In this document: positions 1 through 64,000 of the stretch, one piece after another | How positions within the stretch are numbered: position 1 is the stretch's first letter | Layout of the letters: every line of letters begins with the position of its first letter | Assembly: GCF_988242995.1 (NCBI RefSeq) | Contig: NZ_OZ547043.1 | DNA length: 64,000 nt | Strand: one strand, 5' to 3' | Translations under genes and position numbers: made by a program | Notes under the pieces: model-generated | What the model saw: only the letters and a program-made list of their open reading frames with translations | Databases searched by the model: none | Told to the model about the DNA's origin: nothing

Positions 1-911
<911 letters not shown>

Positions 912-914
912 TTA

Positions 915-954
915 GCCGATGTGCCTGATGCGCTACGCTCATCAGGCCTGGCAC
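915..954. repeat. REP-like palindromic element between convergent bglA and gcvP
   Basis: gcctgatgcgctacgctcatcaggc imperfect palindrome of REP type. Confidence 0.4.
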
Positions 955-1032
955 TCTTTTAATATATTGAGCTCGCAATATTTTATATTACGCCTCAGCC
1001 GAAACACACAAAGCGCACTTTATTAACAATCT

Positions 1033-1054
1033 AAAAAGGCGCCGAAGCGCCTTT
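1033..1054 (-). terminator. Intrinsic terminator downstream of gcvP
   Basis: Hairpin aaggcgcc-gaag-ggcgcctt followed by a T-run on the minus strand. Confidence 0.6.
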
Positions 1055-1076
1055 AGAAGATAGTCGAATCAGTAAA

Positions 1077-3950
1077 TTACTGGTATTCGCTAATCGGTAC
1101 GCAGGAGCAGAACAGGTTACGGTCGCCGTAAACATCATCCAGACGTTTCACTGTCGGCCAGTATTTGTCTGCCACGCCTGCCGGGAATACCGCAATTTCA
1201 CGGCTGTACGGATGCGCCCACTCGGCGACCAGTTCGCTCTGAATGTGCGGCGCGTTCACCAGCGGGTTATCTTCCAGCGGCCAGACTCCGGCTTTCACCT
1301 GGTCGATTTCTGCGCGGATAGCCAGCATCGCGTCGATAAAGCGATCCAGTTCCACTTTGCTTTCAGATTCAGTCGGTTCAACCATCAGCGTACCCGCCAC
1401 CGGGAACGACATGGTCGGCGCGTGGAAACCGTAGTCGATCAGACGCTTGGCAATATCCAGTTCGCTGATGCCGGTTTCTTCTTTCAGCGGACGAATATCA
1501 AGAATACATTCGTGCGCCACGCGACCGTCGCGACCGGTATACAGCACCGGGAAAGCATTCTGCAGGCGGCTGGCAATATAGTTGGCGTTAAGAATTGCCA
1601 CCTGGCTTGCTTTTTTCAGCCCTTCTGCGCCCATCATGCGGATGTACATCCAGCTGATTGGCAGAATGGATGCGCTACCGAACGGTGCCGCAGAAACCGC
1701 GCCCTGACGGGTTAACATGCCTTCAATTTGTACCACGCTATGACCTGGCACAAACGGTGCCAGATGCGCTTTCACGCCGATCGGTCCCATACCAGGGCCG
1801 CCGCCACCGTGCGGAATGCAGAAAGTTTTATGCAGGTTAAGATGCGAGACGTCCGCGCCAATAAAGCCCGGTGAGGTGATGCCGACCTGGGCGTTCATGT
1901 TCGCGCCATCAAGGTAAACCTGACCGCCGAACTGATGCACGACTTCACACACTTCACGGATCGTTTCTTCGTACACGCCGTGGGTGGAAGGATAAGTCAC
2001 CATGATGCAGGAGAGGTTATCGCCCGCTTGTTCCGCTTTCGCGCGCAGATCAGCCAGATCGATGTTGCCGTTTTTATCACACGCCACAACCACCACCTGC
2101 ATTCCTGCCATATGTGCAGAAGCGGGGTTAGTTCCGTGCGCAGAAGCCGGGATCAGGCAGATATCGCGATGCCCTTCGTTGCGGCTTTCATGATAATGAC
2201 GAATCGCCAGCAGGCCCGCGTATTCGCCCTGAGCGCCAGAGTTCGGCTGCATACACACGGCGTCGTAACCGGTCAGTTTCACCAGCCAGTCAGCCAGTTG
2301 CGCGATCATCTGCTGATAACCTTCGGCCTGTTCCGGCGGGCAGAACGGGTGCAGTTCGGCAAATTCCGGCCAGGTGATTGGGATCATCTCGGCGGCGGCG
2401 TTCAGTTTCATGGTGCAGGAACCCAGCGGGATCATCGCCTGATTCAGCGCCAGATCTTTACGCTCCAGCGAGTGCATATAGCGCATCATTTCGGTTTCGC
2501 TGTGGTAGCGATTAAACACCGGATGGGTGAGGATTTCGTCGTCGCGCAGCATCGCAGGCTGAATAGAGCGGCTGTCGTGAGCCACGTCTTTGTCCAGCGT
2601 GTCGATCTCCAGCCCGTGGTTATCGCCCAGCAGCACGCTGAAAAGCTGCATCACGTTTTCACGCGTGGTGGTTTCATCAAGGGTGATCCCAACCGCGTTC
2701 AGGATATCGCTACGCAGGTTGATTTCAGCCGCTTCGGCACGCGCCAGTACGCCCGCTTTGTCGGCCACTTCCACACACAAAGTGTCGAAATAGTGCGCAT
2801 GACGCAGTTTCAGACCTTTTTGTTGCAGGCCTGCCGCCAGGATATCGGTCAGACGGTGGATGCGGTTAGCGATACGTTTCAGGCCAACCGGGCCGTGATA
2901 AACGGCATACAGGCTGGCGATGTTTGCCAGCAGTACCTGGGAAGTACAAATGTTGGAGTTCGCTTTCTCACGGCGAATATGTTGCTCGCGAGTCTGCATC
3001 GCCATGCGCAGAGCGGTATTGCCAGCTGCATCTTTCGATACACCGATAATACGGCCCGGCATTGAGCGTTTGTATTCATCTTTCGCCGCAAAGAATGCCG
3101 CATGTGGGCCACCGTAGCCCATCGGTACGCCAAAGCGTTGCGCCGAACCAAAGACAATATCCGCGCCCTGTTTACCCGGCGCAGTTAACAGCACCAGCGC
3201 CATAATATCGGCGGCGACGCTGACCACAATTTTGCGTGATTTCAGTTCGCTGATAAGCGCAGTGTAGTCGTGAATTTCACCGGTAGTGCCGACCTGCTGA
3301 AACAGCACGCCGAAGACGTCCTGATGGTCGAGCACTTTTTGCGCGTCATCGACAATCACTTCAAAACCAAAGGTTTCGGCACGAGTACGTACCACATCCA
3401 GCGTTTGCGGATGAACGTCAGAAGCAACGAAGAAGCGGTTGGCATTTTTCAGTTTGCTGACGCGTTTAGCCATCGCCATTGCTTCGGCGGCAGCGGTGGC
3501 TTCGTCCAGAAGAGAAGCAGAGGCCATATCCAGCCCGGTTAAATCCAGCGTTACCTGCTGGAAGTTGAGCAGTGCTTCAAGGCGGCCCTGGGAGACTTCA
3601 GGTTGATACGGAGTATACGCGGTATACCAGCCCGGATTTTCCAGCATGTTACGCAGAATAACCGGCGGTAGCTGCACGGCGGTGTAACCCATGCCGATGT
3701 AAGACGTGAAGCGTTTATTGCGACTGGCAATAGCCTTGAGTTCCGCCAGCGCGGCGTATTCGGTCGCCGGTGCGCCAACCTGCGGCGGGGTCGCAAGCTG
3801 AATATCTTTCGGCACAATCTGGCCGGTCAGCGCGTTTAACGATTGTGCGCCAACGGCATTCAGCATTTCTTGCTGTTGCGCGGCGTCCGGTCCGATATGG
3901 CGTTCAATAAAAGCGCCGCTGTTTTCAAGCTGGCTTAACGTCTGTGTCAT
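1077..3950 (-). CDS. gcvP: Glycine dehydrogenase (decarboxylating), glycine cleavage P protein, 957 aa
   Basis: Translation matches GcvP from [11 protein letters not shown]; the ORF-track start at 4034 is a 28-codon upstream extension. Confidence 0.95.
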
Positions 3951-4068
3951 GAGCGATGGTTCCTGAAACGTGCAGTGAATTGTGAACCTCTCTCCTTGCG
4001 AAGAGAGTGAGGGTGAGGCGTAAAAGTTCCTCACCCTGATCCTCTCCCGCAGAAGAGGAATAAAGCCG

Positions 4069-4458
4069 TTACTCGTCTTCTAACAATGCTTCGTATGCGG
4101 TCGCATCCAGCAGTGATTCCAGTTCGCTTTCATCGCTGGCTTTGATTTTAAAGATCCAGCCGCCTGCATACGGTTCGCTGTTCACCAGTTCCGGGGAATC
4201 GCTCAGTGCGTCGTTTACCGCCACGATTTCACCGCTTACTGGCGCATAAATGTCTGACGCCGCTTTTACTGATTCGGCAACCGCGCAGTCATCGCCCGCG
4301 CTAACCGTTGCGCCCACTTCCGGCAGGTCAACAAACACCATATCGCCTAACAGCTCCTGGGCATGTTCGGTGATACCAACGGTGTAAGTGCCGTCGGCTT
4401 CTTTACGCAGCCATTCGTGTTCTTTGCTGTATTTCAGTTCTGCTGGTACGTTGCTCAT
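4069..4458 (-). CDS. gcvH: Glycine cleavage system H protein (lipoyl carrier), 129 aa
   Basis: [16 protein letters not shown]...; ATG at 4456-4458; the track start is an upstream TTG. Confidence 0.95.
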
Positions 4459-4481
4459 CAATCAATCTCCAAAAAAGTAAA

Positions 4482-5576
4482 TCACGCGACGGCTTTACCG
4501 TTACGCACAAAAACAGGTTTCGTCACTTTAACCGGCATTTCACGGTTGCGAATTTGCACAATCGCTGTTTCACCAATACCTTCCGGCACGCGCGCCAGCG
4601 CAATGCTGTAACCCAGCGTCGGGGAGAAAGTACCGCTAGTGATAATGCCTTCATGCTGGTTGCCCTGCGCATCGGTAAAGCGTACCGGCAGTTCATTACG
4701 CAGCACGCCTTTTTCGGTCATCACCAGACCAACCAGTTTTTCTGTGCCATGCTCACGCTGCACTTCCAGGGCTTCACGACCGATGAAGTCACGATCTGCC
4801 GGTTCCCAGGCGATAGTCCAGCCCATGTTGGCGGCTAAAGGAGAGATGGTTTCGTCCATCTCCTGACTATAAAGATTCATACCCGCTTCCAGACGCAGCG
4901 TGTCACGCGCGCCCAGGCCGCATGGCTTAACGCCCGCTTCCACCAGCGCACGCCAGAAATCGGCCGCTTTTTCATTGGGCAGCGCAATTTCATAGCCCGC
5001 TTCACCGGTATAACCAGTGGTGGCAATAAACAGATCGCCCGCCTGCACGCCAAAGAACGGTTTCATCCCTTCCACCGCCTGACGCTGGGCGTCATTAAAC
5101 AGTGTGGCAGCTTTTGCCTGCGCATTCGGCCCTTGTACGGCGATCATGGAAAGGTCATCACGAACGGTAATTTCGATGCCGAAAGGTTCAGCGTGTTGGG
5201 TAATCCAGGAGAGGTCTTTTTCGCGGGTGGCGGAGTTAACAACGAGGCGGAAGAAATCTTCAGTAAAGTAGTAGACGATGAGGTCATCTATCACACCGCC
5301 AGAGGCATTCAACATCCCCGAGTAAAGGGCTTTGCCGCTTTTGGTGAGTTTCGCCACATCGTTCGCCAGCAGATAACGCAAAAACTCCCGGGTGCGGCTG
5401 CCGCGAAGATCGACGATGGTCATATGTGACACATCAAACATTCCGGCATCGGTACGTACCGCATGATGTTCGTCGATTTGCGAACCGTAATGCAGCGGCA
5501 TCATCCAGCCGTGGAAATCCACCATGCGAGCGCCGCAAAGCGTGTGTTGTTCGTACAAAGGAGTCTGTTGTGCCAT
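4482..5576 (-). CDS. gcvT: Aminomethyltransferase, glycine cleavage T protein, 364 aa
   Basis: [24 protein letters not shown]...; the track ORF carries a 41-codon upstream extension. Confidence 0.95.
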
Positions 5577-5949
5577 CTTGTCCTCATTGAATAAGCGGGG
5601 CTGACAACTTTTCCATGGCGAAATTATCACCACGAAACCCAGCATCGGAGCCACTCCCGGTCCCCAACGCAATCGTTCTCTTTTGCCTGAACTTACCACC
5701 GAAACAGACTGTTAACCATAAGGTAAAATTGATCATCACATTAGCTTATGGTTAAAAAACGCCAAAATCGCAACAGAATAAAAAACCAAAAAACACACCA
5801 ACTTCTATAGAAAGATGATGCGATGAGGAAATTAATTTGAATAAGGCAATATTAAGAGCTGAAAAAATGTCAAAAAACACTAAATCAAAAATTCGTGGCA
5901 TTAGAAAATATAATGCGAAAACGGAGGTGAAATTAGTTTATTTCAAATG

Positions 5950-5980
5950 AGGAAAATCTCCCGGCGAAAAAACCGGGAGA
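5950..5980 (-). terminator. Intrinsic terminator downstream of ubiI (works in either orientation)
   Basis: tctcccgg-cgaaaaaa-ccgggaga hairpin flanked by A/T runs. Confidence 0.55.
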
Positions 5981-6023
5981 TGAAAGTGTGATGGGTATCA
6001 AATAAACAGCAGAAGAGAAATTT

Positions 6024-7226
6024 TTAACGCAGCCATTCAGGCAAATCGTTTAATCCCATTGCCTGGCGGATAAGTTGTGGTTTAACGCCAGGAAGCGTGT
6101 CGGCCAGTTTTAAACCAATATCACGCAGCAGTTTTTTCGCCGGATTGGTACCGGAAAACAGATCGCGAAATCCCTGCATACCAGCCAGCATCAGCGCCGC
6201 ACTGTGCTTGCGGCTACGCTCATAGCGACGCAGATAAATGTACTGCCCGATGTCTTTCCCCTGACGATGCAACCGTTTCAGTTCAGCAACCAGCTCTGCA
6301 GCATCCATAAAGCCGAGATTTACCCCCTGCCCCGCCAGCGGGTGAATGGTATGCGCGGCGTCGCCCACCAACGCCAGACGGTGCGCGGCAAACTGGCGCG
6401 CATAACGCCCCGTCAGTGGGAACACAAGGCGCTCACTCTCAACCTTACATAAGCCCAGGCGATTATCAAAAGCGATATTTAACGCGCGATTAAATTCGTC
6501 TTCACTTGCCTGCTGCATCCGCTGCGCTTCCTCTGGCGACAGTGACCAGACAATCGAGCAAAGATGCGGATCGCTAAGCGGTAAAAAGGCCAGAATGCCT
6601 TCGCCATGGAAAACCTGCCGCGCCACCGCATCATGCGGTTCTTCCGTGCGAATGGTCGCTACCAGCGCGTGATGCTGATAATCCCAGAAAGTCAGCGGAA
6701 TATCGGCTTTGTTGCGCAACCAGGAATTAGCGCCGTCCGCGCCAATCACCAGACGCGCCGTTAACATACTGCCATCTTTCAACGTCAGGAAGGTTTCATT
6801 TTCTCCCCAGGCGACCTGCTGTAATTCTGCGGGGGCCAACAGAGTGATATCTGACGACTGCTGCGCTTTGTTCCACAGCGCGTAGTGAATCACTGAGTTT
6901 TCAACGATATGCCCAAGATGGCTATAGCCCATGCTTTGATCGTCAAACGAAATGTGACCAAAGCTGTCTTTGTCCCACACTTCCATACCGTGATAACAAC
7001 TGGCCCTACGAGAGAGAATGTCCTGCCAGACGCCAAGACGGGTGAGTAATTTTTCGCTGGCGGCATTGATAGCCGAAACGCGCAGTTGTGGTGGTGCATT
7101 CGCCGCCAGAGGTTCCGGTACGCGCTGCTCCAGTACGGCAACGCGTAAGCCGCTCCCCTGTAAGCCGCAGGCAACCGCCAGCCCCACCATGCCGCCGCCA
7201 ACAATGGCTACATCAACACTTTGCAT
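6024..7226 (-). CDS. ubiI: FAD-dependent 2-octaprenylphenol hydroxylase, 400 aa
   Basis: N-terminal VAIVGGGMVGLA FAD-binding fold; matches VisC/UbiI. Confidence 0.9.
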   Translation of the reverse strand: MQSVDVAIVGGGMVGLAVACGLQGSGLRVAVLEQRVPEPLAANAPPQLRVSAINAASEKLLTRLGVWQDILSRRASCYHGMEVWDKDSFGHISFDDQSMGYSHLGHIVENSVIHYALWNKAQQSSDITLLAPAELQQVAWGENETFLTLKDGSMLTARLVIGADGANSWLRNKADIPLTFWDYQHHALVATIRTEEPHDAVARQVFHGEGILAFLPLSDPHLCSIVWSLSPEEAQRMQQASEDEFNRALNIAFDNRLGLCKVESERLVFPLTGRYARQFAAHRLALVGDAAHTIHPLAGQGVNLGFMDAAELVAELKRLHRQGKDIGQYIYLRRYERSRKHSAALMLAGMQGFRDLFSGTNPAKKLLRDIGLKLADTLPGVKPQLIRQAMGLNDLPEWLR

Positions 7227-7248
7227 TGTTTATTCCTTAAAACCGCCT

Positions 7249-8427
7249 TCAACGCGCCACCCAACCGAGGGTGCGCTGCGCCAGCACATCGCGTGCCGGG
7301 GTAAATAATTCCATCGTCATCAGCCCGATGTTGCGCCCGACAACCAGCGGGGTCCAACGGTTGGCAAAAAGATGTACAAGGCTGTCCGTGACGCCGATGG
7401 TTGCTTCGCGATCGCGCTGTCGACGCTGCTGATAACGGCACAATACGCCGTAATCACCCATGTCTTCTCCGCGCTCCTGCGCCTGAGTCAGAGTTTCCGC
7501 AAGGCTCATGACATCTCGCATACCGAGGTTGAACCCTTGCCCGGCAATCGGGTGCAGAGTTTGCGCCGCATTGCCCACCAGCACGGTACGATGGGTAATA
7601 GGTCTGGCGGCGCGGGTTAACGCCAGCGGATAAGCACTGCGTTTACCGGCGTGGGTAATTTGCCCCAGTCGCCAGCCAAAGGCAGACTGGAGTTCACGGC
7701 AAAACTTCTCGTCGCTCCACGACAGCACCTCTTCGCGCCGTTCCAGTGGATGACACCAGACCAGCGAACAGCGTCCGTCAGACATCGGCAACATCGCCAG
7801 CGGGCCATGTTTCGTGAAGCGTTCAAAAGCGCGGCCTTCGTGCGCAACGGAAGTCGCAACGTTGGCAATCACGGCCAGTTGTTCGTAAGGCTCCTGCTGC
7901 CAGTCAACGCCGCACGCGGTGGCTAACGCTGAATGGGTGCCATCAGCTGCTACCAGCACGCGGCCCGTCAGCGTCTCGCCACTCTCCAGCGTCACTTCAA
8001 CGTGACTCTGAGTACGGGCAACGTTAGCCACGCGATCAGGACAATGCAGCGTTACGCCAGGTGCTTTGCGCAGCAATGCAAACAGCCGTTGCCCGACATT
8101 ATGCAATTCGACAACCTGCCCCAGCGCCGCCAGTTGGTAATCTTCTGCGGCGAGGGTGACGAATCCGGCATGACCACGATCGCTGACATGCACGCTGGTG
8201 ATGGCGGTTGCGCAATCAGCCAGAGATTGCCAGACGCCGATGCGCGCCAGTTGCTGACAGGTACCCGCCGCCAGCGCAATAGCTCGTCCATCAAAGCCCG
8301 GATGAGCATGTGACTCTGGCGCAGTCGCTTCAATCAAATGTACCGGCAGCGCCCCGTGACTTAACCGGGAAATAGCCAGCGCCAGCGTCGCGCCCGCCAT
8401 GCCGCCACCGACGATGATTACGCTCAT
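7249..8427 (-). CDS. ubiH: 2-octaprenyl-6-methoxyphenol hydroxylase, 392 aa
   Basis: MSVIIVGGGMAGATLALA...; FAD monooxygenase; start overlaps the pepP stop by 4 nt. Confidence 0.9.
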   Translation of the reverse strand: MSVIIVGGGMAGATLALAISRLSHGALPVHLIEATAPESHAHPGFDGRAIALAAGTCQQLARIGVWQSLADCATAITSVHVSDRGHAGFVTLAAEDYQLAALGQVVELHNVGQRLFALLRKAPGVTLHCPDRVANVARTQSHVEVTLESGETLTGRVLVAADGTHSALATACGVDWQQEPYEQLAVIANVATSVAHEGRAFERFTKHGPLAMLPMSDGRCSLVWCHPLERREEVLSWSDEKFCRELQSAFGWRLGQITHAGKRSAYPLALTRAARPITHRTVLVGNAAQTLHPIAGQGFNLGMRDVMSLAETLTQAQERGEDMGDYGVLCRYQQRRQRDREATIGVTDSLVHLFANRWTPLVVGRNIGLMTMELFTPARDVLAQRTLGWVAR

Positions 8428-9749
8428 TGCTTTCTCGCAGCAGCCATCAACGCTTCGATTTCTTCCGGCTTTTTCACCACGCTGGCGGTGAGGTTTTCGT
8501 TGCCGGTTTCGGTAATCACAATGTCGTCTTCAATACGAATGCCGATACCGCGATATTGTTCTGGCACATCCGCATCCGGCGCGATATACAGACCAGGCTC
8601 TACGGTCAGTACCATCCCCGGTTCCAGAATGCGCGAGCGATCCTGACCATAAACGCCAACGTCATGGACATCCAGTCCTAACCAGTGGCTAAGGCCGTGC
8701 ATAAAGAAAGGACGATGGGCGTTCTGAGCGATCAGTTCATCAACATCACCTTTCAGGATGCCGAGTTTTACCAGGCCGCTAACCATGATGCGCACCACTT
8801 CACCAGTGACTTCCTGCATGGAAGTTCCCGGACGATACAGGCGCAGGCTGGTTTCAAGAGACTCCAGCACAATGTCGTAGATTTCACGCTGGGCCTGGGT
8901 GAATTTGCCGTTGACCGGGAAGGTGCGGGTAATATCGCCCGCGTAACCTTTGTATTCACAACCCGCGTCAATCAACACCAGGTCACCGTCGCGCATTTCA
9001 CACTCGTTTTCGGTGTAGTGCAGAATGCAACCGTTTTCACCGCTGCCGACAATGGTGTTATAGGAAGGATAGCGCGCACCGTGGCGGTTAAATTCGTGGT
9101 GAATTTCGCCTTCCAGATGGTACTCGAACATACCCGGACGGCATTTTTCCATCGCCCGGGTATGCGCCAGGGCGGTAATTTCCCCCGCGCGGCGAAGTAC
9201 GGCAATCTCTTCTGGGGATTTGAACAGGCGCATTTCATGAACAATGGGACGCCAGTCGATCATCGTAGCCGGGGCAGTGAGATTCTGTCGCGAGCCTTTA
9301 CGCAACTTTTCCAGCGCGCTGTTCACGATTTCATCAGCATATGCATATTCGCCCTGAGCATGGTAAACCACATCCAGGCCGTTAAGTAGTTGATAAAGTT
9401 GCTGATTGATTTCACTGAATGCCAGTGAGCGGTCAACGCCCAGTTTCTCTGGCGCGGCATCCTGGCCTAAGCGACGACCAAACCAGATCTCTGCCGTCAG
9501 GTCGCGAACGCGGTTAAACAAAACGCTGTGGTTATGAGTGTCGTCGCTTTTAATCAGCACCAGCACCGCTTCCGGTTCGTTAAAGCCGGTGAAGTACCAG
9601 AAGTCACTGTTCTGACGATAGGGGTATTCGCTGTCGGCGCTACGTGTTACTTCTGGTGCAGCAAAAATCAGCGCGGCGCTGCCGGGTTGCATTTGCTCCA
9701 CCAGGGCCTGACGGCGACGCTGAAACTCTTGCCGGGATATCTCACTCAT
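8424..9749 (-). CDS. pepP: Xaa-Pro aminopeptidase (aminopeptidase P II), 441 aa
   Basis: MSEISRQEFQRRRQAL...; the track ORF carries a 71-codon upstream extension. Confidence 0.95.
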   Translation of the reverse strand: MSEISRQEFQRRRQALVEQMQPGSAALIFAAPEVTRSADSEYPYRQNSDFWYFTGFNEPEAVLVLIKSDDTHNHSVLFNRVRDLTAEIWFGRRLGQDAAPEKLGVDRSLAFSEINQQLYQLLNGLDVVYHAQGEYAYADEIVNSALEKLRKGSRQNLTAPATMIDWRPIVHEMRLFKSPEEIAVLRRAGEITALAHTRAMEKCRPGMFEYHLEGEIHHEFNRHGARYPSYNTIVGSGENGCILHYTENECEMRDGDLVLIDAGCEYKGYAGDITRTFPVNGKFTQAQREIYDIVLESLETSLRLYRPGTSMQEVTGEVVRIMVSGLVKLGILKGDVDELIAQNAHRPFFMHGLSHWLGLDVHDVGVYGQDRSRILEPGMVLTVEPGLYIAPDADVPEQYRGIGIRIEDDIVITETGNENLTASVVKKPEEIEALMAAARKQ

Positions 9750-9774
9750 AACACTCTCCTTACGTTTTTTGTTT

Positions 9775-10353
9775 TTAGTGTAGAGTCGGTTTTTGTACTT
9801 CTGGCGCGGTCGGTTGCGGATGAGTAAAGGTGTCGTGGCATAACAACGCGGCAACACGAACGTATTCGATGATCTCTTCAAGCGACATTTCAAGCTCTTC
9901 CTGATCTTCGTCTTCGTCGTAGCCCAGCTGCGCGATGTTACGCAGATCGTCGATGGCTTCACCGGTTTCTCCGGTCACTTTGTCCAGCTTCGGTTGCGTA
10001 ACGCCAAGACCAAGCAGGAAGTGATTGACCCAACCTGCCAGCGCATCAGCCCGATCGAAAACGCTGACATCATCGCCATCAGGCAGATAAAGCTGAAAAA
10101 GGAAGCCGTCATCCTGCAGGGCATCGCTGGTGGCAGAGTGCATTTTACGCAGTGCCTGTGCCAGCTCATGACCGAAAGCCATGCCTTCGTTCGTCAGGTC
10201 GTGAAGTAGCGGCAGCCATGAGCTGTCATCGTTACCGCCACATATCATCCCACTGATTAAACCATGCATCTCAGCAGGGGTCAGACCCGTCCCTTGTTGG
10301 TTCAGATACTGGTTCATTTCGTTGTAACCAGGCATTTCGTTCTGTATAGACAT
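9775..10353 (-). CDS. ygfB: UPF0149 family protein YgfB, 192 aa
   Basis: [24 protein letters not shown]... matches YgfB. Confidence 0.85.
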
Positions 10354-10454
10354 AAGCATTCGTCGTCAAAGGGAGGAATATTCATGATATGCTACCACTT
10401 TGGGCCCTGGTGGACCAGAAAAGGGCTTGTCTCTTCTCATCAGGGTAGCTATAG

Positions 10455-10850
<396 letters not shown>

Positions 10851-10891
10851 CACTTTTCGGTTTACTGTGGTAGAGTAACCGTGAAGACAAA

Positions 10892-11076
10892 ATTTCTCTG
10901 AGATGTTCGCAAGCGGGCCAGTCCCCTGAGCCGATATTTCATACCACAAGAATGTGGCGCTCCGCGGTTGGTGAGCATGCTCGGTCCGTCCGAGAAGCCT
11001 TAAAACTGCGACGACACATTCACCTTGAACCAAGGGTTCAAGGGTTACAGCCTGCGGCGGCATCTCGGAGATTCCC
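10892..11076 (+). ncRNA. ssrS: 6S RNA
   Basis: AUUUCUCUGAGAUGUUCGCAAGCGGGCCAGUCCCCUGAGCC ... CAUCUCGGAGAUUCCCU matches the E. coli 6S RNA as I remember it; lies between zapA and ygfA. Confidence 0.9.
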
Positions 11077-11149
11077 TTCTTATCTGGCACCAGCCATGAC
11101 GCAACTACCAGAACTCCCACTGACATTATCCCGACAAGAAATCCGCAAA

Positions 11150-11698
11150 ATGATTCGGCAACGCCGTCGTACGTTAACGCCGGAACAACAGCAGGAAATG
11201 GGTCAACAAGCCGCTACCCGGATGATGACTTATCCCCCGGTGGTGATGGCACATACGGTCGCTGTATTCCTCTCTTTTGATGGCGAACTCGACACCCAGC
11301 CACTCATAGAACAACTCTGGCGCGCCGGTAAGCGCGTATATCTTCCAGTTTTGCATCCCTTTAGTGCCGGTAATTTGCTGTTCCTGAATTACCATCCGCA
11401 AAGCGAACTGGTGATGAACAGGTTGAAGATCCATGAGCCAAAACTGGATGTGCGTGACGTGCTACCCCTTTCCCGATTAGACGTGTTGATCACACCGCTG
11501 GTCGCCTTTGATGAGTACGGTCAGCGCCTGGGAATGGGCGGTGGTTTTTATGATCGGACCTTACAAAACTGGCAGCGCTATCAAATGCAACCGGTGGGTT
11601 ATGCGCATGATTGTCAGTTGGTGGAAAAACTTCCCGTTGAAGAGTGGGATATCCCACTTCCTGCGGTGGTTACACCGTCGAAAGTCTGGGAGTGGTAA
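11150..11698 (+). CDS. ygfA: 5-formyltetrahydrofolate cyclo-ligase, 182 aa
   Basis: MIRQRRRTLTPEQQQEMGQQ...; the track ORF starting at 10952 runs through ssrS and is an artefact. Confidence 0.85.
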   Translation: MIRQRRRTLTPEQQQEMGQQAATRMMTYPPVVMAHTVAVFLSFDGELDTQPLIEQLWRAGKRVYLPVLHPFSAGNLLFLNYHPQSELVMNRLKIHEPKLDVRDVLPLSRLDVLITPLVAFDEYGQRLGMGGGFYDRTLQNWQRYQMQPVGYAHDCQLVEKLPVEEWDIPLPAVVTPSKVWEW

Positions 11699-11873
11699 GG
11701 GCGACACACCTGCATCGCCCTGATTGACATCGTTGATTCTTTAACCTAATTTAGTGAGTAAGGGTAAGGGAGGATGACTCCTCCCCTGAGACTGACTGTT
11801 AATAAGCTGGGAAACTTATGAGTAACAGTACAATCAGTATGATGACAAGTCGCATCATAACCCTTCTCCTTCA

Positions 11874-11899
11874 AGCCCTCGCTTCGGTGAGGGCTTTAC
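11874..11899 (+). terminator. Putative terminator of the ssrS-ygfA transcript
   Basis: agccctc-gcttcggtg-agggct hairpin followed by ttaccgtt. Confidence 0.4.
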
Positions 11900-12043
11900 C
11901 GTTACAGCCCCATGCTGCCCTGCCATCGTAAATCCCCATTAAATAAACACAACGCATTGATCTGACTTTGATTTATTTTCTGGAGCAGACTCGCAAAGTA
12001 GAATGCGCAATGCGGCAACGGTGTGGAGAAGGGATAAAAAAAC

Positions 12044-12075
12044 GGGCAAGTCAGTGACCTGCCCGTTAATTTTCA
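12044..12075 (-). terminator. Intrinsic terminator downstream of serA
   Basis: cgggcaggtcactgacttgcccg hairpin followed by a 7-T run on the minus strand. Confidence 0.75.
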
Positions 12076-12086
12076 GAGAAGGGGAA

Positions 12087-13319
12087 TTAGTACAGCAGAC
12101 GGGCGCGAATGGTACCCGGAATAGCTTTCATTGCCTGCAGCGCTTTTTCGGCAACGTCTTCGTCGGCTTCAATATCAATAACTACATAACCCATCTGGGC
12201 GGAAGTTTGTAGATATTGCGCGGCGATGTTGACGCCCTGCTCGGCAAAAATTTTGTTGAGCGCAGTTAGTACGCCCGGACGGTTTTCGTGGATGTGCATC
12301 AGACGACGCCCACCGTGCAGTGGCAGCGAGACTTCCGGGAAGTTCACCGCAGAGAGCGTTGAGCCATTGTCAGAATACTTGATCAATTTACCCGCAACTT
12401 CCAGGCCGATATTCTCCTGCGCTTCCTGAGTCGAACCGCCAATGTGTGGCGTCAGAAGGACGTTGTCAAATTCACACAGCGGAGAGGTAAATGGATCGCT
12501 ATTGGTTGCCGGTTCCATCGGGAATACGTCGATTGCCGCCCCCGCCAGATGTTTGCTCGCCAGCGCGTCACACAGCGCCGGAATATCCACCACAGTACCG
12601 CGCGAAGCATTAATCAGCAGCGAGCCGGGCTTCATTAGTGAAATCTCTTTCGCACCCATCATATTTTTGGTGGACGGATTCTCTGGCACATGTAGACTCA
12701 CCACATCGCTCATATTCAGCAGGTCAGAAAGATGCTGTACCTGAGTGGCGTTGCCCAGCGGCAGTTTGTTTTCAATATCATAAAAGTAAACATACATTCC
12801 CAGCGATTCAGCCAGAATGCCCAATTGCGTACCAATATGACCGTAGCCGATGATACCCAGCTTTTTGCCGCGCGCTTCAAAAGAACCCGCCGCCAGTTTG
12901 TTCCACACGCCACGGTGCGCTTTAGCATTGGCTTCCGGCACGCCGCGCAATAGCAGCAGTAGTTCGCCAATCACCAGCTCCGCAACAGAGCGCGTATTTG
13001 AGAACGGTGCGTTAAATACCGGGATACCGCGTTTTGCCGCCGCATCCAGATCAACCTGGTTTGTTCCGATACAGAAACAGCCAATAGCGACCAGTTTTTC
13101 AGCGGCGTTGATCACGTCTTCGGTCAGATGGGTACGGGATCGCAGGCCGATGAAGTGGGCATCGCGGATGGATTCTTTTAATTGTTCATCATCCAGCGCG
13201 CCTTTGTGAAATTCGATGTTGGTGTAACCAGCTGCACGAAGGCTTTCCAGCGCCTTTTGGTGCACGCCTTCTACCAGCAGAAACTTAATCTTGTCTTTCT
13301 CCAGCGATACCTTTGCCAT
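12087..13319 (-). CDS. serA: D-3-phosphoglycerate dehydrogenase, 410 aa
   Basis: MAKVSLEKDKIKFLLVEGVHQKALESLRAAGYTNIEFHKGALDDEQL...ARLLY matches SerA. Confidence 0.95.
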   Translation of the reverse strand: MAKVSLEKDKIKFLLVEGVHQKALESLRAAGYTNIEFHKGALDDEQLKESIRDAHFIGLRSRTHLTEDVINAAEKLVAIGCFCIGTNQVDLDAAAKRGIPVFNAPFSNTRSVAELVIGELLLLLRGVPEANAKAHRGVWNKLAAGSFEARGKKLGIIGYGHIGTQLGILAESLGMYVYFYDIENKLPLGNATQVQHLSDLLNMSDVVSLHVPENPSTKNMMGAKEISLMKPGSLLINASRGTVVDIPALCDALASKHLAGAAIDVFPMEPATNSDPFTSPLCEFDNVLLTPHIGGSTQEAQENIGLEVAGKLIKYSDNGSTLSAVNFPEVSLPLHGGRRLMHIHENRPGVLTALNKIFAEQGVNIAAQYLQTSAQMGYVVIDIEADEDVAEKALQAMKAIPGTIRARLLY

Positions 13320-13574
13320 TTACCCAATCCTGTCTTTTGAAATGTTGTGTGCGGATTTGCGTCCGCCTTTCAACATATCAAAAAATAATATTGCGGCAAT
13401 ATGAACGTTTGCGTCGCGATGTTGAGGAAATATCACGCAAAGGTATTTCTTGGATGAATATGCTGGTTTAGAGGATTTATTTAGAGCAATCGACAATAGC
13501 CAGGTAAAAACGTGACACATGTCACCAAATTTAATGAAGAGAATTTTTTTAACGGGGGAGGTTCCCCCGTCAGA

Positions 13575-14234
13575 TCATTTCACAATGGTTTTGACACCGT
13601 CAGGTGTGCCAATCAGCGCAACGTCCGCGCCACGGTTAGCAAACAAGCCAACAGTCACCACGCCAGGAATCGCATTTATGGCGTTTTCCATCGCTATCGG
13701 GTCAAGGATTTCCATGCCGTGGACGTCGAGGATCACGTTGCCGTTATCGGTCACCACGCCCTGACGGTATTCCGGACGACCGCCCAGTTTCACCAGCTGG
13801 CGCGCCACTGCACTACGTGCCATCGGGATAACTTCTACTGGCAGCGGGAATTTGCCCAGAATATCAACCTGCTTGGAGGCGTCGGCAATACAGATAAATT
13901 TTTCCGCAACCGAAGCAATGATTTTTTCACGGGTCAGCGCCGCGCCGCCGCCTTTGATCATTTGCATGTGGCCGTTGATTTCATCTGCGCCATCAACGTA
14001 GATGCCAAGGCTGTCGACTTCGTTGAGATCAAAAACGTGAATGCCGAGGCTTTTCAGTTTTTCAGTGGAAGCATCTGAACTGGAAACGGCCCCTTCAATC
14101 TGGCCTTTCATCGTGCCGAGCGCGTCAATAAAGTGTGCGGCGGTGGAACCTGTACCTACACCAACAATGGTGCCGGGCTGAACATACTGAAGTGCCGCCC
14201 ATCCTACTGCTTTTTTCAATTCATCCTGCGTCAT
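13575..14234 (-). CDS. rpiA: Ribose-5-phosphate isomerase A, 219 aa
   Basis: [35 protein letters not shown]...; the track ORF carries a 24-codon upstream extension. Confidence 0.95.
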
Positions 14235-14616
14235 GATCGTTTCGCCTGTGGTATGAAATTTCACACGCATTATATACAAAAAAAGCGATTCAGACCCCGT
14301 TGGCAAGCCGCGTGGTTAACTCATCCATAAAATATCGCGCAATGGCGGGCATCCCCTTTCGCCCGGCAAATAAAGCATACAACGGTCTGGGTATGCCGCT
14401 CCACGGTGCGAACAGAGGCAATAACGCCACGCCATTCAACATAACCAGGGCGCGAAGTCGCTAAGCGAAATGCAATAGCGCAAATCCCTGATCTTTTAAG
14501 CTGCGCGTTTAACCATTGATACAAATGTTACCCGCCGACGGCTTCGGTATATGCAACCTGACACAAAATTGTGTCATAGTGCAGGAAAAAGCATTTACCA
14601 GGAGCAGACAACAGCA

Positions 14617-15510
14617 ATGAAACGCCCGGACTACAGAACATTACAGGCACTGGATGCGGTGATACGTGAACGAGGATTTGAACGCGCGGCACAAAAGCTG
14701 TGCATTACACAATCAGCCGTCTCACAGCGCATTAAGCAACTGGAAAATATGTTCGGGCAGCCGCTGTTGGTGCGTACCGTACCGCCGCGCCCGACAGAAC
14801 AAGGGCAAAAACTGCTGGCACTGCTACGCCAGGTGGAGTTGCTGGAAGAAGAGTGGCTGGGCGATGAACAAACCGGTTCGACTCCGCTGCTGCTTTCACT
14901 GGCGGTCAACGCCGACAGTCTGGCGACGTGGTTGCTTCCGGCGCTGGCTCCTGTGTTAGCTGATTCGCCTATCCGCCTCAACTTGCAGGTAGAAGATGAA
15001 ACCCGCACTCAGGAACGTCTGCGCCGCGGCGAAGTGGTCGGCGCGGTGAGTATTCAACATCAGGCGCTGCCGAGTTGCCTTGTCGATAAGCTCGGTGCGC
15101 TTGACTATCTGTTCGTCAGCTCAAAACCGTTTGCCGAAAAATATTTCCCTAACGGCGTAACGCGTTCGGCATTATTGAAAGCACCTGTGGTCGCCTTTGA
15201 CCATCTTGACGATATGCACCAGGCCTTTTTGCAGCAAAACTTCGACCTGCCCCCAGGCAGCGTACCGTGCCATATCGTTAATTCTTCAGAAGCGTTCGTA
15301 CAACTTGCTCGCCAGGGCACCACCTGCTGTATGATCCCGCACCTGCAAATCGAGAAAGAACTGACCAGCGGTGAACTGATTGACTTAACGCCGGGGCTAT
15401 TTCAACGCCGGATGCTCTACTGGCACCGCTTTGCTCCTGAAAGCCGCATGATGCGTAAAGTCACTGATGCGTTGCTCGATTATGGTCACAAAGTCCTTCG
15501 TCAGGATTAA
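14617..15510 (+). CDS. argP: LysR-family transcriptional regulator ArgP (IciA), 297 aa
   Basis: [43 protein letters not shown]... matches ArgP. Confidence 0.95.
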
Positions 15511-15713
15511 TCCATCAAATAATGCCTGATAGCACATATCAGGCATTATCCTCACTTCTTTTTGTATTCCTTGAATCACATCACAAAATAGACAAATCTC
15601 AGGCGGCAAAAAACGACGTCTGAATGCATTTTTTTTGCTGGCGACAAACCCACGTAAAAAGCTCACCGTAAGCGCAAATACCCTCATTTTGATTGCGTTT
15701 TACGGAGCAAATA

Positions 15714-17858
15714 ATGTCTAACGTGCAGGAGTGGCAACAGCTTGCCAACAAGGAATTGAGCCGTCGGGAGAAAACTGTCGACTCGCTGGTTCAGCAAACC
15801 GCGGAAGGGATCGCCATCAAGCCGCTGTATACCGAAGCCGATCTCGATAATCTGGAGGTGACAGGTACCCTTCCTGGTTTGCCCCCCTACGTTCGTGGCC
15901 CGCGTGCCACTATGTATACCGCCCAACCGTGGACCATCCGTCAGTATGCTGGTTTTTCAACAGCAAAAGAGTCCAACGCTTTTTATCGCCGTAACCTGGC
16001 CGCCGGGCAAAAAGGTCTTTCCGTTGCGTTTGACCTTGCCACCCACCGAGGCTACGACTCCGATAACCCGCGCGTGGCGGGCGACGTCGGCAAAGCGGGC
16101 GTTGCTATCGACACCGTGGAAGATATGAAAGTCCTGTTCGACCAGATCCCGCTGGATAAAATGTCGGTTTCGATGACCATGAATGGCGCAGTACTACCAG
16201 TACTGGCGTTTTATATTGTCGCCGCAGAAGAGCAAGGTGTTACACCCGATAAACTGACCGGCACCATTCAAAACGATATCCTCAAAGAGTATCTTTGCCG
16301 CAACACCTATATTTACCCGCCAAAACCGTCAATGCGTATTATCGCAGACATCATCGCCTGGTGTTCCGGCAACATGCCGCGATTTAATACCATCAGTATC
16401 AGCGGTTACCATATGGGTGAAGCGGGTGCCAACTGCGTGCAGCAGGTAGCATTTACGCTCGCTGATGGGATTGAGTACATCAAAGCAGCAATCTCCGCCG
16501 GGCTGAAAATTGATGACTTCGCTCCTCGCCTGTCGTTCTTCTTCGGCATTGGCATGGATCTGTTTATGAACGTCGCCATGTTGCGTGCGGCACGTTATTT
16601 ATGGAGCGAAGCGGTCAGTGGATTTGGCGCACAGGATCCGAAATCACTGGCGCTGCGTACCCACTGCCAGACCTCAGGCTGGAGCCTGACTGAACAGGAT
16701 CCGTATAACAACGTTATCCGCACCACCATTGAAGCACTGGCTGCAACGCTGGGCGGTACTCAGTCACTGCATACCAACGCCTTTGATGAAGCGCTTGGTT
16801 TGCCTACCGATTTCTCAGCACGCATTGCCCGCAATACCCAGATCATCATTCAGGAAGAATCAGAACTCTGCCGCACCGTCGATCCACTGGCCGGATCCTA
16901 TTACGTTGAATCGCTGACCGATCAAATCGTCAAACAAGCCAGAGCCATTATCCAACAGATCGACGAAGCCGGTGGCATGGCGAAAGCGATCGAAGCAGGT
17001 CTGCCAAAACGAATGATCGAAGAGGCCTCAGCGCGCGAACAGTCGTTGATCGACCAGGGCAAGCATGTCATCGTTGGTGTCAACAAGTACAAACTGGATC
17101 ACGAAGACGAAACCGATGTACTTGAGATCGACAACGTGATGGTGCGTAACGAGCAAATTGCTTCGCTGGAACGCATTCGCGCCACCCGTGATGATGCCGC
17201 CGTAACCGCCGCGTTGAACGCCCTGACTCACGCCGCACAGCATAACGAAAACCTGCTGGCTGCCGCTGTTAATGCCGCTCGCGTTCGCGCAACGCTTGGT
17301 GAAATTTCCGATGCACTGGAAGCGGCATTTGACCGTTATCTGGTGCCAAGCCAGTGTGTTACCGGCGTGATTGCGCAAAGCTATCATCAGTCTGAGAAAT
17401 CGGCCACCGAGTTCGATGCCATTGTTGCGCAAACGGAGCAGTTCCTTGCCGACAATGGTCGTCGCCCGCGCATTCTGATCGCCAAAATGGGCCAGGATGG
17501 GCACGATCGCGGCGCGAAAGTGATCGCCAGCGCCTATTCCGATCTCGGTTTCGACGTAGATTTAAGCCCGATGTTCTCTACACCTGAAGAGATCGCCCGC
17601 CTGGCAGTAGAAAACGACGTTCACGTAGTGGGCGCATCTTCACTGGCTGCCGGTCATAAAACGCTGATCCCGGAACTAGTCGAAGCGCTGAAAAAATGGG
17701 GACGCGAAGATATCTGCGTGGTCGCGGGTGGCGTCATTCCGCCGCAGGATTACGCCTTCCTGCAGGAGCGCGGCGTGGCGGCGATTTATGGTCCAGGTAC
17801 GCCTATGCTCGACAGCGTGCGCGACGTACTGAATCTGATAAGCCAGCATCATGATTAA
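15714..17858 (+). CDS. scpA: Methylmalonyl-CoA mutase (Sbm, the so-called sleeping beauty mutase), 714 aa
   Basis: [25 protein letters not shown]...; B12-binding C-terminal domain; the ATG at 15714 follows GGAG. Confidence 0.95.
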
Positions 17859-18846
17859 TGAAGCCACGCTGGCAGAAAGTATTCGCCGCTTACGTCAGGG
17901 TGAGCGTGCCACGCTCGCCCAGGCCATGACGCTGGTGGAAAGCCGTCACCCGCGTCATCAGGCGCTAAGTACGCAACTGCTTGATGCCATTATGCCGTTC
18001 TGTGGTAACGCCCTGCGACTGGGTGTTACCGGCACACCCGGCGCGGGGAAAAGTACCTTTCTTGAAGCCTTTGGCATGTTGTTGATTCGTGAGGGACTAA
18101 AGGTTGCGGTTATTGCGGTCGATCCCAGCAGCCCGGTCACTGGCGGTAGCATTCTCGGAGATAAAACCCGCATGAATGATCTGGCGCGTGCCGAGGCGGC
18201 GTTTATTCGCCCGGTACCCTCCTCCGGTCATCTGGGCGGTGCCAGTCAGCGAGCGCGGGAATTAATGCTGTTATGCGAAGCGGCGGGTTATGACGTAGTG
18301 ATTGTCGAAACGGTTGGCGTCGGACAGTCGGAAACGGAAGTCGCCCGCATGGTGGACTGTTTTATCTCGTTGCAAATTGCCGGTGGCGGCGATGATCTGC
18401 AGGGCATTAAAAAGGGGCTGATGGAAGTGGCAGATCTGATCGTTATCAACAAAGACGATGGCGATAACCATACCAATGTCGCCATTGCCCAGCATATGTA
18501 CGAGAGTGCCCTGCATATTCTGCGACACAAATACGACGAATGGCAGCCACGGGTTCTGACTTGTAGCGCACTGGAAAAACGTGGAATCAATGAGATCTGG
18601 CACGCCATCATCGACTTCAAAACCGCGCTAACTGCCAGTGGTCGTTTGCAACAAGTACGGCAACAACAATCAGTGGAATGGCTGCGTAAACAAACCGAAG
18701 AAGAAGTACTGAATCACCTGTTCGCGAATGAAGATTTCGATCGCTATTACCGCCAGACGCTTTTAGCGGTCAAAAACAATACGCTCTCACCGCGCACCGG
18801 CCTGCGACAGCTCAGTGAATTTATCCAGACGCAATATTTTGATTAA
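17851..18846 (+). CDS. argK: MeaB/ArgK-type GTPase, methylmalonyl-CoA mutase chaperone, 331 aa
   Basis: P-loop GTPGAGKST; overlaps the scpA 3' end by 8 nt. Confidence 0.9.
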
Positions 18847-18856
18847 AGGAATTTTT

Positions 18857-19642
18857 ATGTCTTATCAGTATGTGAACGTTGTCACTATCAACAAAGTGGC
18901 GGTCATTGAGTTTAACTATGGCCGAAAACTTAATGCCTTAAGTAAAGTCTTTATTGATGATCTTATGCAGGCATTAAGCGATCTCAACCGGCCGGAAATT
19001 CGCTGTATCATTTTGCGCGCGCCGAGTGGATCCAAAGTCTTCTCCGCAGGTCACGATATTCACGAACTGCCGTCTGGCGGTCGCGATCCGCTCTCCTATG
19101 ATGATCCATTGCGCCAAATCACCCGCATGATCCAAAAATTCCCGAAACCGATCATTTCGATGGTGGAAGGTAGTGTTTGGGGTGGCGCATTTGAAATGAT
19201 CATGAGTTCCGATCTGATTATCGCCGCCAGTACCTCAACCTTCTCAATAACGCCTGTAAACCTCGGTGTCCCGTATAACCTGGTCGGCATTCACAACCTG
19301 ACCCGCGACGCGGGCTTCCACATTGTCAAAGAGCTGATTTTTACCGCTTCGCCAATCACCGCCCAGCGCGCGCTGGCTGTCGGCATCCTCAACCATGTTG
19401 TGGAAGTGGAAGAACTGGAAGATTTCACCTTACAAATGGCGCACCACATCTCTGAGAAAGCGCCGTTAGCCATTGCCGTTATCAAAGAAGAGCTGCGTGT
19501 ACTGGGCGAAGCGCACACCATGAACTCCGATGAATTTGAACGTATTCAGGGGATGCGCCGCGCGGTTTATGACAGCGAAGACTACCAGGAAGGGATGAAC
19601 GCTTTCCTCGAAAAACGTAAACCTAATTTCGTTGGTCATTAA
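18857..19642 (+). CDS. scpB: Methylmalonyl-CoA decarboxylase (crotonase fold), 261 aa
   Basis: MSYQYVNVVTINKVAVIEFNYGRKLNAL... matches ScpB/YgfG. Confidence 0.9.
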   Translation: MSYQYVNVVTINKVAVIEFNYGRKLNALSKVFIDDLMQALSDLNRPEIRCIILRAPSGSKVFSAGHDIHELPSGGRDPLSYDDPLRQITRMIQKFPKPIISMVEGSVWGGAFEMIMSSDLIIAASTSTFSITPVNLGVPYNLVGIHNLTRDAGFHIVKELIFTASPITAQRALAVGILNHVVEVEELEDFTLQMAHHISEKAPLAIAVIKEELRVLGEAHTMNSDEFERIQGMRRAVYDSEDYQEGMNAFLEKRKPNFVGH

Positions 19643-19665
19643 TCCCTGCGAACGAAGGAGTTAAA

Positions 19666-21144
19666 ATGGAAACTCAGTGGACAAGGATGACCGCCGATGA
19701 AGCGGCAGAAATTATCCAGCATAACGACATGGTGGCATTTAGCGGCTTTACCCCAGCGGGTTCGCCGAAAGCCTTACCCACCGCGATTGCCCGCAGAGCT
19801 AACGAACAGCATGAGGCCAAAAAGCCGTATCAAATTCGCCTGCTGACGGGGGCGTCAATCAGCGCCGCCGCTGACGATGTACTTTCTGACGCCGATGCTG
19901 TTTCCTGGCGTGCGCCATATCAAACATCGTCCGGTTTACGTAAAAAGATCAATCAGGGCGCGGTGAGTTTCGTTGACCTGCATTTGAGCGAAGTGGCGCA
20001 AATGGTCAATTACGGTTTCTTCGGCGACATTGATGTTGCCGTCATTGAAGCATCGGCACTGGCACCGGATGGTCGAGTCTGGTTAACCAGCGGGATCGGT
20101 AATGCGCCGACCTGGCTGCTGCGAGCGAAGAAAGTGATCATTGAACTTAATCACTATCACGATCCGCGCGTTGCAGAACTGGCAGATATTGTGATTCCTG
20201 GCGCGCCACCGCGCCGCAATAGCGTGTCGATCTTCCATGCAATGGATCGCGTCGGTACCCGCTATGTGCAAATCGATCCGAAAAAGATTGTCGCCGTCGT
20301 GGAAACCAACTTGCCTGACGCCGGTAATATGCTGGATAAGCAAAATCCCATGTGCCAACAGATTGCCGATAACGTGGTCACGTTCTTGTTGCAGGAAATG
20401 GCGCATGGGCGTATTCCGCCGGAATTTCTGCCGCTACAAAGTGGCGTGGGCAATATCAATAATGCAGTCATGGCGCGACTAGGGGAAAACCCGGAAATTC
20501 CTCCGTTCATGATGTATTCGGAAGTGCTACAGGAATCGGTGGTGCATTTACTGGAAACGGGCAAAATCAGCGGGGCCAGCGCCTCCAGCCTGACTATCTC
20601 GGCCGATTCCCTGCGCAAGATTTACGACAATATGGATTACTTTGCCAGCCGCATTGTGTTGCGTCCGCAGGAAATTTCCAATAACCCGGAAATCATCCGT
20701 CGTCTGGGCGTCATCGCTCTGAACGTCGGCCTGGAGTTTGATATTTACGGGCATGCCAACTCAACGCACGTAGCCGGGGTCGATCTGATGAACGGCATCG
20801 GTGGCAGCGGTGATTTTGAACGCAACGCGTATCTGTCGATCTTTATGGCTCCGTCGATTGCTAAAGAAGGCAAGATCTCAACCGTCGTGCCAATGTGCAG
20901 CCATGTTGATCACAGCGAACACAGCGTCAAAGTGATCATCACCGAACAAGGCATCGCCGATCTGCGTGGTCTTTCCCCGCTTCAACGCGCCCGCACTATC
21001 ATTGATAATTGTGCACATCCTATGTATCGGGATTATCTGCATCGCTATCTGGAAAATGCGCCCGGCGGACATATTCACCACGATCTTAGCCACGTCTTCG
21101 ATTTACACCGTAATTTAATTGCAACCGGCTCGATGCTGGGTTAA
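19666..21144 (+). CDS. scpC: Propionyl-CoA:succinate CoA transferase, 492 aa
   Basis: METQWTRMTADEAAEIIQHNDMVAFSGF... matches ScpC/YgfH. Confidence 0.9.
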   Translation: METQWTRMTADEAAEIIQHNDMVAFSGFTPAGSPKALPTAIARRANEQHEAKKPYQIRLLTGASISAAADDVLSDADAVSWRAPYQTSSGLRKKINQGAVSFVDLHLSEVAQMVNYGFFGDIDVAVIEASALAPDGRVWLTSGIGNAPTWLLRAKKVIIELNHYHDPRVAELADIVIPGAPPRRNSVSIFHAMDRVGTRYVQIDPKKIVAVVETNLPDAGNMLDKQNPMCQQIADNVVTFLLQEMAHGRIPPEFLPLQSGVGNINNAVMARLGENPEIPPFMMYSEVLQESVVHLLETGKISGASASSLTISADSLRKIYDNMDYFASRIVLRPQEISNNPEIIRRLGVIALNVGLEFDIYGHANSTHVAGVDLMNGIGGSGDFERNAYLSIFMAPSIAKEGKISTVVPMCSHVDHSEHSVKVIITEQGIADLRGLSPLQRARTIIDNCAHPMYRDYLHRYLENAPGGHIHHDLSHVFDLHRNLIATGSMLG

Positions 21145-22037
21145 TGACTCGTCCCGTCACGATCTTCAGCAATATGCTGAAGCATCGTGGCGGTATAACG
21201 ATGATTTCTGATTGAATAAAGATATTCCTGCATATACATCGGCCTGTGCGGCGCATCAAAATATTTCAGCGTTGCCGGATTCACCAGTCGCCAGGCAAAA
21301 TGCGGGATCACCGTCAGAAAATGTCCGCGCTCCACGGCACTGATTTTGGCCATAAAACTGTAAGGTCGATAAATAATGGTGGGATTGATCCCACAAGGAC
21401 GCATATTCGCATCAATCATTGCTTCGAAGTTGGCCCGGTTCTGAAAGCGCATTTGTAGCCAGGGTAGCTCCTGAAGCAACTCTTGCTCTTGTCGCTCTTC
21501 ATAACGGCGAGAAACGAGAAAGCCCAATCGCAGCGGTGGTAGTTCACTGATAGTCAGGTTTTCCAGTTCCTGAACTCGTGCAGATACATGCTGTGGGGAG
21601 ATAATAAAATCTAACTGACGGTCAAAAAGATTATCGATAACGCCGTTTTCGCTGAACTCAACTGGCTGGGCGGTCACGCCTTCATACTTATCTCCGAGAC
21701 TAATCAACTGATCGAAAATAATTGTCGGATAAGTATTATCTATGCCAATCACAATTTCTCGTGAACGACGCCCTGAGTTATGGATTTCATTATCAATCGC
21801 AGAAAGTCGTTGATAAACCGGGAACAGTTTTTGATACAGTTCCTGTCCGGCTTTATTGAGGCTGATATTATTATCTTTGCGGGTAAATAGCGTATAGCCA
21901 ATTTGTTCTTCCAGCGCGGCAATGCTTTTACCAAATGGCGAAGCCGTCATATGGATTTTTTCTGCCGCCCGGGCAATATTATTGGTTTGCGCTAATAAAA
22001 TGAAATTGCGCATCTTTTTCGAAATAAAAATGTCCAT
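21141..22037 (-). CDS. ygfI: LysR-family transcriptional regulator YgfI, 298 aa
   Basis: N-terminal helix-turn-helix followed by a LysR substrate-binding domain; 3' end overlaps convergent scpC by 4 nt. Confidence 0.85.
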   Translation of the reverse strand: MDIFISKKMRNFILLAQTNNIARAAEKIHMTASPFGKSIAALEEQIGYTLFTRKDNNISLNKAGQELYQKLFPVYQRLSAIDNEIHNSGRRSREIVIGIDNTYPTIIFDQLISLGDKYEGVTAQPVEFSENGVIDNLFDRQLDFIISPQHVSARVQELENLTISELPPLRLGFLVSRRYEERQEQELLQELPWLQMRFQNRANFEAMIDANMRPCGINPTIIYRPYSFMAKISAVERGHFLTVIPHFAWRLVNPATLKYFDAPHRPMYMQEYLYSIRNHRYTATMLQHIAEDRDGTSH

Positions 22038-22204
22038 ACCCCCTCCCCCGCATCCTTGTCCGCTTAACCGTTTCAGTCAGCCTATCCTTGATGAAACCGC
22101 GAGCAAAGATAGGTGATTACGTCATGGTTTTACAGAAAATTACAGAAAAAGGAGGCAATATCGGGTAAAGGCATTAGCCCGACGAATACGTCGGGCTACA
22201 AATA

Positions 22205-22945
22205 TTATTGTGCTGCAGGTGTTTTAGCGGGTTGTTGATCCACAGGTTCTAACTGGAAGACCACATCGACCTGATCATCAAACTGAATAGCGGCCTGCTC
22301 GTAAGTTTCCTGGGCGGACACCGGCGCGGCATCGGCTTTCATCATCCGCACCATTGGGCTGGGCTGATAGTTGGAAACATGGTAGCGCACGCTATATACC
22401 GGCCCCAGTTTACGATGAAAGCCGTTCGCCAGTTCCTGCGCCTGATGAATCGCGTTATCAATCGCTGCCTTACGCGCTTTGTCTTTATAGGCATCCGGCT
22501 GCGCCACGCCCAGCGATACAGAACGAATTTCGTTAAGACCCGCCTTCAGCGCACCATCCAGCAAGGAATTCAGTTTGTCTAACTGACGGAGCGTGACTTC
22601 CACCGTTCTCACAGCGCGGTAGCCTTTCAGGATACTTTTACCATCCTGATAATCATAATCTGGCTGGGTGCGTAAGTTCGCTGAGCTGATATCTTTTTTC
22701 GCGATCTGATTGAGTTCAAGGAAGGAAATGTATTGTGCGACGCGCTCATCCGCCTGTTTCTTGGCAGTAGCGGCATCCTTCGCGGCCACGTTGACTTCAA
22801 TCGCAAGAGTGGCAATGTCTGGCACCGCATCCACGCTTGCCGTACCGGAGGTGACAATATGCGGTCCATCCGGCAATTCGTTAGCCTGCGCTGCCATCCC
22901 GCTAATACCCATTAATGCCGCCAGGGCGATAACTTTGAACTTCAC
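22205..22945 (-). CDS. yggE: Periplasmic SIMPL/DUF541 family protein YggE, 246 aa
   Basis: Signal peptide MKFKVIALAALMGISGMAAQA; matches YggE. Confidence 0.85.
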   Translation of the reverse strand: MKFKVIALAALMGISGMAAQANELPDGPHIVTSGTASVDAVPDIATLAIEVNVAAKDAATAKKQADERVAQYISFLELNQIAKKDISSANLRTQPDYDYQDGKSILKGYRAVRTVEVTLRQLDKLNSLLDGALKAGLNEIRSVSLGVAQPDAYKDKARKAAIDNAIHQAQELANGFHRKLGPVYSVRYHVSNYQPSPMVRMMKADAAPVSAQETYEQAAIQFDDQVDVVFQLEPVDQQPAKTPAAQ

Positions 22946-23037
22946 GTTAGTCTCTCCGTGTTAATTGACTTGCCCAAAATTCAGGACCTCTGGAGGCAAG
23001 CTTAGCGCCTCTGTTTTATTTTTCCATCAGATAGCGC

Positions 23038-23673
23038 CTAACTGAACAAGGCTTGTGCATGAGCAATACCGTCTCTCGCCAGCTGCAAGGCAATAAACCA
23101 CATAACACATCCCACTACCAGATTGATAATGCGCTGTGATTTTGCCGTGCGCAGGCGCGGTGCCAGCCAGGCTGCGAGAATAGCCAGACCAAAGAACCAC
23201 AGGAAAGAGGCGCTAATTGTCCCGAGCGCAAACCAACGTTTTGGTTCCACATCAAGTTGCCCGCCAAGGCTGCCCAGTACAACAAAAGTATCCAGGTAAA
23301 CATGCGGATTCAGCCAGGTCACTGCCAGCATGGTGGCGATAATTTTCCATCTGCCTTGCTTCAGGACTTCGGCACTGGCTAACTCAATATTGCTGCTCAT
23401 CGCTGTTTTAAAAGCGCCAAAACCATACCACAGCAAGAAGGCTACGCCGCCCCAGGTGACCAGCGCCAGCAACCACGGCGACTGCATCAATAACGCGCTG
23501 CCACCAAAAATCCCCGCGCAAATCAGGACCAAATCGCTGATAGCGCAAAGTAAGGCAATCATAATGTGGTACTGACGACGAATGCCCTGATTCATCACAA
23601 AAGCATTTTGTGGACCGAGCGGTAGGATCATAGCTGCGCCAAGCGCAAGACCTTGAAAGTAATAAGAAAACAC
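23038..23673 (-). CDS. argO: Arginine exporter ArgO (LysE family), 211 aa
   Basis: [34 protein letters not shown]... matches ArgO. Confidence 0.9.
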
Positions 23674-23811
23674 GTTGGATATTCCGAATTAAGTATCTGA
23701 TGCAGAGACTATATCGCGGGATTGTTATTAGCGGAAATTGATAATATTAATTGGCAATCAGAAAAACTAATAAGAGAGAGGCCAGAGAGTATTATCTGGC
23801 CTCAGCGTTGA

Positions 23812-24672
<861 letters not shown>

Positions 24673-24813
24673 TCAATATTCCTTTTCAACTGACTCAAAA
24701 TGGAGAAATACACTCCGCCGCCTTATGACGGGCAGTCTGACAAGGGTAAACAATAAAGCATAATTTTGCCAAATAGATCACAGATTTCTCATCTGTATCA
24801 CCTTGCTTTTGGC

Positions 24814-24838
24814 GAAAAAAAGACCCGCAGAGCGGGCC
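24814..24838 (-). terminator. Intrinsic terminator downstream of fbaA
   Basis: ggcccgctctgcgggtc hairpin followed by a 7-T run on the minus strand. Confidence 0.7.
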
Positions 24839-24862
24839 TTGAGATAAGCAGAAAGGAATGGC

Positions 24863-25942
24863 TTACAGAACGTCGATCGCGTTCAGTTCCTGGAATGCTT
24901 TTTCCAGACGAGCGATCATCGAAGTCTGACCGGCACGCAGCCATACGCGCGGATCGTAGTATTTCTTGTTCGGCTGATCTTCGCCTTTCGGGTTACCCAG
25001 CTGACCCTGCAGGTAAGCTTCGTTCGCTTTGTAGTAATTCAGAACGCCTTCCCAGGTTGCCCATTGGGTATCGGTATCGATGTTCATTTTCACTACGCCG
25101 TAGCTTACGGAGTCTTTGATTTCCTGAGCAGTAGAACCGGAACCACCGTGGAATACGAAGTTCAGGCTGTTGTGCGGCAGGTTGTGTTTCTTAGAAACAT
25201 ATTCCTGAGAGTCGCGCAGGATGGTCGGAGTCAGAACCACGTTACCCGGCTTGTAAACACCGTGTACGTTACCGAAGGAGGCAGCGATGGTGAAACGCGG
25301 GCTGATTTTGCTCAGCTCGGTATACGCATAATCAACGTCTTCCGGCTGGGTGTACAGTGCAGAAGCGTCCATGTGGCTGTTGTCCACGCCGTCTTCTTCA
25401 CCACCGGTGCAACCCAGTTCGATTTCCAGAGTCATGCCGATTTTGGACATGCGCTCCAGGTATTTAGAGCAGATTTCGATGTTCTCTTGCAGAGATTCTT
25501 CAGACAGGTCGATCATGTGAGAAGAGAACAGCGGCTTGCCGGTAGCTGCGAAGTGTTTTTCACCCGCGTCCAGCAGACCGTCGATCCACGGCAGCAGTTT
25601 CTTCGCGCAGTGGTCGGTGTGCAGGATAACCGGAACACCATAATGTTCAGCCATCTGGTGAACGTGATGCGCACCAGAGATCGCGCCCAGGATAGCAGCA
25701 CCCTGCGGAACGTCAGATTTCACGCCTTTACCAGCGATAAAGGAAGCACCACCGTTGGAGAACTGAACGATAACCGGCGCTTTAACTTTAGCAGCGGTTT
25801 CCAGCACGGCGTTGATGGAGTCAGTACCGACGCAGTTTACTGCTGGCAGTGCGAAGTTGTTTTCTTTTGCTACCTGGAAAACTTTCTGTACGTCATCACC
25901 AGTGATTACGCCAGGTTTTACGAAATCAAAAATCTTAGACAT
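24863..25942 (-). CDS. fbaA: Fructose-bisphosphate aldolase class II, 359 aa
   Basis: MSKIFDFVKPGVITGDDVQKVFQVAKENNFALPAVN...; the track ORF carries a 28-codon upstream extension. Confidence 0.95.
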   Translation of the reverse strand: MSKIFDFVKPGVITGDDVQKVFQVAKENNFALPAVNCVGTDSINAVLETAAKVKAPVIVQFSNGGASFIAGKGVKSDVPQGAAILGAISGAHHVHQMAEHYGVPVILHTDHCAKKLLPWIDGLLDAGEKHFAATGKPLFSSHMIDLSEESLQENIEICSKYLERMSKIGMTLEIELGCTGGEEDGVDNSHMDASALYTQPEDVDYAYTELSKISPRFTIAASFGNVHGVYKPGNVVLTPTILRDSQEYVSKKHNLPHNSLNFVFHGGSGSTAQEIKDSVSYGVVKMNIDTDTQWATWEGVLNYYKANEAYLQGQLGNPKGEDQPNKKYYDPRVWLRAGQTSMIARLEKAFQELNAIDVL

Positions 25943-26156
25943 GTCTCTTGTCCTGTATCGTCGGGCCTTATACTCGTCATACTTCAAGTTGCATGTGCTG
26001 CGTCTGCGTTCGCTCACCTCAGTCACTTACTTATGTAAGCTCATGGGATTCACTCTCTTGTCGCCTTCCTGCAACTCGAATTATTTAGAGTATGAAAAAG
26101 TGCGTGCTTTAAAAGCGCGCTGCAACAAGGGCAGGTTTCCCTGCCCTGTGATTTTT

Positions 26157-27320
26157 TTACTTCTTAGCGCGCTCTTCGAGCATCGCTACTGCAGGCAGTA
26201 CTTTACCTTCCACGAATTCGAGGAATGCACCGCCGCCAGTGGAGATGTAGGAGATTTTGTCAGCAATGCCGAACAGGTCGATTGCTGCCAGAGTGTCGCC
26301 GCCGCCAGCGATGGAGAACGCTTCGCTGTCTGCGATAGCGTTAGCCACGATTTCAGTACCTTTGCGGAAGTTCGGGAATTCGAACACGCCAACCGGACCG
26401 TTCCACAGAATGGTTTTCGCATTCTTCAGGATTTCAGCCAGTTCCTGAGCGGAAGCATCACCGATATCCAGGATCTGCTCGTCAGCTTTCACATCGTTAA
26501 CAGATTTCAGGGTAGCCGGTGCAGTTTCAGAGAACTCAGTTGCTACACGAACATCAGACGGAACCGGGATGTTGCAGGTGGTCAGCAGACGTTTTGCTTC
26601 GTCAACCAGATCAGCTTCGTACAGGGATTTACCCACATCGTGGCCTTGTGCCGCGATAAAGGTGTTAGCGATACCACCACCAACAATCAGCTGGTCAGCG
26701 ATTTTAGACAGGGAGTCCAGAACGGTCAGTTTGGTAGATACTTTAGAACCACCAACGATAGCCACCATCGGGCGAGCAGGTTCTTTCAGTGCTTTACCCA
26801 GCGCGTCCAGTTCAGCTGCCAGCAGCGGGCCTGCGCACGCAACATCAGCGAATTTACCGATACCGTGAGTAGAAGCCTGCGCGCGGTGAGCAGTACCGAA
26901 TGCGTCCATTACGAACACGTCACACAGTGCAGCGTATTTTTTGGACAGGGTTTCGTCGTCTTTCTTCTCGCCTTTGTTGAAGCGAACGTTTTCCAGAACA
27001 ACCAGTTCACCTTCAGCAACGTCAACGCCGTCGAGGTAATCTTTAACCAGACGAACCGGGTTAGACAGTTTGTCTTTCAGGTAGTTAACAACCGGCAGCA
27101 GAGAGAATTCTTCGTTGTACTCGCCTTCGGTAGGACGACCCAGGTGGGAAGTTACCATCACTTTTGCGCCTTGTTTCAGGGCAAGTTCGATGGTCGGCAG
27201 AGAAGCACGGATACGCGCATCGCTGGTTACTTTCCCGTCTTTTACTGGTACGTTCAGATCCGCACGGATAAATACACGTTTCCCAGCAAGATCCAGATCG
27301 GTCATCTTAATTACAGACAT
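26157..27320 (-). CDS. pgk: Phosphoglycerate kinase, 387 aa
   Basis: [37 protein letters not shown]... matches Pgk. Confidence 0.95.
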
Positions 27321-27369
27321 GGTGAATCCTCTCGTTGATTCTAAAAGTTTTGCAGACGCTGCTTGCGTC

Positions 27370-28389
27370 TTACCTGAAAGCAACAGTAGCCATAGCTAAC
27401 GTCGTGTCGAGCATTCTGTTAGCAAAGCCCCATTCGTTATCGCACCAGACCAACGTTTTGATCAGGTGTGCGCCACTGACCCGGGTTTGGGTGCCATCGA
27501 CAATGGCACTGTGCGGATCGTGGTTAAAATCTACAGAGACCAACGGCAATTCCGTATAGTCAACTATACCATGAAATGCACCTTGTGCTGCTTTTTGCAG
27601 CAACAGGTTGACTTCATTGGCTTTTACAGGTTTCTTCACCGTCACGCTTAAATCGATTGCCGTCACATTTATGGTTGGCACACGTACCGCAATCGCTTCA
27701 AAGCGATCGTTAAATTGCGGAAAAAATCGTGTGATACCGGCGGCCAGTTTAGTATCGACCGGAATGATCGACTGGCTGGCTGCCCGGGTGCGACGCAGGT
27801 CAGGATGGTATGCATCAATAACCTGTTGATCGTGCATGGCGGAGTGAATTGTGGTCACAGTGCCGGACTCAATACCGTACGCATCATCTAACAATTTGAT
27901 GACGGGAATTATGCAATTCGTGGTACAGGAAGCGTTAGAAACGATGCGGTGTTCCGCACGAAGTTGATCCTGATTGACGCCGTAAACAACGGTCGCGTCG
28001 AGATCGTTACTGCCAGGATGTGAAAAGAGCACTTTTTTGGCCCCGGCGGCAATATGCGCTTCGCCATGCTCGCGGGAGCCATATACGCCGGTGCAGTCGA
28101 GGACTACATCAACGCCAAGTTCACGCCAGGGGAGCGATTGCAGTGAATGTTCATGCAATACACGGATGGCGTCATCACCAACAAAAAGTTGATCGCGTTC
28201 CTGTCGTACTTCCCATGCAAAACGGCCATGGCTGGTGTCATATTTCAACAAATGCGCCATGCCCGCAGCATCCGCCAGTTCGTTGATTGCCACCACGGTA
28301 ATTTCCGCCCGGCGTCTGGATTCATACAAAGCACGAACCACATTACGCCCGATGCGACCGAAGCCATTTATCGCTACGCGTACGGTCAT
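27370..28389 (-). CDS. epd: D-erythrose-4-phosphate dehydrogenase, 339 aa
   Basis: [24 protein letters not shown]...; GAPDH family; the track ORF carries a 28-codon upstream extension. Confidence 0.95.
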
Positions 28390-28511
28390 AGATCTCCTGC
28401 AAGGTTTTCCCTGAGCAAATTTGCCAGACAGAGTAATCCAGCAAATCGTTCGGGGAAACCTTACCTGTCGCAAACTGCGACTGATTGGTTAATTGTCGAA
28501 CATTTAATCGA

Positions 28512-28525
28512 CTGAAACGCTTCAG
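28512..28525. promoter_or_regulatory. Cra(FruR)-like operator half-palindrome in the epd / ECF-operon divergent control region
   Basis: CTGAAACGCTTCAG resembles the TGAAACGTTTCA-type Cra consensus, about 125 bp upstream of the epd start. Confidence 0.3.
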
Positions 28526-28760
28526 CTAGGATAAGCGAAACGTGGAATAAAAGGAATGATTGTCCAGTCAAAGAAGACAATTATCTGACTTACGTCACGT
28601 TTTCAGCCCCGCCCCTGTGGAATTTATTCCACTTTGCAGAATCACGAATAAGCGTAGCAAAATCTTTTCGTTGTGCCGTCACAAACCCTGACTTATATCA
28701 GAATATGACTGATGCAGCGTCGATATTATCCGCAATACGTCCGAGTTTCGGAGTACTCCA

Positions 28761-29192
28761 ATGATGACATTGCCCTACCCATATTCTTCCTCCGCACGTT
28801 TTTACGCGCTGCGCCTGCTCCCCGGGCAGGAAGTTCTCTCCCAATTACGCGCCTTCGCGCAGCAACAACAACTTCACGCCGCGTGGATTGCAGGTTGTAC
28901 CGGCAGTCTGACTGACGTCGCCTTACGCTATGCCGGGCAAGAAAACACTGCCCTGCTAAGCGGTAAGTTCGAAGTCATCGCATTGAACGGCACGCTGGAA
29001 CAGAGTGGTGAACATCTTCATCTCTGCGTTTCCGATCCACACGGCACGATGCTTGGCGGTCATATGATGCCCGGCTGTACCGTGCGGACCACGCTTGAAC
29101 TGGTGATCGGCTGCCTTGAGGAACTGGCGTTTAGCCGCCAGCCTTGCGCGCTTTCTGGTTACGACGAGTTGCATATTTCCCCCGTTAACTAA
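28761..29192 (+). CDS. PPC/DUF296 domain protein, 143 aa, first gene of the ECF operon
   Basis: GGAG 8-11 nt upstream of the ATG; ...HLHLCVSDPHGTMLGGHMMPGCTVRTTLELVI resembles the PPC (PF03479-type) fold. Confidence 0.65.
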   Translation: MMTLPYPYSSSARFYALRLLPGQEVLSQLRAFAQQQQLHAAWIAGCTGSLTDVALRYAGQENTALLSGKFEVIALNGTLEQSGEHLHLCVSDPHGTMLGGHMMPGCTVRTTLELVIGCLEELAFSRQPCALSGYDELHISPVN

Positions 29193-29214
29193 CTATTTTC
29201 AGAGAGGTTTTCTT

Positions 29215-29793
29215 ATGGCGCGTCGCCACTTTTCCAGTCAGGCGCTGGTGTTAATCGTTATATCTATCGCCATCAATATGATCGGCGGGCAACTGGCCAG
29301 CATGGTCAAATTACCTATATTTCTCGACTCCGTCGGCACACTTATTAGCGCGGTACTGCTTGGTCCGGTGATCGGGATGCTGACCGGCTTACTGACCAAT
29401 TTACTCTGGGGATTGCTGACCGACCCGATCGCCGCCGCATTTGCGCCCGTCGCGATGGTCATCGGCCTGGTCACCGGTTGGCTGGCGCGAGCGGGTTGGT
29501 TCCGCACCCTGCCAAAAGTCGTTGTTAGCGGCGTGATTATTACGCTTGCGGTAACGGTCGTCGCTGTACCGCTGCGTACTGCGCTGTTCGGCGGCGTGAC
29601 AGGAAGCGGAGCCGATTTGTTCGTTGCCTGGATGCACTCGATGGGGCAAAACCTGGTGGAGTCGGTGGCGATTACGGTGATAGGCGCGAACCTGGTCGAT
29701 AAAATTCTCACAGCGGTGATTGTCTGGCTTTTACTGCGTCAGCTGCCGATTCGCACCACGCGCCATTTCCCGGCAATGGCTGCCGTGCGCTAA
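29215..29793 (+). CDS. ECF transporter substrate-capture (S) component, 192 aa, substrate unknown
   Basis: AGAGAGG Shine-Dalgarno before the ATG; small polytopic protein with LPIFLDSVGTLISAVLLGPVIGMLTGLL, the loop motif typical of S components. Confidence 0.65.
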   Translation: MARRHFSSQALVLIVISIAINMIGGQLASMVKLPIFLDSVGTLISAVLLGPVIGMLTGLLTNLLWGLLTDPIAAAFAPVAMVIGLVTGWLARAGWFRTLPKVVVSGVIITLAVTVVAVPLRTALFGGVTGSGADLFVAWMHSMGQNLVESVAITVIGANLVDKILTAVIVWLLLRQLPIRTTRHFPAMAAVR

Positions 29794-30501
29794 ATGCATC
29801 CGTTTACATCCTTAACGCTGTGGGCGCTGGCGGCCTGCACCACGCTTATCCTGCCCACACAGACAATATTGCCAGTCTATAGCGCGGCGACCTTTTTCTG
29901 CCTTATTGCGCTAAAGGCCACGCGGCGGCGGGCAAAATATGTCGTCTGGCTGATGTTCTCGCTGGGGGCTGGACTGTGGTTGGTACACGGTGGCTGGCTG
30001 ACAGAATGGCTAAGCGGCACGCCACGCTCGCCAGAACGGTGGACGCATGCTATTACGCTCTGGTTGCGGATTCTGGCGATTGTTTCAACCTCGCAGTTGT
30101 GGATGCAGTACGTCCCAGTGCAACGTTTTATCCGCGCTTTGTTTGCTTCTCACCTGCCGCCGGGCGTCGCTTATCTGTTCGCCGGGCCGTTGTTGGTCGT
30201 TGAGCAGTTAAAACGGCAATTAGCGATTATTCATGAAGCGCAGCGCGCCCGCGGCGTGCCGCTGGATGAGGGCTGGTATCAGCGTTTACGTGCTATGCCC
30301 GCGCTAATTATTCCGCTAACACACAATGCGCTAAACGATCTGGCTATCCGTGGTGCGGCGCTGGATATGCGGGCATTTCGAATCAACAATAGGCGCACTA
30401 CGTTATGGGCACCAGCCGATAGCACCCTACAACGCGTAGCACGTTACACCATGATCTTGCTGATGCTGGCAGAATTCGGAGCGTGGATATGGTTACGTTA
30501 G
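29794..30501 (+). CDS. ECF transporter transmembrane (T) component, EcfT/CbiQ family, 235 aa
   Basis: ATG directly abuts the S-component stop (TAAATG); polytopic; ARG and IRG coupling-helix motifs. Confidence 0.65.
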   Translation: MHPFTSLTLWALAACTTLILPTQTILPVYSAATFFCLIALKATRRRAKYVVWLMFSLGAGLWLVHGGWLTEWLSGTPRSPERWTHAITLWLRILAIVSTSQLWMQYVPVQRFIRALFASHLPPGVAYLFAGPLLVVEQLKRQLAIIHEAQRARGVPLDEGWYQRLRAMPALIIPLTHNALNDLAIRGAALDMRAFRINNRRTTLWAPADSTLQRVARYTMILLMLAEFGAWIWLR

Positions 30502-31166
30502 AACAGTTCCGCTATTGCCCGACACACTCAACGCATCCTCCGTTCTGTTATGACTTTCACTATGTCAAACCGGGGATGGTCGCCATCTTTGGTGACAACG
30601 GCAGTGGCAAAAGTACGCTGGCGCAGCTGATGGCGGGCTGGTATCCGGACTTTCTACCAGGAGAGATAACCGGCACGGGGACGCTTCTCGGTACGCCCAT
30701 TGGGCGTCTCCCGCTTAATGAACAATCCGCCACCATCCAGCTCGTCCAGCAATCGCCCTATTTGCAGCTCTCCGGCTGTACCTTTAGCGTGGAAGAAGAA
30801 GTTGCCTTTGGGCCAGAAAATCTGTGTCTTGCTGAAAAAGAGATTATGGCGCGGATTGACGCCGCCCTGGCCCTGACCGAGTGCCAGCCGTTGCGCCATC
30901 GTCACCCGGCAACACTCTCCGGTGGAGAGACACAGCGCGTGGTCATCGCCTGCGCCATCGCGATGCAGCCAAAACTCTTAATTCTTGATGAAGCCTTTAG
31001 CCGCCTGACGCCGCAGGCCAGCGAAATGCTGTTGCAGCGCTTACAACACTGGGCGTCTGAACGTGGTTCGCTGATTATTCTTTTTGAACGTCATCGCACA
31101 CCTTTCCTGAACTACTGCCAGCAAGCGTGGCTATTGCAAAACGGAGCGCTCCAGCCACTATGTTAA
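30489..31166 (+). CDS. ECF transporter ATPase component A, ABC-type, about 225 aa
   Basis: Walker A GDNGSGKST, signature LSGGE, Walker B LLILDEA; start overlaps the T gene (a GTG at 30483 is an alternative start). Confidence 0.75.
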   Translation: MVTLEQFRYCPTHSTHPPFCYDFHYVKPGMVAIFGDNGSGKSTLAQLMAGWYPDFLPGEITGTGTLLGTPIGRLPLNEQSATIQLVQQSPYLQLSGCTFSVEEEVAFGPENLCLAEKEIMARIDAALALTECQPLRHRHPATLSGGETQRVVIACAIAMQPKLLILDEAFSRLTPQASEMLLQRLQHWASERGSLIILFERHRTPFLNYCQQAWLLQNGALQPLC

Positions 31167-31837
31167 CGTTAAATCAGATAACTTATCGCTGGCCTGGCGC
31201 GGCAACGGATTGTCTTTGCGACATTTCTCTGCAACTCAAACAAGGTGAATGGTTGGCGCTGACCGGCGACAATGGCGCGGGAAAATCGACGCTGTTACGA
31301 GTAATGGCAGGTCTTCTTACGCCCACAACCGGTACGGTTATGCTGCAACAACAGGCGATGAAAAACCTGAAAAACCGCCAACGTGCAGCAAAGATTGGCG
31401 TACTGTTTCAGGAAGCGGAAAACCAGCTTTTTCACAGCACCGTCGCCGACGAGATCGCATTTGGTTTGAAACTGCAAAAATGCCCGGCGGATGAAATCAC
31501 TCAACGTACCAATGCTGCCCTGCAATGCTGTCAGTTAGCAGACACTGCCAGCGCGCATCCGCTGGATCTGCATAGTGCGCAGCGACGGATGGTCGCCGTC
31601 GCCTGCCTGGAAGCACTCTCTCCGCCGCTATTGCTGCTGGACGAGCCGAGTCGGGATTTTGACGAAAATTGGTTGAGCGTGTTTGAACGCTGGCTGGAAA
31701 AGTGCCGCCAGCGAGGCACGAGCGTCGTAGCAATCAGTCATGACGCCGCATTTACCCGGCGTCATTTCTCTCGTGTGGTGCGACTGGAAGATGGTGTAAT
31801 CAGGAACGTTAATCCACCAGACGATATTCACCCGTAG
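31160..31837 (+). CDS. ECF transporter ATPase component A', ABC-type, 225 aa
   Basis: Walker A GDNGAGKST, Walker B LLLLDEP, H-loop SHD, signature degenerate (LHSAQ); ATG overlaps the component A stop (ATGTTAA). Confidence 0.75.
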   Translation: MLTLNQITYRWPGAATDCLCDISLQLKQGEWLALTGDNGAGKSTLLRVMAGLLTPTTGTVMLQQQAMKNLKNRQRAAKIGVLFQEAENQLFHSTVADEIAFGLKLQKCPADEITQRTNAALQCCQLADTASAHPLDLHSAQRRMVAVACLEALSPPLLLLDEPSRDFDENWLSVFERWLEKCRQRGTSVVAISHDAAFTRRHFSRVVRLEDGVIRNVNPPDDIHP

Positions 31838-32522
31838 CGGTCATCATTAAGGTCAAATTTGCAGGCAGACTCTCTTCCAGCACCCGGCGAACATTCGGCC
31901 CGTCGGTACGGTCATAAAAGTCTTCTGCGTCTGCCAGCGATAACCCTCCCGCCAGCTTTCGCCCCACCAGTCGTTCCCGCAACGCAGTAGCTGGCGCGTT
32001 GATAAAGATAGAGAAATCACAAAATTGCGCAAGCTGGCACCACTTCTCGTCGTCCAGCAACAACCAGTTTCCTTCGACGATGACGAGTGGTGCGGTAACG
32101 TGCAGCGCATCTTCAACAGGATCATGCTTTTGTCGATCGTACTGCGGCCACGTACAATCCCCTTCCACGACCTGGCGCAGATTTTCCGCCAGTTTCGCAA
32201 CGTCAAATGTCTCTGGTGCGCCTTTGAAGGGGCGCAATTGATGCGCATCCAGCCAGCTATTGTAATGGTGAAAACCATCCATCGGTAGCGTCTGAATAGC
32301 GGGCAGTTCCGGGTCTTGTTGCGCGATATATTCCCAGAAGGTGGTTAGGGTAGATTTACCCGTCCCCGGCGGAGCGCAAAGAAAAACCACCGTACGCCGC
32401 TGCGGATTTACCGTCTGTAAGGCCGCCAACATGTGCAGCAACGGTTTATGTACATTTTCAATCTCTTCGTTCTGGTACTGTGCCTGTATCTTCAGCCCAT
32501 TCACCGTTAATTCAATTTTCAC
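31809..32522 (-). CDS. yggC: P-loop nucleoside/pantothenate-kinase-like protein YggC, 237 aa
   Basis: Walker A APPGTGKST; matches YggC. Confidence 0.85.
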   Translation of the reverse strand: MKIELTVNGLKIQAQYQNEEIENVHKPLLHMLAALQTVNPQRRTVVFLCAPPGTGKSTLTTFWEYIAQQDPELPAIQTLPMDGFHHYNSWLDAHQLRPFKGAPETFDVAKLAENLRQVVEGDCTWPQYDRQKHDPVEDALHVTAPLVIVEGNWLLLDDEKWCQLAQFCDFSIFINAPATALRERLVGRKLAGGLSLADAEDFYDRTDGPNVRRVLEESLPANLTLMMTATGEYRLVD

Positions 32523-33028
32523 GGCGTTAATTCCTTTAAGGTGGTCGTTACTGCCAGCGTCAGCGCCGTTTTGACCATCCCGCTAAAACGCGCCTCTGAC
32601 CAGACGGCGAAATCGGCGAACTTCATCGCTTTCAATGCGTCATAGAGCGTCGCATTGCGGGTTATACTATTGACGTTGCTGATAAAATCCCAGGTCATGT
32701 CATCGGCAAATCCGGGCGTTTCATCCTGTTCGTTCAGGTAATGCCAGAACTGGGAAAAATGCGTGATATCGGCGTACAGCCATTTATCCATTTTCCCCAG
32801 CGCATAAATCAAACGCAGCGCAACATCAATATCGTCAAGCGGGCCGCTTTGGGCGAGTAACGGCTTCACTGCATATTCCACGATCTCTTCATCGTTATCG
32901 ACAAACAGCGACGGCAGAAACTGGCGTATCCCCTGGAGCAAAATGGTATGCGCAGTTTTCATAAATGAAAATAAATTGTCCTGTGCATCCAGTTGCTCAA
33001 GCACATCATCTTCTGTCAGCGTCGCCAT
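32519..33028 (-). CDS. yggD: YggD (MtlR-like / FumE family), 169 aa
   Basis: MATLTEDDVLEQLDAQDNLFSFMKTAHTILLQGIRQF... matches YggD. Confidence 0.85.
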   Translation of the reverse strand: MATLTEDDVLEQLDAQDNLFSFMKTAHTILLQGIRQFLPSLFVDNDEEIVEYAVKPLLAQSGPLDDIDVALRLIYALGKMDKWLYADITHFSQFWHYLNEQDETPGFADDMTWDFISNVNSITRNATLYDALKAMKFADFAVWSEARFSGMVKTALTLAVTTTLKELTP

Positions 33029-33049
33029 TGGTCTTCCGATAGATCACCA

Positions 33050-34015
33050 TCAATGCAGGGAGTCTATTATATTACACGTTTGGTCCGCGCCGCCGATCAG
33101 TAATGTCTGCGTCCGCACCCCATTCGCCGTCTGTTGGATACCGTTCACCAGCTCACCGCCCGTCACGCCCGTAGCGCTAAAGAGGATATCGTTCCCCCTC
33201 ACCAGTTCATCGAGCGAGTACACACGGTTAACGTCAACGCCCATTGCCTTGCAACGCTTGCGCTCCTGCTCTGCAATCTGCCGATTTTCCGTGTAATCCC
33301 CTTTAGCCTGACAAAAGTCAATCAGCTGGGCCTGCATATCCCCGCCTAATGCTTTAACGGCACAGGCAGAAATCACGCCTTCTGGCGCACCGCCGATGGT
33401 GTACATCACATCGTAAGGATTATCCTGCCAGCAGGTCAGCACGCTGGCGGCGACATCGCCATCCGGCAGAGCGAAAACCTTCACGCCCAGCTGTGTTGCT
33501 TCTTCAATCGCGGCACTCAGGCGCGGTTTATCCAGCGTAACCATGCGCAGCTTGTCCAGCGGTTTGCCTAACGCTTTCGCCACGTTGCGCAGGTTGTCCA
33601 CCAGGGGCAAAGACAGATCAATCGCGCCCGCCGCCAGCCGATTAACAACCAGTTTTTTCATATACATATCGGGAGCGTGTAGCAGGCTGCCTCGTGGGGC
33701 GAAGGCCATGACTGCCAGCGCATTGCTCTGTCCCATCGCCACCATCCGCGTACCTTCAATGGGATCAACCGCGATATCGACTTCTGGCCCATCGCCTTTG
33801 CCCACCTCTTCGCCAATCCACAGCATCGGCGCATGGTCAATCTCTCCCTCGCCGATAACCACTCGCCCACGAAAAGCGACGTCGTTTAATGCCTGGCGCA
33901 TCGCGGTGACCGCCAGGCCATCAATTTTATTTTTGTCGCCACATCCGGTTTGCGGCCAGGCAGCCAACGCTGCCTGTTCCGTAACGCGAAATAATGGCCA
34001 CGCCAGGGACATCAT
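33050..34015 (-). CDS. yggF: Fructose-1,6-bisphosphatase class II (GlpX paralog), 321 aa
   Basis: MMSLAWPLFRVTEQAALAAWPQTGCGDKNKIDGLAV... GlpX family. Confidence 0.9.
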   Translation of the reverse strand: MMSLAWPLFRVTEQAALAAWPQTGCGDKNKIDGLAVTAMRQALNDVAFRGRVVIGEGEIDHAPMLWIGEEVGKGDGPEVDIAVDPIEGTRMVAMGQSNALAVMAFAPRGSLLHAPDMYMKKLVVNRLAAGAIDLSLPLVDNLRNVAKALGKPLDKLRMVTLDKPRLSAAIEEATQLGVKVFALPDGDVAASVLTCWQDNPYDVMYTIGGAPEGVISACAVKALGGDMQAQLIDFCQAKGDYTENRQIAEQERKRCKAMGVDVNRVYSLDELVRGNDILFSATGVTGGELVNGIQQTANGVRTQTLLIGGADQTCNIIDSLH

Positions 34016-35289
34016 TGCGCGGCCTCCCCAATATCAACGCCAAATTGCGCCAGCAGATATTTCTCGGCCTGCTCATTCCAGATGCCGTGCGTTTCCTCAA
34101 CCAGCCGCGCCAGCTCTTTAAACAGCGGATCGGTTTTGCCTTTTTCGGCAAAATCGGCAATGGCAGTGAGCGGCATGGTCACGCCGTTATAAATGAGTTT
34201 TTTACCGCCTGGGATATCCGGCAGATTGAGCACGGTTTCTGGCACCGCATCCAGGCCACCAATATGGGTCACCATAAACGACGGCTGTAACTGTCCCGTA
34301 GCGCTAAGGGTAATCGCCTCTTTCATGTCGTCCGTTGAACCGCCGGATGTACCGACGACGTGCGTGCTGTTGTAATGGACGTTGTAGAAATTAAACGGCA
34401 CTTTGAAGTTTTTATCCGTCGGCCCGGCAAAGAAGTTCAGGCAGCCATCTTCCGCCAGTAATTCGTCAGCCATCTCAACGACAGCAGGCACCGCCGCATA
34501 AACAAAAATGTCATCGAACCCGGCATCTCCTGTAAGCGCCCGCAGCATCTGTACCGGATCGCTCATCCCTTTGGTATTCACATACACCAGCTCAATGCCT
34601 TTACTGGCCGCCAGCTCCACCGGCAGCAGCTTCTGTACCTGCGCCAGGCGTTTGTCGTCGATATCGACCACCACCACCCGCGACGGTTGTATGCCGCCGT
34701 TAATGGCGTAATCGATAGCGCCAATGCCCATTGGGCCAGCACACGCCAGCAGTGCAATATTGCCGCCAGGTTTAACGCCCATGCGATGCTCATAAACATA
34801 TTGCGTGGTGTGATAATTGGCATGATAAGCGCCAATAATGCAGCACATAGGCTCTGCCAGCGACGCCGCAGCAAAATAAGAGCCGTGATAGGGTAATACG
34901 CAGCCCAAATTAATGGCGATTTCGGGAATAATCATATAGGTGGCGTTACCGCCAAAATATTCGTAGCTGTAGCCCGCTGAATATCCGCTTGGTAACCCCA
35001 TCGCCGGTTGCAATACAAAACGCTGGCCTTTTTTATATTTGCCAGTGAGATTTTTACCCACTTCGACAATAACCCCGGCACATTCATGCCCGGTAATGAC
35101 CGGATGATTTTCTAAATCGTCGGGTACGCGTTTATGTTCACTACCGAGTAACGCCGCTTTCCAGGTGGATAAACAGACGCTGTCAGAAATTACACTCACC
35201 AGCAGTTCATTATCGGTAATTTCTGGCAGTTCAAATTCGCGCAGACGGACATCCCGCTTGCCATAAATAGCAGCAACTTTGGTTTTCAT
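34012..35289 (-). CDS. yggP: Zinc-dependent sugar-phosphate/polyol dehydrogenase (MDR family), 425 aa, intact
   Basis: GHECAG zinc-binding motif; matches YggP; overlaps the yggF start by 4 nt. Confidence 0.85.
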   Translation of the reverse strand: MKTKVAAIYGKRDVRLREFELPEITDNELLVSVISDSVCLSTWKAALLGSEHKRVPDDLENHPVITGHECAGVIVEVGKNLTGKYKKGQRFVLQPAMGLPSGYSAGYSYEYFGGNATYMIIPEIAINLGCVLPYHGSYFAAASLAEPMCCIIGAYHANYHTTQYVYEHRMGVKPGGNIALLACAGPMGIGAIDYAINGGIQPSRVVVVDIDDKRLAQVQKLLPVELAASKGIELVYVNTKGMSDPVQMLRALTGDAGFDDIFVYAAVPAVVEMADELLAEDGCLNFFAGPTDKNFKVPFNFYNVHYNSTHVVGTSGGSTDDMKEAITLSATGQLQPSFMVTHIGGLDAVPETVLNLPDIPGGKKLIYNGVTMPLTAIADFAEKGKTDPLFKELARLVEETHGIWNEQAEKYLLAQFGVDIGEAAQ

Positions 35290-35303
35290 TTTTACCTCTG
35301 TAA

Positions 35304-36692
35304 TCAGTGTTTATGTTCTGCGGTTAATTGATTAAATAAAGTGTCGAGTTTTGGATCGCCAATATAGTTATTAATCAATATCAGTGATTTATCCGTCACA
35401 CGTTTCACGCGCCCTTCCAGACTGGCATGAGTAACAACGATATCCGCATCCGCAGGCACGTTTTCTATCGCGTAATGTTTTACTTCAATTGCCAGCCCCG
35501 CTTTTTCCAGACGTTTACGGAAGGTGGTTGCGCCCATCGCGCTGGAGCCCATCCCCGCATCGCAAACAAAAGCGATACGCTTAACCCGGCTTAACGAGAA
35601 TGCACCCTCTTGTTTCATCGCCTTAACCGCATTGGCTGACTGAGCAAACTCATCTTCGTTCTCCGTTTCCACCGTTTTTTCCATCTTCAGTATCAGCGAA
35701 GTGATAGCAAAGGACACCAGGGTACCTACCGTAACACCAGCAATTGTCGCCAGGAATGAGCCTTTCGGCGTCAGCGCCAGGTAAGCAAAGATAGACCCCG
35801 GACTTGGGCCAGCCACCAGACCACCGTCCAGTAAGTTAAACATCCAGGTGCCAGACATACCGCCCGCAATCATGGCAATAATGGTCAGCGGCTTCATCAG
35901 CACATATGGGAAATACAGTTCGTGGATACCGCCGAGGAAGTGAATAATCATCGCCCCGGGCGCAGAACGTTTACTCATCCCTTTACCAAACAAGGTAAAC
36001 GCCAGCAGCAGCCCTAATCCAGGCCCAGGATTGGACGCCACCATAAAGAAGATAGATTTACCGTTAACCGAAGCCTGTTGCATTCCCAGCGGATAATAGA
36101 CGCCCTGATCGATCGCATTATTGAGGAAAAGCACTTTCGCCGGTTCATTGATGACTGACAGCAGAGGCAGATAACCCGCATGTACCAGCGCCTCGATACA
36201 CTCTTTGACGAAAGTATTGGCAATTAACACCGCCGGGCCGATAACTTCAAAACCCAGCAGACAAAGGAGCATCCCCGCGATACCTAATGAGAAGTTATTG
36301 ATAACCATCTCAAAACCGGCAGGTATGCGTTTTTCCAGCGCCTTGTCGATATATTTAATCACCAGACCACCGAGCGGCCCCATAATCATCGAGCCAAGGA
36401 ACATCGGGATTTCAGCGCCGACGATCACACCAATCGTACCAATTCCGCCCATGACCGCGCCGCGTTTGCCGCCGATCAGATGACCACCAGTAGAACCAAT
36501 CATCACGGGTAATAAATAGGTAATCATCGGACCGACAATTTTGGCGAAATGTTCATTCGGCAGCCAACCGGTGGGAATAAATAACGCAGTTATAAAGCCC
36601 CAGGCAATAAAAGCACCGATATTGGGGATGACCATTGCCGTCAAAAAACCCCCAAAAGCCTGGACCTTTGCACGAGCAGACTTGTTTTCCAT
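35304..36692 (-). CDS. cmtA: PTS mannitol-family EIICB component, 462 aa
   Basis: MENKSARAKVQAFGGFLTAMVIPNIGAFIAWGF... matches CmtA. Confidence 0.9.
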   Translation of the reverse strand: MENKSARAKVQAFGGFLTAMVIPNIGAFIAWGFITALFIPTGWLPNEHFAKIVGPMITYLLPVMIGSTGGHLIGGKRGAVMGGIGTIGVIVGAEIPMFLGSMIMGPLGGLVIKYIDKALEKRIPAGFEMVINNFSLGIAGMLLCLLGFEVIGPAVLIANTFVKECIEALVHAGYLPLLSVINEPAKVLFLNNAIDQGVYYPLGMQQASVNGKSIFFMVASNPGPGLGLLLAFTLFGKGMSKRSAPGAMIIHFLGGIHELYFPYVLMKPLTIIAMIAGGMSGTWMFNLLDGGLVAGPSPGSIFAYLALTPKGSFLATIAGVTVGTLVSFAITSLILKMEKTVETENEDEFAQSANAVKAMKQEGAFSLSRVKRIAFVCDAGMGSSAMGATTFRKRLEKAGLAIEVKHYAIENVPADADIVVTHASLEGRVKRVTDKSLILINNYIGDPKLDTLFNQLTAEHKH

Positions 36693-36719
36693 AATATTAT
36701 CCTGTAGAGGAGAGAGTCA

Positions 36720-37163
36720 TTATCCGCGGCTGATAATGTCCGCTAATTGTTTTTCTGATGATGCTGTTAAGAGTTGTTCGAGTATTTCTTCTTCGCTCAG
36801 TAATTCACTTAACGCCTGAATAGCGCCAATGTGCGAATCGGCATCGGCAGCAGAAAGGCCGATGAGTAATTTTATCGGTTCGTCATTCCCCGGAAAATAA
36901 ACGCCTTGTTTAAGTAACGTTAAAGACATCCCGGTTTTAAGCGCCCCACATTCCGGTCGAGCATGAGGCATTGCCACGCCTGGTGCGAGAATATAGTAAG
37001 GGCCATTACTCATGGTGGAATATTTAATAGCCTGAATGTAATTCTCGCTGATATAGTTTTTATCCAGCAATGATGCCATCGAGAAATCGATAGCTTCCTG
37101 CCAATCTTTTGCTGAATGTATAACTGAGATTGATGATTCTGGAAAATAATCAATAAGCCGCAT
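36720..37163 (-). CDS. cmtB: PTS mannitol-family EIIA component, 147 aa
   Basis: MRLIDYFPESSISVIHSAKDWQEAIDFSMASLL... matches CmtB. Confidence 0.9.
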   Translation of the reverse strand: MRLIDYFPESSISVIHSAKDWQEAIDFSMASLLDKNYISENYIQAIKYSTMSNGPYYILAPGVAMPHARPECGALKTGMSLTLLKQGVYFPGNDEPIKLLIGLSAADADSHIGAIQALSELLSEEEILEQLLTASSEKQLADIISRG

Positions 37164-37540
37164 AAATTATCCTTATTTTATTTTTAGGGTACCGTCCGGC
37201 GGTAAAAATAAAATACTCGTGCGGTTTAATGAAAGCAATTGGGTACGCGAGAAGAAAAACCCCATGAGCCAAAATAATAAAACTTTAAATAACAACAACA
37301 TGAAATCAATAATTACAAAGTCAACTTTGTATTTGTTATGTTTATCACAAAATCAACATTTTGTTTGTTATTGTATTTTTGATGCATATCGCCATTTATT
37401 TATTGAATGTCCGAAAACATACTTTTTTTAATGCAATGTTTTTTCGCTATACCCCTTTATAGATTCTGAATTCTCACCTGTCGGCTATTTTCTCCTCACC
37501 TCATGTGACATATTCCCCACTTTACTCAAGGAAGATTCAT

Positions 37541-38449
37541 ATGAAAGCACCTGTTTCAATAACCTCATTTCGCCCACAAAAATCTATTGCTATCGTCATT
37601 GGCGTGCTTGCCGTGGTTGTGCTGCCATTTCTCTCGTATTACACCGTTAATGAAGGTGAACGCGGCATTTTGCTGCGCTACGGAAAAATCGTAAAAGTTG
37701 CCGAGCCGGGTCTGGGTTTTAAAATCCCTTTTATGGAAAGCGTGGAGAAAATTTCCACGCGTAATCAGGCTGTGGTTTATCAGGGATTACAGGCCTACAG
37801 CCGCGACCAGCAACCGGCACAAATGACAGTATCAGTCAGCTTCCACATTAAACCTTCAGAAGCTGGCGCAGTTTATACAACCTACAACACCATTGAATCT
37901 TTAAAAGAGCGTCTGATCGTCCGCCAGCTGCCAACCCAACTGGAGAACGTTTTCGGGCAATATACAGCCATCAGCGCGGTACAGGATCGTACAAAACTGG
38001 TTCAGGATCTGCAAAATGCAATGCGTAAAGCCGTTGTTGGCCCGGTGGTGATTGATGGTGTTCAGATTGAAAATATTGATTTTTCTGACGCTTATGAAAA
38101 ATCGATTGAAGATCGAATGAAAGCAGAAGTCGCCATTGCCACACGTAAGCAAAATCTGGAAACAGAGAAAATCCAGGCGCAAATAGCGGTAACTCAGGCC
38201 CAGGCAGAAGCAGACAGTAAACTGGCGGCAGCCAAAGCAGAAGCTGAGACTATTCGCGTAAGAGGCGCGGCAGAGGCTGAAACTATTCGTTTAAAAAGTG
38301 CGGCTGAAGCAGAAGCGATCCGCCTGCGCGGTGAAGCTCTGCGGGATAATCCCGGACTTGTTGCCCTCACCACTGCTGAGCGTTGGGACGGTAAGCTACC
38401 CGATACCATGATCCCCGGCAGTACAGTTCCGTTTATCTCTACTAAGTAA
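37541..38449 (+). CDS. SPFH/band-7 (prohibitin/HflC-like) membrane protein with an Ala/Glu-rich repeat tail, 302 aa
   Basis: AAGGAAG Shine-Dalgarno before the ATG; N-terminal TM helix; SPFH core (YTVNEGERGILLRYGK...); C-terminal AEAETIR-type repeats. Confidence 0.7.
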   Translation: MKAPVSITSFRPQKSIAIVIGVLAVVVLPFLSYYTVNEGERGILLRYGKIVKVAEPGLGFKIPFMESVEKISTRNQAVVYQGLQAYSRDQQPAQMTVSVSFHIKPSEAGAVYTTYNTIESLKERLIVRQLPTQLENVFGQYTAISAVQDRTKLVQDLQNAMRKAVVGPVVIDGVQIENIDFSDAYEKSIEDRMKAEVAIATRKQNLETEKIQAQIAVTQAQAEADSKLAAAKAEAETIRVRGAAEAETIRLKSAAEAEAIRLRGEALRDNPGLVALTTAERWDGKLPDTMIPGSTVPFISTK

Positions 38450-39155
38450 TAAATATCCTCCGGCATAGCCGGAGGTTTTTCAAATGCGCCTATAAGGCTC
38501 TCTTACCAGCCGCGCCCTAACAGGCGCACACGATCTGACATTTGCATCCAACTTCGTTACTTACGGCCCGTAAACGGGCTGCCCGGATAGGGAATCGATA
38601 ACTGCTCTCCCATTTTATCCTCTTCAAGCTGGTGCTTTATGTAATCCTGTATCTTCGCCGTGTTCTTACCCACTGTATCGACGTAGTACCCTCTGCACCA
38701 GAACTCCCTGTTCCTGTATTTGAATTTCAAATCACCAAACTGCTCGTAAAGCATCAGACTGCTTTTCCCTTTCAGATATCCCATAAACCCGGATACGCTC
38801 ATTTTGGGCGGGATCTCCACAAGCATATGGATATGATCTGCACAGCATTCAGCTTCCAGAATCCGTACGCTTTTCCACTCACACAGCTTTCTCAAAATAC
38901 TGCCTATTGCTCTACGCTTCTCTCTGTAGAACACCTGTCTTCGGTATTTTGGCGCAAAAACTATGTGATATTTACAGTTCCATCGGGTGTGCGCTAAGCT
39001 CTTTTCGTTCCCCATTGGGACCCCCTTTTGATTTCTTGTTTGACACTTGCAGTTGCCAGACCGCAAGGTGTTTTAACAAATCAAAAGGGGTTTTAATAAC
39101 TGGCTCAAAGCTGAAAGCTTTCCGGAACCCCCAGCCTAGCTGGGGGTTTTCTGTG
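38450..39155 (-). mobile_element. IS200 insertion sequence (IS200/IS605 family), about 0.7 kb, boundaries approximate
   Basis: Complete Y1/HUH transposase gene; GC-rich subterminal hairpins at both ends (cccccagcctagctggggg 39128-39146 and cctccggcatagccggagg 38456-38474). Confidence 0.6.
38557..39015 (-). CDS. tnpA: IS200 transposase TnpA (Y1 HUH transposase), 152 aa
   Basis: MGNEKSLAHTRWNCKYHIVFAPKYRRQVFY...HIHMLVEIPP... matches IS200 TnpA. Confidence 0.9.
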   Translation of the reverse strand: MGNEKSLAHTRWNCKYHIVFAPKYRRQVFYREKRRAIGSILRKLCEWKSVRILEAECCADHIHMLVEIPPKMSVSGFMGYLKGKSSLMLYEQFGDLKFKYRNREFWCRGYYVDTVGKNTAKIQDYIKHQLEEDKMGEQLSIPYPGSPFTGRK

Positions 39156-39158
39156 CAC

Positions 39159-39183
39159 AAAAAAAGGGCCGCTTTCGCGGCCC
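39159..39183 (-). terminator. Intrinsic terminator downstream of tktA
   Basis: gggccgcgaaagcggccc hairpin followed by a 7-T run on the minus strand. Confidence 0.75.
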
Positions 39184-39205
39184 TTCTCACAAAGCATCTT
39201 ACCGA

Positions 39206-41197
39206 TTACAGCAGTTCTTTTGCTTTCGCAACAACGTTGTCAACGGTGAAGCCGAACTCTTCAAACAGCAGTTCTGCCGGGGCAGACTCACCGAAGGTGG
39301 TCATGCCGACGATAGCACCGTTCAGGCCAACATACTTGTACCAGTAGTCAGCAATACCCGCTTCTACCGCAACGCGTGCAGTAACCGCTTTCGGCAGTAC
39401 GGATTCACGGTAAGCCGCATCCTGCTTGTCGAATGCATCGGTAGACGGCATGGAAACCACGCGCGCCTTCACGCCTTCGGCAGTCAGTTTTTCGTAGGCA
39501 GCGACAGCCAGTTCAACTTCAGAACCGGTAGCGATGAAGATCAGTTCCGGCTGGCCGGCACAGTCTTTCAGCACATAACCACCGCGCGCGATGTTTGCCA
39601 GCTGCTCTTCAGTACGCTCCTGCTGCGCCAGGTTCTGACGGGAGAGGATAAGCGCAGTCGGGCCGTCCTGACGTTCAACGCCGTATTTCCATGCCACTGC
39701 AGATTCAACCTGGTCACATGGACGCCATGTAGACATGTTCGGGGTCACGCGCAGAGAAGCAACCTGCTCTACCGGCTGGTGAGTCGGGCCATCTTCGCCC
39801 AGACCGATGGAGTCGTGGGTGTAAACCATCACCTGACGCTGTTTCATCAGCGCAGCCATACGTACGGCGTTACGTGCGTATTCCACGAACATCAGGAAGG
39901 TGGAGGTGTACGGCAGGAAGCCACCGTGCAGGGAGATACCGTTAGCAATCGCGGTCATACCGAACTCGCGAACACCGTAGTGGATGTAGTTACCCGCAGC
40001 ATCTTCGTTGATTGCTTTAGAACCAGACCACAGGGTCAGGTTAGACGGTGCCAGGTCAGCAGAGCCGCCGAGGAATTCCGGCAACAGCGGACCGAACGCT
40101 TCAATCGCATTCTGAGACGCTTTACGGCTGGCGATTTTCGCCGGGTTAGCCTGCAGTTTAGCGATGAACTCTTTCGCTTTAGCGTCGAAGTCAGACGGCA
40201 TTTCGCCTTTCATACGGCGGGTAAATTCAGCGGCTTCCTGCGGATAAGCTTTCGCGTAAGCTGCGAATTTCTCGTTCCATGCGGATTCTTTCGCCTGGCC
40301 TGCTTCTTTCGCATCCCACTGAGCATAGATTTCAGACGGGATTTCGAACGGTGCATATTTCCAGCCCAGCTGTTCGCGGGTCAGGGCGATTTCAGCGTCG
40401 CCCAGCGGCGCACCGTGGGAGTCGTGCGTACCGGCTTTGTTCGGTGAACCGAAACCGATGATGGTTTTGCACATCAGCAGGGACGGTTTGTCAGTCACTG
40501 CGCGCGCTTCTTCTACTGCGCGTTTGATGGATGCCGCGTCATGACCGTCGATGCCGCGAATAACGTGCCAGCCGTAAGCTTCGAAACGCATTGCGGTGTC
40601 GTCGGTGAACCAGCCTTCAACGTGACCATCGATAGAGATACCGTTGTCATCGTAGAACGCAATCAGTTTACCCAGCTTCAGCGTACCCGCCAGAGAGCAA
40701 ACTTCGTGGGAGATGCCTTCCATCATGCAGCCGTCGCCCATGAAGGCGTAGGTGTAGTGGTCGACGATGTCGTGGCCCGGACGGTTAAACTGCGCCGCCA
40801 GCGTTTTTTCTGCAATCGCCATACCGACTGCGTTGGCAATACCCTGACCCAGCGGACCAGTAGTGGTTTCCACACCAGCGGTGTAACCCACTTCCGGGTG
40901 ACCCGGAGTTTTAGAGTGCAGCTGACGGAAGTTTTTCAGTTCTTCCATCGGCAGATCGTAACCGGTGAGGTGCAGCAGGCTGTAGATCAGCATGGAGCCG
41001 TGGCCGTTGGACAGCACGAAGCGGTCACGGTCAGCCCAGGACGGATTCTGCGGGTTGTGTTTCAGGAAATCACGCCACAGGACTTCGGCAATGTCAGCCA
41101 TACCCATAGGGGCACCCGGGTGACCGGATTTGGCTTTCTGTACTGCGTCCATGCTCAGCGCACGAATAGCATTGGCAAGCTCTTTACGTGAGGACAT
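39206..41197 (-). CDS. tktA: Transketolase 1, 663 aa
   Basis: [41 protein letters not shown]... matches TktA. Confidence 0.95.
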
Positions 41198-41474
41198 TTT
41201 GACTCCAGATCGGATGATGAAGGGCACGCCCTTAACGACTTGACGACAGCGCGTTTTGGGCTACGCCGGAAAATTTGCCAACAATTTACCGCAAGCCGCG
41301 CGTCATGTACATGGAACATCCTTTTGCCGCTTCAGAAATCTCTGGATCATGCTCGCATGTTGCGCAATCTGCTCGCCCGTCCGCTGCGCTTTTCCTTATA
41401 CTGAGACTAAGCGTCGATTCACCTGCAAACGGCGCATTTTTAGAATAATCCTGACCTTGTGCGGAAGAGAAAAC

Positions 41475-42233
41475 ATGAAAATTCGCGCCTTATTGGTAGC
41501 AATGAGCGTGGCAACGGTACTGACCGGTTGCCAGAATATGGACTCCAACGGACTGCTCTCATCAGGAGCGGAAGCTTTTCAGGCTTACAGTTTGAGTGAT
41601 GCGCAGGTGAAAACCCTGAGCGATCAGGCATGTCAGGAGATGGACAGCAAGGCGACGATTGCGCCAGCCAATAGCGAATACGCTAAACGTCTGACAACTA
41701 TTGCCAATGCGCTAGGCAACAATATCAACGGTCAGCCGGTGAATTACAAAGTGTATATGGCGAAGGATGTGAACGCCTTTGCAATGGCTAACGGTTGTAT
41801 CCGCGTCTATAGCGGGCTGATGGATATGATGACGGATAACGAAGTCGAAGCGGTGATCGGTCACGAGATGGGGCACGTGGCGTTAGGCCATGTGAAGAAA
41901 GGGATGCAGGTGGCACTTGGTACAAATGCCGTGCGAGTAGCTGCGGCCTCTGCGGGCGGGATTGTCGGCAGTTTATCTCAATCACAACTCGGTGATCTGG
42001 GCGAGAAATTAGTTAATTCGCAATTCTCCCAGCGCCAGGAAGCAGAAGCCGATGATTATTCTTACGATCTTCTGAGCCAACGCGGCATCAGCCCGGCAGG
42101 TCTTGCCACCAGCTTTGAAAAACTGGCGAAGCTGGAAGAAGGCCGTCAAAGCTCAATGTTTGACGACCATCCTGCATCCGCCGAACGCGCCCAGCATATT
42201 CGCGATCGTATGAGCGCGGATGGAGTTAAGTAA
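41475..42233 (+). CDS. loiP: M48-family metalloprotease lipoprotein LoiP (YggG), 252 aa
   Basis: Lipobox LTGC; HEMGH zinc motif; the track ORF carries a 73-codon upstream extension. Confidence 0.9.
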   Translation: MKIRALLVAMSVATVLTGCQNMDSNGLLSSGAEAFQAYSLSDAQVKTLSDQACQEMDSKATIAPANSEYAKRLTTIANALGNNINGQPVNYKVYMAKDVNAFAMANGCIRVYSGLMDMMTDNEVEAVIGHEMGHVALGHVKKGMQVALGTNAVRVAAASAGGIVGSLSQSQLGDLGEKLVNSQFSQRQEAEADDYSYDLLSQRGISPAGLATSFEKLAKLEEGRQSSMFDDHPASAERAQHIRDRMSADGVK

Positions 42234-42244
42234 GCATTTTATTA

Positions 42245-42280
42245 CGCCGGATTTGACGCACAACGCATCTTATCCGGCGC
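42245..42280. repeat. REP-like palindrome between convergent loiP and speB
   Basis: cgccggat...atccggcg arms. Confidence 0.4.
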
Positions 42281-43201
42281 TTACTCGCCCTTTTTCGCAG
42301 CCTGAATATACAGCATCTCCAGCGCCAGCGTCGCCGCAGCCAGAGCGGTGATTTCCGACTGATCGTATGCCGGAGCCACTTCCACTACGTCCATCCCAAC
42401 AATGTTGAGATCTTTCAGGCCGCGTACCAGTTTAATAGCGCGATCGGAGGTCAGGCCGCCAATTACTGGCGTACCGGTTCCCGGCGCGAAAGCAGGATCC
42501 AGGCAGTCGATATCAAAGGTCAGGTAAACCGGCATATCACCCACAATCTGTTTCACTTGGGCGATAACGTTATCCACGCTGCGATCGTTCACCTGGCAGG
42601 CGTCCAGCACGGTAAAGCCGTTGTCTTTATCGAACTCAGTACGAATACCAATCTGCACGGAATGATTCGGGTCGATCAGACCTTCTTTCGGCGCGGTATA
42701 GAACATGGTGCCGTGGTCAAATTCACAACCGTTCGCATAGGTGTCGGTGTGGGCGTCAAAGTGTACCAGCGCCATTTTGCCGAAATGCTTCGCATGAGCA
42801 CGCAGCAGCGGCAGCGTAACAAAGTGGTCACCACCGAAGGAGAGCATACGCTTACCGGCAGCCAGCAGCTTCTCGGCGTGCGCCTGCAGCTTCTCGCTCA
42901 TCTCACGGGCATCTCCGAAGGCATATACCAGATCGCCGCAGTCCACCACGTTCAGGCGCTCACGCATGTCGAAATTCCACGGGAAGCGGTTGTGTTCCCA
43001 GGCCAGATTCGTCGAAACCTGACGGATAGCAGCCGGACCGTGGCGTCCACCCGCACGACCAGAAGTGGCCATATCGAACGGCACGCCAGTAATCACCCAG
43101 TCAGCATCGCTGTCATATGGCTGGAAGTTCATCGGCAGGCGTAAAAAACCAAAGGCGTTGGAAACCAGTGAGTTATCGTATTGATGACCTAAGGTGCTCA
43201 T
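42281..43201 (-). CDS. speB: Agmatinase, 306 aa
   Basis: [43 protein letters not shown]... matches SpeB. Confidence 0.95.
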
Positions 43202-43336
43202 GGATGGACTCCTATTACAAAGTCGATATAAAAAAACCCTTCCGCGTCGTTAGGCCCGACGAGGAAGGGTTGGATTTGCGAAACACAAGTTTGCGCTAAT
43301 TATCGCCTTAAATGGACGAGGCATCAAGCGAGGTTG

Positions 43337-44068
43337 CTATTTCCGACACGGTGGCGGCGCATAGCCATTGTTGTCCGCCGGAAAGGCTTGTCCAGAGCAC
43401 GGCGGCAGCGCGTTTTGCGCCGGGCCTTGTAATTCAAAGGCGGCAAAGCCGATTACACCGGTATTACGCACATCGCCTTGCGCCGAATTGGCTGCGTAGG
43501 AATCAGCAACGTTGGCGAACTGAAAAGCCGCTTCGGTATGTTTATCTTTGCGGAATCCTTTAATCGCTAACGAATCTCCGGCATTCACAATATAGCCGTT
43601 GTTATTCAGCGAACCTTGCTTGCCGTTCAGCACATCCAGGCCATCAACCGTAGCAACGATCTCGTAGTTGGTATTACGACTGTAATTGCGGACATATAAT
43701 TGATAATTCATTCCTACTCTGGCATGGACAATATAGCGTGGTTCATTATTTGACGAATCATAAACCCGCGTAATAGGTAGAGAATTAAAATTACCATCGC
43801 GAATAGCATATTCAAGTTCGTTAATACGAATGCTATAAACGCGGTCGTAGCCCGAAGGAACAGTAGTCGAATAACTAATAACGATCATCTCTGCCGGATC
43901 GCGCCAGACTCGTTCAGCAGATACGCCCTGAACCGATGAGTGCACATCCCCACCCCAGGCGGTGCCGACATTGCCTGATGCACTGCTATTATACTGCGCA
44001 TTACTGGAACAACCGGCCAGCAGCACGGCTAATGCTATCAACGCGCTACGTACTTTCCATTTTTTCAT
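43337..44068 (-). CDS. Lipoprotein of unknown function, 243 aa
   Basis: GAGGGAA Shine-Dalgarno; signal peptide with lipobox MKKWKVRSALIALAVLLAGCSS; no family recognised. Confidence 0.6.
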   Translation of the reverse strand: MKKWKVRSALIALAVLLAGCSSNAQYNSSASGNVGTAWGGDVHSSVQGVSAERVWRDPAEMIVISYSTTVPSGYDRVYSIRINELEYAIRDGNFNSLPITRVYDSSNNEPRYIVHARVGMNYQLYVRNYSRNTNYEIVATVDGLDVLNGKQGSLNNNGYIVNAGDSLAIKGFRKDKHTEAAFQFANVADSYAANSAQGDVRNTGVIGFAAFELQGPAQNALPPCSGQAFPADNNGYAPPPCRK

Positions 44069-44149
44069 AACCGTTCCCTCTGCATTTAATTAATGCAGCG
44101 ATTGTAGGGGGATTATTTAATAAGAAAAGCAGCTAAATTATTTTTAAGA

Positions 44150-44196
44150 ATATATAAAAAGAAAGCGGGCCGATTTACGTAAATAAATCGACCCGC
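44150..44196 (-). terminator. Intrinsic terminator downstream of speA
   Basis: About 13-bp-arm hairpin gcgggtcgatttatttacgtaaatcggcccgc followed by a T-rich run on the minus strand. Confidence 0.6.
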
Positions 44197-44213
44197 CAGC
44201 GGAATAATCTTAA

Positions 44214-46190
44214 TTATTCATCTTCAAGATAGGTATAACCGTACAAACCTGCCTCGAACTCTTCAAGGAACTGTTGTTGCAGTTCAGCATCAAGATCGGT
44301 TTTCTTCACTTGATCACGGAACTGGGTTAACAACGTTTTCGGATCGAGCTGTACATATTGCAGCATATCCGCCACGGTATCGCCTTCGTCAGACAGTTCT
44401 ACTTCTACGCTGCCGTCAGGGAAGACGAACACGTCAACCGCTTCGGTATCACCGAACAGGTTGTGCATGTTGCCGAGGATCTCCTGATATGCGCCGACCA
44501 TGAAGAAACCGAGCATCGGCGGATTCTCTGGATCGTACTCCGGCATTGGCATTGTCGTGGCAATACCATCACCATCAATATAGTGATCAATAGCACCGTC
44601 AGAGTCACAGGTAATATCCAGCAGCACAGCGCGGCGTTCCGGCACTTGATCCAACCCTTCCAGCGGCAGAACCGGGAACAACTGGTCGATCCCCCACGCA
44701 TCCGGCATCGACTGGAACAGCGAGAAGTTGACGTACATTTTGTCCGCCATACGTTCCTGCAGCTCGTCGATAATCGGACGATGAGCACGGTTTTGCGGAT
44801 CCAGCTGCTTTTGCACTTCATGGCACATGCTCAAATAAAGCTGCTCAGCCCATGCGCGTTCTTGCAGGCTAAAGGTGCCGGAAGAGTAGCCGATATGAAT
44901 ATCGTGCAGATCCATCTGGCTGTCGTGTAACCATTCACGCAGAGAACGGCGAGTTCCCGGTTCGTGCATCTCCTGCCAGGTTTCCCACATGCTTTGCAGG
45001 GCGCGCGGTGCGTCTTCTGCAGGTGCGGTCGGCACCGTGTATTCGTTACGTTCCACGCCGATGATATTGGACACCAGCACGGTGTGATGCGCAGTCACCG
45101 CACGACCCGACTCGGTGATTACTGTCGGATGTGGCAGACCATTTTCTTCACACGCATCACCAATCGCCCAGATGATGTTGTTAGCGTATTCATTGAGGCC
45201 GTAGTTCACCGAACAGTCGGACTGCGAACGGGTGCCTTCATAGTCCACGCCCAGACCGCCGCCGACGTCGAAGCACTGAATATTGACGCCCAGCTTGTGC
45301 AGCTCAACATAGAAACGCGCGGATTCACGAACGCCTGTCGCGATATCGCGAATATTCGCCATCTGCGAACCGAGGTGGAAGTGCAGCAGTTGCAGGCTGT
45401 CGAGACGCCCGGCTTCACGCAGCGTTTCAACCAGTTGCAGTACCTGAGTCGCCGCCAGGCCGAACTTCGATTTTTCCCCGCCGGAGGACTGCCATTTACC
45501 CGAGCCCTGCGACGCCAGACGTGCACGCACGCCCAGACGAGGAACGACATTCAGACGTTCTGCTTCATCCAGCACAATGGCGATTTCTGACATCTTCTCA
45601 ATGACCAGATAGACCTTGTGCCCCATCTTCTCGCCAATTAATGCCAGGCGGATATATTCGCGGTCCTTATAACCGTTGCAGACGATGACGCTACGGGTCA
45701 TGCCAGCATGTGCCAACACCGCCATCAACTCCGCTTTGGAACCGGCTTCCAGGCCCAGCGGTTCGCCCGAATGAATCAGGGACTCAATCACGCGGCGGTG
45801 CTGATTAACTTTGATCGGATAAACGAGGAAGTAATCGCCGTTATAGCCGTAGGATTCCCGCGCACGTTTGAACGCGGCGTTAATAGAACGCAAACGGTGC
45901 TGCAGGATCTGTGGGAAACAGAACAGTGCAGGCAGACGCTGGCCCTGTGCTTCACGAGTTTTCACTAACTGCGCGAGATCGACGCGAGCTTCCGGGACGT
46001 CCGGGTCCGGGCACACGCTAATGTGGCCCAGCTCGTTAACGTCATAGTAGTTATTGCCCCACCAGGCAATATTGTAAGTACGCAGCATCTTGCTGGCTTC
46101 CTGGGAGCTCATTGCAACCTCCTGCATGGAGCGTAGTACACCGTGTTCGCCCGCTGACGAAGGCAAACCCATAGACATGTCGTCAGACAT
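44214..46190 (-). CDS. speA: Biosynthetic arginine decarboxylase, 658 aa
   Basis: [45 protein letters not shown]... matches SpeA. Confidence 0.95.
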
Positions 46191-46198
46191 AGCGAACC

Positions 46199-46330
46199 TC
46201 AAATTATTTTATTAAGTGTAAAACAGTTAACGACTATCGCAGCCTGGAACTGCGATAACAACCCATAAGCACATGGATTTTCCAGCAGTGAATGCTGACG
46301 CTCCAACTGCGCAACCGGTTTCTTTTTCAT
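46199..46330 (-). CDS. yqgB: Small protein YqgB (43 aa) directly upstream of speA
   Basis: Hand translation gives [43 protein letters not shown]; below the ORF-track size cutoff. Confidence 0.7.
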
Positions 46331-46465
46331 AACATTATTAAGCACATAACCGAACGTAAGTGTGACAGTTCGGCGAAACCACGAGAAAACTCTTGTTTTT
46401 ACAAGAGCGCCCTTGTTCAGTCCTCAGTAGCTGTAACCAGCTCTTGAATCCTGAGAAGCGCCGAG

Positions 46466-46681
46466 ATGGGTATAACATCGGCAGGTATGCAAAGCAGAGA
46501 TGCAGAGTGCGGGGAACGAATCTTCACCAGAACGGTGAGACAGGTTAAGCAGCAGACAACGGTTCATTATTTCGTATCACCTCCACGGCCGCCTGTTAAG
46601 ACGAACCCACAAGCCAAAACTCTGATTTCAACCCGGCTGGAAGTGGCAACACGAAAAAAACGTCGTGTGCTTTTTATTTAA
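46466..46681 (+). CDS. yqgC: Small uncharacterised protein YqgC, 71 aa
   Basis: Matches the remembered YqgC; coding status itself is doubtful. Confidence 0.4.
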
Positions 46682-46929
46682 GCCGCGCGCCGCGTTTTAT
46701 ACCCCACAATGGCAGAAAATTGCAAAAGATAAATACGCAGAATGCCAGCATTGTCAGGAAAAATTTCCAGCCACGTTTTTAACAGAATGAGACACGATTC
46801 AAAAAAAAGTGGAAATTGGGTGAAGAACTGACCTAAAATAGCCATCCAGATGTTAATCCATCCATACCGATTAACACTCAGACTGCCAGTGTTTTTAACC
46901 TGCAGAGTCGTGGTAGGATCCGCTACCAC
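46678..46929 (-). CDS. yqgD: Small uncharacterised protein YqgD, 83 aa from a GTG start
   Basis: Matches the remembered YqgD; coding status doubtful. Confidence 0.4.
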
Positions 46930-46984
46930 AGAAGATCCACACAACAGTTTGAGCTAACCAAATTCTCTTTAGGTGATATTAAAT

Positions 46985-48139
46985 ATGGCAAAACACCTTT
47001 TTACGTCCGAGTCCGTCTCTGAAGGGCATCCTGACAAAATTGCTGACCAAATCTCTGATGCCGTTTTAGACGCGATCCTCGAACAGGATCCGAAAGCACG
47101 CGTTGCTTGCGAAACCTACGTAAAAACCGGCATGGTTTTAGTTGGCGGCGAAATCACCACCAGCGCCTGGGTAGACATCGAAGAGATCACCCGTAACACC
47201 GTTCGCGAAATTGGCTATGTGCATTCCGACATGGGCTTTGACGCTAACTCCTGTGCGGTTCTGAGCGCTATCGGCAAACAGTCTCCTGACATCAACCAGG
47301 GCGTTGACCGTGCCGATCCGCTGGAACAGGGCGCGGGTGACCAGGGTCTGATGTTTGGCTACGCAACCAATGAAACCGACGTGCTGATGCCAGCGCCTAT
47401 CACCTATGCACACCGTCTGGTACAGCGTCAGGCTGAAGTGCGTAAAAACGGCACTCTGCCGTGGCTGCGCCCGGACGCGAAAAGCCAAGTGACTTTCCAG
47501 TATGACGACGGCAAAATCGTTGGTATCGATGCTGTCGTGCTTTCCACTCAGCACTCTGAAGAAATCGACCAAAAATCGCTGCAAGAAGCGGTAATGGAAG
47601 AGATCATCAAGCCGATTCTGCCGGCTGAATGGCTGACTTCTGCCACCAAATTCTTCATCAACCCGACCGGTCGTTTTGTTATCGGTGGCCCGATGGGTGA
47701 CTGCGGTCTGACTGGTCGTAAAATTATCGTTGATACCTACGGCGGCATGGCACGTCACGGTGGTGGTGCATTCTCTGGTAAAGATCCATCAAAAGTGGAC
47801 CGTTCCGCAGCGTACGCAGCACGTTATGTCGCGAAAAACATCGTTGCTGCTGGCCTGGCCGATCGTTGTGAAATTCAGGTTTCCTACGCAATCGGCGTGG
47901 CTGAACCGACCTCTATCATGGTGGAAACTTTCGGTACTGAGAAAGTGCCTTCTGAACAGCTGACTCTGCTGGTACGTGAGTTCTTTGACCTGCGTCCATA
48001 CGGTCTGATTCAGATGCTGGATCTGCTGCACCCGATCTACAAAGAAACCGCAGCATACGGTCACTTTGGTCGCGAACATTTCCCGTGGGAAAAAACCGAC
48101 AAAGCGCAGCTGCTGCGCGATGCTGCCGGTCTGAAGTAA
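46985..48139 (+). CDS. metK: S-adenosylmethionine synthetase, 384 aa
   Basis: [45 protein letters not shown]... matches MetK. Confidence 0.97.
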
Positions 48140-48161
48140 TTTTTCTTCACCTGCTTTCAAA

Positions 48162-48190
48162 GGCCAGCCTCGCGCTGGCCTTTTTCTTTT
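48162..48190 (+). terminator. Intrinsic terminator downstream of metK
   Basis: ggccagc-ctcgc-gctggcc hairpin followed by tttttctttt. Confidence 0.8.
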
Positions 48191-48574
48191 ACCTCACCGC
48201 GGTGGATAGGCGTTCACGCCGCATCCGGCAAAAAGCTGCCCGCACAATAACATCATTCTTCCTGAACACGTTTTACCGCAAATTATCATCGCTACTGAAA
48301 CCGATTACACCAACCACACCAGAAAAAGATTTGTAATATTTTCATATTATTATTCAGTTTTCACGGTTGTTACATTTCTTTTCAGTAAAGTCTTAATTGC
48401 AGATAACAGCGTTTAATCTATGATGATATAACTCAATTATTTTCATGCACTTAAATCATAACTAAGATAAATGTTAGTGTAATCGATTACACTGATGTGA
48501 TTTGCTTCACATCTTTTTACGTCGTACTCACCTATCTTAATTCACAATAAAAAATAACCATATTGGAGGGCATC

Positions 48575-49969
48575 ATGCCTGACGCTAAAAAACAGGGGCG
48601 GTCAAACAAGGCAATGACGTTTTTCGTCTGCTTCCTTGCCGCTCTGGCGGGATTACTCTTTGGCCTGGATATCGGTGTAATTGCTGGCGCACTGCCGTTT
48701 ATTGCAGATGAATTCCAGATTACTTCGCACACGCAAGAATGGGTCGTAAGCTCCATGATGTTCGGTGCGGCAGTCGGTGCGGTGGGCAGCGGCTGGCTCT
48801 CCTTTAAACTCGGGCGCAAAAAGAGCCTGATGATCGGCGCAATCCTGTTTGTTGCCGGTTCACTGTTCTCTGCGGCTGCGCCAAACGTTGAAGTACTGAT
48901 TCTTTCCCGCGTTCTGCTGGGGCTGGCGGTGGGTGTGGCCTCTTATACCGCACCACTGTACCTGTCAGAAATTGCGCCGGAAAAAATTCGCGGCAGTATG
49001 ATCTCGATGTATCAGTTGATGATCACTATCGGGATCCTCGGTGCTTATCTTTCTGATACCGCCTTCAGCTACACCGGTGCATGGCGCTGGATGCTGGGTG
49101 TGATTATCATCCCGGCAATTTTGCTGCTGATTGGTGTCTTCTTCCTGCCAGACAGCCCACGTTGGTTTGCCGCCAAGCGCCGTTTTGTTGATGCCGAACG
49201 CGTGCTGCTACGCCTGCGTGACACCAGCGCGGAAGCGAAACGCGAACTGGATGAAATCCGTGAAAGTTTGCAGGTTAAACAGAGTGGCTGGGCGCTGTTT
49301 AAAGAGAATAGCAACTTCCGCCGCGCGGTGTTCCTTGGCGTACTGTTACAGGTAATGCAGCAATTCACCGGGATGAACGTCATCATGTATTACGCGCCGA
49401 AAATCTTCGAACTGGCGGGTTATACCAACACTACCGAGCAAATGTGGGGGACAGTGATTGTCGGCCTGACCAACGTACTTGCCACCTTTATCGCAATCGG
49501 CCTTGTTGACCGCTGGGGACGTAAACCAACGCTAACGCTGGGCTTCCTGGTGATGGCTGCTGGCATGGGCGTACTCGGTACAATGATGCATATCGGTATT
49601 CACTCTCCGTCAGCGCAGTATTTCGCCATCGCCATGCTGCTGATGTTTATTGTCGGTTTTGCCATGAGTGCCGGTCCGCTGATTTGGGTACTGTGCTCCG
49701 AAATTCAGCCGCTGAAAGGCCGCGATTTTGGCATCACCTGCTCCACCGCCACCAACTGGATTGCCAACATGATCGTTGGCGCAACGTTCCTGACCATGCT
49801 CAACACGCTGGGTAACGCCAACACCTTCTGGGTGTATGCGGCTCTGAACGTATTGTTTATCCTGCTGACATTGTGGCTGGTACCGGAAACCAAACACGTT
49901 TCGCTGGAACATATTGAACGTAATCTGATGAAAGGTCGTAAACTGCGCGAAATCGGCGCTCACGATTAA
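48575..49969 (+). CDS. galP: Galactose:H+ symporter (MFS sugar porter), 464 aa
   Basis: GGAGGG Shine-Dalgarno; [42 protein letters not shown]... matches GalP. Confidence 0.95.
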
Positions 49970-50045
49970 TCTCCTCAGGCTTCCTCCCGTCGCGGAGGAA
50001 GCCGCCTCTTGCAGTCATCTTTTCTTCGCTCTATCCTCTGCCGCT

Positions 50046-50543
50046 ATGAAAACATCCCGTCTCCCTATCGCCATCCAACAGGCCGTTATGCGTCGCCTGC
50101 GGGAAAAACTCGCCCAGGCTAACCTGAAATTGGGGCGTAACTACCCGGAGCCAAAACTCTCTTATACCCAGCGCGGCACCTCCGCCGGAACAGCCTGGCT
50201 GGAAAGCTATGAAATTCGCCTCAATCCCGTTTTGCTGTTGGAAAACAGTGAAGCCTTTATTGAAGAAGTGGTGCCGCACGAACTGGCACATTTGCTGGTA
50301 TGGAAACATTTCGGCCGCGTAGCGCCACATGGCAAAGAGTGGAAGTGGATGATGGAAAGCGTGCTGGGCGTTCCTGCCCGTCGTACGCATCAGTTTGAAC
50401 TGCAATCCGTGCGCCGCAACACCTTCCCCTACCGCTGCAAGTGCCAGGAGCATCAGCTTACCGTACGCCGTCATAATCGCGTAGTTCGTGGCGAAGCCGT
50501 CTACCGCTGTGTTCACTGCGGCGAACAGCTGGTTGCGAAATAA
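50046..50543 (+). CDS. sprT: SprT-family zinc metalloprotease-like protein, 165 aa
   Basis: HELAH motif; matches SprT (YggI). Confidence 0.9.
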
Positions 50544-50637
50544 CCACCTGAACTATCAGGAACTTTCCTGATCTGGCTGATTGCATACCAAAACAACTTT
50601 CGCTACGTTGCTGGCTCGTTTTAACACGGAGTAAGTG

Positions 50638-51345
50638 ATGTACCGTTATTTGTCTATTGCTGCGGTGGTACTGAGCGCAGCATTTTCCGGCCCGGCGTTG
50701 GCCGAAGGTATCAATAGTTTTTCTCAGGCGAAAGCCGCGGCGGTAAAAGTCCACGCTGACGCGCCCGGTACGTTTTATTGCGGATGTAAAATTAACTGGC
50801 AGGGCAAAAAAGGCGTTGTTGATCTGCAATCGTGCGGCTATCAGGTGCGCAAAAATGAAAACCGCGCCAGCCGTGTAGAGTGGGAACACGTCGTTCCCGC
50901 CTGGCAATTCGGTCACCAGCGCCAGTGCTGGCAGGACGGTGGACGTAAAAACTGCACTAAAGATCCGGTCTATCGCAAGATGGAAAGCGATATGCATAAC
51001 TTGCAACCGTCAGTCGGCGAGGTGAATGGCGATCGCGGCAACTTTATGTACAGCCAGTGGAATGGCGGCGAAGGCCAGTACGGTCAATGCGCCATGAAGG
51101 TCGATTTCAAAGAAAAAGCTGCCGAACCACCAGCGCGTGCACGCGGTGCCATTGCGCGCACCTACTTCTATATGCGCGACCAATACAACCTGACACTCTC
51201 TCGCCAGCAAACGCAGCTGTTCAACGCATGGAACAAGATGTATCCGGTTACCGACTGGGAGTGCGAGCGCGATGAACGCATCGCGAAGGTGCAGGGCAAT
51301 CATAACCCGTATGTGCAACGCGCTTGCCAGGCGCGAAAGAGCTAA
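50638..51345 (+). CDS. endA: Periplasmic endonuclease I, 235 aa
   Basis: Signal peptide [22 protein letters not shown]; matches EndA. Confidence 0.9.
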
Positions 51346-51424
51346 CCTACACTAGCGGGATTCTTTTTGTTAACCCCTACCCCACGCGTACAACCGCGTG
51401 GGGAGACGACGCGGATTTTTAACT

Positions 51425-52156
51425 ATGCGTATCCCCCGCATTTATCATCCTGAACCACTGACCAGCCATTCTCACATCGCGCTTTGCGAAGATGCCGCCA
51501 ACCATATCGGGCGCGTACTGCGCATGGGGCCGGGGCAGGCGTTGCAATTATTTGACGGTAGCAACCAGGTCTTTGACGCCGAAATTACCAGCGCCAGCAA
51601 AAAAAGCGTGGAAGTGAAGGTGCTGGAAGGCCAGATCGACGATCGCGAATCTCCGCTGCATATTCACCTCGGTCAGGTGATGTCGCGTGGTGAAAAAATG
51701 GAATTTACTATCCAGAAATCGATCGAACTCGGTGTAAGCCTCATTACGCCACTTTTTTCTGAGCGCTGCGGCGTTAAACTGGATAGTGAACGTCTGAACA
51801 AGAAGCTTCAGCAGTGGCAGAAGATTGCAATTGCTGCCTGTGAGCAGTGTGGTCGTAACCGGGTGCCGGAAATCCGTCCAGCGATGGATCTGGAAGCCTG
51901 GTGTGCAGAGCAGGATGAAGGACTGAAACTGAATCTTCACCCGCGCGCCAGTAACAGCATCAATACGTTGCCTTTACCGGTTGAACGCGTCCGCCTGCTG
52001 ATTGGCCCGGAAGGCGGTTTATCGGCAGATGAAATTGCCATGACTGCCCGCTATCAATTTACTGATATCCTGTTGGGACCTCGCGTTTTGCGTACAGAGA
52101 CAACTGCGCTCACCGCCATTACCGCGCTACAAGTACGATTTGGCGATTTGGGCTAA
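51425..52156 (+). CDS. rsmE: 16S rRNA m3U1498 methyltransferase, 243 aa
   Basis: [38 protein letters not shown]... matches RsmE. Confidence 0.9.
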
Positions 52157-52168
52157 CGGAGAAGAATA

Positions 52169-53119
52169 ATGATCAAGCTCGGCATCGTGATGGACCCCAT
52201 CGCAAACATCAACATCAAGAAAGATTCCAGTTTCGCTATGTTGCTGGAAGCACAGCGTCGTGGTTACGAACTTCACTATATGGAGATGGGCGATCTGTAT
52301 CTGATCAATGGCGAAGCCCGCGCCCATACCCGCACGCTGAACGTGAAGCAGAACTACGAAGAGTGGTTTTCATTCGTCGGTGAACAGGATCTGCCGCTGG
52401 CCGATCTCGATGTGATCCTGATGCGTAAAGACCCGCCGTTTGATACCGAGTTTATCTACGCGACCTATATTCTGGAACGTGCCGAAGAGAAAGGGTCGCT
52501 GATCGTTAACAAGCCGCAGAGCCTGCGCGACTGTAACGAGAAACTGTTTACCGCCTGGTTCTCTGACTTAACGCCAGAAACGCTGGTTACGCGCAATAAA
52601 GCGCAGCTAAAAGCGTTCTGGGAGAAACACAGCGACATCATTCTTAAGCCGCTGGACGGTATGGGCGGCGCGTCGATTTTCCGCGTGAAAGAAGGCGATC
52701 CAAACCTCGGCGTGATTGCCGAAACCCTGACTGAGCATGGCACTCGCTACTGCATGGCGCAAAATTACCTGCCAGCCATTAAAGATGGCGACAAACGCGT
52801 GCTGGTGGTGGATGGCGAGCCGGTACCGTACTGCCTGGCGCGTATTCCGCAGGGGGGCGAAACCCGTGGCAATCTGGCTGCCGGTGGTCGCGGTGAACCT
52901 CGTCCGCTGACGGAAAGTGACTGGAAAATCGCCCGTCAGATCGGGCCGACGTTGAAAGAAAAAGGGCTGATTTTTGTTGGTCTGGATATCATCGGCGACC
53001 GTCTGACTGAAATTAACGTCACCAGCCCAACCTGTATTCGTGAGATTGAAGCAGAGTTTCCGGTGTCGATCACCGGAATGTTAATGGATGCCATCGAAGC
53101 ACGTTTACAGCAGCAGTAA
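52169..53119 (+). CDS. gshB: Glutathione synthetase, 316 aa
   Basis: MIKLGIVMDPIANINIKKDSSFAMLLEAQRRGYELHYMEMGDLYL... matches GshB. Confidence 0.95.
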   Translation: MIKLGIVMDPIANINIKKDSSFAMLLEAQRRGYELHYMEMGDLYLINGEARAHTRTLNVKQNYEEWFSFVGEQDLPLADLDVILMRKDPPFDTEFIYATYILERAEEKGSLIVNKPQSLRDCNEKLFTAWFSDLTPETLVTRNKAQLKAFWEKHSDIILKPLDGMGGASIFRVKEGDPNLGVIAETLTEHGTRYCMAQNYLPAIKDGDKRVLVVDGEPVPYCLARIPQGGETRGNLAAGGRGEPRPLTESDWKIARQIGPTLKEKGLIFVGLDIIGDRLTEINVTSPTCIREIEAEFPVSITGMLMDAIEARLQQQ

Positions 53120-53227
53120 CCCACCTTAGCGAGAAGGATCTCGTTGAGACTCTGAGTGACAGCGCCCTTCTTTCCACGCATACTGGGCGCTGTTGCTTTT
53201 TTGAACCAGGAAACAGAACCTCTGACA

Positions 53228-53791
53228 ATGAATTTACAGCATCACTTTCTTATTGCCATGCCTGCTCTCCAGGATCCGATTTTCCGTCGTTCCGTGGTCT
53301 ACATTTGCGAACATAATACCAATGGTGCAATGGGGATCATCGTCAACAAGCCGCTGGAAAATCTCAAAATTGAAGGGATTCTGGAAAAGCTGAAGATCAC
53401 GCCGGAGCCGCGTGATGAATCAATCCGTCTGGATAAACCGGTTATGCTCGGCGGTCCGCTGGCTGAAGATCGCGGGTTTATTTTGCATACTCCGCCCTCC
53501 AATTTTGCTTCCAGCATTCGCATTTCAGACAACACAGTGATGACCACTTCCCGCGATGTGCTGGAAACGCTCGGCACCGATAAACAACCGTCTGACGTAT
53601 TGGTGGCTCTGGGTTATGCCTCCTGGGAAAAAGGTCAACTGGAACAAGAAATTCTCGATAACGCGTGGCTAACGGCCCCGGCGGATCTGAATATTCTGTT
53701 CAAAACGCCGATTGCCGACCGCTGGCGCGAGGCGGCAAAACTGATTGGTGTGGATATTCTCACCATGCCTAGTGTGGCAGGGCACGCCTGA
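53228..53791 (+). CDS. yqgE: UPF0301 protein YqgE, 187 aa
   Basis: [30 protein letters not shown]... matches YqgE. Confidence 0.9.
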
Positions 53792-54207
53792 TGAGTGGAA
53801 CCTTACTCGCCTTCGACTTCGGCACCAAAAGCATTGGCGTAGCGGTCGGCCAACGCATTACCGGCACTGCTCGCCCTTTGCCTGCAATTAAAGCACAGGA
53901 CGGTACGCCGGACTGGAACCTCATCGAACGTTTACTGAAAGAGTGGCAGCCGGACGAAATCATCGTCGGTTTGCCGCTGAATATGGACGGCACCGAGCAA
54001 CCATTGACTGCCAGAGCGCGTAAATTTGCCAACCGTATTCATGGCCGTTTCGGTGTTGAAGTAAAGCTCCATGACGAGCGTCTTAGCACTGTGGAAGCCC
54101 GTTCCGGTCTGTTTGAACAGGGCGGCTATCGGGCGCTCAACAAAGGCAAAGTTGACTCTGCCTCTGCGGTTATTATTCTCGAAAGCTATTTCGAGCAGGG
54201 ATATTAA
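53791..54207 (+). CDS. yqgF: Holliday-junction-resolvase-like pre-16S rRNA nuclease YqgF/RuvX, 138 aa
   Basis: [25 protein letters not shown]...; ATGA overlap with the yqgE stop. Confidence 0.95.
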
Positions 54208-54254
54208 GGCGATTTAAACGCCTGGCGGAGTGTAAATAATATCATCGCGTCTTA

Positions 54255-54382
54255 TTGCCGGATGCGGCGTGAACACCTTATCCAGCACACATCTGGCAGC
54301 GGCTATAGGTCTGATAAGACGCGTTAGCGTCGCATCAGACATTTATTGCCTTTGTAGGCCCGATAAGCTTGCGCATCGGGCA
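54255..54382. repeat. REP/BIME cluster (three REP units) between yqgF and yggR
   Basis: gccggatgcggcgtgaacaccttatccagc, aggtctgataagacgcgttagcgtcgcatcagac and gtaggcccgataagcttgcgcatcgggc. Confidence 0.8.
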
Positions 54383-54390
54383 TGGCAACG

Positions 54391-55371
54391 TCACAAACGC
54401 CCTTCCCCCACCCGGTGCTGATAACTCTGCTGAAACGTTATCATCCCCACCTGCTGCCCGGTTTGAATAACATGCGGTAACTGGTGGGTTTTCCCTTCGC
54501 GAATCAAATTCCCCACCGCGGGTGTGTTAATCAGCAATTCAAATAGCGCCACGCGTCCTTCCTGTTTATCCACTTCCAGCTTTTGTGACAGCACTGCCCG
54601 TAAACTACCTGCCAGTTGATTACGCACGGGGTCTTTTTCCTGCGCCGGAAATGAATCCACCAGTCGCTCAACTGCCTGCGCGGCACCACGCGTATGTAAT
54701 GTTGCCAGCACCAAATGCCCGGTTTCTGCCGCCGTCAGTGCCAGACGGATTGTCTCGCTGTCACGCAGCTCTCCGAGCAAAATCACATCAGGATCTTCCC
54801 GCAATGCGGCCCGCAATCCCGATGCGAACGTCATACAGTGCAAACCAATTTCCCGCTGCTGGATCAAACATCGCTGGCTGGCATAGAGATATTCAACAGG
54901 ATCTTCCAGCGTCAGAATATGCGCATCGGCATGTTGATTGAGATAGCCAACCATCGCCGCCAGCGTGGTAGATTTGCCACTCCCCGTCGCCCCCGTCACC
55001 AGAATCAGGCCATTCTCGCTCTTGAGTAATTCCGGCAATACCGTTGGTGCGCCAAGCTGTTCGAGCTGCGGGCAGTGCGAAGGTAACAGCCGTAACGCCA
55101 GCGAAATGCCATGCCGTTGCGCGAATGCGCTGCCACGCAATCGCTGGTTTTCCGCCAGCGACACGGCAAAATCCAGCTGACCATTCTCCAGCAATATTGC
55201 CCGCTGATCGTCATCCAGCCACTCCCGCAGTAGCTCTTCGACGTCCGGCGTATCAAACGGCGCAGCTTCCATTCTGCCGCGAATGCGCCATCGTGCGGGC
55301 CAGGCGCTGCACAGGTGTAGATCCGAGACGTTATGCTTTACACTAAGGGCCACAATTTCTTCCATATTCAT
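54391..55371 (-). CDS. yggR: PilT-like type IV pilus retraction ATPase homolog, 326 aa
   Basis: Walker A GATGSGKST; MNMEEIVALSVKHNVSDLHL... matches YggR. Confidence 0.9.
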   Translation of the reverse strand: MNMEEIVALSVKHNVSDLHLCSAWPARWRIRGRMEAAPFDTPDVEELLREWLDDDQRAILLENGQLDFAVSLAENQRLRGSAFAQRHGISLALRLLPSHCPQLEQLGAPTVLPELLKSENGLILVTGATGSGKSTTLAAMVGYLNQHADAHILTLEDPVEYLYASQRCLIQQREIGLHCMTFASGLRAALREDPDVILLGELRDSETIRLALTAAETGHLVLATLHTRGAAQAVERLVDSFPAQEKDPVRNQLAGSLRAVLSQKLEVDKQEGRVALFELLINTPAVGNLIREGKTHQLPHVIQTGQQVGMITFQQSYQHRVGEGRL

Positions 55372-55388
55372 ACTAAGATCCTCGGAAA

Positions 55389-56093
55389 ATGAACGATATT
55401 GCGCATAACCTGGCACAGGTCCGGGACAAAATCTCAGCGGCTGCAACGCGTTGCGGCCGTTCTCCAGAAGAAATTACGCTGCTTGCAGTCAGTAAAACAA
55501 AACCTGCGAGCGCCATCGCAGAAGCCATTGATGCCGGGCAGCGTCAATTTGGTGAAAACTACGTTCAGGAAGGGGTAGATAAAATTCGCCACTTTCAGGA
55601 ACTGGGCGTAACAGGATTAGAATGGCATTTTATTGGCCCGTTGCAGTCTAATAAAAGCCGCCTGGTGGCAGAGCATTTCGACTGGTGTCATACCATCGAC
55701 CGTTTGCGCATCGCTACCCGTCTCAACGACCAGCGCCCGGCAGAACTTCCCCCTCTTAACGTTCTGATTCAAATTAACATTAGTGATGAAAACAGTAAGT
55801 CCGGGATTCAACTGGCTGAACTGGACGAGCTGGCAGCTGCGGTCGCTGAACTACCGCGTTTACGTCTGCGCGGGTTGATGGCAATCCCTGCGCCTGAGTC
55901 AGAATATGTAAGGCAGTTTGAAGTTGCACGCCAAATGGCTGTAGCATTTGCCGGACTGAAAACGCGCTACCCGCATATCGACACGCTCTCTCTGGGAATG
56001 TCGGACGATATGGAAGCCGCCATTGCGGCAGGTAGCACGATGGTTCGTATCGGCACTGCAATTTTTGGTGCGCGTGATTACTCTAAAAAATAA
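55389..56093 (+). CDS. yggS: PLP-homeostasis protein (YggS/PLPBP family), 234 aa
   Basis: MNDIAHNLAQVRDKISAAATRCGRSPEEITLLAVSKTKP... matches YggS. Confidence 0.95.
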   Translation: MNDIAHNLAQVRDKISAAATRCGRSPEEITLLAVSKTKPASAIAEAIDAGQRQFGENYVQEGVDKIRHFQELGVTGLEWHFIGPLQSNKSRLVAEHFDWCHTIDRLRIATRLNDQRPAELPPLNVLIQINISDENSKSGIQLAELDELAAAVAELPRLRLRGLMAIPAPESEYVRQFEVARQMAVAFAGLKTRYPHIDTLSLGMSDDMEAAIAAGSTMVRIGTAIFGARDYSKK

Positions 56094-56110
56094 GGAATTA
56101 AAGGAACGCC

Positions 56111-56677
56111 ATGAATACGTTGACTTTCCTGCTTTCAACGGTCATTGAGCTGTATACCATGGTGCTGTTATTACGCATCTGGATGCAGTGGGCTCATTGT
56201 GATTTTTACAACCCCTTCTCACAGTTTGTAGTGAAGGTAACGCAGCCAATTATCGGGCCACTGCGCCGCGTTATTCCGGCAATGGGGCCAATTGACAGCG
56301 CCTCGCTGCTGGTTGCCTATATTCTCAGTTTTATCAAAGCCATCGTGCTGTTTAAAGTGGTGACCTTCCTGCCAATCATCTGGATTGCCGGTTTACTGAT
56401 TCTGCTGAAAACCATCGGCCTGCTGATTTTCTGGGTCCTGCTGGTGATGGCGATTATGAGCTGGGTAAGCCAGGGGCGTAGCCCGATTGAATACGTGCTG
56501 ATTCAGCTGGCCGATCCGCTGCTGCGCCCGATTCGCCGCCTGCTACCGGCAATGGGTGGGATTGATTTCTCGCCGATGATCCTCGTTCTGCTGCTGTATG
56601 TCATCAATATGGGTGTCGCAGAAGTATTACAGGCAACCGGAAATATGCTGCTGCCAGGGCTGTGGATGGCGTTATGA
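56111..56677 (+). CDS. yggT: YggT-family inner membrane protein, 188 aa
   Basis: [27 protein letters not shown]... matches YggT. Confidence 0.9.
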
Positions 56678-56964
56678 ATGCCGTAACAGTTAATGATGAC
56701 GGTCTGGTTTTACGGCTCTATATTCAGCCGAAAGCCAGCCGTGATTCTATTGTCGGTTTACATGGCGACGAAGTTAAAGTCGCCATTACCGCGCCGCCGG
56801 TTGACGGCCAGGCCAACAGTCATCTGGTGAAGTTTCTCGGTAAGCAATTCCGGGTTGCCAAAAGCCAGGTGGTGATTGAAAAAGGCGAACTTGGCCGCCA
56901 CAAACAAATTAAAATCATTAATCCGCAACAAATCCCGCCAGAAATCGCGGCGTTAATTAATTAG
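56674..56964 (+). CDS. yggU: UPF0235 (DUF167) protein YggU, 96 aa
   Basis: ATGA overlap with the yggT stop; ...[26 protein letters not shown]... Confidence 0.85.
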
Positions 56965-56971
56965 GTATCCT

Positions 56972-57565
56972 ATGCAAAAAGTTGTCCTCGCAACCGGCAA
57001 TGTCGGTAAAGTGCGTGAGCTGGCGTCGCTGCTTAGCGACTTCGGTCTTGATATCGTGGCCCAAACAGACCTCGGCGTTGATTCCGCTGAAGAAACCGGC
57101 CTGACCTTTATCGAAAACGCGATTCTGAAAGCGCGCCATGCGGCAAAAGTGACCGCTTTACCGGCAATTGCCGACGACTCTGGTCTGGCGGTAGATGTGC
57201 TTGGCGGCGCGCCGGGCATTTACTCCGCGCGTTATTCCGGTGAAGACGCGACCGATCAAAAGAATCTGCAAAAACTGCTGGAAACAATGAAAGACGTACC
57301 GGACGACCAACGTCAGGCGCGTTTCCACTGCGTGCTGGTATATCTGCGTCACGCGGAAGATCCCACTCCGCTGGTATGCCACGGTAGCTGGCCGGGCGTG
57401 ATTACTCGTGAACCAGCGGGCACTGGTGGCTTTGGTTATGATCCAATCTTCTTCGTACCTTCCGAAGGGAAAACCGCCGCCGAACTGACCCGCGAAGAAA
57501 AGAGCGCCATTTCCCACCGTGGTCAGGCGTTGAAACTGCTGCTGGACGCTTTACGTAATGGTTAA
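56972..57565 (+). CDS. rdgB: dITP/XTP pyrophosphatase, 197 aa
   Basis: [36 protein letters not shown]... matches RdgB. Confidence 0.95.
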
Positions 57566-58694
57566 ATTACCTCCGCTGAGTCTCTACATTCACATCCCGT
57601 GGTGCGTGCAGAAATGCCCGTACTGCGATTTCAACTCTCACGCGTTGAAAGGAGAAGTGCCGCACGACGATTATGTTCAGCATCTGCTTAACGATCTGGA
57701 CAACGATGTGGCTTACGCTCAGGGCCGTGAAGTAAAGACAATCTTTATTGGCGGTGGTACGCCGAGCCTGCTTTCCGGCCCGGCGATGCAAACGCTGCTG
57801 GACGGCGTGCGTGCGCGTTTGCCGCTGGCAGCGGATGCAGAAATTACTATGGAAGCGAACCCTGGCACGGTAGAAGCCGATCGCTTTGTCGATTATCAGC
57901 GTGCTGGTGTGAACCGCATCTCTATTGGTGTGCAGAGTTTTAGCGAAGAAAAGCTGAAACGACTTGGGCGTATTCATGGCCCGCAAGAAGCGAAACGCGC
58001 GGCGAAGCTGGCGAGCGGTTTAGGGTTACGTAGCTTTAACCTTGATTTGATGCATGGGCTGCCGGATCAATCACTGGAAGAGGCGCTTGGCGATCTACGC
58101 CAGGCCATTGAACTGAATCCGCCGCATCTTTCCTGGTATCAACTGACCATCGAACCCAATACGCTGTTTGGTTCGCGACCACCGGTGCTGCCGGACGATG
58201 ACGCGTTGTGGGATATATTCGAACAGGGGCATCAGTTATTAACCGCAGCGGGTTATCAGCAATATGAAACTTCCGCTTACGCCAAACCCGGTTATCAGTG
58301 CCAGCACAATCTCAACTACTGGCGCTTTGGTGACTACATCGGTATTGGCTGCGGCGCACACGGCAAAGTGACCTTCCCGGATGGGCGCATTCTGCGTACC
58401 ACCAAAACGCGTCATCCGCGTGGTTTTATGCAAGGAAGGTATCTGGAAAGCCAGCGTGATGTCGAAGCCACAGATAAGCCGTTTGAGTTCTTTATGAATC
58501 GCTTCCGTCTGCTGGAGGCCGCGCCGCGCGTGGAGTTTATTGCGTATACCGGGCTTTGCGAAGATGTGATTCGCCCACAGTTAGACGAGGCGATTGCCCA
58601 GGGTTATCTCACCGAATGTGCGGATTACTGGCAGATAACGGAACATGGGAAGCTGTTTTTAAATTCGCTGCTGGAGCTTTTTCTGGCTGAGTAA
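57558..58694 (+). CDS. hemW: Radical-SAM heme chaperone HemW, 378 aa
   Basis: CxxxCxxC radical SAM motif ([11 protein letters not shown]); overlaps the rdgB 3' end by 8 nt. Confidence 0.9.
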
Positions 58695-58701
58695 ACTTGT
58701 A

Positions 58702-58826
58702 TTGCCGGATGCGGCGTGAACGCCTTATCCAGCCGACATGTGGCAGCGGTTGTAGGTCTGATAAGACGCGCAAGCGTCGCATCAGACGTTGATTGCCGGA
58801 TGCGGGGTCAACGCCGCATCCTGCTA
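58702..58826. repeat. REP/BIME cluster between hemW and yggM
   Basis: Three REP units of gccggatgcggcgtgaacgccttatcc type. Confidence 0.8.
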
Positions 58827-58848
58827 CAAATCGTGCACTATATCAAAC

Positions 58849-59856
58849 TTACTTAATCACCCCATTGCGCCGCAGTTGTTCGGTATCTTTTTTCCAGCGT
58901 TCATTAGCCTGGTTGATATCGTCAATTTTCATCAAAATCGCGACTTTTTTACTGTTTATTTCTGAAACTTTCATCGTTAACGGATATTGCCCTTTTTCGA
59001 GCGTTACCCAGTCATCCTGCAATTTACGGCTAAGTTTTTGTGATTGCAGAAAAGTCTGTCGCCGTTGTTCGTTGATATCGAAATCTCGTTTCTGCTGAAT
59101 CGGCACTTCATAACACTCTTCACTCTGTTTATGACATGCCGCAATCGCCGGTTGATAAACCTCTTTGTCATATTTAACCGCGAACGCCTCGCTATCGTTC
59201 TGTTTATTAAACTCATCACGCTGTTGGTGAATTTTTTTAAAGGCGTCTTCGCGGGTCATTTGCTTACCGTTTGCATCTTTTCCCCAATATGCATCCGCTG
59301 CTTTCTGCGCCGCCACCATTTGCTTATCAAGCGCTTTCACTTCCTTTTCCAGCGCAGGAATCGAGTTCTTCTGGGTATTCAACGCAGATTCAAGCTGACT
59401 AAAGCGATAATTGAAATCTTCGCTATTCACGATCAGATATTTATTATTCGTTTTGATATCGTCGACCACCCGCCCACGATCGCTGGCTGCCGCCTGAAAA
59501 GAGTAAAAGTTCACCGACCAGCCAGACGCGGGCGTTCCTTTACTGGTTAACATCGCCGAGAATTTTACCGGTTTATCTTTCGTCCAGGTCTGTTCGAGCA
59601 GTTCGTAATCTGCCAACTGACCGACCCAGGTATAGAGATCGTCACTGGAAGAGACATCGCCTTCCGCTGACCAGGTGGCCTGATTACCCTTAGCATCAAG
59701 ATTTTTTAAGGTGATAGCATCAAGCTTGAGAATGCCGTGATACTGCTTTTTGAATTGATCTTTTAAGATATTTTCAGTTGGTGGTTCGCCATCTGCCCAG
59801 ACATTACCTGTCATCAACATAAGCAGCGCCGTGCCAACAATCCATTGCTTTTTCAC
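58849..59856 (-). CDS. yggM: Periplasmic DUF1202 protein YggM, 335 aa
   Basis: Signal peptide MKKQWIVGTALLMLMTGNVWA; matches YggM. Confidence 0.85.
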   Translation of the reverse strand: MKKQWIVGTALLMLMTGNVWADGEPPTENILKDQFKKQYHGILKLDAITLKNLDAKGNQATWSAEGDVSSSDDLYTWVGQLADYELLEQTWTKDKPVKFSAMLTSKGTPASGWSVNFYSFQAAASDRGRVVDDIKTNNKYLIVNSEDFNYRFSQLESALNTQKNSIPALEKEVKALDKQMVAAQKAADAYWGKDANGKQMTREDAFKKIHQQRDEFNKQNDSEAFAVKYDKEVYQPAIAACHKQSEECYEVPIQQKRDFDINEQRRQTFLQSQKLSRKLQDDWVTLEKGQYPLTMKVSEINSKKVAILMKIDDINQANERWKKDTEQLRRNGVIK

Positions 59857-59938
59857 CCGAAAACCCTCGCGCAGAATAATTTATTCCGGTGATTATCATT
59901 AGGGTAATTAAAATTGGCAATGGACGTGAGTCTGAAGT

Positions 59939-59965
59939 GAAAAAGCCCCGGCACGATACCGGGGC
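59939..59965 (-). terminator. Intrinsic terminator downstream of ansB
   Basis: gccccggtatcgtgccggggc hairpin followed by a 5-T run on the minus strand. Confidence 0.7.
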
Positions 59966-59972
59966 GAGGCGA

Positions 59973-61019
59973 TTAGTACTGATTGAAGATCTGCTGGATC
60001 TGCTGCGGATCTTTGGTTTGCGTCAGAGCCAGTTGCAGCAGAACGCGCGCTTTTTGCGGGTTCAGCGTGCCAGAGGCGACGAAGCCGTATTTCGCATCAT
60101 CCACTTCGGCATCCTGAGTGGTAGCGCCCGTCGGTACGCGGGAAGAACGCACGACTGCAGTACCGGTTTTCGCGGCGGTCGCCAGCGTGTCGAACACAGA
60201 TTTATACAGGTTGCCGTTACCCACACCAGCGCTAACGATGCCATCATAGCCCGCATCTACCAGTGCTTTAGCCGGAAGATCGGATGCGTTAGCGTAGTTA
60301 TAAACAATGCCGACTTTCGGCAGTTCATTCAGCTTAGAGACATCGAATGGCGTGTCGCTGGTATGCTTACGTGCCGGGGTACGCTGGTAGTCAATCTTAC
60401 CGTTGTGAATGTAACCCAGAGGACCGTAGTTAACAGACTTGAAGGTCGCTACGTCGGTGGTGTTGGTTTTGGTGACGTCACGGCCATCAAGCACGGTGTC
60501 ATTCATCACTACCAGCACGCCACGGTTGGCGGAGGCTTTATCAGCTGCGGTCACTACCGCGTTATACAGGTTGAATGGACCGTCTGCGCTCATAGACGTG
60601 GACGGACGCATTGCGCCGACCATCACCACCGGTTTGTCGCATTTCACCGTCAGGTCGAGGAAGTAAGCAGTTTCTTCCATCGTGTCGGTACCGTGGGTAA
60701 TGACGAAGCCGTCGGTCTTATCGCAGTCGGTGTTAATTTTTTTCGCCAGTGTCAGCCAGACATTATCGTTCATGTCCTGGGAGCCGATATTCACTACCTG
60801 CTCGCCTTTAACGTTCGCAATGTCTTTTAGTTGCGGCACCGCATTAACCAGATTTTCTACGCCAACTTTACCCGCTGTGTAGTTAGATTTGGTTGCGGAG
60901 TCACCACCACCGGCAATGGTCCCGCCGGTTGCTAAAATGGTGATATTGGGTAATGCCAATGCTGCACCACTAAAACCCATAACCAGTGCGGCAAGTGCCG
61001 TCTTTTTGAAAAACTCCAT
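59973..61019 (-). CDS. ansB: Periplasmic L-asparaginase II, 348 aa
   Basis: MEFFKKTALAALVMGFSGAALALPNITILATGGTIAGGGDSA... matches AnsB. Confidence 0.97.
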   Translation of the reverse strand: MEFFKKTALAALVMGFSGAALALPNITILATGGTIAGGGDSATKSNYTAGKVGVENLVNAVPQLKDIANVKGEQVVNIGSQDMNDNVWLTLAKKINTDCDKTDGFVITHGTDTMEETAYFLDLTVKCDKPVVMVGAMRPSTSMSADGPFNLYNAVVTAADKASANRGVLVVMNDTVLDGRDVTKTNTTDVATFKSVNYGPLGYIHNGKIDYQRTPARKHTSDTPFDVSKLNELPKVGIVYNYANASDLPAKALVDAGYDGIVSAGVGNGNLYKSVFDTLATAAKTGTAVVRSSRVPTGATTQDAEVDDAKYGFVASGTLNPQKARVLLQLALTQTKDPQQIQQIFNQY

Positions 61020-61194
61020 TTCATTCCTCCAGTTACGTGAACGCTACGCATTATCCCTTAGCTCTGTATGGGAAATTTGACGTTAAACAATTTACAACGT
61101 GAATATATTTTGGAGATCTACAAAGTTAGAGGCAGGTAACAAAACGAAGAATTAAACGGCATAAAAAAGTATTATGCCGTCTTAAAATAGAGGA

Positions 61195-61914
61195 TTATTT
61201 TAAATTCCCGACCAGGGCTTTGCGGCTATCTTCCAGAGTCACAACGCGGCTACAAACATCTTTGCCAAACTGCTGGAAATCTTTTTCCTGCTTTTTCCAC
61301 TCGGTTTGGATTGAGGATTGCAGCCCCCCCAGGCTTCCCAGCACATTCTGTAATGGGTTACCGCCGCTTTTCAGCACCGCTTTCGCGCCCATTTCATTAA
61401 TGCTGTCCTGTAAAATTCCACCCATTGCCTGATTCACTAATTGCTGGCCTTCGGCGCGAACCTGATCAATGGCTTTATAGTGAAACGTCAGGCCATCGCT
61501 GCGCGTTTCAATAATGCGGTTCATCTGCTCTTTCAGCTGCGCATCAAGTTTGGTCAGACGGCTGCGCATTTTGCTGCTTTCGCCCATCTCCTGAACGATA
61601 ATTTTATCCAGAGCAATACGGGCTTTCTCGACGCGGCTTTTCGCGCCTTCATCAATCCACGGCAGCGTGCTGCGTAGTTCAGCCTGATAATCCTTCGCCT
61701 GCTCGCGCTGGGCAGCATTCAGGGAATATTGCTTACCGTTATACATCACGTTGCCGTCTGGCGTGATCACCAGATTGCCGTTTTCGCCCTTCACCTGCAC
61801 GGTTTGCGGGCTGACAATCACATCGTCACGCGGCGTGACGCTGCACTGGTAGTCGGCGTGAGCGGTCATTGCCGTCACTGAAAGTGCTGCCGCCAGCAGC
61901 ATTTTGCGCATCAT
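61195..61914 (-). CDS. yggN: Periplasmic DUF2884 protein YggN, 239 aa
   Basis: Signal peptide MMRKMLLAAALSVTAMTAHA; matches YggN. Confidence 0.85.
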   Translation of the reverse strand: MMRKMLLAAALSVTAMTAHADYQCSVTPRDDVIVSPQTVQVKGENGNLVITPDGNVMYNGKQYSLNAAQREQAKDYQAELRSTLPWIDEGAKSRVEKARIALDKIIVQEMGESSKMRSRLTKLDAQLKEQMNRIIETRSDGLTFHYKAIDQVRAEGQQLVNQAMGGILQDSINEMGAKAVLKSGGNPLQNVLGSLGGLQSSIQTEWKKQEKDFQQFGKDVCSRVVTLEDSRKALVGNLK

Positions 61915-61928
61915 AGTCTTCCCTCAAG

Positions 61929-61955
61929 AAAAAATCAGGCCAGCATTTGCTGGCC
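61929..61955 (-). terminator. Intrinsic terminator of the trmB-yggL transcript
   Basis: ggccagcaaatgctggcc hairpin followed by tgattttttc on the minus strand. Confidence 0.6.
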
Positions 61956-61985
61956 CCAGATTGATAACAAAGTACGCGTTTTCCA

Positions 61986-62066
61986 TGCCGGATGCGGCGT
62001 AAACACCTTATCCCGCCTACTCGATCGTGCATCTTTCCAGGCCTGATAAGCGTAGCGCATCAGGCA
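61986..62066. repeat. REP element(s) downstream of yggL
   Basis: gccggatgcggcgtaaacaccttatcc ... gcctgataagcgtagcgcatcaggc. Confidence 0.75.
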
Positions 62067-62097
62067 GTTTTGCATTTGTCATCGCCCGTATGCTTTC

Positions 62098-62424
62098 TTA
62101 GTCCCACCAAACGTCGAAAAGTTCGCTGGTGCGTACCTCATCCAGTTTGCGCTCTTCCAGCCACTTACGCACAATCGCCTGATGTTCTTCGGTGCATTTG
62201 CCGATTTCCTGCATGCAGATCAGACCTTCCCAGGCCAGATAACCGCTGCCGTCAAAGGCCAGTTTGTTCGGTTCGATAACCTCGTTAATAAAATCATCAA
62301 CGGTTTTATCAATCTGTTCTTCCGATGTACCTTCCGGGAATCGCCATGCCACCGAAAATCCTAATTCCTGGAATTCGTCGATGTGCATTTTTTTACGCAG
62401 ACGACGGCTACGGTTCTTTGCCAT
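62098..62424 (-). CDS. yggL: DUF469 protein YggL, 108 aa
   Basis: [29 protein letters not shown]...; start overlaps the trmB stop. Confidence 0.9.
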   Translation of the reverse strand: MAKNRSRRLRKKMHIDEFQELGFSVAWRFPEGTSEEQIDKTVDDFINEVIEPNKLAFDGSGYLAWEGLICMQEIGKCTEEHQAIVRKWLEERKLDEVRTSELFDVWWD

Positions 62425-63143
62425 TATTTCACCCTCTCGAACATTAAGTCCCATACTCCGTGACCAAGACGATGACCACGTTGTTCAAATTTCGTCACCG
62501 GACGTGATGCCGGACGCGGTACGTAATCATTGCTCTCTGACAGGTTTTTATAACCGTCAATAGAAGACATCACTTCAAGCATATGTTCCGCATAAGGTTC
62601 CCAGTCGGTCGCCATATGGAATACGCCCCCCAGCTGCAGTTTGCTTTTTACCAGTTCGGCAAACGGCACCTGAACGATACGGCGTTTATTATGGCGCGCT
62701 TTGTGCCACGGGTCAGGGAAAAAGAGCTGCACCATGCGCAATGAATTGTCAGGAATCATTTTATGCAGCACTTCAACCGCATCGTGACACATCACGCGCA
62801 GGTTGCTTAAACCTTCTTCATGCGCAGAAGCCAGGCACGCACCAACGCCCGGTGAATGCACTTCAATGCCGAGGAAGTCCTGCTCAGGGCGATCTTTAGC
62901 CATTGCCACCAGCGACGCCCCCATGCCAAAACCAATCTCAAGCGTCACCGGCGCTTCACGGCCAAAAAGCGCGGGGAAATCCAGCATATCTTCGCTGAAC
63001 TCAACGCCCATCACCGGCCAGTAGTTTTCCAGCGCATGTTCCTGGCCTTTGGTCAGTCGCCCCTGGCGGCGCACAAAACTACGGATACGGCGCAGTGGGC
63101 GGCCGTTTTCATCAAATTCCGGTGAAATGACGTCGTTTTTCAT
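62424..63143 (-). CDS. trmB: tRNA (guanine-N7)-methyltransferase, 239 aa
   Basis: [38 protein letters not shown]... matches TrmB. Confidence 0.95.
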
Positions 63144-63303
63144 AAAGGTTTAGTCGCTTGTGAAAGTGTTCTGAAAACGGGCATTATCCAAAGTTAGTTG
63201 CCGGATGCAAGCATGATAAGGCCGTGGCTGCGGAAAGTTCCGGTTTACACCCTGCCGTCGCTGTGCTGCAATCTTGCCCCCAACAACAGTGAATTCGGTG
63301 ACC

Positions 63304-64000
63304 ATGCAAGCGTCGCAATTTTCAGCCCAGGTTCTGGACTGGTACGATAAATACGGGCGGAAAACGCTGCCCTGGCAAATTGACAAGACGCCCTACAAAG
63401 TATGGCTCTCAGAAGTGATGTTGCAACAAACTCAGGTTGCGACCGTTATCCCCTATTTTGAACGCTTTATGGCGCGCTTCCCGACGGTGACCGATCTCGC
63501 CAATGCGCCGCTCGACGAAGTTCTCCACTTGTGGACCGGGCTTGGCTATTACGCCCGCGCGCGCAACCTGCATAAAGCGGCACAACAAGTGGCGACCTTA
63601 CACGGCAGTAAATTCCCGGAAACCTTTGAAGAAGTCGCGGCGTTACCGGGCGTCGGGCGTTCCACCGCAGGCGCGATTCTCTCGCTTTCTCTGGGTAAGC
63701 ACTTTCCGATTCTCGACGGTAACGTCAAACGGGTGCTGGCGCGCTGCTATGCTGTAAGCGGCTGGCCAGGGAAAAAAGAGGTCGAGAATAAATTATGGAG
63801 TTTGAGCGAGCAGGTGACGCCCGCGGTTGGCGTGGAACGGTTTAATCAGGCGATGATGGATTTGGGTGCGATGATTTGTACGCGCTCGAAACCGAAATGT
63901 TCGCTCTGTCCGCTACAAAACGGATGTATTGCCGCCGCCAACAATAGCTGGGCGCTTTATCCGGGCAAAAAACCGAAACAGACGCTGCCGGAGCGCACCG
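63304..64000 (+). CDS. mutY: Adenine DNA glycosylase MutY (3' end lies outside window)
   Basis: [45 protein letters not shown]...; HhH-GPD fold; frame is open to the window end, so absent from the ORF track. Confidence 0.9.

Follow-up and report, generated by a model that had tools for sequence, protein, structure and literature searches.

Translation up to the speA start: yqgB as a candidate cis-acting leader ORF

What is the function of a 43-codon ORF that stops a few nucleotides before the gene for the biosynthetic arginine decarboxylase? The question is raised by yqgB, directly upstream of speA in a window of 64,000 nucleotides (the whole stretch of DNA analysed, from contig NZ_OZ547043.1 of assembly GCF_988242995.1). 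The gene itself is already known, and so is its candidacy as an upstream ORF (uORF) for speA: Adams et al. 2021 (PMC7815308) place yqgB-speA among uncharacterized candidate uORFs. What is new here is comparative evidence, drawn from aligned loci, that the peptide appears unconstrained while the frame and its stop are kept. The reading that we prefer, and to which we give an even chance, is that yqgB is a translated uORF in a conserved speA leader of some 500 nt, where selection would act on translating up to the speA start and not on the peptide.

46199-46330, minus strand: yqgB ORF, 43 codons plus TGA (from sequence, translation, RefSeq, Pfam/NCBIfam and 79 species)
46197-46201, minus strand: TGAGG, in which the yqgB stop (46201-46199) overlaps the speA Shine-Dalgarno GAGG (46200-46197) (from sequence)
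46183-46190, minus strand: ATGTCTGA, comprising speA AUG1 (46190-46188) and a second fixed stop, TGA, at 46185-46183 (from locus comparison)
44214-46190, minus strand: speA, biosynthetic arginine decarboxylase, 658 aa, downstream of yqgB

The yqgB ORF and the speA leader

On the minus strand, yqgB reads from an ATG at 46330-46328 to a TGA at 46201-46199, with 43 sense codons, and a gap of 8 nt (GGTTCGCT) separates its stop from the speA ATG. The initial annotation had given no strand; read in this direction, its 43-residue translation is matched exactly, its 8-nt distance between yqgB stop and speA ATG is borne out by the sequence, and its gene name agrees with RefSeq, PF11036 and NF033844. 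The stop forms part of the speA Shine-Dalgarno (TGAGGTTCGCTATG), and TGAGGTTCGCTATGTCTGACGA is invariant across the Enterobacteriaceae loci except for single substitutions in Kosakonia and Citrobacter sedlakii. The ORF listing extends the frame to a GTG at 46345 (48 aa); RefSeq annotates the 43-codon ATG form as yqgB (WP_001297406.1, "acid stress response protein YqgB"), with speA, yqgG, yqgD and metK as the flanking genes.

Membership of the YqgB family is supported by scores above the curated cut-offs, both for Pfam PF11036 (E=4e-33, 113.3 bits, cut-off 24) and for the equivalog model NCBIfam NF033844 (E=6e-26, 90.1 bits, cut-off 35), and by the position of a ~43-aa ORF directly upstream of speA in Enterobacteriaceae. 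The 43 residues and the site 8 nt upstream of speA are identical to those of E. coli K-12 yqgB (b2939; PF11036; NF033844). The window is E. coli DNA. Of 5426 complete genomes of this species, 5425 have a 601-bp region containing the ORF, and in 5413 it is at least 99% identical. Kept in this way in E. coli, matched by Pfam and NCBIfam and present in 79 of 79 species, the 43-codon ORF is more than a product of chance. The role that we read for it, that of a cis-acting uORF, differs from what the database names ('acid stress response protein', 'virulence promoting factor') imply.

Inspection of the sequence upstream of the start revealed no Shine-Dalgarno for yqgB; the start lies within an A/U-rich stretch that is predicted to be unpaired in the consensus fold. 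The cell-free method INRI-seq detected the yqgB start codon, which in vivo Ribo-RET had not. A two-codon mini-ORF, ATG-TTA-TGA (46327-46335, minus strand), precedes the gene, its stop overlapping the yqgB ATG (ATGA). At most Enterobacteriaceae loci this site reads ATG-ATA-TGA, some have TTG and a few have none; it could be a coincidence or a start-stop element.

The leader extends well upstream of yqgB and holds a second annotated uORF.

46331-46688, minus strand: upstream part of the speA leader, with the 5' end of Adams et al. (46688), yqgG and two hairpins
46424-46567, minus strand: uORF yqgG, 47 aa, with a strong conserved Shine-Dalgarno (GGAGGTGA) (annotated)
46466-46681, plus strand: antisense ORF yqgC (annotated)
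46389-46408, minus strand: terminator-like hairpin between yqgG and yqgB (compensatory changes)
46350-46373, minus strand: second hairpin between yqgG and yqgB (compensatory changes)

In Adams et al. 2021 (PMC7815308), the speA 5' UTR was cloned from a 5' end equivalent to window position 46688, for a leader of ~500 nt, and a northern legend in the preprint of that work names a probable yqgG-yqgB-speAB transcript. From about -520 to +120, the speA leader is highly conserved in nucleotides throughout. We found yqgG in 73 Enterobacteriaceae loci (43-64 aa), with its 3' half almost invariant in DNA; in Yersinia it is gene-called with Pfam PF23505, and a tagged yqgG protein has been examined by immunoblot in the literature. 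In the case of yqgC, ribosome density was absent and the protein undetectable (Weaver 2019). The hairpin at 46408-46389 resembles an intrinsic terminator, with the invariant UUUUCUCGUGGUUUC after it; the passages of the Adams 2021 supplement that were consulted give no Term-seq 3' end at this site, which may serve in attenuation or in the architecture of the leader.

On the other side of speA, a 243-aa ORF with a lipoprotein-type signal (MKKWKVRSALIALAVLLAGCSS) occupies 43337-44068 on the minus strand, between the end of speA (44214) and speB (42281-43201), and is labelled as a hypothetical protein in RefSeq. In K-12, speB comes directly after speA, so the speAB operon may be interrupted by inserted DNA here.

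How far the frame, the stops and the peptide are conserved

A scan with the SpeA N-terminus yielded loci from 80 Enterobacteriaceae species, 79 of which have upstream DNA, and exact SpeA look-ups added nine further Enterobacterales loci from the Erwiniaceae, Yersiniaceae and Pectobacteriaceae (Erwinia, Mixta, Pantoea, Serratia, Rahnella, two Yersinia, Dickeya and Pectobacterium). All 79 Enterobacteriaceae loci contain the yqgB ORF, which begins with M[K/N]xKP and measures 42-91 aa (43 aa in 53 species). Conservation of the reading frame across this family, which the initial annotation had proposed as a check, is therefore found at every locus where it could be looked for. When the nine outgroup loci are included, the frame is open in 88 of 88 cases until it meets a TGA at either of two fixed sites, in TGAGG (-8 relative to the speA ATG) or in ATGTCTGA (+8), and a stop within a few nucleotides of the downstream start, as expected of translational coupling, is likewise kept in all 88. 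The +8 stop ends the 47-49-aa variants, some insertion-bearing forms and all nine loci from outside the Enterobacteriaceae; it is unused in this window. Frame-changing indels in the variable tail switch the ORF between the two stop-bearing frames, and the upstream ORF is never fused to speA.

Stop codons are avoided in this frame specifically. From the column composition, 9.4 stops are expected in the yqgB frame and none is observed, a value reached in 0 of 2000 column shuffles; as the shuffles treat the species as unrelated, this overstates the significance. The other two frames contain as many stops as expected, and 26 of the 39 distinct variable tails, which are AT-rich, have stops in another frame. 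The frame ending at +8 is also open in all nine outgroups, over 36-70 codons, other frames being mostly open for 17 codons or fewer.

The start codon is less stable than the frame. The homologous ATG is kept in four outgroups (Serratia, Rahnella, Mixta and Pantoea, with 46-47 aa) and lost in the other five. Of these, GTG or TTG starts are all that is left in Erwinia amylovora, Dickeya and Pectobacterium, and both Yersinia (L085, L090) have a CTG at the homologous position, with an in-frame stop after 11 codons. The Yersinia start region, ~140-100 nt upstream of locus position 1501, would allow only short GTG/TTG ORFs; both species retain the downstream CTGCGATAGTGGCTGAC block and an open frame to +8. 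Taken together, the frame-specific avoidance of stops, the open frames of the outgroups and the initiation seen in vitro indicate that the yqgB frame is probably maintained by selection, that is, translated.

GC-rich insertions occur in the 3' part of yqgB, between AACTG and the retained TAYACACTT-type motif, in Intestinirhabdus, two Enterobacter species, Kosakonia and Atlantibacter, and lengthen the ORF to 55-91 aa. They measure ~130-145 nt (L029, L055, L078), 51 nt (L032, L036, L050, L077) or 36 nt (L046, L065, L074), and all lie upstream of locus position 2501. Upkeep of the frame through the large insertions was considered as evidence and set aside as weak, since GC-rich inserts leave two of the three frames open.

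While the frame is kept, the peptide behaves differently. Among 69 distinct sequences, the summed entropies at codon positions 1, 2 and 3 of yqgB are 20.8, 22.3 and 21.5, that is, the three positions are equally variable. For comparison, in codons 51-200 of speA, third positions carry ~6-12 bits per 10 codons, and positions 1 and 2 mostly less than 1 and less than 0.5 bits. The dN/dS ratio (NG86) in the yqgB frame is 0.86 over codons 1-39 and 1.1 over codons 9-20. The values of the two remaining frames, 0.86 and 0.64, are not higher than these; that of speA is 0.014, with a dS of 0.865. Within the conserved blocks of the peptide, synonymous positions vary hardly or not at all, and these blocks lie on predicted RNA helices. 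These substitution patterns indicate that YqgB is free of selection at the amino-acid level, and that its conserved blocks are constrained as nucleotides. Pfam YqgB recognises the Serratia peptide (27 bits), and the ORF peptides of Rahnella, Mixta, Pantoea and Pectobacterium have no Pfam YqgB match, though the position of the ORF is kept.

The initial annotation had held that synonymous sites with a pattern unlike that of coding sequence would speak against it, and such a pattern is what we found (dN/dS of 0.86-1.1, no codon periodicity); this counts against a selected peptide, not against translation. The pattern also does not fit a ligand-sensing arrest or leader peptide of the SpeFL, TnaC or MdtU type. 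Such peptides have a motif conserved at the amino-acid level, typically C-terminal, and in yqgB the motif is displaced by insertions and missing in several families. Nor does the ORF look like an amino-acid attenuator of the trpL/hisL type, as it has no conserved Arg codons or Arg run and residue 11 is variable. No intrinsic terminator was found between yqgB and speA, the sole terminator-like site being upstream of yqgB.

Predicted RNA structure within yqgB and around the speA start

If the conserved blocks are constrained as nucleotides, the question arises as to which structures they may form.

46260-46321, minus strand: structure in the 5' half of yqgB, with an outer stem AACC.G/U.GGUU, a middle stem and an inner hairpin CAGC/GCUG (46298-46282) (prediction)
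46310-46307 with 46272-46269, minus strand: middle stem inside yqgB (compensatory changes)
46234-46258, minus strand: inverted repeat or hairpin UUAUCGC-N11-GCGAUAG, encoding the peptide blocks 'LLS' and 'AIV' (no covariation)
46215-46220, minus strand: UACACU, yqgB codons 38-39, with predicted pairing to GGUGUA (no covariation)
46145-46197, minus strand: predicted AUG1 hairpin, AUG1 and speA codons 2-4 (arm 46197-46180) with codons 11-16 (46160-46145) (no covariation)
46137-46142, minus strand: GGUGUA, speA codons 17-18, 3' partner of UACACU (predicted pairing)
46110-46123, minus strand: internal speA start, AGGAGG, 5 nt, ATG (Met27, 46112-46110) (invariant sequence; INRI-seq paper citing Ribo-RET)

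RNAalifold on 67 sequences, followed by explicit pair counting, gave a consensus structure of 62 pairs that is 98.8% paired. Over the whole structure, changes on both sides of a pair occupy 50 cells, as against 14.7 in shuffles (0/500), and are far above those of versions with slid partners. In the middle stem inside yqgB, three pairs are changed on both sides, as where 44 sequences have A-U and 17 have G-C; because pairs of this stem change on both sides, the Q8R change in YqgB tracks an RNA pair. The UUAUCGC/GCGAUAG hairpin has seven pairs, five of which never vary and two of which change to G-U only; with no covariation, this predicted helix is unproven. UACACU is invariant in the 67 aligned sequences, and a TAYACACTT-type copy, with one-base variants, is kept beside the speA start even in the insertion-bearing species.

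The predicted AUG1 hairpin comprises 16 pairs, of which 12 are invariant and three change only from U-A to U-G, and its loop consists of the variable SpeA codons 5-10. Within speA codons 1-27, four of nine four-fold sites are invariant, all of them in predicted arms, versus 0 of 60 in the gene body. The stretches in which YqgB and the SpeA N-terminus vary are those that form the loops of the UUAUCGC hairpin, the UACACU clamp and the AUG1 hairpin. Helices 6, 8 and 9 of the pair count, those at the speA start, never covary, and it is conservation by itself that argues for them. The E. coli fold around AUG1 is not significantly more stable than shuffles (z = -1.13). The AUG1 hairpin is the minimum-energy fold in most Enterobacteriaceae tested and in Erwinia, the folds of other families differ, and an alignment of mixed families did not recover it. 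Rfam gave no covariance-model match at E<=1 in 45900-47100.

As a separate observation, speA codons 5-10 are free at the amino-acid level, and codons 2, 12, 14 and 18 are invariant at four-fold sites. The INRI-seq paper describes an internal speA start at Met27 that yields a shorter SpeA isoform, and the perfect AGGAGG of this start sits in the loop of a small conserved hairpin. From the make-up of the first 27 codons, it seems that the long and the short SpeA isoform are controlled separately.

Two other kinds of site were considered and set aside, a PurR operator and, more provisionally, a promoter. Regulation of speA by PurR would be conceivable. A candidate PurR operator under yqgB codons 3-8 has five mismatches to the ideal palindrome, and the palindrome ACGCAAACGTTTGCGT has no match with three or fewer mismatches anywhere in the window. 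A promoter within yqgB, TTAACT-16-AATAAT (46230-46203), would have its -10 element in the variable tail, and a transcript starting there would lack the speA Shine-Dalgarno. TACACT could be taken for a -10 element, but its pairing with the invariant GGTGTA is a better explanation of this motif.

A proposed coupling in cis to speA, and the rival explanations

How could translation of a peptide without amino-acid selection serve speA? On the model that we propose, speA AUG1 and codons 2-4 would be paired with codons 11-16 in the free RNA, and UACACU at the end of yqgB would clamp this hairpin through GGUGUA in speA codons 17-18. A ribosome that reaches the end of yqgB would open both the clamp and the AUG1 hairpin's 5' arm, and would terminate atop the speA Shine-Dalgarno (UGAGG) or, in other species, 5 nt past the AUG. 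AUG1 would then be usable, either by reinitiation or by a fresh 30S subunit, and the ribosomes so loaded on speA may counteract Rho-dependent premature termination ~57 nt into the gene. The Met27 start would be independent of yqgB, because it has its own strong Shine-Dalgarno. A Rho-dependent 3' end is given in the Adams 2021 supplement, 57 nt into speA (K-12 3085854, Rho score 3.09, flagged 'uORF'); by our own conversion of coordinates it corresponds to about window position 46133 and falls just downstream of the GGUGUA clamp arm.

The model thus predicts that yqgB is coupled in cis to the initiation of speA. Of its parts, our comparison establishes the ORF with its two conserved stops, the missing selection on amino acids and the constraint on nucleotides; the transcript, the Rho-dependent 3' end and initiation at yqgB in vitro come from published work; and we infer the structure-opening step, the activating direction, the link to Rho and any signal that is sensed. 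Of the roles suggested by the initial annotation, coupling to speA translation fits the frame open to the -8 and +8 stops, the avoidance of stops in this frame only and the literature on uORFs. A small regulator, in the sense of one acting in trans, is unsupported, the peptide showing no amino-acid selection.

The kind of mechanism, a uORF or translational coupling in the leader of a polyamine gene, is already known, as for mdtU and speFL. In classical translational coupling, the downstream gene is reached by termination and reinitiation or by unmasking of its ribosome-binding site, as at the trpE-trpD overlap and in secM-secA. Like these, yqgB has its stop a few nucleotides from the downstream start, and the downstream initiation region is predicted to be paired within reach of the upstream ribosome; unlike them, its upstream cistron is a short leader ORF and not a gene for a functional protein, and the coupling is a predicted one. 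In the case of mdtJI, the further factor in premature termination is said to be spermidine. SpeFL is reportedly a conserved ornithine-sensing arrest peptide, a result attributed to Herrero del Valle et al. 2020. The mdtU-mdtJI leader (Adams et al. 2021, PMC7815308), in which a section title ties premature termination to a further factor, shares with yqgB a small translated ORF in a polyamine-related leader and Rho-dependent termination downstream. In contrast to mdtU, yqgB has its stop on the speA ribosome-binding site, a peptide without amino-acid selection and no known ligand. The speFL (orf34)-speF leader (Ben-Zvi et al. 2019, PMC6386406) likewise places a leader ORF before a decarboxylase of polyamine biosynthesis in Enterobacteria and controls downstream expression, as yqgB would for speA by our reading. 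YqgB differs from SpeFL in having no conservation at the peptide level, and it was not arrest-like in a screen for arrest peptides (PMC11890864).

Three other explanations were weighed against coupling in cis. YqgB may be a small protein that acts in trans, through some partner, to promote acid and colistin tolerance, its adjacency to speA reflecting mere co-expression; we consider this quite improbable. It has curated Pfam and NCBIfam families, and Adams 2021, citing Hemm 2008, counts it among experimentally validated small ORFs. Phenotypes of a deletion have been reported in Salmonella by a 2026 study, which treats the peptide as a drug target. In that study, however, deleting yqgB lowers the mRNA of both speA and speB as well as arginine decarboxylase and spermidine, and colistin killed the mutant less when putrescine or spermidine was added, which fits an action in cis; the terms 'complement' and 'polar' are absent from its text. 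The phenotypes agree with speA expression being lost in cis, and could equally be explained by the removal of RNA elements rather than by lost translation. Overexpression of YqgB does elicit a cellular response in the arrest-peptide screen (PMC11890864), but this is an induction of heat-shock (aggregation) proteins, not the cold-shock response of arrest peptides, and was attributed to accumulation and aggregation of the peptide. A protein acting in trans is also hard to reconcile with a dN/dS of 0.86-1.1 and equally variable codon positions, with conserved residues that rest on nucleotides invariant even at synonymous sites and matching RNA helices, and with a peptide that is unrecognisable or truncated in other Enterobacterales.

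Alternatively, the uORF may be repressive or regulatory: a ribosome paused on UGAGG would block the speA Shine-Dalgarno, or the nascent peptide would sense polyamine, arginine or agmatine, and in either case, in the manner of SpeFL or MdtU, the position of the ribosome would determine both the access of Rho and the translation of speA. The overlap of the yqgB stop with the speA Shine-Dalgarno, the Rho-dependent 3' end just downstream, the same logic in the polyamine-related mdtU-mdtJI and orf34/speF, and a block near the C-terminus (AIVVNCFTL) conserved within Enterobacteriaceae all agree with this scenario. We nevertheless think it unlikely, as deletion lowers speA expression and does not raise it, and YqgB was grouped with aggregation-type and not with arrest-type responses. 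Moreover, the C-terminal block does not vary even at synonymous sites. Several genera have insertions of 36-144 nt between this block and the stop, Dickeya, Pectobacterium and Erwinia have lost it, and there is neither a conserved Arg run nor an intrinsic terminator between yqgB and speA. Just as unlikely, in our judgement, is an incidental ORF, in which a structured non-coding leader (helices, possibly protein-binding sites) would contain a stop-free frame by chance. Such an ORF would need no coding signature, no Shine-Dalgarno and no Ribo-RET peak in vivo; nucleotide-level constraint would account for its conservation, and its start codon could be lost, as it is in several families. Yet chance would not confine the avoidance of stops to this frame, including the AT-rich tail, where 26 of 39 variants have stops in another frame, nor keep the same frame open for 36-70 codons in nine diverged outgroups; initiation has also been seen in vitro, and detection of the protein is reported in the literature.

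Coupling in cis may be part of a larger arrangement. More tentatively than for the coupling of yqgB, we propose that the whole leader of ~500 nt (yqgG, yqgB, at least four conserved helices and the AUG1 clamp) could be one cis device that answers to a signal, for instance polyamines, arginine/agmatine or pH, by setting both Rho read-through into speAB and the amount of long relative to short SpeA. In that case YqgB would be without a function in trans, and the 'acid stress' and colistin phenotypes, as well as its proposed use as a drug target, would trace to lowered speA expression.

The comparative result calls for caution over the names in the databases and over treating the YqgB protein as a target. 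If yqgB works only in cis on speA, its phenotypes would be polyamine (SpeA) phenotypes, and the peptide would be no meaningful target. If coupling in cis is true, it would offer a concrete account of how arginine decarboxylase is controlled post-transcriptionally and how the cell chooses between two SpeA isoforms.

Follow-up and report, generated by a model that had tools for sequence, protein, structure and literature searches.

REP/BIME elements of E. coli K-12 have been catalogued for decades. Their REP units are imperfect palindromes of 30–40 nt with the capacity to fold into a stem-loop, and they fall into types Y, Z1, and Z2. Among the described classes, BIME-2 is defined by Y and Z2 units in inverse orientation that are separated by a short S linker and occur in variable copy number (PMC3333891), and BIME-1 (RIP/RIB) joins one Y and one Z1 unit, in single copy, through a long and conserved L linker that frequently has an IHF site. 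In the REPIN–RAYT systems of Pseudomonas and the E. coli REPtron (tnpA-REP, yafM), what is mobilised is a pair of REPs in inverted orientation; the TnpA-REP substrate comprises a 5′ GTAG REP, a non-complementary stem pair, and an adjoining inverted REP or a linker with a C|T cleavage site, and the enzyme needs both GTAG and the stem mismatch in vitro (PMC3333891). Gyrase cleavage is enriched in BIME-2 elements, with y units preferred (PMC6379681), and translational down-regulation has been ascribed to REP stems that start <16 nt downstream of a stop codon (Liang, Rudd and Deutscher 2015, as cited in PMC12306157).

The 64,000-nt stretch of DNA analysed here (the window) is E. coli chromosome. 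A preliminary description had placed REP/BIME clusters at three gene junctions in its 3′ third, and unit alignment together with core-pattern matches located all three at the positions given there: between ruvX (yqgF) and yggR (cluster 1), between hemW and yggM (cluster 2), and between yggL and yggN (cluster 3), with the flanking genes also as claimed. We conclude, with a probability of roughly 0.96, that these three spots are resident members of the REP (palindromic unit) repeat family of E. coli, organised as BIMEs. In a REP consensus search of the window, the check that the preliminary description had proposed, a core pattern of 12 REP bases with a variable gap (GATGCG-N4-13-CTTATC) gave 7 exact matches compared to 0.07 expected by chance, a number that none of 100 shuffles reached, and every match fell inside one of the three clusters. 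A two-arm scan with mismatches gave 8 matches in the window (7 in the clusters and a lone unit at 923–951), compared to 0–1 in 30 dinucleotide shuffles.

The clusters contain 3, 3, and 2 REP units, respectively, in agreement with the two to three per cluster described previously. All 8 units are 28–36 nt long and extragenic, lying between annotated genes, and the exact core is present in 7 of them. Folded alone, each forms an imperfect hairpin (−11.2 to −20 kcal/mol; z −2.0 to −6.3), with the characteristic 2 × 2 internal mismatch in 7 of the 8. By alignment, the units belong to the Y, Z1, and Z2 types, although the third one in cluster 2 is atypical, and the consensus strings that we used have no mismatches with canonical units elsewhere in K-12. 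The identification also agrees with the independently curated Rfam model naRNA4, a Y-l-Z2 BIME-2 unit, which the Y and Z2 hairpins match. The ruvX/yqgF–yggR, hemW–yggM, and yggL–yggN spacers are 100% identical to those of K-12 MG1655. By sequence, the clusters are already known and ordinary E. coli REP/BIME intergenic repeats, the same as those of K-12. A literature search found no locus-specific study of these genes with REP, except for the Shigella CssrE table discussed below. The significance of the clusters is small, as they are long-catalogued elements in spacers identical to K-12; the practical gain is a confident annotation of the region (Table 1).

Table 1. Features of the three clusters, with positions in the window. 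For REP units, strand + means that GCC...CTAC is read on the plus strand.
Feature	Position	Strand	Remarks
Cluster 1, Y-type REP	54257-54290	+	Reads GCC..CAC; hairpin −11.2 kcal/mol; assigned by core match and type alignment
Cluster 1, S-type linker	54291-54304		14 nt, ATCTGGCAGCGGCT, between the Y and Z2 heads; cluster 2 linker near-identical
Cluster 1, Z2-type REP	54305-54340	-	GTAG mutated to ATAG; hairpin −19.8 kcal/mol, z −6.3
Cluster 1, ATTGCC, remnant of a lost third Y	54345-54350	+	Partial Y kept in Ec-RL2-1X and Escherichia sp. E1V33
Cluster 1, short Z1-like REP	54354-54381	-	GCCCGATGCGCAAGCTTATCGGGCCTAC; GTAG and stem mismatch intact
Cluster 2, Y-type REP	58704-58737	+	Tail CCGAC; assigned by core match and type alignment
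Cluster 2, S-type linker	58738-58751		14 nt, ATGTGGCAGCGGTT
Cluster 2, Z2-type REP	58752-58787	-	GTAG and stem mismatch intact; −20.0 kcal/mol
Cluster 2, full-length match to Rfam RF02564 (naRNA4)	58755-58825	-	60.9 bits, gathering score 59.5
Cluster 2, atypical Y-like hairpin	58795-58827	+	Perfect stem without the AA/GC mismatch; CTAC tail
Intrinsic-terminator-like hairpin and T-run	61927-61956	-	GGGCCAGCAAATGCTGGCCT; yggN Shine-Dalgarno and ATG immediately after
Cluster 3, putative CssrE equivalent	61929-62068	-	Z1 REP, linker, Y REP, spacer, terminator; 5′ end back-calculated from Northern size (PMC3071730 Table 1)
Cluster 3, Y-type REP	61987-62020	+	CTAC/GTAG and stem mismatch intact
Cluster 3, linker	62021-62036		16 nt, TCGATCGTGCATCTTT; not the 35-nt L linker; no IHF consensus
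Cluster 3, Z1-type REP	62037-62065	-	CCAG in place of GTAG

Clusters 1 and 2 resemble BIME-2 in that their Y(+) and Z2(−) units face each other over a 14-nt S-type linker, and in being extragenic, multicopy, and variable in number among strains. Unlike BIME-2 tandems, however, they have a single BIME-2 unit per locus in this strain, several of their units lack GTAG, and cluster 1 includes an extra Z1-like unit oriented as Z2. Cluster 1 consists of a BIME-2 core (Y, 14-nt S linker, and Z2, head to head) and, beyond a Y of which little is left, a short Z1-like unit; cluster 2 consists of a core of the same kind to which the older single hairpin of the junction is added. The tail of the cluster 1 Y unit is degenerate, and because CACAC replaces CCTAC, GTAG is lost on the opposite strand. 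The units had been described as alternating in orientation, which is correct for clusters 2 and 3; cluster 1, by contrast, reads + − −, its third unit being non-alternating because the Y between Z2 and the Z1-like unit has been nearly deleted and has decayed to ATTGCC. A partial Y is kept at this position in Ec-RL2-1X and Escherichia sp. E1V33 (TTGCCGGGTGCTGCG / TTGCCAGATACGGCGTGAATG).

Comparison of copy number with other strains, which had also been proposed, showed that clusters 1 and 2 vary and that the length of cluster 3 is fixed. Among the E. coli strains sampled, between 1 and 3 units can be recognised in cluster 1, and Escherichia sp. E1V33 has a partial fourth. The atypical Y-like hairpin of cluster 2 is the sole element at the hemW–yggM junction in E. 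albertii, Escherichia sp. E1V33, and E. coli E2348/69, and the copy series at this junction runs from the single hairpin (AF20 and E2348/69, the latter with 0 BIME-2 units) through 1 BIME-2 unit (the window and K-12) to 2 (OkiPb01692, +87 bp). The length of cluster 3 did not differ among the genomes sampled, and at least 80% of its query was matched in 5348 of 5426 genomes. Per E. coli genome, the median number of places matched was 15 for the cluster 2 query and 10 for the cluster 3 query. REP blocks are present at the matching junctions in E. albertii, E. whittamii, and Escherichia sp. E1V33 and absent from those of Citrobacter, Salmonella, Klebsiella, Enterobacter, and Kluyvera. As markers, clusters 1 and 2 are strain-variable, whereas cluster 3 is a fixed insertion across the Escherichia species sampled.

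Like BIME-1, cluster 3 is a Y/Z1 pair that occurs once and does not change from strain to strain. On its outer sides (..TTTnCAT|GCCGGATG and CATCAGGCAnTTTTGC), it is similar to the canonical BIME-1 of K-12 at mscS/fbaA. That element, however, has a 35-nt L linker, whereas cluster 3 has an unrelated sequence of 16 nt. A search for the IHF consensus (WATCAANNNNTTR) gave 3 matches in the window, no more than expected by chance, and none within any cluster. Because of this result and the short linker, we rejected the assignment of cluster 3 to BIME-1; by published definitions, it is classed as an atypical BIME, with a single Y/Z1 pair, BIME-1-like composition and outer flanks, and a 16-nt linker. 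The pair sits in an Escherichia-specific block of ~132 bp that has entered the 3′ UTR of yggL a short way upstream of a conserved hairpin and T-run. This terminator-like hairpin upstream of yggN is conserved across Enterobacterales and is older than the cluster 3 BIME. RNAalifold predicted no consensus structure for the hairpin because of shifts in the alignment, and modest covariation was observed when one named helix was counted instead.

The conserved tetranucleotide GTAG/CTAC at the stem foot is intact in 4 of the 8 units (the third unit of cluster 1, the Z2 and third units of cluster 2, and the Y unit of cluster 3) and is mutated to GTGT, ATAG, GTCG, or CCAG in the other 4. Each cluster has just one unit in which GTAG and the stem mismatch are both retained (54354–54381, 58752–58787, and 61987–62020). 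Five of the 8 lack one or the other, and most of the units are therefore probably dead as transposase substrates. Unlike REPIN–RAYT systems and the REPtron, clusters 1–3 are not flanked by a RAYT gene, and a profile search found none within the window. The sole Y1 transposase in the window (38557–39066, minus strand) scored 147 bits on transpos_IS200 but 31.8 on REP_Tyr_transpos, for which the cut-off is 80; we thus rejected its reading as a RAYT in favour of IS200. The units that retain GTAG and the mismatch are candidate binding sites for a RAYT encoded elsewhere in the genome, and cleavage or recombination by such an enzyme would account for the strain differences in copy number at clusters 1 and 2.

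The workings of clusters 1–3 are most likely those established for the REP family. All three lie in 3′ regions that are transcribed. The genes around clusters 1 and 2 are convergent, and a terminator scan found no intrinsic terminator inside either cluster; the earlier statement that the clusters mark operon ends fits these two. It does not apply to cluster 3, which is inside the yggL 3′ UTR, between the yggL stop codon and the conserved terminator. As RNA, the GC-rich hairpins would block 3′-to-5′ exonucleases and stabilise the upstream message. At the DNA level, the Y/Z2 pairs may serve as gyrase sites. With respect to the distance of <16 nt linked to translational down-regulation, the nearest REP stems begin 9 nt past the stop codons of hemW (stop 58692–58694; Y stem from 58704) and yggR (stop 54391–54393, minus strand; Z1-like stem from 54381), and they lie farther away for ruvX (49 nt), yggL (32 nt), and yggM (about 21 nt). 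At hemW and yggR, the hairpin may hold up the ribosome at termination and reduce the amount of protein made, adding both to the genes whose stop codon is within reach of a REP hairpin.

An alternative that we consider unlikely is that the clusters are primarily small-RNA genes, with cluster 3 as the counterpart of CssrE, the minus strand of cluster 2 as a naRNA4-like, HU-binding nucleoid RNA, and the REP sequences as the functional body. CssrE (Peng et al. 2011, PMC3071730) is an RNA of ~140 nt from the yggN/yggL spacer of Shigella flexneri 301, detected by Northern blot, tiling array, and RT-PCR, which is transcribed from the gene strand and ends at the Rho-independent terminator; a length of ~140 nt spans exactly the Z1 unit, the Y unit, and the terminator of cluster 3 in the window. 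Spacer, strand, 3′ end, and length thus agree, although CssrE is known from S. flexneri 301 and not from this strain, so that the two are likened by position, strand, and size. The minus strand of cluster 2 matches the whole 77-position Rfam model of naRNA4/REP325 (RF02564; Y hairpin, linker, and Z2 hairpin), exceeds its gathering score, and has the same orientation as the yggM 3′ UTR, and naRNA4 from REP325 condenses DNA with HU (PMC4550694). This Rfam model, however, is simply the BIME-2 unit, and any Y/Z2 pair therefore scores on it. The pass of cluster 2 is marginal, its linker is 6 nt shorter than that of the model, its Y hairpin has no bulge, and it has a single unit compared to the six tandem units of REP325. 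All other units scored 27.8–42.3 bits, below threshold, and cluster 3 only 30.4 bits. We found no promoter-like site upstream of the cluster 2 or cluster 3 element, and such an RNA is therefore more likely to be a product of 3′-UTR decay or processing. The existence of these RNAs is, moreover, compatible with REP/BIME identity rather than opposed to it.

A more specific proposal, which we regard as quite unlikely, is that insertion of the Escherichia-specific Y/Z1 block between the yggL stop codon and the ancient terminator created a stable 3′-UTR RNA of ~140 nt (CssrE) with the REP pair as its body, and that this RNA, together with the naRNA4-like unit of the yggM 3′ UTR, acts in trans (e.g., through HU on REP cruciforms) or tunes yggL/yggN read-through. 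If so, the block at cluster 3 would be more than a passive repeat. The labels CssrE and naRNA4 at these loci are best read as denoting REP-derived 3′-UTR RNAs.

A reading of the hairpins as plain Rho-independent terminators, which would act in both directions for the convergent genes and only look like REPs, is very improbable. They are GC-rich stem-loops at gene ends, and the hemW/yggM junction of Citrobacter sp. Awk 4 has a single plain hairpin (GGATGCGCCTGTGGGCGCATCC), but none of the 8 units is followed by a T-run, and the terminator scan was negative inside clusters 1 and 2. The hairpins match the Y, Z1, and Z2 types, the cluster sequences recur at 10–15 places per genome, and the sole true terminator-like site, at 61956–61927, lies apart from the REP units. 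Both the missing U-tracts and the multicopy distribution contradict the terminator reading. It is extremely improbable that the clusters are palindromes that arose by chance or what is left of a different mobile element (a MITE or IS200/IS605 ends). An IS200 copy, which encodes a Y1 transposase related to RAYTs, is present in the window, but it is about 15 kb off between cmtB and tktA; K-12 lacks this copy and yet has identical spacers. The clusters are not bordered by terminal inverted repeats or IS ends. The excess of core matches (7 compared to 0.07), the alignment to Y, Z1, and Z2, and the identity to K-12 refute this reading.

In the same third of the window as the three REP/BIME clusters, a truncated Y unit (48196–48229, minus strand) lies directly after the metK terminator.

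We found eight REP units (imperfect palindromes of ~30–40 nt, of types Y, Z1 and Z2) at the three junctions where a preliminary description of this DNA had placed three REP/BIME clusters, BIMEs being groups of such units. A REP consensus search across the window returned the 12-base core GATGCG-N4-13-CTTATC seven times, compared to 0.07 expected, with all seven copies inside clusters 1–3, and matches to a two-arm REP pattern numbered eight, compared to 0–1 in shuffled windows. All eight units align to Y, Z2 or Z1 consensus strings, which were checked in two ways: perfect copies are present elsewhere in K-12, and the Y and Z2 halves agree with the Rfam naRNA4 consensus. Folding predicted an imperfect hairpin for each unit, with a 2x2 internal mismatch in seven of the eight; the third unit of cluster 2 is the exception and has a perfect stem. 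These elements are genuine REP/BIME sequences, already known and rightly placed and named in the earlier account, and our refinements to it are corrections of detail.

REP units of the three clusters and the hairpin upstream of yggN (window positions; for REP units, + means that GCC...CTAC is readable on the + strand)
Feature	Position	Strand	Basis or occurrence
Cluster 1 (ruvX(yqgF)/yggR), Y unit	54257-54290	+	sequence reading and two-arm REP scan
Cluster 1, Z2 unit	54305-54340	-	sequence reading and two-arm REP scan
Cluster 1, short Z1-like unit	54354-54381	-	sequence reading and two-arm REP scan
Cluster 2 (hemW/yggM), Y unit	58704-58737	+	sequence reading and two-arm REP scan
Cluster 2, Z2 unit	58752-58787	-	sequence reading and two-arm REP scan
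Cluster 2, atypical Y-like unit	58795-58827	+	sequence reading and two-arm REP scan
Cluster 3 (yggL/yggN), Y unit	61987-62020	+	sequence reading and two-arm REP scan
Cluster 3, Z1 unit	62037-62065	-	sequence reading and two-arm REP scan
Terminator-like hairpin and T-rich run against the yggN Shine-Dalgarno	61927-61956	-	window; comparison loci L017-L131 from other genomes

Of 5,426 complete E. coli genomes, 5,259 match at least 80% of the 8.8-kb stretch around the clusters (best match 99.9%). The gene order of this stretch, the same in K-12 MG1655, is gshB-yqgE-ruvX(yqgF) rightward, yggR leftward, yggS-yggT-yggU-rdgB-hemW rightward, and yggM, ansB, yggN, yggL and trmB leftward. The spacers holding clusters 1, 2 and 3 (183, 154 and 183 bp) equal those of MG1655 in length, with zero mismatches; the surrounding 15.7 kb carries 94 differences, and thus the strain is not K-12. 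In K-12 coordinates, clusters 1, 2 and 3 lie at 3,093,966-3,094,091, 3,098,413-3,098,537 and 3,101,696-3,101,775.

By the definitions of Ton-Hoang et al. 2012 (PMC3333891), clusters 1 and 2 share a BIME-2 core in which Y and Z2 are separated by a 14-nt S linker (ATCTGGCAGCGGCT or ATGTGGCAGCGGTT). Cluster 3 resembles BIME-1 in having a single copy of Y plus Z1, and its outer flanks are similar to the ones at mscS/fbaA, the canonical BIME-1 of K-12, but a 16-nt linker takes the place of the 35-nt L linker, and a search for the IHF consensus in cluster 3 found none. These two features rule out a true BIME-1 and make cluster 3 an atypical BIME. The alternating orientation claimed for all three clusters holds for cluster 2 (+ - +) and cluster 3 (+ -) but not for cluster 1, which reads + - - because only ATTGCC (54345-54350) is left of its third (Y) unit.

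When copy number was compared with other strains, clusters 1 and 2 varied and the length of cluster 3 was fixed. The 401-bp query for cluster 1 extends over 332 to 430 bp in other E. coli strains. ST2747 has the least, a single Z1 unit after a mere remnant of Y; MS15236 has Y plus a Z1-like unit; and the fullest recognisable content among the E. coli strains compared is Y, Z2 and Z1. In Escherichia sp. E1V33 the units alternate properly in the order Y, Z2, partial Y, Z1, and the ruvX/yggR junction of Citrobacter has no REP in a spacer of 47–55 nt. Cluster 2 is one perfect hairpin (GCCGGATGCGGCGTGTACGCAACATCCGGCTAC) in E2348/69 and AF20; one BIME-2 unit is added to this hairpin in the window and K-12, and OkiPb01692 has two such units (+87 bp). 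The species loci compared below show that in Escherichia the ancestral state of cluster 2 is this lone hairpin, in a spacer of 64 nt. E. coli 2003-3014 and MS1685 carry a three-gene TRAP transporter operon and no REP between hemW and yggM (positions 7803-11007 of locus L013 for 2003-3014; locus L012 for MS1685), which makes this junction an insertion point specific to certain strains.

The length of cluster 3 did not vary among the genomes sampled, and its query was matched to at least 80% in 5,348 of 5,426 genomes. Scanning species-representative genomes with a degenerate YggL C-terminus pattern yielded 120 loci for comparison. The yggL-yggN spacer is ~50–60 nt in Citrobacter, Salmonella, Klebsiella/Raoultella, Enterobacter, Kluyvera and others, and this short form outside Escherichia consists of a hairpin (e.g. 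GGGCCGGCAAATGCCGGCCC) and GATTTGTCTT, leading directly into the yggN Shine-Dalgarno. The hairpin is conserved from Escherichia to Erwinia with compensatory base changes: 10 cells of the helix are altered on both sides, compared to 2.8 in shuffles, and 0 of 500 shuffles reached the observed value. Directly upstream of it, a ~132-bp block that carries Z1 and Y is present in E. coli, E. albertii, E. whittamii and Escherichia sp. E1V33, and among the compared genera in Escherichia only. Cluster 3 was thus inserted into the yggL 3′ UTR in the Escherichia lineage and does not define an operon end, the role proposed for all three clusters; clusters 1 and 2 do lie between convergent genes. There is no space for a yggN promoter beside the hairpin and T-run, and the sequence thus suggests that transcription from yggL continues into yggN through a partial terminator or attenuator. 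At the site of cluster 3, past yggL, Escherichia sp. MOD1-EC7003 (L121) has an amplified array in which at least eight REP units recur every ~100 bp; they are of variant types, GGGTGGATAAGGCG..CCACC and GCCGGATGCGGCGCTTGCCGCGTCTTATCCGGCCTAC, the latter a 37-nt unit.

Two RNA labels fall on these elements. Cluster 2 matches Rfam naRNA4 (RF02564) end to end on the minus strand, in the sense direction of the yggM 3′ UTR (60.9 bits; threshold 59.5). As the model is the Y-l-Z2 unit of REP325 (PMC4550694), the match mainly restates the BIME-2 identity of cluster 2. A ~140-nt RNA from the Shigella flexneri yggN/yggL spacer, CssrE, was reported by Peng et al. 2011 on the gene strand, with its 3′ end at the terminator (PMC3071730); projected on the window, ~140 nt covers about 62068 to 61929, a span that takes in Z1, Y and the terminator. 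The putative counterpart of this span in S. flexneri 301 is 3,043,743-3,043,882. Ahead of the cluster 3 element no promoter-like site was found, and we thus infer that CssrE is a stable 3′-UTR fragment delimited by the hairpins of REP and terminator.

A terminator scan of clusters 1 and 2, which lie between convergent genes, found no hairpin-plus-T-run; REP hairpins are thus the sole strong structures at these 3′ ends. Such an arrangement is the classical setting for protection from 3′ exonucleases, and by analogy with the family the hairpins of clusters 1 and 2 would shield their messages. REP stems start 9 nt past the stop codons of hemW and yggR, compared to 49 nt for ruvX, 32 nt for yggL and about 21 nt for yggM. 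A rule quoted in PMC12306157 holds that a REP <16 nt from a stop codon reduces translation of the upstream gene; the hemW and yggR REPs fall in this range, with the other three outside it. Gyrase cleavage is enriched in BIME-2, mostly in y units (PMC6379681), making clusters 1 and 2 candidate gyrase sites.

The REP-associated tyrosine transposase TnpA-REP (YafM) requires the stem-foot GTAG and a stem mismatch (PMC3333891). Both are kept in exactly one unit per cluster: the short Z1-like unit of cluster 1, the Z2 unit of cluster 2 and the Y unit of cluster 3. By analogy, recombination by TnpA-REP may have produced the copy-number differences between strains at clusters 1 and 2; the same differences would follow from homologous recombination between the repeats or from slippage between them during replication. 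The window's own Y1 transposase (tnpA, 38557-39066, minus strand) scores 147 bits on the IS200 model and 31.8 on the RAYT model, below the cut-off of 80, which rules it out as a REP-associated transposase. It belongs to an IS200 copy between cmtB and tktA (38480-39210), with Rfam STnc490 at 39025-39148 on the minus strand, in a 2-kb segment missing from K-12 (37242-39204) that also holds an SPFH/Band-7 gene (37505-38449).

Other REP sites were also observed. A truncated Y-type REP (GCCGGATGCGGCGTGAACGCCTATCCACC...; 48196-48229, minus strand) directly follows the metK terminator (48163-48190) and is a fourth site in the window's 3′ third, absent from the preliminary description. A lone Z1-type REP (923-951) starts 11 nt past the bglA stop codon (909-911), inside a 119-bp segment (912-1030) that substitutes for 1,020 bp of K-12 including ygfF. 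Two K-12 BIMEs are absent from the strain: the canonical BIME-1 at mscS-fbaA (Y, 35-nt L linker, Z1; K-12 3,070,003-3,070,100, window ~24836) and a three-unit BIME at loiP-speB (K-12 ~3,082,700-3,082,840, window 42234-42282), in place of which the window shows a 41-nt REP-like palindrome alone. Relative to K-12, a 3.3-kb insertion between epd and yggC (28599-31877) codes for a PCC-domain protein and an ECF-type transporter (S component, CbiQ-like T component and two ABC ATPases), and a 935-bp insertion lies between speB and speA (43279-44213); the 243-aa ORF of the latter (43337-44068, minus strand) had no Pfam or NCBIfam match. Rfam places 6S RNA (ssrS) and SibC routinely at their expected positions, 10892-11075 and 11724-11874.

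Follow-up and report, generated by a model that had tools for sequence, protein, structure and literature searches.

Introduction

In characterised face-to-face arrangements of divergent promoters, promoter occlusion, polymerase collision and the formation of duplex RNA are observed. Another compact form of divergent transcription is the symmetric bidirectional promoter, reportedly described by Warman et al. 2021, in which the two promoters are said to stand back-to-back, giving non-overlapping transcripts from transcription start sites (TSSs) about 18 bp apart on opposite strands. Overlapping divergent promoters are commonplace in E. coli, and overlapping 5′ ends were found in 136 of 388 divergent operons of this species (Conway et al. 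2014, PMC4161252).

The contiguous and divergent linkage of yggS and pilT has been reported for plant-pathogenic proteobacteria in a study of Acidovorax citrulli (PMC8787154) and in a review (PMC9605639). The type IV pilus genes of E. coli are silent without Sxy and CRP, and two of them, ppdD and yrfD, are Sxy-dependent (PMC1635313). CRP-S sites contain TGCGA half-sites (C6/G17) and lie no more than 300 bp ahead of the start codon; they can overlap an ORF located upstream, and some of them were missed according to the authors (PMC1635313). That analysis was confined to orthologues of H. influenzae competence genes, and neither yggR nor pilT is mentioned in it (Cameron and Redfield 2006, PMC1635313).

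The subject of this work is the yggR/yggS pair of E. coli. The pair and its spacing are present in every E. coli annotation, and the yggS TSS is contained in a published supplement. The arrangement is an ancient, conserved and documented kind of compact layout and not a new mechanism.

Results

The gene pair and its start codons

The locus was analysed within a 64-kb stretch of E. coli DNA, referred to as the window, which does not come from K-12 itself, being 96–99% identical to the MG1655 genome with several indels, and identical to it in the 160 nt around the junction of the two genes. The plus strand at positions 55369–55391 reads CAT-ACTAAGATCCTCGGAAA-ATG, where CAT at 55369 is the reverse complement of the yggR ATG (its A at 55371) and the yggS ATG extends from 55389. 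The start codons on opposite strands had been described beforehand as only 17 bp apart, and this distance is exact both in the sequence and in the RefSeq annotations. The ends of both coding sequences are identical in the PGAP annotation of a 100%-identical strain and the same as those in MG1655 (yggR, 3094100–3095080, minus strand; yggS, 3095098–3095802, plus strand). The features of the locus are collected in Table 1.

Table 1. Features of the yggR/yggS locus (positions in the window)
Feature	Position	Strand	Basis
yggR coding sequence, 326 aa, PilT/PilU-family type IVa pilus ATPase	54391-55371	-	ORF, RefSeq annotation, profile
-35-like hexamer of yggS, TGTAGA, overlapping yggR D17-L18-H19 (codons 17-19; L18 = CTA); putative	55316-55321	+	
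-10 hexamer of yggS, TACACT, reverse complement of yggR codons 10-11 (AGT GTA, Ser10-Val11); putative	55339-55344	+	
TSS of the yggS-yggT-yggU-rdgB-hemW operon (+/-1 nt)	55351	+	SMRT-Cappable-seq, MG1655 coordinates transferred
5′ leader of yggS, 38 nt, 21 nt of it antisense to yggR codons 1-7	55351-55388	+	TSS and ATG
Spacer between the two start codons, ACTAAGATCCTCGGAAA	55372-55388	.	Sequence, annotation and gaps of relatives
Shine-Dalgarno sequence of yggR, GAGG, 8 nt 5′ of the ATG	55380-55383	-	Complement CCTC within the yggS leader
yggS coding sequence, 234 aa, YggS/PLPBP-family PLP-homeostasis protein	55389-56093	+	ORF, profiles
Candidate CRP-S core palindrome, TGCGAGCGCCATCGCA (TGCGA-N6-TCGCA), yggS codons 39-44	55505-55520	.	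Perfect motif match
Highest-scoring sigma-70-like match of the yggR strand (TTTATT-17-TAAAAT), 249 nt 5′ of yggR	55627-55655	-	PWM, top 0.02% of the window
Second, internal TSS within yggS, of a yggT-yggU-rdgB-hemW transcript	55953	+	SMRT-Cappable-seq TSS 3095662 forward, b2952-b2955 (PMC6131387)

YggR is classed as a full-length PilT/PilU-family ATPase with a predicted role in pilus retraction. It matched TIGR01420 with 470.1 bits (cutoff 319.1), with residues 2–325 aligned to positions 1–328 of the 343 in the profile, and PF00437 (T2SSE) with 170.7 bits. Its GATGSGKSTT (Walker A P-loop), LEDPxE, REDPDVIL, GELRD and TGHLV motifs are invariant in the PilT alignment. YggS matched TIGR00044 with 347.5 bits (cutoff 106.25), residues 1–229 corresponding to profile positions 1–229, and PF01168 with 84.9 bits. 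Lysine K36 in its LLAVSKTKP stretch was kept in 19 of 19 aligned species; the K36 of the AVSKTKP motif is the PLP-binding lysine of the YggS/PLPBP family (COG0325).

A true start of yggR at Met3 or later, or of yggS further downstream, would enlarge the gap and could leave the promoters intergenic. For yggS, an in-frame TAA at 55374–55376 precludes a start further upstream, no ATG, GTG or TTG occurs between M1 and K36, and the profile match covers residues 1–229 from the first position on; a point in favour of a shifted yggS start is its weak Shine-Dalgarno sequence, for which the anti-Shine-Dalgarno duplex energy in the leader was −3.5 kcal/mol, as against −5.9 kcal/mol for yggR. The position equivalent to yggS M1 is largely also a start codon in the survey of PilT loci of other species described below. 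The yggR reading frame stays open for 25 codons further upstream, up to a TTG, and within the gene an in-frame ATG is found at codon 3 (55365) in E. coli, Citrobacter and some others. This Met3 is, however, not conserved, as the codon is GTG in E. cloacae and the methionine is absent in Enterobacter Ag1, Rahnella and Vibrio, and it would be 14 nt away from the Shine-Dalgarno sequence, the complement of which is kept, within TCCTC, in most enterics. M1 of YggR, in turn, aligned residue for residue with M1 of P. aeruginosa PilT, position 1 of TIGR01420 corresponds to YggR residue 2, and the M1-equivalent codon is a start codon in nearly all of the 71 related loci; over the 80 PilT loci surveyed it is mostly ATG and in three of them GTG. 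A start at Met3 would widen the gap to no more than 23 bp and leave the mapped yggS TSS inside yggR. Relocated start codons are therefore considered highly improbable: the possibility of a true start further downstream, raised in the preliminary description, was checked by means of ORFs, profiles and homologous starts, and both starts stand. YggR orthologues listed from Citrobacter, Salmonella and related genera have 326 aa, and truncated shorter variants are present in E. coli and Shigella.

Conservation of the divergent arrangement

The size of the gap was compared with those of 26 ordinary divergent pairs of coding sequences from 200 kb of the MG1655 annotation. The gap between yggR and yggS was the smallest, the median being about 160 bp. 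The lower half of the values comprised 17, 24, 38, 55, 87, 108, 111, 118, 135, 141, 151, 152 and 160 bp and the upper half 165, 167, 173, 204, 205, 222, 242, 250, 273, 277, 290, 354 and 540 bp. In this small sample of 26 pairs, 17 bp belongs to the lower tail of the distribution and should not be read as unique. A segment of 161 bp centred on the junction was conserved with at least 99% identity in 5354 of 5426 E. coli records, and the surrounding 1.9 kb reached this level in only 1283 of 5435.

A scan based on the PilT alignment, with one genome per species, gave 80 loci from Gamma-, Beta- and Zetaproteobacteria and a few other groups. In 71 of them a YggS homologue was encoded directly upstream of pilT on the opposite strand. 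The start-to-start gaps in these 71 loci had a median of 56 bp and ranged from 11 to 289 bp, with a single outlier at 1252 bp. The gap was 16–22 bp in 10 other Enterobacterales species, five of which had exactly 17 bp, and the same 17 bp was found in the further enterics Salmonella, Intestinirhabdus, C. rodentium and C. koseri. Elsewhere the gaps were 23–26 bp (Vibrionaceae), 35 bp (Shewanella), 39 bp (Aeromonas) and 33–194 bp (most Betaproteobacteria). Judged from this survey, the pilT/yggS pairing is of ancient origin, and extreme compression characterises the Enterobacterales/Vibrionaceae branch.

The yggS promoter within yggR

In the SMRT-Cappable-seq analysis of MG1655 (PMC6131387, Supplementary Data 1 and 2), a TSS supported by 242 reads was assigned to position 3095060 on the forward strand (NC_000913.3) for a transcript comprising b2951–b2955. 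The 3′ end of this transcript was at 3098536, and the operon was the same as in RegulonDB (PMC6131387). Coordinate mapping and the local sequence identity allow the TSS to be transferred to the window, where it is located 38 nt 5′ of the yggS ATG and 20 nt within yggR, at the third base of codon 7. The leader defined in this way showed no strong predicted structure.

Because the TSS lies 20 nt inside yggR, the −10 and −35 elements of yggS consist entirely of yggR codons. The TACACT hexamer occupies positions −12 to −7 relative to the mapped TSS and is separated by 17 bp from TGTAGA. The pair scored in the top 0.9% of the window with a home-made PWM built from hexamer frequencies, which makes the promoter calls heuristic. 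TGTAGA matches the consensus in only three of six positions, and a simple sigma-70 consensus scan of the 54900–55900 region gave no matches, the TGTAGA/TACACT pair included. TGTAGA was unchanged at the homologous position in six Enterobacteriaceae species and four further enterics, and the position reads TGCAGA in Rahnella, Acerihabitans and Photorhabdus. Position and conservation together suggest that TGTAGA-17 bp-TACACT is a weak sigma-70 promoter of the yggS operon.

The presence of TACACT at pilT codons 10–11 followed the size of the gap. Of the 19 loci with gaps of up to 26 bp, 17 had the hexamer; it was found in 3 of 17 with a gap of 33–56 bp and in none of the 35 with a gap of at least 67 bp, and these counts are not independent, as the short-gap lineages form one gammaproteobacterial clade that is less GC-rich than the Betaproteobacteria. 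Salmonella, Intestinirhabdus, C. rodentium and C. koseri, which were compared in addition, have it as well. Among the related marine gammaproteobacteria, Shewanella, with its 35-bp gap, retains TACACT; Colwellia and Cognaticolwellia, with gaps of 70–175 bp, have CACACT or TACGCT instead. Such a pattern would be expected if a short gap forced the yggS promoter into pilT and froze the codons involved.

Synonymous variation among six Enterobacteriaceae was low at the 5′ ends of both genes, amounting to 0.125 in yggR codons 1–22 against 0.53 in the rest of the gene and to 0.20 against 0.50 for yggS codons 1–45. Control genes likewise had their lowest values in the first 22 codons (gshB, 0.18; yqgE, 0.22; yggT, 0.28), and low variation at the 5′ end was discarded as unspecific evidence of an embedded promoter.

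The mapped TSS also bears on the idea that one shared back-to-back bidirectional promoter, with overlapping −10 elements, co-regulates both genes. The divergent orientation, the extreme proximity of the genes and the AT-rich hexamers on both strands near 55360–55375 would suit such a promoter. The yggS TSS (55351) is, however, situated to the left of the yggR ATG (55371), and if a second TSS were placed back-to-back with it, at a distance of about 18 bp to the left, this partner would be within yggR and downstream of the yggR start codon. A transcript from there could not encode full-length YggR, as the next methionine is residue 34. The geometry of the mapped TSS relative to the yggR ATG practically excludes a shared bidirectional promoter.

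Expression of yggR and the location of its promoter

The preliminary description proposed mapping of start sites on both strands, and the published SMRT-Cappable-seq data give the TSS at 55351 on the yggS strand and list none for yggR. The tables for M9 and rich medium contain no transcript covering b2950 (yggR) and no reverse-strand entry with coordinates within 3094000–3095499. Of the two genes, only yggS is expressed in these data, yggR being silent. The data files of Ettwiller 2016 considered here have no coordinates near the yggR/yggS locus, in Kim 2012 the two genes appear in an ortholog table only, and a literature search found nothing relevant on yggR together with yggS, ppdD, Sxy or promoters.

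The dN/dS of yggR relative to other enterics was 0.03–0.13, indicating purifying selection as strong as that on yggS. This selection and the retained Shine-Dalgarno sequence argue that yggR is used somewhere. As the 17-bp spacer is too small to hold both a −35 and a −10 element, at least part of any yggR promoter has to be within yggS. Geometry thus points to a yggR promoter with at least its −35 region, and probably the whole of it, inside yggS. The earlier claim that each gene must be driven from within the coding sequence of its neighbour is borne out for yggS by a TSS 20 nt inside yggR, and in the case of yggR geometry is the only argument for it.

No convincing conserved sigma-70 promoter for yggR was revealed by the consensus scan, the PWM or cross-species comparison. 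The best sigma-70-like match on this strand, TTTATT-17-TAAAAT, was rejected as a conserved yggR promoter, as its hexamers vary at synonymous sites in other species; it is probably a by-product of the conserved WHFIG..SNK codons. The Vibrionaceae alignment likewise gave no clear −35/−10 pair for pilT within yggS, and coding constraint confounds conservation there. A terminator-like hairpin on the minus strand (55522–55493) could not be told from chance, its energy of −8.9 kcal/mol corresponding to z = −0.25 and three such sites being found with 1.1 expected. The Rfam scan of 54000–57000 yielded nothing at the junction.

Separately, sub-threshold REP-like naRNA4 matches were recorded in the Rfam scan at 54247–54412.

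Alternatively, yggR might have no dedicated nearby promoter and be expressed solely as the tail of long antisense RNAs starting deep inside or beyond yggS, possibly at the TTTATT-17-TAAAAT match (55655–55627) or further downstream. In the part of the RNase III/p19 data considered here, captured double-stranded RNAs are located inside the body of yggS, at about 55631–56047, which indicates antisense transcription over this gene, and the best sigma-70-like match of the yggR strand is 249 nt upstream of yggR. In the same part of the data, however, read counts were low and the strongest double-stranded RNA was upstream of the predicted start of this candidate, from which it cannot derive. The lack of conservation of the hexamers at synonymous sites and the absence of a full-length reverse transcript over b2950 from the SMRT-Cappable-seq tables also weigh against such an origin, which is considered doubtful. 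It would likewise put the promoter in the neighbouring coding sequence and does not contradict the preliminary description in this respect.

A candidate CRP-S site within yggS

A second possibility is that yggR is driven by an Sxy-dependent CRP-S promoter embedded in yggS. CRP and Sxy acting on the core in yggS codons 39–44 would activate a weak promoter further downstream in yggS, and yggR would be co-induced with the cryptic type IV pilus/DNA-uptake genes of E. coli (ppdD-hofBC, hofM-Q). The centre of TGCGAGCGCCATCGCA is 141.5 bp upstream of the yggR ATG, i.e., within the 300 bp asked for by the definition of CRP-S sites. It is the only perfect TGCGA-N6-TCGCA in the window, where 0.22 are expected, and the chance expectation for the 300 bp upstream of yggR is about 0.001. 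A similar CRP-S-like site with two mismatches, at 55400–55415, was rejected, as 32 sites of this quality occur in the window with 49 expected and it is too near the ATG.

The core has no mismatches in E. coli, E. albertii, E. cloacae, Superficieibacter, Enterobacter Ag1, Salmonella and Intestinirhabdus and one mismatch at the homologous position in five further enteric species, so that it is kept with 0–1 mismatches in 12 enteric species despite a varying N6 spacer; it is lost in Photorhabdus, Vibrio, Aeromonas and Shewanella. It falls inside the one stretch of yggS, codons 23–45, that stands out by its synonymous conservation, with a variation of 0.18 against 0.38–0.58 in six control genes. 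On the other hand, the core is made of Pro-Ala-Ser-Ala-Ile-Ala codons adjoining the universally conserved PLP-lysine motif, so that coding constraint confounds its conservation, and in C. koseri a synonymous change disrupts it. The palindrome can also be read as the weak antisense hairpin of unremarkable energy (−8.9 kcal/mol, z = −0.25) mentioned above.

The surroundings of the core were less suggestive. Its flanks are not A/T-rich on both sides, and no convincing −10 element was found at class I distances (−62, −73, −83 and −93). The best fit, an extended −10-like element TGAGATTTT, was chosen post hoc and puts the core near −91. A weaker CRP-S-like site is present at a similar distance upstream of ppdD (−136 from the ATG), and the silence of yggR in standard media resembles that reported for ppdD, but none of the papers searched links yggR or pilT to Sxy. 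An Sxy-dependent promoter of yggR is accordingly a tentative and rather unlikely explanation. If it holds, the missing retraction ATPase would join the Sxy regulon of E. coli, and the locus would exemplify a pair of promoters, each lying in the reading frame of the other gene. Quite improbable, as a further step, is that the 17-bp junction forms a reciprocal switch conserved in Enterobacteriaceae, in which the Sxy/CRP-S promoter made entirely of yggS codons would fire head-on into the constitutive yggS promoter made of yggR codons; induction of the competence and type IV pilus regulon would then turn yggR on and transiently damp yggS-yggT-rdgB-hemW.

Discussion

The data are best explained if yggS and a pilT-type gene are an old head-to-head pair, whose gap of about 17 bp in Enterobacterales would make the divergent promoters overlap and favour interference rather than co-expression; the probability of this reading is put at roughly three in four. 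The yggS promoter, a weak sigma-70 promoter written in yggR codons 17–19 and 10–11, would be active constitutively. Transcription of yggR would take place in conditions beyond those sampled, starting in the spacer or inside yggS, and the yggR promoter would, by geometry, overlap yggS codons. Between the yggR mRNA and the 5′ end of the yggS mRNA there would then be a complementary stretch, of 20 nt for a leaderless yggR transcript and of at least 21 nt otherwise; with a yggR leader long enough for the Shine-Dalgarno sequence, it would cover both ribosome-binding sites. Divergent promoters placed face to face in this manner may lead to transcriptional interference and potentially to RNase III-sensitive duplexes. 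The constitutive yggS promoter would tend to limit yggR expression until the yggR promoter is switched on by a dedicated activator.

The preliminary description suggested that the compact arrangement may link the expression of the PilT-like ATPase to that of the PLP-homeostasis gene. The conserved adjacency of yggS and pilT is compatible with a functional or regulatory link. With two promoters predicted to point towards each other and transcripts that would overlap over both translation-initiation regions, however, the expected coupling is antagonistic, and interference rather than co-expression is predicted. The duplexes seen in the considered part of the p19 double-stranded RNA data were within the yggS body, with none at the predicted 5′ overlap. 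Vibrio species have a functional PilT despite gaps of 23–26 bp, which means that compactness alone does not silence pilT.

The analysis adds to existing knowledge a proposed placement of the yggS −10 and −35 elements in yggR codons, the wide extent of the synteny (71/80), the compression in particular lineages, the correlation between short gaps and frozen codons and the CRP-S lead. When divergent genes are squeezed together, promoter hexamers would become fixed codons of the neighbour, as suggested for PilT Ser10-Val11 (AGT GTA). As the putative yggS −10 element, these codons stay frozen across Enterobacterales, Vibrionaceae, Aeromonas and Shewanella. If yggR were cleanly deleted, or its first 20 codons recoded synonymously, the promoter of yggS-yggT-yggU-rdgB-hemW would be expected to be lost, which makes the placement useful to annotators and to anyone recoding or deleting yggR.

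Compared with symmetric bidirectional promoters, the yggR/yggS locus shares divergent transcription from a very small DNA segment but differs in that the yggS TSS is beyond the start codon of yggR, so that the transcripts must overlap. With the CRP-S promoters of ppdD, yrfD/hofM and sbmC (PMC1635313), the yggR candidate has in common a core no more than 300 bp upstream of a cryptic pilus gene; sites of that set may overlap an upstream ORF, as the candidate does, and are conserved among Enterobacteriaceae, where the candidate is kept with 0–1 mismatches in 12 enteric species but within conserved coding sequence. Unlike them, the candidate is located wholly in coding sequence.

Overlapping divergent or excludon-type loci, such as ilvY-ilvC and argECBH (PMC4161252), are divergent units with overlapping 5′ ends, and for yggR/yggS an overlap of this kind is predicted by geometry. 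A common trait is that the transcribed or coding region of one unit contains promoter elements of its partner, here with the yggS TSS inside yggR. The locus differs from them in having one mapped start site only, that of yggS, and a spacer of 17 bp as against the sample median of about 160 bp. The yggS-pilT linkage of plant-pathogenic proteobacteria involves the same two gene families, contiguous and divergent, and the E. coli pair is its enteric version. The previous reports cover the linkage and the phenotypes of yggS mutants and not the promoter architecture (PMC8787154, PMC9605639). In the present survey the linkage is seen more widely in Gamma- and Betaproteobacteria, at 71 of 80 PilT loci, and in Enterobacterales and Vibrionaceae it is compressed to 16–26 bp.

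Candidate regulatory signals and an internal start site within yggS

A perfect CRP-S core (TGCGA-N6-TCGCA, TGCGAGCGCCATCGCA), the type of Sxy-dependent CRP site known from E. coli type IV pilus genes, was detected within the yggS coding sequence and occurred only once across the 64-kb window. It was located 141 bp from yggR, on the upstream side, and carried 0–1 mismatches across 12 enteric species. This core may be a Sxy-dependent site serving yggR, a cryptic pilT homologue.

The yggS gene also contained a sigma-70-like match in antisense orientation, which scored in the top 0.02% of the window. This match arises from the WHFIG..SNK codons, and its synonymous sites were not kept in other species. 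Several 21–22-nt duplex RNAs from a p19/RNase III dsRNA data set (PMC7373196) mapped within the yggS body (about 55631–56047) and, therefore, an antisense transcript crosses yggS. On the sense strand, a second, internal start site revealed by SMRT-Cappable-seq yielded a yggT-yggU-rdgB-hemW transcript, so part of the operon can be expressed without yggS.

Features in and around yggR and yggS and in MG1655 (NC_000913.3)
Feature	Position	Strand	Remarks
CRP-S core	55505-55520		yggS codons 39-44
TTTATT-17-TAAAAT	55627-55655	-	within yggS
Internal TSS	55953 (NC_000913.3 3095662)	+	within yggS
naRNA4 (REP-derived elements)	54247-54412		Rfam
H24 (match on NZ_CP194962.1, 243-kb record)	55300-55386		5' part of yggR
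coaE/yacM	NC_000913.3 113219-113244		divergent start-to-start gap, 24 bp
yqfB/bglA	NC_000913.3 3043623-3043662		divergent start-to-start gap, 38 bp

Genomic neighborhood and comparison with MG1655

Where ruvX (yqgF) converges on the yggR 3' end, the gap contained sub-threshold naRNA4 matches. Only REP-like sequence was present in this E. coli interval, whereas additional ORF(s) without a Pfam match separated yggR from ruvX in Salmonella (locus L087, 2613–3299) and Intestinirhabdus (locus L088, 2478–2789). A few plasmid records (3 of 5538 places) also carried the 5' part of yggR, as far as the 17-bp spacer preceding yggS, and yggR-associated ISEcp1-blaCMY-2 units have been described (PMC6061673, PMC7174606).

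Two segments of the window were missing in MG1655. The 3.3-kb segment (about 28600–31880), with a 145-bp epd-yggC interval as its MG1655 counterpart, codes for an ECF-type transporter module in which an S-component-like protein is accompanied by two ECF/CbiO-like ATPases. The 2-kb segment between cmtB and tktA (about 37240–39205) carries genes for a transposase of the IS200/IS605 family and for an SPFH protein resembling HflC/HflK.

Among the MG1655 annotation sampled, coaE/yacM and yqfB/bglA were the remaining very short divergent gaps, and these pairs may have embedded promoters of a similar kind.
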